This document shows positions 1 to 32,000 of a stretch of DNA of 32,000 bases, piece after piece; positions within the stretch are counted from its first letter, which is position 1; the number at the start of each line of letters is the position of its first letter. This DNA is from Nitrosococcus oceani ATCC 19707 (GTDB taxonomy: Bacteria; Pseudomonadota; Gammaproteobacteria; Nitrosococcales; Nitrosococcaceae). The stretch spans positions 1,080,001 through 1,112,000 of the forward strand of contig NC_007484.1 of NCBI RefSeq assembly GCF_000012805.1, in the 5' to 3' direction. Made by a program: the position numbers and the translations under genes. The notes below the pieces were generated by a model, which had not been told where the DNA came from, made no database searches, and saw only the letters and a program-made list of their open reading frames with translations.

Positions 1-13
1 GGGTTATCCTTGG

Positions 14-1291
14 CTAGTTTAGAAAGAAATTCACTATATAATCCACATTATCCTGGTATCCCATATTTCCTAGGTGGCCACCTCGAGGATAAATCTTGGC
101 ACGGGATTGGAATACATCCTGCAGGAATTCAAGCTCACCGGGCGCAAGAATGGGATCGTCGGCATTCGTGATTAGACCAATTTTCTTATTTTCCCTGAGG
201 TACTCTTCGATGCTCTTGAGGCTGAGGCTGTGGATGAGTTGATTTCGAGTCAAGCTCGGATGGCGCGTTTCAAAGAAAGGAAAAAGATATTCATCGAAAT
301 AATTAAGAAAACCGATCCGGAGACTCACTTTAAAATAATCAGTCAGAGAGTCGGTGAGTGAAAGTTTTAAATTTTTTGGTTTCACATAGCCGGAATTGGT
401 TATAACGTCAGAGACAAATATCATATTAGCTGCGGACCAGCGGAAGGCTAGCCCAATGATGGCCTTTAACGTCTCTTTGCTGGGTTCATATCGTTGATAA
501 GCTTTATAGAAAAATGCATCGTTAAATTCTACTTGTTCTCCAGTTCTATAGATCTCGGTTAACCGATTGAGCACTTTTTTGATGAAGTCGTCCAGGTGTC
601 CCATTCCTCCTGGAATATTCTTGGCAAGCAGTTTATCCAGGATAGAGGCGGAATTATACAGGCTCACGGGAGGGTTAATCATTAATACTCTTTTAAAATT
701 AAAAATATGTTTTTTATCATCTATCTTGGCGACAAATGCAGCCTGAGCTCCTCCAAGGCTATAGCCTGTAAGATAAAAATCGGTGATTTCAATGTCATTT
801 CTTATCTGTTGCCAGGCAAGCTGCATGACCCGGTATAGATCCGCAGAGTCCTCAACAATATGGCCTGGTACCGAATAGGTCGAGGCGGAAGTAACAAAAT
901 TTGGATGGGTGGGAGAAGGCAATGAAAGTACATGAAAACCAGCTTGATATAAAGCTTTTTGTAAAATTCGCATGCCGGGCGCGGAGACGCTAGACCCTGT
1001 GCCTGAAATAGTAAAAATAAGGGGAGCTTTTTGTTCTTGGGAAGCTAGTGAGTACTTCAAACTTTCGGTATACCAAAGAATTTCTGGAATTTTTCGATTC
1101 TTAAAAACCGTTAGTTCTAGGGGAGTAATACTGATTTTATTGGGGAGAGAGGCTTGTAACTGGCCGGGAGTACCGATAACGGTAGCTTCATAAGGATTAT
1201 TGATTGGGTAGCCATAGGTTTCTGTATCAGCATAAAGAATTGCGCGGGGGGCAGAGAGAAAAATTAAAATGGTAATGATAAAGATTCTCAT
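14..1291 (-). CDS. exported alpha/beta-fold serine hydrolase (lipase/esterase-like)
   Basis: 425-aa ORF. The N-terminus MRIFIITILIFLSAPRAILYA is hydrophobic and signal-like. Nucleophile-elbow motif G-Y-S-L-G-G. ATG at 1291-1289 with AGGA about 10 nt upstream; TAG stop at 16-14. Confidence 0.7.
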   Translation of the reverse strand: MRIFIITILIFLSAPRAILYADTETYGYPINNPYEATVIGTPGQLQASLPNKISITPLELTVFKNRKIPEILWYTESLKYSLASQEQKAPLIFTISGTGSSVSAPGMRILQKALYQAGFHVLSLPSPTHPNFVTSASTYSVPGHIVEDSADLYRVMQLAWQQIRNDIEITDFYLTGYSLGGAQAAFVAKIDDKKHIFNFKRVLMINPPVSLYNSASILDKLLAKNIPGGMGHLDDFIKKVLNRLTEIYRTGEQVEFNDAFFYKAYQRYEPSKETLKAIIGLAFRWSAANMIFVSDVITNSGYVKPKNLKLSLTDSLTDYFKVSLRIGFLNYFDEYLFPFFETRHPSLTRNQLIHSLSLKSIEEYLRENKKIGLITNADDPILAPGELEFLQDVFQSRAKIYPRGGHLGNMGYQDNVDYIVNFFLN

Positions 1292-2061
1292 GGGTGCTTG
1301 TCCTGCGCGAGCTGGTTAACTGATAAAGGCTTGTTTGCTTATAAAGAATACGGGTTACAATACTTATGTTCATAACCATAGCGGGGTTGAATGGCCGCTG
1401 CAACTTTTTTTGGTTAGATACCGGGGAATTAGCCAGAAGGCTATTATGCCGAGAGGTGAATAAACCTTGAGAGAGATTATGGTCTCAAAAACCGTGTTAG
1501 TAATCTGACTATATAGTCTCCAGAGTTTTACCTTTTTGTGCTAGAGATTGTTAAAGCTGTGCTTGGAGTACTCTGTTTGCAGTAAGTAATACACTATAAC
1601 GATAAATTAAGGACGAAAGGATATTCTTGCTTTCTTCTGCCAGGGACCCTTCCGCTTTGTTGTTATCTGATATGATTCCATAGAAAATACTCTCCTATTC
1701 CAAAACCACACGCAAGGCGGGGGGTGTCCTCACTGTGTTTTTTGCAGGCAACTAGCTCCGATCTCTATTTAACCTACCAATACCGTTTTTTTTAGGTTCT
1801 CGCAATAAAGCCGACTCTCTCTCAGCACTGCTAACTGGAAATCCCTTTCCTTAGGAATGCCCGCCACTTACTGCTTGGGATTGGAGGGAGCGGGTAGAAA
1901 GACAGGAAGTGCCTGAATTTTTGATATCTACCAGGAAGATTCCTATGCTTCTATGGTTGGTAAGATTATTGCCAATATAGTATTATTTCTTAGTCCTTTA
2001 TTAGGGTTTCTGATAAAAATAGCTTTGCTGACGCCTTAACAAGATATACTTTCCTTATCTT

Positions 2062-2406
2062 TTATTCAGTAAACTCTAGAATAGACTCTTCTATGAGATG
2101 GGTTTCGAAATCGTTAAACTCAGTACGATCAATTTTCTGGTCGCCATTCTTGTCCACCTCATCAAATTTAGAGTACAGTTTCTCCCAGCTTTTTGCTTCT
2201 TCTTTGCTCAGATAGTTGTCTAGGTTTTTATCTAGTTCTGAAAAAGTAGGCGGCCGCGCAATCCATTGCTCTTGTTCCTCGCTTAGTTGTGGTGAATGCT
2301 GTTCTGCGTAAAGATTCATGCTTAGGAGGATCCCGGATAAAGGGATGACATAAATGAGAAAAGCTCTTTTGTTTATTGATTTAATGGGAAATATGCGTTG
2401 ATTCAT
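2062..2406 (-). CDS. exported EF-hand calcium-binding protein
   Basis: Start trimmed to the internal ATG at 2406, which has AAGGAAG about 9 nt upstream. Hydrophobic N-terminus. Two 12-residue EF-hand loops, DKNLDNYLSKEE and DKNGDQKIDRTE, fit the D-x-N-x-D...E pattern. Confidence 0.7.
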   Translation of the reverse strand: MNQRIFPIKSINKRAFLIYVIPLSGILLSMNLYAEQHSPQLSEEQEQWIARPPTFSELDKNLDNYLSKEEAKSWEKLYSKFDEVDKNGDQKIDRTEFNDFETHLIEESILEFTE

Positions 2407-2674
2407 AGCTATTATCTTCCTTATCATAAGTTCTACTAAAAGCATCAAGTAGTTATACTATTAAATAGATTTCTGTGTTGTATTGGTTGATATTTTTGCC
2501 TCCTATTCATTGTTCATACCTGATCTCGTGCCTTACAGATCGTCCGACTAAAAACTGATTTATGCCTTATTAGGCATAGGCAGTTCAAAGCATATAATAC
2601 AAGCGGTCGCAGCTATTTGAAGACGAACTCGCAATAAAAATATTTTCTTAAATATTACCTAAAAATTTGTGGCC

Positions 2675-2980
2675 TTATTGGGTTTTCTCTTTAAGGGCTT
2701 GGCCTGCCTCCTCAATAGTTTCCCTCGTCTTCTCAAACGCTTGTTTGGTAGCTTCTTGGGTATCCTCACTGGCTTCTTCTAGGTTCTTTTTAGTTGCTGC
2801 ATAGGCGTTCTCGGCCTTTTCCTGGACTGCCTGACCGGCCTCTTTTAAGCGCTCGCCTGTCGCCTCCATGGTTTGATCAATCGTTTCACCAGCACGCTCG
2901 GCTGATCCTTTTTGTTCGCAGCCGGCTAGCCAGGTACCGCATGCTAGCAGCAATGACATTATTATAAGTTTAGTTTTCAT
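2675..2980 (-). CDS. small lipoprotein, A/E/K/T-rich helical (LEA/apolipoprotein-like low complexity)
   Basis: Start trimmed to the ATG at 2980 (MKTKLIIMSLLLACGTWLAGCEQ). Lipobox L-A-G-C. The mature part is repetitive and rich in charged and alanine residues. Confidence 0.6.
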   Translation of the reverse strand: MKTKLIIMSLLLACGTWLAGCEQKGSAERAGETIDQTMEATGERLKEAGQAVQEKAENAYAATKKNLEEASEDTQEATKQAFEKTRETIEEAGQALKEKTQ

Positions 2981-3197
2981 AGTTTTTTCTTTGGCATTTA
3001 GTAAGCAATTGAATATGTTAAGTCTTATCATAAAACATACTAATTTTCACATAAATTTATAATGGCAGTAAACCCCATATGAGCAAGATAAATGGTAGCC
3101 ATAGAATTTAGGATTTCTGTTCGAAATATATGCGCTCTGATAACCTACTACATTACTAAATATCAAGAATTACATCAGCTGACCACCCCCTTTTGTC

Positions 3198-4324
3198 TTA
3201 CTCCAAGCTAAAGCGGTGCGGTGTCACTGCTTTAACATCGACGCCTTGTTCATGGCGTTCTGAATCGAGTTTTTCGTCTACTGCATCTGCCCGTACATGA
3301 CAAATTCCTTGCTCTCCCAGAGGATACTGTTGGGATTCAATAGAGTTTAGATTCTCTATCATCACGTTCATGGTAGCCTCGCGGCCGCCGAGATAAAAAC
3401 CTTGGCAAGGTCTTGACTCCAGGCCCGGAATGCCACATCAGCTACCGCGATTTCATCAAGCAATTGCTGATGACGGGTTGTCCCACTTGGCGGTGGCCTT
3501 CTGGGAGCCCAGGCCAGCCAGGACCAAAGGCGCGAGGGCTTCTTTACGATGGACCAGCAAAGCCCGCTGCTTGCCGCTGAGCTGATAAGACTCTAGTTTT
3601 GCCGTATTATTGGCAACATCATAAATCATGTACATGCCCAGATCTCTTGCTGACTGTCCAGAAACTTTTGAGAATACTTCCCGAACTCGGTACAAAATGA
3701 TCTTCCGGTTAGCGAAAGACATATTGAGGGCGCATTTCATGGCGGCGAAGTAGTCTTGACTTTCCGGTGAATGAAAGAGTACACATCCTAGCTCCCGATC
3801 CTGGATCCCTAGACCGTAAGCGCCTGCGATCATTCCTTCCTCTTCTGTCGGTTCTAAATCTTCCTTCCGGCCCAGACCGTGATCCACGCACCAGTGGGCG
3901 CCCCGTCGGCACAATATGTTTAGCGAAATTCAGAGCGGGATATTTTGAGCAAACTACTGCTTCCCACGCCTGCCGGTATTTGCTTGAAAAGCCTGTCCAG
4001 CAGGTTTTGACTAGACACATACCATAGTTAATATCAAAGCCAATCCCCCCTGGCGAGATTACGCTCCCCTTATTCACATCCATGGCGGCGACCCTGCCAA
4101 TAGGAAAACCATAGCCGAAGTGCCTATCAGGCATGCAAAAAGCGTATTGGGCGATTCCAGGAAGGCGGGCCACATTGCTGATTTGGTCATTAAACTGTTT
4201 CATCCATGGCGCGGATGATTTTTTCCATGCTATAAATTCGTCTTGGAACGGGCATTCCTGAGAAGAAAAGGGGGAGCTCCCAAAGAGTATCCGTAATCCG
4301 CTCTAGTTGGTTGAGAGTCGCCAT
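3198..4324 (-). pseudogene. rtcB: RNA-splicing ligase RtcB, frameshifted and internally deleted
   Basis: RtcB-like segments lie in different minus-strand frames:
- [31 protein letters not shown] (from ATG 4324)
- ...[32 protein letters not shown]...[17 protein letters not shown] (ORF 3709-4203)
- ...[35 protein letters not shown]...DLGMYMIYDVANNTAKLE...LLVHRKEA (ORF 3456-3914)
- RAFGPGWPGLPEGHRQVGQPVI and a C-terminal remnant ending near 3198.
The total span of about 1.1 kb is shorter than an intact rtcB. Confidence 0.75.
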
Positions 4325-4419
4325 AGGTTAAAAACGCCCGTTTGTTAGCGATGGATATAACCTATCATAGACTAAATCCAGCTAGTGCACGTTTGAGGAT
4401 ATAAAAATCCCTTGTCGGG

Positions 4420-4453
4420 GCTTATATTGGCGTCTTGAAGCGCCAATATAAGC
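4420..4453. repeat. perfect 13-bp inverted repeat (GCTTATATTGGCG / CGCCAATATAAGC) with an 8-nt spacer
   Basis: Read directly: arms at 4420-4432 and 4441-4453. It lies in the divergent intergenic region between the rtcB relic and the flavoprotein gene. No U-tract follows on either strand. Confidence 0.5.
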
Positions 4454-4584
4454 TTAAACTCTGATCCAGAAGAGCTTTCTTCTTTCACGGCATCACCTAA
4501 AATAGGCGACATTCTGTCCTGGAGGTCGCGGCGCCAAGGGCTAGCTGAGATATAGCATGTATCGTTCTGGCGGGTATTTTTATT

Positions 4585-5739
4585 GTGAAGATATTTGATG
4601 TGATTGTGGTAGGCGCTGGTCCTGGAGGATCTGCTGCTGCTTATGGATTGGCCGCCTTGGGCTTTAAGGTAGCCTTAGTGGAAAGAAAAACTTTTCCCCG
4701 TGAAAAGCTCTGCGGTGGTCTGTTGAGCGCCCGGGCGCAAAAAGAGTTTATGCAGATATTTGGAGAAAATAAGTGGCCAGCTATGGTGGAAAGGACAGCG
4801 CAAGGGGCTAGCTTTTATTACCAGACCCGTTATCTTAATGGGGTCCATGACCACCAGCCTTTCTTTTTCACTTCCCGTATCCACTTTGATGCCTGCCTGG
4901 CTGCGCTAGCAAGGGAGGCGGGGGCTTACCTTCTGGAAGGAATCGTCGTCACTTCGCTAGAAGCTGATGGCAAGGCGGTTCGCCTTAACAATGGAAAGAT
5001 GCTTAAGGCGGATTTCGTGGTGGGTGCGGATGGGGTTCGTAGCCGTATTGCTGAAGCAATTCTATTGCATACCGCTTCTAAAAAGAACCTCGCCTTGGGA
5101 CTGGAAATTGAAGTTCCTCTTGAGCTAACCACAAAAACCGTTGTCGATCCTGAAATTTATCTGGGCGTGGCGAAGTGGGGTTACGGCTGGATCTTCCCCA
5201 AAAAAGAAACCCAAACGGTGGGTATTGGCGGCCTGCTGACCAAGAATCCAGATCTAAAAAGTACATTTAACACGTTTCTCCGCCAGCACTACGGTTCCCT
5301 CCCCAACATCCGCTGTAAGGGATATCATCTCCCCTTTGGGAGTTATAAGCGGAATCCAGGACGGGCCAATATTCTTTTGGTGGGAGATGCGGCTGGCCTA
5401 GTCGAGCCCGTTACGGGAGAAGGGATTGCTTTTGCAATGCAGAGTGGGAGATTGGCTGCCAAAGCTATTGTCGCCGCAGCTGGTGCCGGGCAGCCTGAAA
5501 GCGCCTTGAAGTACTACCTTCGAGAGTATCAGTCAATAGTTAGCCTATTTTCCCAAGCGAAAATGATGCGATATTTGGTCTTTCCCGATCCGATGCAGCG
5601 ATTGTTTGTAAGTCTGCTTCCCCATAGCAAGGGTATGGTAAGAAAATACCTTGATCTCTTGGCGGGCGAAATCGACTATAAGGATTATATGCAATTGATG
5701 ATGAAAAAACTTGGAAGCCGGATAATTGTTGCTCGTTAA
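4585..5739 (+). CDS. FAD-dependent oxidoreductase, geranylgeranyl reductase family
   Basis: GTG start directly before the dinucleotide-binding motif DVIVVGAGPGGSAAA. Also carries ...PREKLCGGLLS and the C-terminal GDAAGLVEPVTGEGI motif typical of this flavoprotein family. Confidence 0.8.
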   Translation: MKIFDVIVVGAGPGGSAAAYGLAALGFKVALVERKTFPREKLCGGLLSARAQKEFMQIFGENKWPAMVERTAQGASFYYQTRYLNGVHDHQPFFFTSRIHFDACLAALAREAGAYLLEGIVVTSLEADGKAVRLNNGKMLKADFVVGADGVRSRIAEAILLHTASKKNLALGLEIEVPLELTTKTVVDPEIYLGVAKWGYGWIFPKKETQTVGIGGLLTKNPDLKSTFNTFLRQHYGSLPNIRCKGYHLPFGSYKRNPGRANILLVGDAAGLVEPVTGEGIAFAMQSGRLAAKAIVAAAGAGQPESALKYYLREYQSIVSLFSQAKMMRYLVFPDPMQRLFVSLLPHSKGMVRKYLDLLAGEIDYKDYMQLMMKKLGSRIIVAR

Positions 5740-5861
5740 ATCTCGCTACTAGAAATACGGTGGCTATTGGAATATTAGAGCACCATGGGCCATTTTGGTA
5801 GGCACTAGGGGATGCTCTTCCCCTATGCTGGTTGGAATTTATTGCTCAAGGAGGTTTTATC

Positions 5862-6860
5862 ATGAGTCATAATAATTTGTGTTTATTTGCTCTCGGTATG
5901 GGTACTTCCTTTGGTCAAAAAGTAAGTGAAAGGCTAGGTGTGGCCTTGTCCAGGTGCGAGGAAAGGGATTTTGAGGATGGTGAGCATAAAATCCGCTCTT
6001 TAGTTAATGTGAGGGAAAAAGATGTATTTGTTATTCAACCCCTTTATAGTGACTCGCGGCAGAGTGTTAATGATAAATTATGCCGCTTGCTGTTTTTTAT
6101 CGGCGCCTTGAGAGATGCTTCTGCCAAACGAGTGACGGCGGTACTTCCTTATCTTTGCTATGCCCGGAAGGATCGAAAAACCCAATTCCGCGATCCGGTG
6201 ACTACCCGTTATGTGGCCAAACTATTAGAAGCGGTTCAGACTGATCGGGTGCTGGCTATGGATGTCCATAATCTGGCCGCTTTTCAGAATGCTTTTAATT
6301 GCCGGACTGATCATTTAGAAGCACAAAAGTTATTCGTTGATTATTTTTTGTCTTCTTCGATACTCTCAGAGCGTGATAAGGTGGTAGTCGTTTCGCCAGA
6401 TGCAGGTGGAACGAAGCGGGCGGAGCAGTTCCGGGAAGCATTGAGCAAGGCTCTGGGAAAAGAGGTGACTACAGCTTTTATGGAAAAGCAACGTAGTGGC
6501 GGTGTGATAAGGAAGGGTGGGGCCATGGCAGGCGAAGTCAAAAATAGGATTGCCATCATTATCGATGATTTAGTGAGCACCGGCACAACTTTGAATCGGG
6601 CTGCTGAAGTTTGCCAGGAGCGGGGAGCAAAAAAAATCTACGCTGCGGCCACTCATGGCCTCTTTGTGGGGCAGGCTAATGAAATTCTAGCGGCTTCTGC
6701 TTTGGAAAAGGTGATCATTGCAGATACTATTCCTCCTTTCAGATTGAATGAAAAAATAATTAAGGAGAAATTACAGGTAGTGGATTCAGCCAGGTTATTT
6801 GCGGATGCCATTCAATGCGTTCATTCAGGGAACTCACTTATTGAATTATTAGAAATTTAG
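5862..6860 (+). CDS. prs: ribose-phosphate diphosphokinase (PRPP synthetase) family, divergent
   Basis: Start trimmed to ATG 5862, with AAGGAGG 7 nt upstream. Prs hallmarks present: [30 protein letters not shown] and the PRPP loop [13 protein letters not shown]. It deviates from the canonical YARQDRK and DLHAxQIQGFF motifs (here [11 protein letters not shown]). Confidence 0.75.
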
Positions 6861-6871
6861 TTGAACACCGG

Positions 6872-7528
6872 ATGGAATATGAAACCTCCCGCCGGATATT
6901 TTATCCACCTATTAAATATTGCTTTATTATCCTTTTCCTTCTTAGTTTGTTAACGGGCTGCGCAAGTACTCCGCCTGCCAGCACGGCAAATCTCTGTGTT
7001 ATCTTTGAAAAACAGCCGGAATGGTATGATTATGCCAAGGAGTCCGAAAAAAAATGGGGTACGCCAACACCTATTCTTATGGCCTTTATCCACAGGGAAT
7101 CCAGTTTTCGAGGAGATGCTCGGCCACCTCGGCGCTGGTTTTTGGGCTTTATTCCCCTGCCCCGTTCTTCTTCTGCTTATGGTTATGGCCAGATTCAGGA
7201 TCCTGCCTGGGAAGATTATCTGGGTGCCAATGGTGGCTGGTTTAAAAGCCGCGCCGATATGGAAGACGTTCTCGATTTTATCGGTTGGTATAATCATATT
7301 AGCGCCCGGCGACTAGGAATCTCCAAGCGGAACCCTGAGCATCTCTATCTGGCTTACCACGAAGGCCACCGGGGTTACCAGCGGGGAGCCTGGCGGCGGA
7401 AACCCCATCTGCGGCGGGTAGCTAAACGGGTAGCCCGGCAGGCCCGGATGTATGGGAGTCAGCTGAAAAGCTGTGAAGACCGTTTCAAATGCCGGAAATT
7501 TTATCAGTTTTGGCCATTTTGCCGGTAG
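6872..7528 (+). CDS. lipoprotein with lytic-transglycosylase (SLT)-like domain
   Basis: Lipobox LLTGC. E-S motif (IHRESSF), then GYGQIQ and AYHEGHRGY, resembling the family-1 SLT motifs ES / GLMQ / AYNxG. Lies 11 nt downstream of the prs-like gene. Confidence 0.6.
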   Translation: MEYETSRRIFYPPIKYCFIILFLLSLLTGCASTPPASTANLCVIFEKQPEWYDYAKESEKKWGTPTPILMAFIHRESSFRGDARPPRRWFLGFIPLPRSSSAYGYGQIQDPAWEDYLGANGGWFKSRADMEDVLDFIGWYNHISARRLGISKRNPEHLYLAYHEGHRGYQRGAWRRKPHLRRVAKRVARQARMYGSQLKSCEDRFKCRKFYQFWPFCR

Positions 7529-7613
7529 CGTAAACTCTACAGTGATAAGAAAATCTTCTTCCAGCGGGGAAAGGTTATACTGCTGGTTTGTTCGTTCGAT
7601 GGGTTTTCTATAT

Positions 7614-8159
7614 TCATTTAACATTTTTCTCGAAGAGAGTTAAATATTTTTCATATCCTTCCTCCCGCAGTTTTTCTACGGGAATAAACCGCAGAGCAGC
7701 GGAATTGATACAGTAGCGCAGCCCCGTTGGCGGCGGGCCATCATTAAAAATATGACCGAGATGGGAGTCCGCGTATTTTGATCTCACCTCGATCCTTTTC
7801 ATAAAAAAAGACCAATCTTCTTTGGTAACAATATATTTTTTATTGATCGGGTTAGTAAAACTTGGCCATCCCGTTCCCGAGGTATATTTATCCGTTGAGC
7901 TAAAAAGTGGCTCGCCCGAAATAATATCCACATAAATTCCAGCCTTGTTGTTATTCCAGTAAGCATTATTAAAAGGCGATTCTGTTTTCTCTTCTTGGGT
8001 GACCTGGTATTGTTGAGGAGTTAGTATGGTTTTGATTTCTTCTAGACTAGGCTTGTTAAAGGTATTTTCATTAAACGTTTTCTTTTCGCCATTTTCAGCA
8101 AATACTGTATTAGCGATTAACAAGGCTAGAATAAGAGAGAGAGCAGGTATTCTTTTCAT
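7614..8159 (-). CDS. msrB: peptide-methionine (R)-S-oxide reductase MsrB, with signal peptide
   Basis: Start trimmed to ATG 8159, with GAGGA upstream. Signal-like [21 protein letters not shown]. MsrB core [15 protein letters not shown]...GWPSF...[10 protein letters not shown]...RYCINS. Confidence 0.9.
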
Positions 8160-8413
8160 GGCAATTATCCTCATAGCAGTTGTCAAGAAATTATATCCAT
8201 ATTAATTTAAAAAAACCGGGTTTGGGTCGATACGATATCATGGCATTAAAGGGAACCTATATAACGTGGGTTCTAAAAGTTTAGATGACGTTTTTTGCTA
8301 ATAATTTCATTTTTTCGGCTAAATCGTCATAATAGGATTTAATTATTGGCCTATTGCCGTTAAAATTAGTTATCGAAATTTAAAATTGGGATAGATTGAA
8401 AGGAGTTTTATAC

Positions 8414-8986
8414 ATGGCTAGAGCAAAAAAACCCTCTGAAATGGAAAATATGCGGGCAGAAAATCCTGTCACAATGTTAGAGGTTAAATTTGCTACAGTG
8501 CGGCAAAAACTACCTGCTGAGTATGAAAAAGCAATCACAGGAGCAGGGCGAGTATTGGCTTCCAGGATTAAAAAGCTGGATACTTTGAACGGCCGCCTTA
8601 CAAAGGCTAGGGAGCGGCTAGCGAAAGCGCGGGAGCAGCAAAAAATTAAGGCTACGGCCGCAGTGCAAGCCAGGTTCGAGAAAGCACGGTTAGCAGTTGC
8701 GGAGTTGAAGGTGGAGAGCGCTGATCTCCGTGCTGAGATCGTTGGGTTAAGGAAGGAAATCTCGAATCTTAAGAAGCGTTCCCGGCAGTTCCAAACTATT
8801 GAGAAAGCGATCCAAAAGCTTGAAAAAAAAGCAGCTAAGCCTCATAAGCCCCGGCGCAGAAAAAAAACCAAGGCCTCGGATCGGAAAATAGCCCTTGAGT
8901 CTCAATGGGAACGGTTTACTGCTGGCTCATCCTTAAATAAGGAGTCAGCGTTTGCTGAGCACGAGATAGAAGCTGAGGTTGAGTAA
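8414..8986 (+). CDS. basic K/A/E/R-rich coiled-coil protein, function unknown
   Basis: Start trimmed to ATG 8414, with GAAAGGAG 8 nt upstream. Heptad-like low complexity (KKLDTLNGRLTKARERLAKAREQQK...). Basic tail KPHKPRRRKKTK. Paralogous in pattern to 20150-20668. Confidence 0.6.
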   Translation: MARAKKPSEMENMRAENPVTMLEVKFATVRQKLPAEYEKAITGAGRVLASRIKKLDTLNGRLTKARERLAKAREQQKIKATAAVQARFEKARLAVAELKVESADLRAEIVGLRKEISNLKKRSRQFQTIEKAIQKLEKKAAKPHKPRRRKKTKASDRKIALESQWERFTAGSSLNKESAFAEHEIEAEVE

Positions 8987-9043
8987 ACCCGAATTTAGAC
9001 CATAAGCATAAATAACCGCCAGGGAGAGTCTTTTGGCGTAGCA

Positions 9044-11779
9044 GTGCTGAAATTACCAATTCCATTGATTTGTGAGGATGATGTCTTTGCGGTACTAGGA
9101 GCGGGGGCGCTCCTGCTAACGATTAATAATCGTTTGGCGCGGGAACTTCAACATCGTTATGATCGGGTCCAGCAGGTAAAAGGATTAACCGTCTGGGAAA
9201 CGCCGCAAATTCTTCCTTGGTCGGTTTGGTTGCAGCGCTGTTACGATTATCAAACGTTGACTCTCACTGAAACAGATAATTCTAGCCCTGCCCTGCTTAG
9301 TCCCTTACAGGAACAAAGTTTATGGGAGCGGGTGATCTATGATTCGCCCTATAGCGGGGCGCTATTACAAGTTCCTGCCACGGTTCGTACAGCCCAGGAA
9401 GCATGGCGGCTGTGGCATGCCTGGCGCCTCCCCCTAGCGGGCCAATCCCTCTTTCTAACGGAAGATACCCAAGCTTTTCTAGAATGGGCTCAGGTTTTTG
9501 AGGACTATTGTCGGGTGGATCATTGGTTGGATAATGCCCGTTTACCCGATGCTGTGGGCGGGATGTTGGAAAGCGGGCAAATTCCTTTGCCGGGAACAGT
9601 TATCTTGGCAGGATTTGATGAATACACCCCCCAGCAACAAGAGCTTCTAGCCGTTCTTGAACGGCAGGGAGTTTTGCTTCAGGTCTTTGCTAATCAGGGC
9701 GGCTCACAACAAACCAGGCGGGTAGCCCTAGCCGATACGATAGAAGAGATTACTGTGGCGGCCCGCTGGGCTCGGCATAGGCTAGAACACTCTCCTGGGG
9801 AGAAGATTGGAGTTATTGTCCCTGAGCTGGAATTTTTACGGGTTCAGGTGGCGCGTATTTTCGATGATATCCTTCATCCTGAAGCTGTATTGCCAGGCCG
9901 GGGGAGGATAGAGCGGGCTTACAATCTTTCCTTGGCGCAGCCGTTAGCGGACAATCCTTTAGTTCATACAGCGCTACTTATTTTGGAGCTTAGCAAAGGG
10001 GAACTCTCCATGGTGGAGATGGGGGCGTTCTTGCGCTCGCCTTTTGTGGGTGCGGCAGAGCAGGAATTTTCTCATCGCGCCCTTTTGGATGCTTATCTCC
10101 GCAAGACTCGGGAAGAGAGGGTGTCGTTAGAACGCTTATGGAAGGCTGCTATTACAGCGCGGGAGGAGGACGCTAACCACAGGTGTCCCGCCTTGGGAGA
10201 ACGGCTCCAGCAGTTTAAGGTTGAGGTTGATTCATTGCCGGCGAGACAGCCTCCGAGCGGTTGGGCCCAGAGTTTTACCTGCTGGCTTCAATTGTTAGGC
10301 TGGCCTGGAGAGCGCCCCCTTGATAGTGAAGAATATCAAGCAGTTTCGGCTTGGCATAAAAGCATACAGTCTTTTTCCAGTTTGGATCGGGTAGTGCCCT
10401 CCTTAAAAAAAAATGTAGCCATTGGAAAATTCCGGCACCTGCTCGTGGAAACTTTGTTTCAACCCGAAAATCCTATTGTGCCGGTTCAGGTGATGGGGGT
10501 TTTGGAAGCGGCTGGCGAGCAGTTCGATGCCGCCTGGATGCTGGGACTGCATGATGGTATTTGGCCGACGGCGCCTCGCCCTAATCCCCTGCTACCCATC
10601 GAGCTGCAACGTCACTATCGTTTGCCCCATGCTTCCGCCGAACGGGAGCTGGCATATACTCGCGTGGTAACGGAGCGTTTGCTTGCCAGCGCACCTGTGG
10701 TCATTGTCAGTCACCCCCGCCGGGAGGGCGACAGGGATCTACGGCCTAGCCCCCTTATTGCTGAGCTAGCGTCTGTCCTTCCAGAAAGATTGCAATTAGC
10801 TTCGGTTGAGTCCTATGTCAATGAGATTCAGCAAACGGGGAGAATGGAAACTTTGGTCGACGCGCAGGGACCTCCCTTGGAAGCAGGCGCCCAGGTGGGG
10901 GGCGGCACCGGACTGCTTAAGGCTCAGGCTGCTTGTCCTTTCCGCGCTTTTGCCGAGTATCGCCTTGGCGCCAAAGGTCTTGAAGAACCCAGCGTGGGTT
11001 TAGAATCTTTGGACCAAGGAATTTTGATTCACGTTGCTTTGCAATATTTGTGGGAAAAATTGCAAAATCAGCATACCCTTTTATCCTGTAGCGCTGAAGA
11101 ATTACATGGGCTAATAGCAGAGGCAGCAAAACAAGCGATTGCTACGCAAACGGCAGTACGCCCCCGGATTTTTACCGAGCGGTTTACTGCTATAGAGCAG
11201 GAGCGGTTGGAGCAGTTGTTGCTGGAATGGCTGGAGCGGGACAAGCAACGGCCCCCTTTTGCCGTGTTGCATCAAGAGAGGTCTCAGCCCCTAAACCTTG
11301 GTGGTCTCAGTTTGGATACCAGGGCGGATCGGATTGATCAGTTGGAAAGCGGGGAGCGGGTTATTGTGGATTATAAGACCGGTCGCTCTAATCCCCGGCA
11401 CTGGTTTGGCGAGCGGCCCGAAGAGCCCCAGCTTCCTTTATATTGTATCGCCCATGAGGCACCTCTGGCGGCCGTCCTGTTTGCGCAAGTCCGTCGAGGA
11501 GAGATGAAGTATCTGGGGGTTACTAAAGAAGAAGGAAGTATGCCTGAAGTTGCTGTTTTTACTCGTGTTGCTGGCGGTCTAGACAGTTGGGAAGAGTTAT
11601 TAGCGCGATGGTTTCAGGTTCTCCACGCTCTTGCCGTGGAGGTCGTGGAGGGGTATGCGGCCGTAGCGCCAAGGGATGCTAACAGTTGCGATTATTGTGC
11701 TTTACCTGGGTTATGCCGGATTAAAGAGCTGGGCGGTGGCGCTGCTAAAAATAAAAAAGAACGGGACAGGAATGATTAA
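9044..11779 (+). CDS. AddB-like PD-(D/E)XK nuclease with Fe-S cysteine cluster (inactive helicase-like N-terminus)
   Basis: 911 aa. No Walker A motif seen. C-terminal RecB-type nuclease motif RADRIDQL...VIVDYKTG. Four cysteines arranged as AACPFRAF ... CDYCALPGLC (C-x2-C-x5-C), as in AddB/Cas4 iron-staple nucleases. The GTG start is uncertain. Confidence 0.8.
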   Translation: MLKLPIPLICEDDVFAVLGAGALLLTINNRLARELQHRYDRVQQVKGLTVWETPQILPWSVWLQRCYDYQTLTLTETDNSSPALLSPLQEQSLWERVIYDSPYSGALLQVPATVRTAQEAWRLWHAWRLPLAGQSLFLTEDTQAFLEWAQVFEDYCRVDHWLDNARLPDAVGGMLESGQIPLPGTVILAGFDEYTPQQQELLAVLERQGVLLQVFANQGGSQQTRRVALADTIEEITVAARWARHRLEHSPGEKIGVIVPELEFLRVQVARIFDDILHPEAVLPGRGRIERAYNLSLAQPLADNPLVHTALLILELSKGELSMVEMGAFLRSPFVGAAEQEFSHRALLDAYLRKTREERVSLERLWKAAITAREEDANHRCPALGERLQQFKVEVDSLPARQPPSGWAQSFTCWLQLLGWPGERPLDSEEYQAVSAWHKSIQSFSSLDRVVPSLKKNVAIGKFRHLLVETLFQPENPIVPVQVMGVLEAAGEQFDAAWMLGLHDGIWPTAPRPNPLLPIELQRHYRLPHASAERELAYTRVVTERLLASAPVVIVSHPRREGDRDLRPSPLIAELASVLPERLQLASVESYVNEIQQTGRMETLVDAQGPPLEAGAQVGGGTGLLKAQAACPFRAFAEYRLGAKGLEEPSVGLESLDQGILIHVALQYLWEKLQNQHTLLSCSAEELHGLIAEAAKQAIATQTAVRPRIFTERFTAIEQERLEQLLLEWLERDKQRPPFAVLHQERSQPLNLGGLSLDTRADRIDQLESGERVIVDYKTGRSNPRHWFGERPEEPQLPLYCIAHEAPLAAVLFAQVRRGEMKYLGVTKEEGSMPEVAVFTRVAGGLDSWEELLARWFQVLHALAVEVVEGYAAVAPRDANSCDYCALPGLCRIKELGGGAAKNKKERDRND

Positions 11780-14700
11780 TCCGTCTATCCCGGATGCCGA
11801 TGCCCGGCGGCAGGCCCTCAATCCCCATGGCTCCTTTATTGTGCAAGCGCCCGCCGGTTCAGGTAAAACAGAACTCCTAACCCAGCGTTACTTGATGCTG
11901 CTGGCGCGGGTGGAAGCGCCGGAGGAGATCGTCGCTATTACTTTTACCCGCAAAGCGGCTGCGGAGATGCGCTACCGGATCATAGCGGCCCTTGCCAGTG
12001 CCAAGGAGAACCAGCCGCCAAAAACTGAACCAGCCAAAACCACTTGGGATCTGGCTTGCGCGGTGCGGCGCCGCGATGAAGGGAAGGGATGGTCACTTGA
12101 GGACCATCCTGCCCGTTTGCGCATTCAGACTATTGATTCTCTCTGCGCCAGTTTAACCCGGCAGATGCCCCTTTTATCCCGCTTTGGCGCCCAGCCCGGA
12201 ATTACCGAAGATGCGGAGAGGCTCTATCGCCAGGCTGCGCACAGGACTTTGGCAGAGGTGGAAAGTGGCGCGGAATGGTCCGCTAGCGTGGAAACCTTGC
12301 TCCGCCATTTGAATAATAATTGGGGAAAAATCGAACGGCTGCTTTCGGCAATGCTTGCCCGGCGGGATCAATGGTTGCGCCATCTCGCTGGCGATGAACA
12401 ATTGCAGCGAGAAATTTTGGAAGAAGCGCTCCAGGGGGTTATCCAGGACGGATTGAAGCGGGCTAGCCGTTATTGTCCCGAGTCGATGCTGGCAGAAATA
12501 TTGGAGCTTGCCCGTTTCGCTGCTAGTAATGTTGCCGCTACTGCTCCAGCCTCTCCTATTCAGGCTTGTCGAGATCTCTGGAATTGGCCTGGAATCCAGG
12601 CCGAGGCATTACCCCATTGGCTAGGGCTAGCCCAGCTTTTGTTGACGGATGAGGGCGAATGGCGCCAGCAAGCAAATAAAAATATTGGTTTTCCCGCCCC
12701 TAGCGCTGCCCGCGGCCAGGAGGAGAGGCAATTTCTCAAGGAACAAAAACGCGCCTTGTTAGATTGTCTTGCACGTTTGGAAGGAGAAGAAGCGTTGCGC
12801 CGTGCGCTGCATGGTCTGCGTTTCCTGCCCTCGGCCTCTTACACGGCAGCTCAGTGGCAGTTGATGGAGGCTCTATTTCAACTCTTGCCCTTGGCGGTAG
12901 CTCAATTGCAATTGGTATTTCAAGAGCAAGGTGAAGTGGATTTTACCGAGGTGGCTCAGCGGGCAGTAGTCGCCTTGGGGGAGGCTGAGGCGCCCACGGA
13001 TTTAGCCTTGGCCTTAGATTACCAGATTCGGCATTTGCTGATGGATGAGTTTCAGGATACCAGTCTCAGTCAGTATATCTTATTGGAAAGGTTAACTCTT
13101 GGCTGGGAAGCGGGTGAGGGGCGGACTTTATTGGTGGTTGGCGATCCCATGCAGTCTATTTATCGCTTCCGAGAGGCTGAAGTGGGACTCTATTTGCAGG
13201 CTTGGTGGCAAGGAGTGGGGCTGTTGCCCCTGACGCCGTTAACCTTATCGGTGAACTTTCGCTCTCAGCAAGGCATTGTGGATTGGGTTAATCAGTCTTT
13301 TCGCCAGATTTTGCCGGTAGCCCAGGAAATAGCAACTGGCGCCGTCCCTTATAGTCAGTCCCATGCCTTTCATCCCCCTTTAATGGCACCGGCAGTCCAG
13401 ATTCATCCCTTTTTTGAAAAAGGCTCGCTAGCAGAAGCAAAAAGGGTGGTCCATCTGGTCCAGCAAACCAGACAGGCGGCGCCAAATTCTACTATTGCCA
13501 TCCTGGTACGCAGTCGGGGGCATCTAGCCGGGATTGTACCTCTGCTGAGAGAGGCGGGAGTGGGTTTCCGGGCCTTGGAGATTGAGCCCTTGGGCAGTCG
13601 TCCGATCGTGCAAGATTTACTGGCTTTGACCAAGGCCCTGTTTCATCTGGGGGATCGTCTTAGTTGGCTAACGGTGTTGCGCGCTCCTTGGTGCGGTTTA
13701 ACCTTGGCGGATCTCTATGTTCTGGCAGGTGAAGATAAGCAGGCAGCCGTTTGGGACCGTATCCAGGAAGATGCTTGTATTCAGGGGCTGAGCGAAGAGG
13801 GCCGGGAGCGGCTTGGCAGGCTCCGCCAGGTATTCGCCAAAGCTTTGGGAGAACGCCGGCGGACCTCTCCTCGCCGGCAGGTGGAAGGAGTATGGCTGGC
13901 TCTTGGTGGACCCGCCTGTGTGACTGATTCCATAGCGCTGGAGGAGGCTTCGGTTTACCTGGATTTGTTAGAGCGGGAGGCGGTAGCGGGTGAGATTCTT
14001 GATTTCAGAGCCCTGGAGGAGTCAGTAGCGCAGCTCTTTGCCCCACCGGATAAGGAGGCGGATGAGACTTTACAGATTATGACGATCCATCGAGCTAAGG
14101 GGCTGGAATTCGATACGGTGATTGTGCCTGGCCTAGGACGTCCCCCCCGTCATGAAAGTCACCAATTACTGCTTTGGGCGGAGCGCCCAACTGTCCATTA
14201 TCCAACGGGAGATGATGGCGCCCTCTTGTTAGCGCCTATTTCCGGGGCGGGCAGATCCCAAGATTCTATCTATCAGTATATTAAAAGGCTCCATGAAGAA
14301 AAGGGGGAATTCGAAAATGGTCGCCTGCTCTATGTGGCGGTAACGCGGGCAAAACACCGGTTGCATCTGTTTGGGCAGGTGGATCTGGATGACACAGGCA
14401 AACCCAAGGTGCCCTCAAAGCATTCTCTTTTGGCTTCTTTGTGGCCTGCGGTAAAAGGAAAATTCGAAGCAACGGCTCTTCTCCAAAGAGAAACCGAGAA
14501 TCGGGAAGAAGGAAGAGACCCAGGGGATTCTTCAATCTCTGGCTTTATTTCCCGGCTAAGCACCCAATGGCAATGTCCCGCCCCTATAGCAGGAGTTAAA
14601 GCGGATATCGAAGTTTTGCCGGAGGCAGCTTCTGCCTTGGATCCCATTGAATTTGATTGGGCGGGAGAGACCGCTCGTCATATAGGGACGGTAGTTCACC

Positions 14701-15212
14701 GCTATCTTCAAATCATTGCCGGGGAAGGCCCCGAGCACTGGAGCTTGGCTCGGATCACCGCGCTTGCGCCCGCCTTGCGCCAGGCGCTGATGCAACAGGG
14801 GGTAATGCCTAACGAGATGGAGAATGCCATAGAACGCGCCCGGGAAGTACTCAGGCAGACTCTCGAAGATCCGCGAGGGCGTTGGATTCTTGCTTCGAAC
14901 TACCGGCAGGCGCGGAATGAATATTCTTTGAGCGGTGTTTTAAACGGTCGAATTATCCGGGCGGTTATTGATCGCACCTTTATTGATGAGGCAGGAGTTC
15001 GGTGGATTGTGGATTATAAAACCGGCGTCCATGAAGGTGGTGGTAGGGAGGAATTTCTCAATAGAGAACAGGAGCGCTATCACCCTCAGCTGGAGCGTTA
15101 TGCTGCTCTGATGGCGCTTAAAGTACCTGGGACGGAGAAAATACGATTGGGGCTTTATTATCCTCAGATAGGCGGTTGGCGAGAGTGGGAGTGGTCTAAA
15201 AAAATCTTTTAA
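11772..15212 (+). CDS. AddA-like UvrD/Rep-family helicase with C-terminal RecB-type nuclease
   Basis: Start trimmed to ATG 11772 (MINPSIPDADARRQAL...), overlapping the upstream stop by 8 nt. Walker A APAGSGKTE, DEFQDT box, nuclease motif IDRTFIDEAGVRWIVDYKTG. Confidence 0.85.
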   Translation: MINPSIPDADARRQALNPHGSFIVQAPAGSGKTELLTQRYLMLLARVEAPEEIVAITFTRKAAAEMRYRIIAALASAKENQPPKTEPAKTTWDLACAVRRRDEGKGWSLEDHPARLRIQTIDSLCASLTRQMPLLSRFGAQPGITEDAERLYRQAAHRTLAEVESGAEWSASVETLLRHLNNNWGKIERLLSAMLARRDQWLRHLAGDEQLQREILEEALQGVIQDGLKRASRYCPESMLAEILELARFAASNVAATAPASPIQACRDLWNWPGIQAEALPHWLGLAQLLLTDEGEWRQQANKNIGFPAPSAARGQEERQFLKEQKRALLDCLARLEGEEALRRALHGLRFLPSASYTAAQWQLMEALFQLLPLAVAQLQLVFQEQGEVDFTEVAQRAVVALGEAEAPTDLALALDYQIRHLLMDEFQDTSLSQYILLERLTLGWEAGEGRTLLVVGDPMQSIYRFREAEVGLYLQAWWQGVGLLPLTPLTLSVNFRSQQGIVDWVNQSFRQILPVAQEIATGAVPYSQSHAFHPPLMAPAVQIHPFFEKGSLAEAKRVVHLVQQTRQAAPNSTIAILVRSRGHLAGIVPLLREAGVGFRALEIEPLGSRPIVQDLLALTKALFHLGDRLSWLTVLRAPWCGLTLADLYVLAGEDKQAAVWDRIQEDACIQGLSEEGRERLGRLRQVFAKALGERRRTSPRRQVEGVWLALGGPACVTDSIALEEASVYLDLLEREAVAGEILDFRALEESVAQLFAPPDKEADETLQIMTIHRAKGLEFDTVIVPGLGRPPRHESHQLLLWAERPTVHYPTGDDGALLLAPISGAGRSQDSIYQYIKRLHEEKGEFENGRLLYVAVTRAKHRLHLFGQVDLDDTGKPKVPSKHSLLASLWPAVKGKFEATALLQRETENREEGRDPGDSSISGFISRLSTQWQCPAPIAGVKADIEVLPEAASALDPIEFDWAGETARHIGTVVHRYLQIIAGEGPEHWSLARITALAPALRQALMQQGVMPNEMENAIERAREVLRQTLEDPRGRWILASNYRQARNEYSLSGVLNGRIIRAVIDRTFIDEAGVRWIVDYKTGVHEGGGREEFLNREQERYHPQLERYAALMALKVPGTEKIRLGLYYPQIGGWREWEWSKKIF

Positions 15213-15354
15213 AAACGACTGCTCGGGGAGATGCTAAGGCGCGTTTTGCAATGTTCAGGTATGATGGTATGGCCGTAATTTTAGTGATGATTTGCCTGTT
15301 ATCAGACACAGTGACTCTTTATAATTAGAATAGTTTCTAAGCGAGCAGGAAAGA

Positions 15355-15573
15355 ATGAAACAATTTGGTATACGTATTACCTTATCTTCTAGCGATACCA
15401 TGCGGGCATCCCATTTGCTCGGCGAAGATTGGGAATCTTACCGCTGGTACCGGACCGTGGAAGAGCGGGATAAAGCGTTTGAAGAATTACAACAGCCACT
15501 CCCCTATTATCAACGGGCGGATAATTCGAATCTTATTTTGACAAAAGTTGAAAATAACCACTCAGTCGAATAA
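15355..15573 (+). CDS. small hypothetical protein (72 aa)
   Basis: ATG preceded by AGGAAAG. A perfect TATAAT lies at 15320-15325. Not low-complexity. No family recognised. Confidence 0.45.
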   Translation: MKQFGIRITLSSSDTMRASHLLGEDWESYRWYRTVEERDKAFEELQQPLPYYQRADNSNLILTKVENNHSVE

Positions 15574-15612
15574 GCATTTAATTGATAAAGTTGTTCCACC
15601 AAGGAGGAAATA

Positions 15613-16194
15613 ATGGCTAGAACTGAGTCTATGATGTTAGATTTGGGTACCCAGGCACCGGATTTTCAACTACTAGAGCCGGCAACAGGGCGTACCGTGT
15701 CACTAGCGGATTTTAAGGGAGCCGGTGGATTGTTGGTGATTTTTATGTGTAACCACTGTCCCTATGTGAAACATATCAGCAGTGCGCTCTCCCAATTTGC
15801 TCGCGAATACCAGCCTAAAGGTTTGGCGATTGTGGGAATTAGCGTCAATGATGTGGAAAACTACCCCGATGATAGCCCAGAGAAAATGGCGGAGGAAGTA
15901 GAAGCCCAGGGATATATTTTCCCTTATCTATATGATGAAACCCAGGAGATTGCAAAGGCCTATAAGGCAGCCTGCACTCCGGACTTTTTTCTCTTTGATA
16001 AAAATCACAAGTTGGTTTACCGGGGTCAGTTCGATGATAGCCGGCCCGGTAATGATTTACCGGTGACCGGTGAGGATCTTCAGACGGCTGTCAAAGCAGT
16101 GCTCAGTGGCCAGCCTATTCCCAATGAACAGCGGCCCAGTATGGGTTGCAACATTAAATGGAAGCCGGGGAACGAACCAGATTATTTCGGATAG
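15613..16194 (+). CDS. thioredoxin-fold protein (AhpC/TSA-redoxin-like), CxxC = CNHC
   Basis: ATG with a perfect AAGGAGG upstream. QAPDFQL...LLVIFMCNHCPYV is typical of redoxin-family thiol-disulfide oxidoreductases. No signal peptide. Confidence 0.8.
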   Translation: MARTESMMLDLGTQAPDFQLLEPATGRTVSLADFKGAGGLLVIFMCNHCPYVKHISSALSQFAREYQPKGLAIVGISVNDVENYPDDSPEKMAEEVEAQGYIFPYLYDETQEIAKAYKAACTPDFFLFDKNHKLVYRGQFDDSRPGNDLPVTGEDLQTAVKAVLSGQPIPNEQRPSMGCNIKWKPGNEPDYFG

Positions 16195-16305
16195 TGGCGT
16201 CCAAATAGTAGCAAGAAAGGCTGTGTAGAGAAGCCCTTTTTGTATACTTATTGTGGCGCGAAGGAGAGTCTTTCAAAGATATTTTAATTTATCGCAAGAG
16301 AGCTC

Positions 16306-17784
16306 TTACTCTAAGAGGTAGAGTTTAAAGAGGTAAGTTTCCTTCGCGCCAGCTTCTGCTTGACTAGCCATGACCACGATTCGATCATTAGAGTGGATGA
16401 TGTTTTCTTCCTGAAGCTGTTTAAGGGCAGGGCAGATAAGATTTTCTAGCGTTTCTTCATGGGGCATGGTAATCAGGGAATGTCCCCAATGGAGGAGTAA
16501 TTGCCGCAGTAGCCGTTCTTCAACCACTACGCCATAGACGGGAACGCTGCTGCGGGCTGAGGAAAGCGCCCGCAGGGTGGCGCCAGAAAGAGAAAAGGCC
16601 AGGATACAGCGGGCCTTTGTATTGTGAGCTAGATTAACGGCTGAAGCGGCCATTTTATCGTGCATGTCTTGTTTACCCCGTACCGGGATTTCACCCTTAA
16701 CATTTCGGAGTTCTTTCTCCGCCTCCCGGCAAATACGATTCATTTCCTGAACTGCTTGAATGGGATAGCGGCCTGAAGCCGTCTCTCCAGACAACATGAC
16801 TGCATCCGAACCGCCAATGACGGCATGGTACACGTCGTTAACTTCGGCCCGGGTAGGGATATCATGATGAGTCATGCTTTCCAGCATTTGGGTGGCAGTA
16901 ATGACTGGAACGCCAAAGGCATTGGCTTTTTGGATAATGGCCTTTTGGATGTTTGGGACCTTCTCCCGCGGCAGAGTTACCCCTAAATCGCCTCGGGCAA
17001 CAAGAACGCCATCGGCCACTTGCAAGATTTCGTCGAGGTTGTCAATGCCTTTATGATCTTCAATTTTAGCAATGATAAATGAATTTTTTTGACCCCATTC
17101 AGCAAGGCGTAAGCGCATTTCGATAATCTCTGTCGCCGAGCGGACAAAAGACATAGCGACCATATCCACATCGAGAAAGACGCCAAAGCGAGCATCGGTT
17201 GCGTCTTTCTCGTTAAGGAGGGGAAAGCTAAGCTGAGAATCGGGAAAGATTACCCCTTTTCGACTTCTAAGCTGGCCGCCAAATTTGACTTGGCAATGAA
17301 GATCTTTCTCCTCAATTGAGAGAACTTCTAGCTCAATGGAAGCATCGTCAAGAAACACTTTTTGGCCTGGTGTGACATATTGGATGATATCTTGATAATC
17401 AATGCCAATCCGCTTGCTGGAGATCGTTTCGCCATGACCTAACAGAATCTCCTGGCCTTCCTCAAGGGAAAGGGATGGTGGGTGCTGAACCTTGCCTACC
17501 CGTACTTTGTGTCCTTGGAGGTCTTGGAGGATAGCAACGGGCTTCATAAGACGCTGGGCGGCTTCTCGGATTTCGCAAGCGATTCTCCCATGACTTTCAT
17601 GGTTGCCATGGGAAAAATTTAAACGGGCGACGTTCATTCCCGACAGCAGCATTTTTCTCAGGATAGCGGGCGAACGGCTGGCAGGTCCGATAGTGCAGAC
17701 GATACGGCATGCTCGTGGATCCTTTTCAAATTTGAAGGGAGAATCCCCTTCATGGTCTGCTTTTTTTTGTTTCTTTGAAATCAC
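16306..17784 (-). CDS. pyk: pyruvate kinase
   Basis: RIVCTIGPASRSP, NVARLNFSHG, MVARGDLGV-like LVARGDLGVTLP, and MLSGETA. GTG start with a basic N-terminal extension of about 27 aa, so the start is uncertain. Confidence 0.9.
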   Translation of the reverse strand: MISKKQKKADHEGDSPFKFEKDPRACRIVCTIGPASRSPAILRKMLLSGMNVARLNFSHGNHESHGRIACEIREAAQRLMKPVAILQDLQGHKVRVGKVQHPPSLSLEEGQEILLGHGETISSKRIGIDYQDIIQYVTPGQKVFLDDASIELEVLSIEEKDLHCQVKFGGQLRSRKGVIFPDSQLSFPLLNEKDATDARFGVFLDVDMVAMSFVRSATEIIEMRLRLAEWGQKNSFIIAKIEDHKGIDNLDEILQVADGVLVARGDLGVTLPREKVPNIQKAIIQKANAFGVPVITATQMLESMTHHDIPTRAEVNDVYHAVIGGSDAVMLSGETASGRYPIQAVQEMNRICREAEKELRNVKGEIPVRGKQDMHDKMAASAVNLAHNTKARCILAFSLSGATLRALSSARSSVPVYGVVVEERLLRQLLLHWGHSLITMPHEETLENLICPALKQLQEENIIHSNDRIVVMASQAEAGAKETYLFKLYLLE

Positions 17785-17820
17785 GAGACGTCCCTTGCAA
17801 ACGGATTCAATGGGTCTTTG

Positions 17821-18723
17821 TCAACGTTGCGCCACAGGGTGAGAAGGTTTTAATTTCTTCCTTGCAAGCCATTCAATAATAATACCGTTGACTTGCTCCG
17901 GCGTTTCTTGCTGCACCCAGTGGGAGATGCGGGGAAGATAGCGCAGAGTAAGATCACTTACATAGCGTTCGGTTCCGTAGGTGGTTTCTTTTCCTAAGGC
18001 TAAATCTTCTTCACCCCAGATCATTAAAGTAGGTACTTCAATCAACGGTAAATAGCCATGATATCTGTGCCATGGTAATTCTCGGAACAGCGCCCGATAA
18101 TAGTTTATCATGGCTCGGAGCGCACCAGGCTGGGCGGCATTACGGCGATAGACATTAATGACATCAGGGGGGAAACGATCTTTATTGACTGCCAGGTAGC
18201 GTATGGTTTTACCTAGGAGACAAGCATTTCTCCTACTAAGTAGCCATTCTGGAAACCAGGGAATCTGGAAAAAGAGTATATACCAAGATTTCCTTAGCTG
18301 CTGCCATGTTTTCAGGGATTTAAGGAAGAGTGCGGGGTGGGGCACATTCATAATGATAAGGCCCTCTAAAGGATGGATTTTGCTAATGGCGAATAGCCAT
18401 GCGAGGGCAGCTCCCCAGTCATGGCCGATAAGTAAAACGGAGCGGCAACGGGAAGCTTTGATAAGTGCGGCAATATCTGCAAGGAGATGATCAGTATGGT
18501 AAGCGGCTACTTTTGAGGGGCGTGAGCTACGCCCGTAACCGCGCAGATTTGGTGCCCAAACGCGGTAACCTTGGTCTGCGAGCAGTGGTATCTGATAACG
18601 CCATGAATAGCTGCATTCAGGGAAACCATGGAGACAAAGGGCAAGCCGTTTCCCATATCCGCATTGTTCAACCTCAAAGTAAAGACCATTCGCTGGAATG
18701 AGTCGGGTCTCTATGGGCGCCAT
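17821..18723 (-). CDS. alpha/beta hydrolase, epoxide-hydrolase/haloalkane-dehalogenase-like
   Basis: LHGFPECSYSWRYQIPLLADQGYRVWAPNLRGYGRS and the nucleophile region IGHDWGA are typical of the epoxide hydrolase-like subfamily. Confidence 0.85.
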   Translation of the reverse strand: MAPIETRLIPANGLYFEVEQCGYGKRLALCLHGFPECSYSWRYQIPLLADQGYRVWAPNLRGYGRSSRPSKVAAYHTDHLLADIAALIKASRCRSVLLIGHDWGAALAWLFAISKIHPLEGLIIMNVPHPALFLKSLKTWQQLRKSWYILFFQIPWFPEWLLSRRNACLLGKTIRYLAVNKDRFPPDVINVYRRNAAQPGALRAMINYYRALFRELPWHRYHGYLPLIEVPTLMIWGEEDLALGKETTYGTERYVSDLTLRYLPRISHWVQQETPEQVNGIIIEWLARKKLKPSHPVAQR

Positions 18724-18726
18724 GAA

Positions 18727-19926
18727 CTACGGATCGGTTTGTGCCCGTTTTCCAAGCAGGGCGTAGATGACTCGGTACATTCGCCATAGATCCGGTAGTT
18801 CCTCAGTCCAGAAGGCACGGGTAAAGAGGCTTTGAAAGTTAAAGTCTACGTGGGTGAGCACCTGTTCTATTAAGTACACCTTCGTTTGCTTGGGAGGCAA
18901 AGCATCGGCTAAGGCGAGGCTTTCAGTATAAGGGATGAGAGGATCGTTCTTACCGTGGATGAGGAAGAGCTGGGCTTGAAGCTGGGTTAAATCTTTATTG
19001 CTTAGGCTAAAGTTTTTGATGAACTGGTGAAGCTCCGCTGGTAGGGTTCGGATGAGGCCGGGGACTTTTTCTGGGTCGGTGTTACTTAAAAGAGTATAGA
19101 CGGCTTTTCCCGCCGGTCCTAAGTGAGGCGCGAGAGAGGCAATCTCCGCATCCGGATTGCGGATCTTAATCTGTATCATCTCTTCTAGGACCATTTGATC
19201 CGTTGAATTGGTAAGGTAGTTAAGGCTGGTTGCCGCAAAGACAAGCTTTCCGTATTCACTGGGATTTGGATAATAAGTGTTGTCTGAAAGATAACCTGTG
19301 GTAAAAAAGCGGATAGTCGTTTCTAAATTATAATAGCCGCCTACTCCAAGAATGAATTGCACCTTGGTACGGGCATCTTCTTCGAGGGCGGCAATGACTC
19401 CTAGACCCACAGAGAAACTGAAGGTCCCGATTCCCAGATGGCCTGGAGGAATCAGCTCAGGACGACTCGCCAGATAGAGAAGGGCATCGGCAATTACCCG
19501 CGGGTGTTCCGGCCTTACTTGGAGATGCCGAAACTCTTTTAACTCTGGAGTGAACACGGCAAAGCGAGCCCGTGCTAAAGTTTTGGCAAAGGCGATTAGG
19601 CGAGAGTCATCTTTGCCACGGGGAACGATACCAGGGATTAATACGATTCCCGCTTGAGGAGGCGCGGAGGCGGGTAGATAAAGCGTTCCACGGTGGATGC
19701 GGTTCCTGATCCTATAGGTGATCTCTTTTTGGTTAGGAGCGGGGGTAGCGGATTTCCAGTGTGAAGGCGTTTCCTGGGCTGCAATGTCTGCCAGTATTAG
19801 TGCTGCATCATAACTTTGCTTAGGAGCGCAGCCGCTGAGTAAAAGTATTAAGGCAGAAGCAATCCAGACATAGCTAATGAATCGCTTTCTGGGGGCGGAG
19901 GTTAAGTAATAAGAATGAATGTTCAC
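18727..19926 (-). CDS. lipoprotein, alpha/beta-hydrolase-like
   Basis: Lipobox LLSGC. Candidate nucleophile S-F-S-V-G. HGKNDPLIP and THVDF are candidate Asp and His regions. GTG start. Ends 3 nt before the next gene. Confidence 0.55.
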   Translation of the reverse strand: MNIHSYYLTSAPRKRFISYVWIASALILLLSGCAPKQSYDAALILADIAAQETPSHWKSATPAPNQKEITYRIRNRIHRGTLYLPASAPPQAGIVLIPGIVPRGKDDSRLIAFAKTLARARFAVFTPELKEFRHLQVRPEHPRVIADALLYLASRPELIPPGHLGIGTFSFSVGLGVIAALEEDARTKVQFILGVGGYYNLETTIRFFTTGYLSDNTYYPNPSEYGKLVFAATSLNYLTNSTDQMVLEEMIQIKIRNPDAEIASLAPHLGPAGKAVYTLLSNTDPEKVPGLIRTLPAELHQFIKNFSLSNKDLTQLQAQLFLIHGKNDPLIPYTESLALADALPPKQTKVYLIEQVLTHVDFNFQSLFTRAFWTEELPDLWRMYRVIYALLGKRAQTDP

Positions 19927-20149
19927 CCCATTGCTTAACTACTGTAGCTGAATCCCGTTTAAGGCGGGAGCGTTAGAGAAATCAGAAGTCATCTTTAAAT
20001 TCTGAATAAGCAACGCACCCTAATCCAAGACTTAACCCGGCATGAGTGGTGTGAAAAAGATAGACTTAATTTGCCCGTCTGGGCGGGTAGTTCTATTTTT
20101 CTTGCCGCCCATGCCGGATCAAGATCCCATCTAAAGTTAGGAAGTTTTC

Positions 20150-20668
20150 TTATAGCGCGGTTATTTTTTTCTCTTTGCTTGGAGTGCTTACCTTGCGTTG
20201 AGTACGTTTAACAGTTTTTTTGGTGCGCTGCTTACGCTCCCATTGCTGCTCCCATTTCTTTTCAAAAACAGCGATAGCATGGGCTTTAGCGGTTGCCTTT
20301 TTTTCAGCTAGGCGCTTTTCTTGTTCTTCAGATTTGATGCGATCACGTTCCGCTTTTTCCTCAGCTTTGAGGTTCGCCTTTGCCTGGCGTAATTCTCCTG
20401 CCGCTTCTCGCTTGGCTTCTTTTGCTTTAGTTAGGGCTTCGCGCGCTCGTTCGGCAGCAGCTATTGTGGTAGCGCGCTTGGTTTCTTTAGCTTTAGTGAC
20501 GGCTTGTGCTGCCCGCTCTTTTGCCTTATCAAGCCGTTCCGCAGCCTTGTCCAGTTTTTTCTGAGCTAGCGTAGTTGCCTTTTCGGCACGGGATATTGCC
20601 TCGCTCACCTGTGGTACTTGTTGGCGTGCGCTCTTAGCTGTTTTCCTTTTCGTCGTCCGTTTTGCCAT
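20150..20668 (-). CDS. basic K/A/E/R-rich coiled-coil protein, paralogue of 8414-8986
   Basis: Start trimmed to ATG 20668 (MAKRTTKRKTAKSARQQ...). Shares KKLDKAAERLDKAKERA, the KKWEQQWERK motif and a basic tail with the other copy. Confidence 0.6.
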   Translation of the reverse strand: MAKRTTKRKTAKSARQQVPQVSEAISRAEKATTLAQKKLDKAAERLDKAKERAAQAVTKAKETKRATTIAAAERAREALTKAKEAKREAAGELRQAKANLKAEEKAERDRIKSEEQEKRLAEKKATAKAHAIAVFEKKWEQQWERKQRTKKTVKRTQRKVSTPSKEKKITAL

Positions 20669-20792
20669 AATCTTGATTTTGAAGTTTGGATGAAACACAT
20701 TTGCAAGGATAGCGCAGAGAGCAGGTAACTGCCAAATAAAATAAGCGTTAAATTGAGAAATACTTAAATTGTCCTGCTATATAAATTTGTTC

Positions 20793-20820
20793 TTGACATT
20801 AGCGCGTTATTTTACAGAAT
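20793..20820 (+). promoter_or_regulatory. candidate sigma70 promoter (TTGACA - 16 nt - CAGAAT)
   Basis: Perfect -35 hexamer at 20793-20798 and a 4/6 -10 hexamer at 20815-20820, about 43 nt upstream of the methyltransferase ATG. Pattern match only. Confidence 0.3.
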
Positions 20821-20863
20821 GCCTTCCTTCAGCCGTAATATAAAAAATTAATGGAAATAAAAG

Positions 20864-21712
20864 ATGACAGCCAAGGATATTCATCTCCCTTATTTTGATT
20901 TGCTACTGGCGCAACTAGAACAAGAGAATGCAAAATTGGAGCTTGCTTTTGGGCGCCATGTCCACTGGGGCTATTGGAGTGAACCGCCGCAAGGGGTGGT
21001 TTCACCGAAAGATTTTGCCCAGGCAGCGGAGAATCTGAGTAAAGAAATTTACTTTGCGGCCAACACGAAAAATAACCAGCGAATTTTGGATGTGGGCTGT
21101 GGGTTTGGAGGCACTGTTGCAAGCTTAAATGAAAACTTCTCTGGCATGGAGTTGATCGGACTGAATATTGATATTCGGCAATTACTTCGAGCACAAGAAA
21201 AGATAAAGGCCCGTCCGGGCAACGTCATTTACTTTGAAGCAGCTGATGCCTGCGCGTTACCTTTTCCTGATCAATCCTTTGATGTGGTTTTGGCCGTGGA
21301 GTGTATTTTTCACTTTGCCCAAAGAAGTCAGTTTTTCGCAGAGGTATGGCGGGTGCTTAAACCAGGGGGGCGATTTGCGTTTTCTGATTTTGTATCCCAA
21401 GATTTCTTTTCACCGCTGATGGCGTTTAGTTCAGGATGGCCTTTTTCAAGGGGATTTTTTGGTCACTGCAATTTGCAATATACTCTAACGCAATATCGAT
21501 CCTTGGCCCAAGCCATGGGATTTAAAGAGAGAATGGAGAAGGATATTACAGAGAATACGCTGCCTACCTATGCTTTTCTCCGTGCGCTAGGGAAGGAGCT
21601 CAGAATTAAGGATCCTTCCGCCAAGCTTGAAACCTGGATAGCGGAATGGGCAAGCCGTCTTGGTTTGTTGCGCTATAGGGTGTTTTCTTTCGAGAAGTTA
21701 AAATCGGGATAA
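20864..21712 (+). CDS. class I SAM-dependent methyltransferase (small-molecule type)
   Basis: SAM-binding motif I ILDVGCGFGG, followed by LKPGGRFAFSDF, typical of Methyltransf_11/UbiE-like enzymes. Confidence 0.8.
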   Translation: MTAKDIHLPYFDLLLAQLEQENAKLELAFGRHVHWGYWSEPPQGVVSPKDFAQAAENLSKEIYFAANTKNNQRILDVGCGFGGTVASLNENFSGMELIGLNIDIRQLLRAQEKIKARPGNVIYFEAADACALPFPDQSFDVVLAVECIFHFAQRSQFFAEVWRVLKPGGRFAFSDFVSQDFFSPLMAFSSGWPFSRGFFGHCNLQYTLTQYRSLAQAMGFKERMEKDITENTLPTYAFLRALGKELRIKDPSAKLETWIAEWASRLGLLRYRVFSFEKLKSG

Positions 21713-21775
21713 GAGTTTTGCAGGAAGAAGTTTTAACTTTTTGTTTTTCTGGCCAGTAGTTGCAAGTGCTCCATT

Positions 21776-23959
21776 TTAACCGTTTGCTAACCGCGCTGAA
21801 AGGTGGGTCAGGCGGGAGGTTACATGAGTCCTTTTGACGGCAATGGCAAGCGCTTTAGGCTGTCCCACAATGACAACCAGTTTTTTGCCCCGGGTAACGC
21901 CAGTGTAGAGCAGATTTTTCTGTAGCATGGTATAGTGCTGGGTGGCTAGGGGAATGACGACTGCGGGGTATTCGGAACCCTGGCTTTTGTGCACCGAGAT
22001 AGCGTAGGCCAAAGCAATTTCGTCAAGCTCGCCTAACTCGTATTCTACCTCTCGGTCATCGATGCTGATATACACGAGACTTTCCTCAATATCTATTCTT
22101 GTTATTTTGCCGATATCTCCATTGAAGACTTCTTTATCATAATTATTGACGGTCTGAATGATCTTATCGCCCAGGGCAAAGGTCCAACCGAACCGGTTGA
22201 TCTTGGGGCTGGCTTGGGCATTGAGTTGCTGTTGCAGAAGCGCATTAAGCGCCTGTGCTCCAAGGCTGCCGCGGTTCATGGGGGTAAGAACTTGAATATC
22301 GCGAATGGGGTCAAAGCCGAAGCGTTTAGGAATCCGCGTGCTTACTAATTCTAGGAGCCTATCCTGGATGGTTTCGGGAGACTCGGTGGGAATAAAATAG
22401 AAATCGCTGAGCGGGGCTGCTTCATGGGTTCTCTCGGGCATTTTTCCTTGATTGATTCGATGGGCATTGACAACGATTTTGGATCTGGCTGCTTGGCGAA
22501 AAACCTCGGTGAGGTGGACAGCGGTGATTTTTTTGGAAGCAATAATATCCGCTAGCACCTGCCCTGGCCCTACCGAAGGTAGCTGATCTCTATCGCCTAT
22601 CAATATGCACGCCGCATGACTGGGGATGGCTTGGAGTAGCTGATTCATCAATCCCACGTCGACCATGGAAACTTCATCAATAATGACAAGATCCGTATGG
22701 AGGGGGTTACCCCTATGATGCTTGAAACCTATGGCATGAGGATTAAATTCAAGCAGACGGTGGATTGTTTTGGCTTCAAAACCGGTCGATTCGGCAAGCC
22801 GTTTTGCTGCCCGCCCGGTGGGTGCCCCAAGGTGTATCTGGATTTGCTTGACCTGAACAATTCGGATAATGCTATTGACGACAGTGGTTTTACCGACCCC
22901 CGGTCCCCCGCTAATGACAATGATTTTGCTGCCGACTGCTTGTGTAACCGCTGCGCGCTGAGAGGGAGAAAGGCGCAATCCCGTTTTCTCTTCCGCCCAG
23001 GGGATTGCCTTATCCGTATTGATTTCTCCCCAAGGGGGACGACCCTGAAGGAGGCGTTGCAAATGTTTGGCGACCCCCGTTTCAGAGCGATAAAGGGGAG
23101 TAAGAAAGAGGCAGGATTTGTCATGAATAACTTCGGCGATGAGTTGCCCTGCGGTGACTTCTTGAGCAATGGCTTGTTCGATAGTAGGAACAGGGATTTC
23201 CAGTAATTTACTAGCTGTTTCCACTAACTTGTCCTGCTCCATCGCGCAGTGTCCTTCGGTCGTAAATTCCTGGAGTACATGACGGACTCCCGCCTGGGCG
23301 CGGATGAGAGAATCGGCGGGGATTCCTAGTCGTTGGGCAATCCTATCGGCGGTTTTAAAGCCGATGCCATGGATATCTAGAGCCAGCCGGTAAGGATTTT
23401 CGCGAACCCGTTCGATAGCGTGATCGCCATAGGTCTTATAAATACGAACCGCCCTGGCGCTGCCTACGCCCTGGGATTGCAGAAACACCATGATAGCGCG
23501 AACCGCTTTTTGTTCTGCCCAGGACTGGATGACTCGCGCTTTGCGCTTGGGGCCGATACCGTCTAATTCGGTGAGGCGCTCGGCTGTATGTTCGATAACT
23601 TCGAAAACCTGCTCACCGAAGGCTTGCACCAGTTTCTTGGCGAAGTGGGGGCCGATTCCCCTGACCATGCCCGAGCCGAGATATTTTTCAATCCCTTCGA
23701 GGGTGCTGGGGGGGATGACTTTCAGATGTTTTGCTTTGAACTGAAGTCCATGGGTGCGGTCGTTAATCCACTCACCGCGACATTCCACATATTCCCCCGG
23801 CGTGACCGTAGCGGTATTGCCAACTACGGTGACGAGATTGTGTTCACCACGTACTTTGATTCGCAGGACGCAGAATCCGGTTTCCTCGCTATGAAAAGTA
23901 ACCCGTTCTATGGTGCCGGCGAGGAACTCAGGCGAGGCTTCTGGGTGGAAAGCGTTCAT
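21776..23959 (-). CDS. recD2: RecD2-like SF1B DNA helicase
   Basis: 727 aa. N-terminal OB/HhH-like region, Walker [10 protein letters not shown], Walker [11 protein letters not shown], and C-terminal [14 protein letters not shown]...[11 protein letters not shown]. Confidence 0.85.
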
Positions 23960-24048
23960 TGGCCTGCTGGGGTGGCCAGAATCCAGTCCATAAGCGTTTG
24001 AAAAAATAATGGTGTTATAAATTTTCCTCTAGCCCGCGCCCCGCTAGC

Positions 24049-24520
24049 TTAGGCGATGATAATTGGGTTTTGAGGTGAATCAAAAAATGCTTTAGCGCTG
24101 CCTATTTCGAGTAACCGGCCTGCGCCTTCTTGCACCCAGAACGAGGACGCATTATCGACGATACGGCGAGCTTAAGCAAGGTTGTGGGTGACCATCAGGA
24201 TGGTGATTTCTTGGCTTAGTTTGATCATTAGATCTTCGATCACTTGGCTAGCGGATAAAAATTGTGCCGGAGCGTTTAATCGATATTCGATCTCTTCCCA
24301 CAGGCCAACTTCTTTCAGTACTTTCTCTTATGTTCAAAACGAATGCATCCCTTGACGCAGTATACCGGAATTAAATCGGCGATCCGGTTTAGCGCGATTA
24401 GAAAAATGATTTTGCCATAGCTAGAGGGCCTGATTAAAGCTATGGCTTCATCTTTTAGGAGAGTGAGGTCTCTCAGAGCGAGTTTAGGGCCATAATAAAC
24501 TGGTAGAAATTAACTTCAAT
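24049..24520 (-). pseudogene. pstB: phosphate ABC transporter ATPase PstB relic
   Basis: Minus-strand translation gives:
- IEVNF / VYYGPKLALRDLTLLKDEAIALIRPSSYGKIIFLIALNRIADLIP, a frameshift plus a degenerate Walker A
- then ...EITILMVTHNLA*ARRIVDNASSF...FDSPQNPIIIA*, with an in-frame TAA where the conserved Q sits.
The LSGGQ signature and Walker B region are deleted. Confidence 0.65.
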
Positions 24521-25330
24521 GAAGGAACAGGTATTTGCAGAAGAAGTAGATTTGAAAGCCCACGGGAAGAGGTTTCCAGATTTTAAGTTTACTAAATTCT
24601 TCTTGATGGGGAGAAGAAAATAAAAAGTAAAGTTTTGCTGGACTCATGGAAGAATAACTTTTTGTAACCAGCACCGAGCGAACCAGTGGGCCGCCCCCAT
24701 TGATAAGCAGGAGGAAAGTAGTGAGCACCGGTGCTGAAGCATAGGCAGTTGAAGACCCGCCGGGTACATTCATAGCGAGATCGTAGGTATGCAGGGAAAG
24801 CGCACGACCTGAATCGCGCCAAGAACCAGGCATTCGATCCACATGGCCACCGGCACTTCGATCCATTCACCCACAGGCTGCCAGACATAAGGCACACATA
24901 GGGGTGAGAGGAAAACCACTAGCGTCGACAAAATACGGGTCAAGGTCTCCTGGGGGCGTACTGGGTTCTGAGGGTTTCAACGACCTGCTTACCCTGCTCA
25001 AAAGTTTGCGGCTCTCTTTTGTCCTTTAAAGACCGGCGAGGACGTTTCCACCGCAGGTGGGATTTTCCTCCCAGCCCTTCGGATAGTGTGGACACTATGA
25101 GCTACTTTCCTCTTTTAATTCACAATCTCTTCTCTCTGGCCATTCGCTTCGGGGCACGGGCATGGGCTTTAAGGAGTGGTTCACCATCCTTGCTCTTGGG
25201 AGCCAGCTCTTCTCCACTCGTCCACTACGCACTTGCTCTTCTCAACCGATAATCCCTCTCTGCTCCTAACGATTAAACCAGCTTACCACCGTCCCCTAGC
25301 TTCGCTCCATAAACCTGCCCAATCTCATCA
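24516..25330 (-). mobile_element. degraded DDE transposase gene, IS630/Tc1-like by motif order
   Basis: Minus-strand fragments in several frames: GLSVEKSKCVVDEWRRAG (HTH-like), DPYFVDASGFPLTP (first-D region), LLLINGGGPLVRS (second-D region, D lost), and LYFLFSSPHQEEFSKLKIWKPL (resembles LPPYSPELNPIE-VW). Multiple stops and frameshifts. No terminal inverted repeats identified. Confidence 0.4.
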
Positions 25331-25699
25331 ATTTTAGGTAGCGGTGAGAACGAAGGCAAGGTAAAATTTAAATAAGAATTTTGCTCAATCGTTGAAGGAA
25401 TATAGGGATGTATGAGGACCCCCAGCGAGCGCGCGAAGTGAAATGGCACATGGAGCGCGAGGGCCACATTAATTGCTTTTCGCCGTGAATTCGCGCTAGC
25501 CTTCCCCCTTTGCCAAGAGCGCGACCTACCGGCGGGAAGCCGGGAAGTGATGCGCCTGGAGGGTGATATCCAACTGAAGGCCTTGCGTGTTAAGTCGTGG
25601 CCAGCCTAAAGCACCCGTTGAAGCGCGAATTTTCCAAACGGATAAAATTTTGTAGGCACAAAACTGAGATCAGTCATGGCGAGACTCCAAATGGAGTGT

Positions 25700-26446
25700 C
25701 TATGCTCGCTGGTACGTGACAAGTAGAGGTTTATGATCGGAAGGGGCAATGTCACCTACAAAAAAATCCACCACATCGCAAGTCATGGGTTGTAGGGGGC
25801 CCCAGTGAAGCACCCAGTCTACGACTTGGGGAGTATGAACATAGGTGGGATAAGCGGGGCGAGTGATCTGGGGGATGCGGCCTAAAGCAGTAAAGCAATC
25901 AGTGAGGCCACCTTCCTGGAGTATTTTTAATGGCGAATAATGATCGTTAAGATCCCCCATGAATAGTAGTGGTGAGGACTGCGTCGCTAGTCGGCGTAGC
26001 ATTTTGATAGTGTTGAGAGCTTGGGCAACACGTACATTGACTCTATCGCTGCGTTCCTGGCGGTTGCCGGGCCAGGTGTAGTGGGCGGTGGCCACCAAGA
26101 GGGGTGGTCCGCCGGTAATCTTAGGTTGTAACCGGACCCAAAAGAGGCGGCGCCACTGCTCTAGAATTCCAATGTCTTCCGCGCCGTATTCGAGCAGATT
26201 GAAAAGCGACTCATTCCAATAAATGTTGCTTTCTCCCTTCCAACCTTCAAAGGAGTCATCCACCCGCTGATGGGTCGGGAGCGCCTGATCCAGTAAACAT
26301 TGGCTTTGGGAGCAGAATTCTTGCGCGCATAGAATGTCCGGCCGATGAAGAGTAATGAATTGTCGCAAGGGTTCTTGCCGCTCCGGCCAGCGTTCATCTT
26401 GCCATAAATTATAGGTGCAGACCACAAAGCGCAAAGAGCTGGACAT
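25700..26446 (-). CDS. endonuclease/exonuclease/phosphatase (EEP) family protein
   Basis: 248 aa. N-terminal VCTYNLW, ILCAQEF, internal GDLND and C-terminal PSDHKPL are the EEP-fold catalytic motifs. GAGGA lies 7 nt upstream of the ATG. Confidence 0.75.
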   Translation of the reverse strand: MSSSLRFVVCTYNLWQDERWPERQEPLRQFITLHRPDILCAQEFCSQSQCLLDQALPTHQRVDDSFEGWKGESNIYWNESLFNLLEYGAEDIGILEQWRRLFWVRLQPKITGGPPLLVATAHYTWPGNRQERSDRVNVRVAQALNTIKMLRRLATQSSPLLFMGDLNDHYSPLKILQEGGLTDCFTALGRIPQITRPAYPTYVHTPQVVDWVLHWGPLQPMTCDVVDFFVGDIAPSDHKPLLVTYQRA

Positions 26447-26496
26447 AGTAATCCTCTATAGCCGGAGTAGAGGTGGAACCTCTTTAGCCCGACCTG

Positions 26497-27486
26497 CTAC
26501 AGATAGTCATTAGCCTGAAACCAGCTAATCGCATCATGAATCGCTTCCTGGGCGGGGCGGGATTGATAACCTAGCAGTTGTTCCGCCTTAGTGCTAGAAA
26601 AAAACATATATTTCTTTGCCATCCGCACGCCATCGACAGTGGTCATGGGTTCTTTGCCGCTGGTCAGGCGGGCCCAGCCTTGGGCAAGATGGGCGATAGG
26701 CAGGACCGCATGAGGGGAAAGCCGGAATCTGGGGGGACGGCGGTGGGTAAGCTGGGCGATTGCTTCTAGAATATCGCGCAGAGTGAGATTTTCTCCTCCA
26801 AGGATATAACGCTCGCCAATGCGGCCTTTTTCAAAGGCCAGGAGATGGCCGGCGGCCACATCATCCACATGGACTACGTTGAGGCCAGTGTTCATATAGG
26901 CGGGCATGCCTCCCGAAGCGGCCATGACAATGACTCTGCCGGTAGGCGTGGGTTTGATATCCCGCGGTCCAATGGGGGTGGAGGGATTCACAATCACGAT
27001 ATTCAGCTTCAGCCGGTGTCCTAGATCCTTGATGGACTCCTCAGCCAAGAATTTAGATCGTTTATAGTGGCCGATCATGGTTTCAAGGCTGGAAGGGGTC
27101 TCCTCATGGGCTGGCGTGCCATCAGGGCTTAATCCCAGCGTGGCGACGCTACTGGTGTAAACAATACGGTTAACGCCGGCTTCCGCCGCAGCGTGCATGA
27201 TATTTTGGGAGCCCTGGACATTAGTGTCATAAAAGTCTTGCGAACGGGGGGCCCATAAGCGGTAATCAGCCGCGACATGAAAAAGGGCTTGGCAGCCATG
27301 GAGCGCTTTTTCTAGGCGCCGTTGATCCTTGAGATCGCCTTCAAAGATTTCTACGGGTAGCCCTTCCAAATTACGCCGATTGCTATTAGAGCGGGCTAAT
27401 ACCCGGACGGTTTCTCCCGCATCGAGTAGTTGTTTGACTACCGCCGAGCCCACGAAGCCGGTTGCACCGGTAACAAAGCTGGTCAT
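26497..27486 (-). CDS. hpnA: NAD-dependent epimerase/dehydratase, hopanoid-associated sugar epimerase (HpnA)-like
   Basis: TGATGFVGSAVV Rossmann motif, YKRSK (YxxxK), and long stretches that match my recollection of the HpnA family (VAADYRLWAP, VNPSTPIGPRDIKPTPTGR, GERYILGGENLTL, VDGVRMAKKYMFFSS). The subfamily call was not verified by search. Confidence 0.7.
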   Translation of the reverse strand: MTSFVTGATGFVGSAVVKQLLDAGETVRVLARSNSNRRNLEGLPVEIFEGDLKDQRRLEKALHGCQALFHVAADYRLWAPRSQDFYDTNVQGSQNIMHAAAEAGVNRIVYTSSVATLGLSPDGTPAHEETPSSLETMIGHYKRSKFLAEESIKDLGHRLKLNIVIVNPSTPIGPRDIKPTPTGRVIVMAASGGMPAYMNTGLNVVHVDDVAAGHLLAFEKGRIGERYILGGENLTLRDILEAIAQLTHRRPPRFRLSPHAVLPIAHLAQGWARLTSGKEPMTTVDGVRMAKKYMFFSSTKAEQLLGYQSRPAQEAIHDAISWFQANDYL

Positions 27487-27535
27487 GGTCCTTGTTTCCT
27501 CGTGGGTAGTCGAAGTAGAGTTTGAAGCAGCATAG

Positions 27536-28075
27536 CTAAAAAGCTAAGGGTAGCGAATAGGTCAAAAGTATTTCGTTTTCGCCGGGATTATCATCATGGA
27601 GACCGGCGTTGGAGATATGAGAGAGGCGCACCCCAAGGCGGGAGTCGCCATCAAATTGATAGGCAAAAGTAATGGCGGTACGAAATTGAAAAATTCCTCC
27701 AAGATCTTTACTCCCGCCTTGGTGATATCCTCCCACGGTGGCGAGTGGGGTAACGATTAAACGTCGGTATTTGAGATCAGCATAAAAACCACCATAGCCG
27801 AAAACACCGCCGTCCGTATTCGCCATTATTCCCATAACGGGACCGATGAAAGATAGTTTCTTCCCATAACGGTATTCAATATAACCGGCAGCGGTGGGAT
27901 CATCACTAAAGTTAAAGGCGCCAGCCCCAAAGTCCAAGTAGCTTGGCTCATCGGCAAGAAATTCAATATCGCCCAGGCTGAACGCGGCAGACTGGGAATC
28001 TTCCGCTAGTGCAATATGGCCCCAAGCTAAGAAAGCCAGTATGGTCCCTATTATCTTTTTTGAGCATGCTTTCAT
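27536..28075 (-). CDS. outer-membrane acyloxyacyl hydrolase / lipid A 3-O-deacylase (PagL)-like beta-barrel
   Basis: Signal peptide (ILAFLAWGHIALA). Alternating beta-strand pattern. C-terminal H-I-S-N...E motif (SHISNAGLHDDNPGENE) resembles the PagL His-Ser-Glu catalytic arrangement. Terminal aromatic residue (F). Confidence 0.65.
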   Translation of the reverse strand: MKACSKKIIGTILAFLAWGHIALAEDSQSAAFSLGDIEFLADEPSYLDFGAGAFNFSDDPTAAGYIEYRYGKKLSFIGPVMGIMANTDGGVFGYGGFYADLKYRRLIVTPLATVGGYHQGGSKDLGGIFQFRTAITFAYQFDGDSRLGVRLSHISNAGLHDDNPGENEILLTYSLPLAF

Positions 28076-28472
28076 TTTTATTATCTCTCTTTAGGTTAAG
28101 CAAAAAGAAAGAAACCTGCAATGGTCCGCGGGTAATATTAATTGGCCAAAAAAACCATAAACTCACTTGAGTCATCTTGCTAAAGCGGGTAATAATTGGC
28201 TAACTATTTCTTATATTATAGTAATAACCTCTAAATCGGGATAGCTGTTGGTTGTCGCCGGGCGAGGCTTGCTTTTTGAAACGGCATAGATATGCTAATT
28301 TAGCTCTGCCGAATATTCACCTATCTGCTAGATGACCTAAAGTCGTTTAACAGAATAGTATTAGGCCCGGGAACAATGGAGAGTATTTATTTTCTTAAGT
28401 CTGGCATTCAGGATTTTGTATGTCAACCGTCCTCAGGATGCGACTGTAACAAGTAAAGAGGTTCACAATATA

Positions 28473-28925
28473 ATGGCTTTGAGTTGGTTAAAGGGTAAAT
28501 TTAATGAAGTCTCTACCAATCTGAAAAACGAGACGACGAAGATCAGGAATAAAGATTTCCTTGAAGGCGTAATTGCAGGCTGCACCCTGGTCGCCTATGC
28601 CGATGGGGTTGTCAAACCTGAAGAGAAGCAAAAAATGATGGGGTTTTTGCAGACATCGGAGGTATTGTCGGTTTTTGACACGGAGAATGTTATCAAGTTG
28701 TTTGAAAAGTTCTCTGCTCAATTCGAGTTTGATCCGGCTATTGGCGAAGCCAATGCACTTCAAGCGGTCAGTAAAGTCAAAAAGAAAGAAGGAGAAGCCC
28801 GACTTTTGGTACGGGTTTGTTGCGCAATTGGGGCATCGGACGGTGATTTTGACGACGCTGAAAGAAAAACGGTGAGCAAAATCTGCTCAGAACTGGGATT
28901 AAATCCCGCTGATTTTGATCTTTAA
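28473..28925 (+). CDS. terB: tellurite-resistance protein TerB
   Basis: Start trimmed to ATG 28473. The sequence ...FLEGVIAGCTLVAYADGVVKPEEKQKMMGFLQTSEVLSVFDTENVI...GASDGDFDDAERKTVSKICSELGLNPADFDL closely parallels enterobacterial TerB over its full length. Confidence 0.9.
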   Translation: MALSWLKGKFNEVSTNLKNETTKIRNKDFLEGVIAGCTLVAYADGVVKPEEKQKMMGFLQTSEVLSVFDTENVIKLFEKFSAQFEFDPAIGEANALQAVSKVKKKEGEARLLVRVCCAIGASDGDFDDAERKTVSKICSELGLNPADFDL

Positions 28926-28948
28926 GAAGACTGATAAAGGAGTAAATA

Positions 28949-29527
28949 ATGGCGGTAACCCTACAGAAAGGACAGAATGTATCCCTGAGCAAAGAAGCCC
29001 CCGGTCTAAAAGAGGTTGCGTTTGGGCTAGGGTGGGATGCTCGCTCTACCGATGGCACTGATTTTGATTTGGATGCTAGCGCGCTTATCTTAGGCGAAAG
29101 CGACAAGGTATTAAGTGATAACCATTTTGTTTTCTATAACAATGCGACTGATCCTAGCGGTGCCGTAACCCATACAGGTGACAATCGTACCGGCGAGGGA
29201 GAAGGGGATGATGAAAAAATCATTGTTGATGTTTCTAAAATGCCGGCAGAGGCAAAAAAAGTTGTTTTTGTCGTCACCATCCATGAGGCGGAGTCCCGCA
29301 ATCAAAATTTTGGCCAGGTAAGTAACGCGTTTATTCGTGCGATTAATAATGCTGACAATGCAGAGATTGCCCGTTATGATTTATCGGAGGATGCTAGTAT
29401 TGAAACGGCAATGATTTTCGGAGAATTTTACCGCCATGGCGAGGAATGGAAATTTAAGGCGGTGGGCCAGGGCTACGCGGGTGGATTAGCCGGCGTAGCC
29501 AGGGATTTTGGCGTCAATATTGGCTAA
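28949..29527 (+). CDS. terD: TerD-family stress protein
   Basis: AAGGAG lies 8 nt upstream of the [18 protein letters not shown]...[20 protein letters not shown]...[16 protein letters not shown]...[40 protein letters not shown] is near-canonical TerD. Confidence 0.92.
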
Positions 29528-29542
29528 GGATATCTATTGCGG

Positions 29543-29571
29543 GAGCGCGCTGGCGGATGGCCGGCGCGCTC
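29543..29571 (+). terminator. GC-rich stem-loop without U-tract (possible partial terminator or RNA-processing/stability element)
   Basis: GAGCGCGCTGGC-ggatg-GCCGGCGCGCTC forms a 12-bp stem with one G-U pair and a 5-nt loop. It starts 16 nt after the terD stop. It is followed by AACAGTAG, with no T-run. Confidence 0.35.
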
Positions 29572-29591
29572 AACAGTAGATGGACTACTGA

Positions 29592-30710
29592 ATGAGCCAT
29601 ACTATTCATCTTGCTGCGGGGACTTTGACCATTGAAGTCCACCAAGCCCTTCTTCCGCTGCATGATTTATTAGATTTTGCTAGCCGAATTAACCCCAAGC
29701 GCGGATATTTGTTTGTTTCCAAGGTGCTTGGCAAGCATATTCCCTGCCAGCCTTCGAGAATGCGGGATATTTACAATCGCTTAGCCCTGTCTCTTTTAGA
29801 GATACCCGGCCCCGCTATTTTTATCGGTATGGCTGAAACGGCTACGGGCTTGGGCGCTGGGGTTGCAGATAGTTTAGTTCGAAGAACACAGCGCTGTGAT
29901 ATTGTTTTCCAACACACAACCCGCCATAGCCTGCCGGTCAGCGAATGGATGCGTTTTGATGAAGCGCACAGCCATGCGCCTGAGCATATCCTCTATCTGC
30001 CTTTGCCGGTTTTTCGTGAACGATTCTCCCAAGCACAAACCTTGGTTCTTGTGGATGATGAAATCAGCACAGGGCGGACGCTGAGAGAGCTAAGCTACAG
30101 AGTGATACAAGCGTTACCCCATATTCGGCAAATTATGCTGGTGTCAATTGTCAATTGGCTTTCGCCCGCTCAAAAGCAGGTATTTCAAGAAAATGTTAAC
30201 CGGCCGGTGTCTTTTGTTAGTTTGTTAGAAGGCGTGTTTTCGTTTATTCCTAATTTGGAATTTAGCCCTTCCTTGCCAGGAAAAGCTAGGCTATTTCAGC
30301 CGGCGCGGCATGCTTGCCAGCAGACCGGCCGGCGGGGAATAGAGATAGGAGAAAAGTTCCAGGTGTCGAACGGTCCTTATCCAAAGGAGCGTAAGGTGTC
30401 TGTGGTGGGGACCGGTGAGTTTCAATTTCAACCTTTTTTATGGGCGGAGCAGCTGGAAAGAAAAGGCTTTGATGTTCTGTTTCAGAGCACTACCCGTTCC
30501 CCTATTCGGGTGGGCGGACCCATTGGCGAAAGTCTTAGCTTCAAAGATGAATATGGGGGAGGCATCCATACCTATCTTCATAATCCTCCTCGCGGCAGGG
30601 AAGTTATTATTGCCTACGAATTTGCCGAATTAGCACGTAATCACAATCTTCCGGAGCAGCTTGGTGGAAGTATTTGGGGAGCGGCTGCCAATACGGGATG
30701 GGATGGCTGA
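29592..30710 (+). CDS. Ter-associated phosphoribosyltransferase-domain protein (PRTase_2 + TRSP-like C-terminus)
   Basis: N-terminal ...INPKRGYLFVSKVLGKHIP... and the PRPP-binding loop LVLVDDEISTGRTL. The 372-aa architecture matches the PRTase found next to ter genes. The family call is from memory and not verified by HMM. Confidence 0.75.
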   Translation: MSHTIHLAAGTLTIEVHQALLPLHDLLDFASRINPKRGYLFVSKVLGKHIPCQPSRMRDIYNRLALSLLEIPGPAIFIGMAETATGLGAGVADSLVRRTQRCDIVFQHTTRHSLPVSEWMRFDEAHSHAPEHILYLPLPVFRERFSQAQTLVLVDDEISTGRTLRELSYRVIQALPHIRQIMLVSIVNWLSPAQKQVFQENVNRPVSFVSLLEGVFSFIPNLEFSPSLPGKARLFQPARHACQQTGRRGIEIGEKFQVSNGPYPKERKVSVVGTGEFQFQPFLWAEQLERKGFDVLFQSTTRSPIRVGGPIGESLSFKDEYGGGIHTYLHNPPRGREVIIAYEFAELARNHNLPEQLGGSIWGAAANTGWDG

Positions 30711-31454
30711 ATGGAGCGTTCCGTATTCATCTTTTCTGATCTAGATGATACTTTGTTGCAGACTCAACGCAAATGCGGGGTATCGGGTCCATTAACGGAG
30801 GCGGCGGTCGATAGAGAAGGCCGTCCCTTGTCTTTCCACTCCCAGGAACAATTATTGTTGTTGCGGCTCTTTAAAGCTTGCACTTTGATTCCCGTGACCG
30901 GACGCAATTTAGAGGCGTTGGGTCGAATTCGCTCACCCCTCTTTTCCAGCTATCGGGTCACTAGTCACGGTGCATTGGTTTGGGATGCCAATAATGCTTT
31001 AATCCCGGAGTGGGAGAGCACCATTAGGGGAGAGGCGCTGATTTGGGAACCGCGGATGCAACGTCTTCTTGCGGTAATGGAGGGCTATCAGCGGGCGGAG
31101 CAGGTAGAAAATTTGCGGTTTCGTATTATTTATGATGCACAGATACCTGTCTATCTTTCTATCAAGGGTAGCCCCGGACAGCTTTCAGCAGTCGAGGAGA
31201 TAGTGGCTCCAGTTTGGGTCCAGGAAATGGGAGGAAAATTTCACCGCAATGACCATAATATGGCGCTCCTTCCTCCTTATGCGGATAAGGGCAGGGCTGT
31301 GAAATACATCATGACGCTGATCCGCCAACGTTGTGAAGGGCCACCGTTATTTATTGGTATGGGTGACAGCTTGACCGATATTCCTTTCCTCCGTGCTTGC
31401 CATTACGCGCTTACACCGCAAAATAGTCAAATTCAACAGGAAGCTTGGATGTGA
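30711..31454 (+). CDS. HAD-superfamily phosphatase
   Basis: The ATG abuts the upstream TGA directly. HAD motif I FSDLDDTLL, motif II VTGR, motif IV GMGDSLTD. Confidence 0.8.
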   Translation: MERSVFIFSDLDDTLLQTQRKCGVSGPLTEAAVDREGRPLSFHSQEQLLLLRLFKACTLIPVTGRNLEALGRIRSPLFSSYRVTSHGALVWDANNALIPEWESTIRGEALIWEPRMQRLLAVMEGYQRAEQVENLRFRIIYDAQIPVYLSIKGSPGQLSAVEEIVAPVWVQEMGGKFHRNDHNMALLPPYADKGRAVKYIMTLIRQRCEGPPLFIGMGDSLTDIPFLRACHYALTPQNSQIQQEAWM

Positions 31455-32000
31455 GCCGGGCGGTGGATCGCCCCGTCGGGATTGAACCTGGGCTTTCTCC
31501 TATCACGGGAAGTTACCGCCAGGACGATTGCCAATTTTTATTGACTCCACTCCAAGCCGAATTCTTCTCCATCCAAGAGAAGGAACGCCTGATTCAATCG
31601 GGTGAGAAGCATTATTCGGAGATGATCAGCTTTGAATCACCGCCTAGCGAAGCTTATTTAACCTTATTCCGAAACTTAACCCAGCGCCATAAAGGCCGTT
31701 TGGCTGCCGAAGTGATGAGGCTGGCGCAGAGTATTGTTAATACTCGACTGGCGCCTATTACTCTGGTGTCGCTGGTTCGAGCGGGTACGCCCATCGGGGC
31801 TTTATTGCAACGGGCCTTGAGCCGTCACCTCCAAGTGGATTCCCGGCACTATTCCATTTCTATTATCCGAGATCGGGGAATTGATGAACAAGCTTTAAAA
31901 TTCTTATTAAGAGAACATCGGCGTCCGGCGGCGGGGGTGGTATTTGTGGATGCCTGGACGGCCAAAGGAGTCATCACCGAAGAGTTAAAACGGGCCATTG
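31451..32000 (+). CDS. StiP-like protein, N-terminal PRTase_1 domain (partial, runs off window)
   Basis: Not in the ORF track because it is open-ended. GTG at 31451 overlaps the HAD stop (ATGTGA). Translation VSRAVDRPVG...SYRQDDCQFLLTP...GEKHYSEMISFESPPSEAYL...LVSLVRAGTPIGALL...VVFVDAWTAKGVI resembles the N-terminus of the StiP family linked to ter clusters. The start could instead be GTG 31463. Confidence 0.65.
   Translation, partial: MSRAVDRPVGIEPGLSPITGSYRQDDCQFLLTPLQAEFFSIQEKERLIQSGEKHYSEMISFESPPSEAYLTLFRNLTQRHKGRLAAEVMRLAQSIVNTRLAPITLVSLVRAGTPIGALLQRALSRHLQVDSRHYSISIIRDRGIDEQALKFLLREHRRPAAGVVFVDAWTAKGVITEELKRAI

Follow-up and report, generated by a model that had tools for sequence, protein, structure and literature searches.

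For the Ter stress-response systems, Anantharaman, Iyer and Aravind (Mol BioSyst 2012), as their work is summarised in PMC11994780 and PMC7824862, predicted that a linked module of phosphoribosyltransferase (PRTase), HAD, ATP-grasp, C-C-lyase and PELOTA proteins makes a nucleoside-like metabolite. Our literature search turned up no paper that defines the product of this enzyme set, in keeping with an earlier note on the DNA described here, in which the metabolite was held to be uncharacterised. Two other arrangements are close enough to be compared, the terZABCDEF and terXYW region of IncHI2 plasmids, E. coli O157, Klebsiella and Yersinia pestis, and the yceCDEFGH-type cluster of Bacillus, as in B. 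altitudinis 3W19 (PMC11994780).

The locus presented here lies at the end of the window, by which we mean the whole stretch of 32,000 nucleotides of the marine ammonia oxidiser Nitrosococcus oceani that was analysed. Between positions 28473 and 32000 five ORFs follow one another on the + strand with successive spacings of 23 nt, 64 nt and 0 nt and a 4-nt overlap (Table 1), exactly as the earlier note had read them, and the motifs that it quoted are present, LVLVDDEISTGRTL in the third protein and DLDDT and GDSLTD in the fourth. Its assignment of the genes to TerB, TerD and two Ter-associated PRTases is borne out by Pfam, which returns TerB, TerD, PRTase_2 with TRSP, and StiP. The fourth gene, taken for a HAD, has a sole Pfam match, Hydrolase_3, that is sub-threshold (7e-4), and its HAD-IIB matches in NCBIfam are sub-threshold as well; the assignment holds through a match over the full length to solved HAD-IIB structures (PDB 6cj0, 6d3v and 6d3w, E 4.4e-24) in which the DxDDT, T and GDSxTD motifs are conserved. 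An AAGGAG ribosome-binding site is found in the terB-terD spacer, and the translation of the first terD carries a motif typical of calcium-binding TerD proteins.

Table 1. Operon features inside the N. oceani window
Feature	Coordinates	Strand	Size and evidence
terB, operon gene 1	28473..28925	+	150 aa; Pfam TerB 1.7e-23
terD copy 1	28949..29527	+	192 aa; Pfam TerD 2.4e-85, full domain
GC-rich hairpin, terD-PRTase_2 spacer (64 nt)	29531..29582	+	folding energy, covariation
PRTase_2 + TRSP protein	29592..30710	+	372 aa; Pfam PRTase_2 4.5e-66, TRSP 9.7e-13
HAD-IIB phosphatase gene	30711..31454	+	247 aa; match to PDB 6cj0 E 4.4e-24
StiP (former PRTase_1), N-terminal 183 codons, open at window end	31451..32000	+	Pfam StiP (PF11202) 4.4e-65, fragment

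On contigs whose sequence does not differ from the window for 4.9 to 12.3 kb, the rest of the StiP gene, a C-C_Bond_Lyase gene, TerC and a second TerD follow past the window edge, the last two lying 1.6 to 3.3 kb beyond position 32000. The full-length StiP protein has 374 aa and a C-terminal PELOTA_1 domain (Pfam StiP 4.5e-100, PELOTA_1 2.9e-30). The lyase (Pfam C-C_Bond_Lyase 8.7e-99) matches CitE structures with an E value of 2e-5, its GGNDL and IHPSQIP stretches aligning with M. tuberculosis CitE, whereas TerC, at positions 10168-11169 of one of the identical contigs (L002), matches Pfam DUF475 (4.9e-110) and TerC (5.2e-19), and the second TerD matches Pfam TerD with 9.2e-55. The operon therefore reads terB, terD, PRTase_2/TRSP, HAD-IIB phosphatase, StiP(PRTase_1)/PELOTA_1, CitE-like C-C lyase, TerC of the DUF475 type and terD, and its neighbours are housekeeping genes. 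These results show, with high confidence, that the five genes at the end of the window open this eight-gene, single-strand chromosomal operon and that it belongs to the Ter stress-response systems with a 'nucleoside-like metabolite' module, a link that the earlier note had drawn and that the downstream StiP-PELOTA_1 and lyase genes fit. The locus adds one more example to the known Ter family and does not indicate a new system.

Compared with the module of Anantharaman and colleagues, N. oceani has TerB, two TerD and TerC in the cluster, PRTase_2-TRSP with an intact PRPP loop, StiP/PRTase_1-PELOTA_1, HAD and C-C_Bond_Lyase, the enzymes being in the order of most loci that carry the module. Of the five enzymes it is the ATP-grasp that is not found, within about 10 kb, and the operon has neither TerY/vWA nor TerX, TerW or TelA; its TerC is of the DUF475 subtype, and in place of two divergent operons its eight genes run in one continuous operon on a single strand. 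The enzyme cassette PRTase_2-HAD-StiP-lyase is common to N. oceani and the enterobacterial terZABCDEF and terXYW region, with 35-42% identity to the cassette proteins of Y. pestis (locus L077) and of a plasmid (L084). In contrast, the enterobacterial loci are mobile, encode five or six TerD paralogues (TerZ, A, D, E, F) and a PF03741-type TerC, have an ATP-grasp gene immediately 5' of PRTase_2 and their ter genes on the opposite strand. With two TerD, a DUF475 TerC and a different order, the N. oceani operon differs from a classical terZABCDEF cluster of at least four TerD paralogues and a PF03741-type TerC. The B. altitudinis 3W19 cluster is likewise chromosomal, contains these four enzymes and is without an ATP-grasp gene, yet its ter genes come first and the enzymes after (lyase-PRTase-StiP-HAD), and it includes three TerD paralogues together with YceG and TelA/YceH (PMC11994780).

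The gene order, whose conservation had been in question, does recur. Among 68 sufficiently long, unrelated loci, which come from many phyla, HAD, StiP and lyase stand directly 3' of PRTase_2 in 54, and the operon is syntenic in the Nitrosococcaceae relatives N. wardiae, Ca. Nitrosoglobus and Ca. Nitrosacidococcus with protein identities of 62-95%; the terB orthologues in these three have 150 aa, 73-89% identity and the same position. Its flanks are also conserved in four genera, including genomes of ~1.8 Mb; the operon is part of the vertically inherited core genome of four Nitrosococcaceae genera and is no island. When the comparison is confined to the 49 loci flanked by 8 kb or more on each side, TerD is within reach in 38 and ATPgrasp_Ter is present in 21. 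No ATP-grasp gene was found near 20 of the 38 Ter-linked loci, indicating that ATPgrasp_Ter is not universal and that the N. oceani arrangement is not unusual. In N. oceani itself, where the question had been whether lyase, TerC and ATP-grasp genes come next on the contig, the HpcH/CitE-like lyase and TerC do follow, whereas ATPgrasp_Ter was not found within 8 to 10 kb, either there or in N. wardiae, Ca. Nitrosoglobus and Ca. Nitrosacidococcus, and hence the pathway may be shorter or different in these four genomes.

Fold predictions support the assignment of both PRTases. The PRPP loop of PRTase_2, a type I phosphoribosyltransferase, is intact (LVLVDDEISTGRT), and residues D155, D156, E157, T160 and G161 are invariant across 16 homologues; the AlphaFold model of the protein (pLDDT 90.1) finds APRT, OPRT and XPRT as best Foldseek matches, with a lowest E of 7e-7. 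The model of a 57%-identical StiP homologue (pLDDT 89.2) retrieves type I PRTases, including HGPRT, XGPRT and PyrR, as all of its best 46 Foldseek matches in the PDB. The PRPP-like loop of StiP is shortened and has a single acidic residue, and its C-terminal domain shows weak similarity to L7Ae. The catalytic motifs are intact in PRTase_2 (DDE..TG) and in the HAD (DxDDT and GDSxTD).

The protein crystallised as Pseudomonas aeruginosa 'trehalose-6-phosphate phosphatase' (PDB 6cj0) is an orthologue of the cassette HAD; it belongs to the same HAD-IIB family and is also ter-cassette-encoded: the 6cj0 sequence is 60-79% identical to cassette HADs at Pseudomonas and Burkholderia loci, and on plasmid CP109686.1 its gene stands in a ter cassette with PRTase_2 on one side and StiP on the other. 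The P. aeruginosa enzyme has a published activity on trehalose-6-phosphate, for which the cassette encodes no partner synthase, and to our knowledge this activity has not been interpreted in a Ter context before. The work of Cross and colleagues (FASEB J 2018), reportedly the sole biochemistry of the family, is said to concern hydrolysis of trehalose-6-phosphate, not of a nucleotide. As the N. oceani HAD is only about 30-35% identical to the P. aeruginosa protein, its substrate may differ. At loci L032 and L069 HAD and StiP are fused as one ORF, which argues that the two act together. In Ca. Nitrosoglobus the HAD gene is decayed and in Ca. Nitrosacidococcus it is deleted, the other seven genes being retained in both, so that dephosphorylation is either dispensable or carried out by another enzyme.

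A Ter operon with enzymes for a ribosyl metabolite is the best explanation overall, and we consider it probable, if not strongly so. Points that weigh against it are the ATP-grasp gene not found near the Nitrosococcaceae operons, the shortened loop and reported protease activity of StiP, the trehalose-6-phosphate activity reported for the HAD family and the loss of the HAD in two genera. The mechanistic details are more tentative, and the scheme that follows could well be wrong as a whole. The CitE-like lyase would make or trim a small carbon skeleton, and PRTase_2, with its canonical PRPP loop, would couple this skeleton, as the acceptor, to phosphoribosyl pyrophosphate to form a ribotide. 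StiP, which combines a divergent PRTase fold with an L7Ae/Pelota-like domain, may then perform a second ribosyl transfer or bind the ribotide or RNA, and the HAD-IIB enzyme would take the 5'-phosphate off the ribotide to yield a riboside, a logic similar to that of CobT/CobC or OtsA/OtsB. Together with the membrane protein TerC, TerB and the soluble, calcium-binding TerD proteins would respond to the compound or use it in envelope or metal stress, with binding of the product by TerB and TerD as a putative part of the scheme.

Among the alternatives, one that is unlikely but deserves consideration is that the product is not a signal, and that the enzymes produce a metal-binding compound or cofactor, ribosylated, on which TerC and the calcium-binding TerD draw in metal homeostasis or to provide envelope enzymes with metal. 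The TerC family has been linked to Mn/Zn export and to the metal loading of secreted enzymes, and the TerC of N. oceani is a DUF475/TerC-family membrane protein. Conservation in the core genome of ammonia oxidisers, which are rich in metal enzymes, likewise fits a housekeeping role. Moreover, terC phenotypes for Zn, Mn and phage have been described: Klebsiella becomes less resistant to Zn and Mn when terC is deleted, and the operon is induced most strongly by Zn (PMC12054061). Against this, in 11 of the 49 long-flank cassettes the surrounding 8 to 10 kb contain no Ter gene (one adjoins a glycosyltransferase in Competibacter), and the enzymes can therefore work without TerC.

A further reading is conceivable, although we hold it doubtful, in which the Nitrosococcaceae Ter cassette is a vertically inherited housekeeping operon and not a mobile island for defence or resistance, its active product is the 5'-phosphorylated ribotide and not the free riboside, and a conserved terminator-like hairpin sets the ratio of TerB/TerD to the enzymes. 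The ribotide is suggested because the HAD gene alone has been lost in two genera. If true, this would favour a constitutive envelope or metal role, for instance TerC supplying metal to periplasmic or intracytoplasmic-membrane enzymes, over a stress-only or anti-phage role.

It is improbable that StiP is a cysteine protease, as its Pfam/NCBI name says, and that it serves regulatory proteolysis rather than acting as a second biosynthetic PRTase. Downstream of the PRTase core a His is indeed invariant and a Cys nearly so (DFHGC), and Reichert et al. 2013, in the account given by PMC11994780, reported that StiP has protease activity and that a mutant of Acinetobacter baylyi is sensitive to tellurite. 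However, protease folds are absent from the best 46 PDB matches of the predicted fold, and the SLARAGTPxG and FVDGWTGKG motifs of StiP occupy the pyrophosphate- and ribose-5-phosphate-binding positions of PRTases.

The earlier note had gone further and proposed a minimal chromosomal version in which TerB and soluble TerD alone accompany the enzymes, for anti-phage or stress signalling or as a toxin-nucleoside system, a reading that we now consider very improbable. That no TerC is in view is literally so inside the window, but TerC and the second TerD lie directly downstream, together with the lyase, and the TerC-less appearance is an artefact of the window edge. Phage-inhibition phenotypes of plasmid Ter operons have long been known (PMC12054061) and Ter cassettes are carried by jumbo phages (PMC7824862). 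Nevertheless, the defence part found no support either, as none of the eight proteins has a significant match in PADLOC (with PADLOC-DB 2.0 seven had no match and PRTase_2 a single weak one, to PRTase_III-A, E 0.0046), and a core-genome operon amid housekeeping genes with conserved flanks is unlike the usual defence islands. The TerC-less system as such is refuted by the contigs identical to the window. That the HAD is a true trehalose-6-phosphate phosphatase through which the cluster contributes to trehalose synthesis as a compatible solute is hardly credible, even though the matching structures were deposited as 'Trehalose phosphatase' and GenBank annotates the P. aeruginosa orthologue accordingly, given that no trehalose-6-phosphate synthase was found in or near any examined cassette, that the N. 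oceani and P. aeruginosa proteins have no OtsB-type match in NCBIfam and just weak or sub-threshold matches to generic HAD-IIB or MPGP, and that the gene always lies between two PRTase-fold genes, besides its fusions to StiP and its loss from otherwise intact operons.

A conserved hairpin divides terB-terD from the enzyme genes. In N. oceani it has a free energy of -39.3 kcal/mol (z -7.6), and a slightly longer stretch, 29520-29600, gives -43.2 kcal/mol (z -6.1). The hairpin is found at the same place in four genera with a consensus fold of 27 pairs, seven of which are maintained by changes on both sides, four of these seven in the core stem. In N. oceani the hairpin resembles a terminator or attenuator but lacks the U-run that follows it in two genera. 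Owing to the conserved hairpin, terB-terD transcripts probably outnumber transcripts of the enzyme genes.

The earlier note had described five plus-strand ORFs running to the end of the window, and both the ORF positions and the spacers of 23, 64, 0 and -4 nt confirm their coordinates. Its family assignments of TerB, TerD, PRTase_2 and StiP are borne out by Pfam, and its assignment of gene 4 as a HAD phosphatase by a full-length alignment to a HAD-IIB structure in which all HAD catalytic motifs are present. The PRTase_2 protein shares 100% identity with a protein of Nitrosococcus oceani ATCC 19707. Three assembled contigs overlap the window by 4.9 to 12.3 kb and match it base for base there; two pass position 32000 and one, L002, reaches about 10 kb further. 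The complete StiP is 374 aa long, with a PELOTA_1 domain at its C-terminus (Pfam 2.9e-30), and is followed by genes for a lyase, a TerC-family membrane protein and a second TerD. As these downstream genes lie on the same strand and are separated by short spacers on identical contigs, the locus is an eight-gene operon, and the absence of TerC remarked upon before reflects the position of the window edge. All eight products belong to recognizable families; both TerD copies contain the motif GDN(R/L)TGEGEGDDE, and the alignment of the lyase with CitE and acyl-CoA lyase beta chains takes in the stretches GGNDL and IHPSQIP. For about 10 kb to each side of the N. oceani operon no ATP-grasp gene was found.

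Coordinates of the operon, its relatives and its surroundings (window numbering unless a locus is named)
Feature	Position	Strand	Family match or remark
Gene 1, TerB	28473-28925	+	Pfam 1.7e-23
Gene 2, TerD	28949-29527	+	Pfam 2.4e-85
Gene 3, PRTase_2 + TRSP	29592-30710	+	Pfam 4.5e-66 / 9.7e-13
Gene 4, HAD-IIB phosphatase	30711-31454	+	sub-threshold HAD matches in Pfam and NCBIfam; solved HAD-IIB structure aligned
Gene 5, StiP (PF11202, former PRTase_1)	31451-window end	+	Pfam 4.4e-65
C-C_Bond_Lyase	past window, 3' of StiP	as operon	Pfam 8.7e-99
TerC-family membrane protein, DUF475 subtype	3' of lyase	as operon	Pfam 4.9e-110
Second TerD	3' of TerC	as operon	Pfam 9.2e-55
terD-PRTase_2 hairpin, N. 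oceani	29531-29582
terD-PRTase_2 hairpin, N. wardiae	L089 7933-8003
terD-PRTase_2 hairpin, Ca. Nitrosoglobus	L090 7947-8003
terD-PRTase_2 hairpin, Ca. Nitrosacidococcus	L088 7928-8003
HAD remnants, Ca. Nitrosoglobus	L090 9120-9449		330-nt gap
HAD deletion, Ca. Nitrosacidococcus	L088 9093-9167		75-nt gap
Cassette HAD related to 6cj0	L087 8983-9741
Cassette HAD related to 6cj0	L048 11094-11852
HAD-StiP fusion, Gemmataceae MAG	L032 11119-12975		618 aa
HAD-StiP fusion, Ewingella	L069 11091-13004		637 aa
PRPP-synthetase-like gene	5832-6860
AddAB-like helicase-nuclease pair	9044-15212		in a stretch with GC 0.51-0.56
RecD2-like helicase gene	21776-23959	-	intact, 727 aa
RecD2-like gene, N. oceani AFC27 (GCA_000155655.1)	L001 2085-4368		called as two fragments
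Interval from recD2 to EEP gene	24002-25699		~1.7 kb
EEP-family protein, NAD-dependent epimerase, PagL-like lipid A deacylase	25700-28075	-	divergent from terB
Nicotinate-PRTase-like gene	L002 12457-13839 (~35920-37302)		3' of second terD

The enzymes of this operon are very widely distributed: more than 5,000 PRTase_2 homologues were scored, the HAD is carried by 2,559 plasmids and the Ter-linked enzyme module is present in major pathogens. A PRTase_2 profile scanned against one genome per species matched at least 600 stretches, with 583 confirmed relatives among the matches listed, and the best 80 of these 583 were kept as loci and annotated by BLASTP with the N. oceani proteins together with reference ATP-grasp and enterobacterial TerC sequences, which had been identified by Pfam in Yersinia and Pseudomonas loci. 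They come from Gammaproteobacteria, Betaproteobacteria, Alphaproteobacteria, Myxococcota, Planctomycetota, Bacteroidota, Deinococcota and Melainabacteria. HAD, StiP and lyase lie directly 3' of PRTase_2, in that order, in 54 of the 68 loci that extend at least 4 kb beyond it, and the whole operon with its upstream flank is syntenic in N. wardiae, Ca. Nitrosoglobus and Ca. Nitrosacidococcus, so that the gene order is conserved in related genomes, as the earlier note's reading required, and N. oceani shows one of the common forms of a cassette that is very widespread. Where at least 8 kb was available on both sides (49 loci), TerD was found in 38, TerB in 32, TerC in 24 and ATPgrasp_Ter in 21; TerD occurred without ATP-grasp in 20, and in 11 the flanks held none of the Ter genes. 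In Competibacter and Contendobacter relatives a Glyco_trans_1_2 gene lies directly 5' of the enzyme cassette (L011, L012, L013, L014, L015, L019, L021, L024, L026 and L031), and most of these loci with long flanks have no Ter gene within 10 kb. That the cassettes of these two groups mostly lack nearby Ter genes suggests that the enzymes can work outside the Ter context.

As the association of Ter proteins with these enzymes was described in 2012, the N. oceani operon is a further member of a known system, here compact, chromosomal, without an ATP-grasp gene nearby and equipped with a DUF475-type TerC. Later papers (PMC11994780, PMC12054061, PMC7824862) repeat that the system is "predicted, uncharacterised". 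A full-text literature search covering the Pfam family names, StiP, ter in connection with phage defence, and tellurite in Nitrosococcus retrieved no study defining the product, in line with the previous view that the metabolite is uncharacterised. The N. oceani copy leaves the picture drawn in 2012 unchanged; it is a single, compact operon of eight genes that could be expressed as a unit. The question of the product is no more tractable with this operon than with the loci of enterobacteria or Pseudomonas. The useful leads are the link of the HAD to a solved structure, the natural losses of the HAD and the PRTase fold of StiP.

The catalytic motifs of the module are intact, its gene order is conserved, and a Gemmataceae MAG and Ewingella each encode HAD and StiP as one fused ORF, although sequencing errors are possible in both. 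Following the scheme of Anantharaman et al. 2012, as summarised in PMC11994780 and PMC7824862, we propose that the lyase would supply or tailor an acceptor that PRTase_2 would couple to PRPP, that StiP would carry out a second PRTase-type step or bind the product or RNA, that the HAD would take off the 5'-phosphate, and that TerB and TerD, together with TerC, would sense or use the resulting compound. A metal-cofactor role instead of a signal is plausible; in Klebsiella, phenotypes involving Zn, Mn and phage have been linked with TerC-family proteins (PMC12054061). A toxin nucleoside acting against phage finds weak support here, as PADLOC returned no defence-system match and the operon belongs to the core genome, among housekeeping genes.

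The nearest solved relatives of the HAD are the Pseudomonas aeruginosa structures 6cj0, 6d3v and 6d3w, deposited as "Trehalose phosphatase" (full length, E 4.4e-24). Judged from sequence, the 6cj0 protein is an orthologue of the HAD of the Ter cassette. It is 79% identical to the Pseudomonas huaxiensis HAD located between PRTase_2 and StiP, and 60-79% identical to the HADs of thirteen other loci of Pseudomonas, Burkholderia and their relatives. Moreover, the P. aeruginosa plasmid CP109686.1 carries a gene 99.6% identical to it between PRTase_2 and StiP, in the order ATP-grasp ... PRTase, "trehalose phosphatase", StiP, HpcH/CitE lyase, HAD-IB, TerD ... TerB, TerC, TerD, TerD. The P. aeruginosa protein was reportedly assayed in vitro by Cross and colleagues in 2018, with trehalose-6-phosphate as the substrate. 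A true trehalose phosphatase is nevertheless unlikely, since neither the N. oceani HAD nor the P. aeruginosa protein matches an OtsB-type family and no trehalose-6-phosphate synthase lies near the P. aeruginosa plasmid gene or the cassette; we infer that trehalose-6-phosphate is probably not the physiological substrate. As 6cj0 is encoded in a ter cassette, structures and an in-vitro assay already exist for one enzyme of the Ter module. This link seems so far to have gone unnoticed, and the substrate preference of the crystallised protein could be re-tested with ribotides straight away. Cross et al. 2018 is cited in PMC6838324 and PMC7549927.

The HAD has been lost in two relatives. In Ca. Nitrosoglobus it is reduced to frame-broken remnants and in Ca. 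Nitrosacidococcus it is deleted, whereas the seven remaining operon proteins are intact in both genera (62-93% identity). The loss of the HAD with retention of the other seven genes indicates that the dephosphorylation step is dispensable or replaceable, and raises the possibility that the functional compound is the phosphorylated intermediate.

PRTase_2 keeps the canonical PRPP loop, with D155, D156, E157, T160 and G161 invariant, and its AlphaFold model (pLDDT 90.1) matches adenine, orotate and xanthine PRTases. As a homologue search with the cut StiP fragment gave mostly partial proteins, the StiP fold was modelled on a 57%-identical homologue of 302 aa and not on the N. oceani protein; the top 46 matches of this model (pLDDT 89.2) are all type I PRTases (HGPRT, XGPRT, PyrR). 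Both proteins are thus assigned a PRTase fold by modelling. A profile-profile comparison of StiP with PRTase_2 detected no sequence relationship (probability 1.8%), and the two are related only at the level of the fold; by sequence, StiP has no relative in the PDB except weak L7Ae matches confined to the PELOTA part. The conserved StiP motifs SLARAGTPxG and FVDGWTGKG fit the pyrophosphate and ribose-phosphate loops, and as the second loop is a residue short of the usual length and has a single acidic position, catalysis may be changed or the domain may serve for binding only. Behind the PRTase core come a His that is invariant and a Cys that is nearly so (DFHGC); they may have to do with the reported protease activity of the Acinetobacter protein (Reichert 2013, as cited by PMC11994780), but StiP as a protease is not supported by the fold, which calls into question the name "cysteine protease" now spreading in annotation.

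The 64-nt spacer between terD and PRTase_2 folds as a strong hairpin (-39 to -43 kcal/mol, z -6 to -7.6), found at the equivalent place in all four genera. In the consensus fold of these four sequences, 7 of 27 pairs stay paired although both partners have changed, and four of these 7 belong to the core stem; this is suggestive of a conserved structure, not proof. A U-run follows the hairpin directly in the two HAD-less genera, resembling an intrinsic terminator, whereas N. oceani and N. wardiae have none. The hairpin fits partial termination that would keep TerB and TerD in excess over the enzymes. Promoter and terminator consensus scans gave nothing clearly above shuffled expectation, no tRNA genes were found, and Rfam identified no riboswitch or known RNA in the extended locus at a permissive threshold or in the whole window at gathering thresholds; its sole match, to c-di-GMP-II in the upstream epimerase region, was well below threshold and was taken as chance.

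The EEP, epimerase and PagL genes that flank the operon are syntenic with it in all four Nitrosococcaceae genera but only within this family, being absent from the 80 other loci, and were rejected as members of the system; an EEP gene that neighbours the P. aeruginosa cassette proved unrelated. The nicotinate-PRTase-like gene downstream occurs in N. oceani and N. wardiae only and is probably an unrelated neighbour, and the PRPP-synthetase-like gene, 21 kb upstream of the PRPP-using cassette among housekeeping genes, is not linked to it. The stretch that holds the AddAB-like pair is higher in GC than its surroundings (~0.45-0.49). Upstream of the ter region the window and the N. oceani AFC27 sequences diverge. 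The interval between recD2 and the EEP gene holds only short ORFs that match no family, and no Rfam families or tRNA genes were found in it; the matching interval of N. wardiae contains an ABC-transporter operon, and the N. oceani interval may be a deletion scar.
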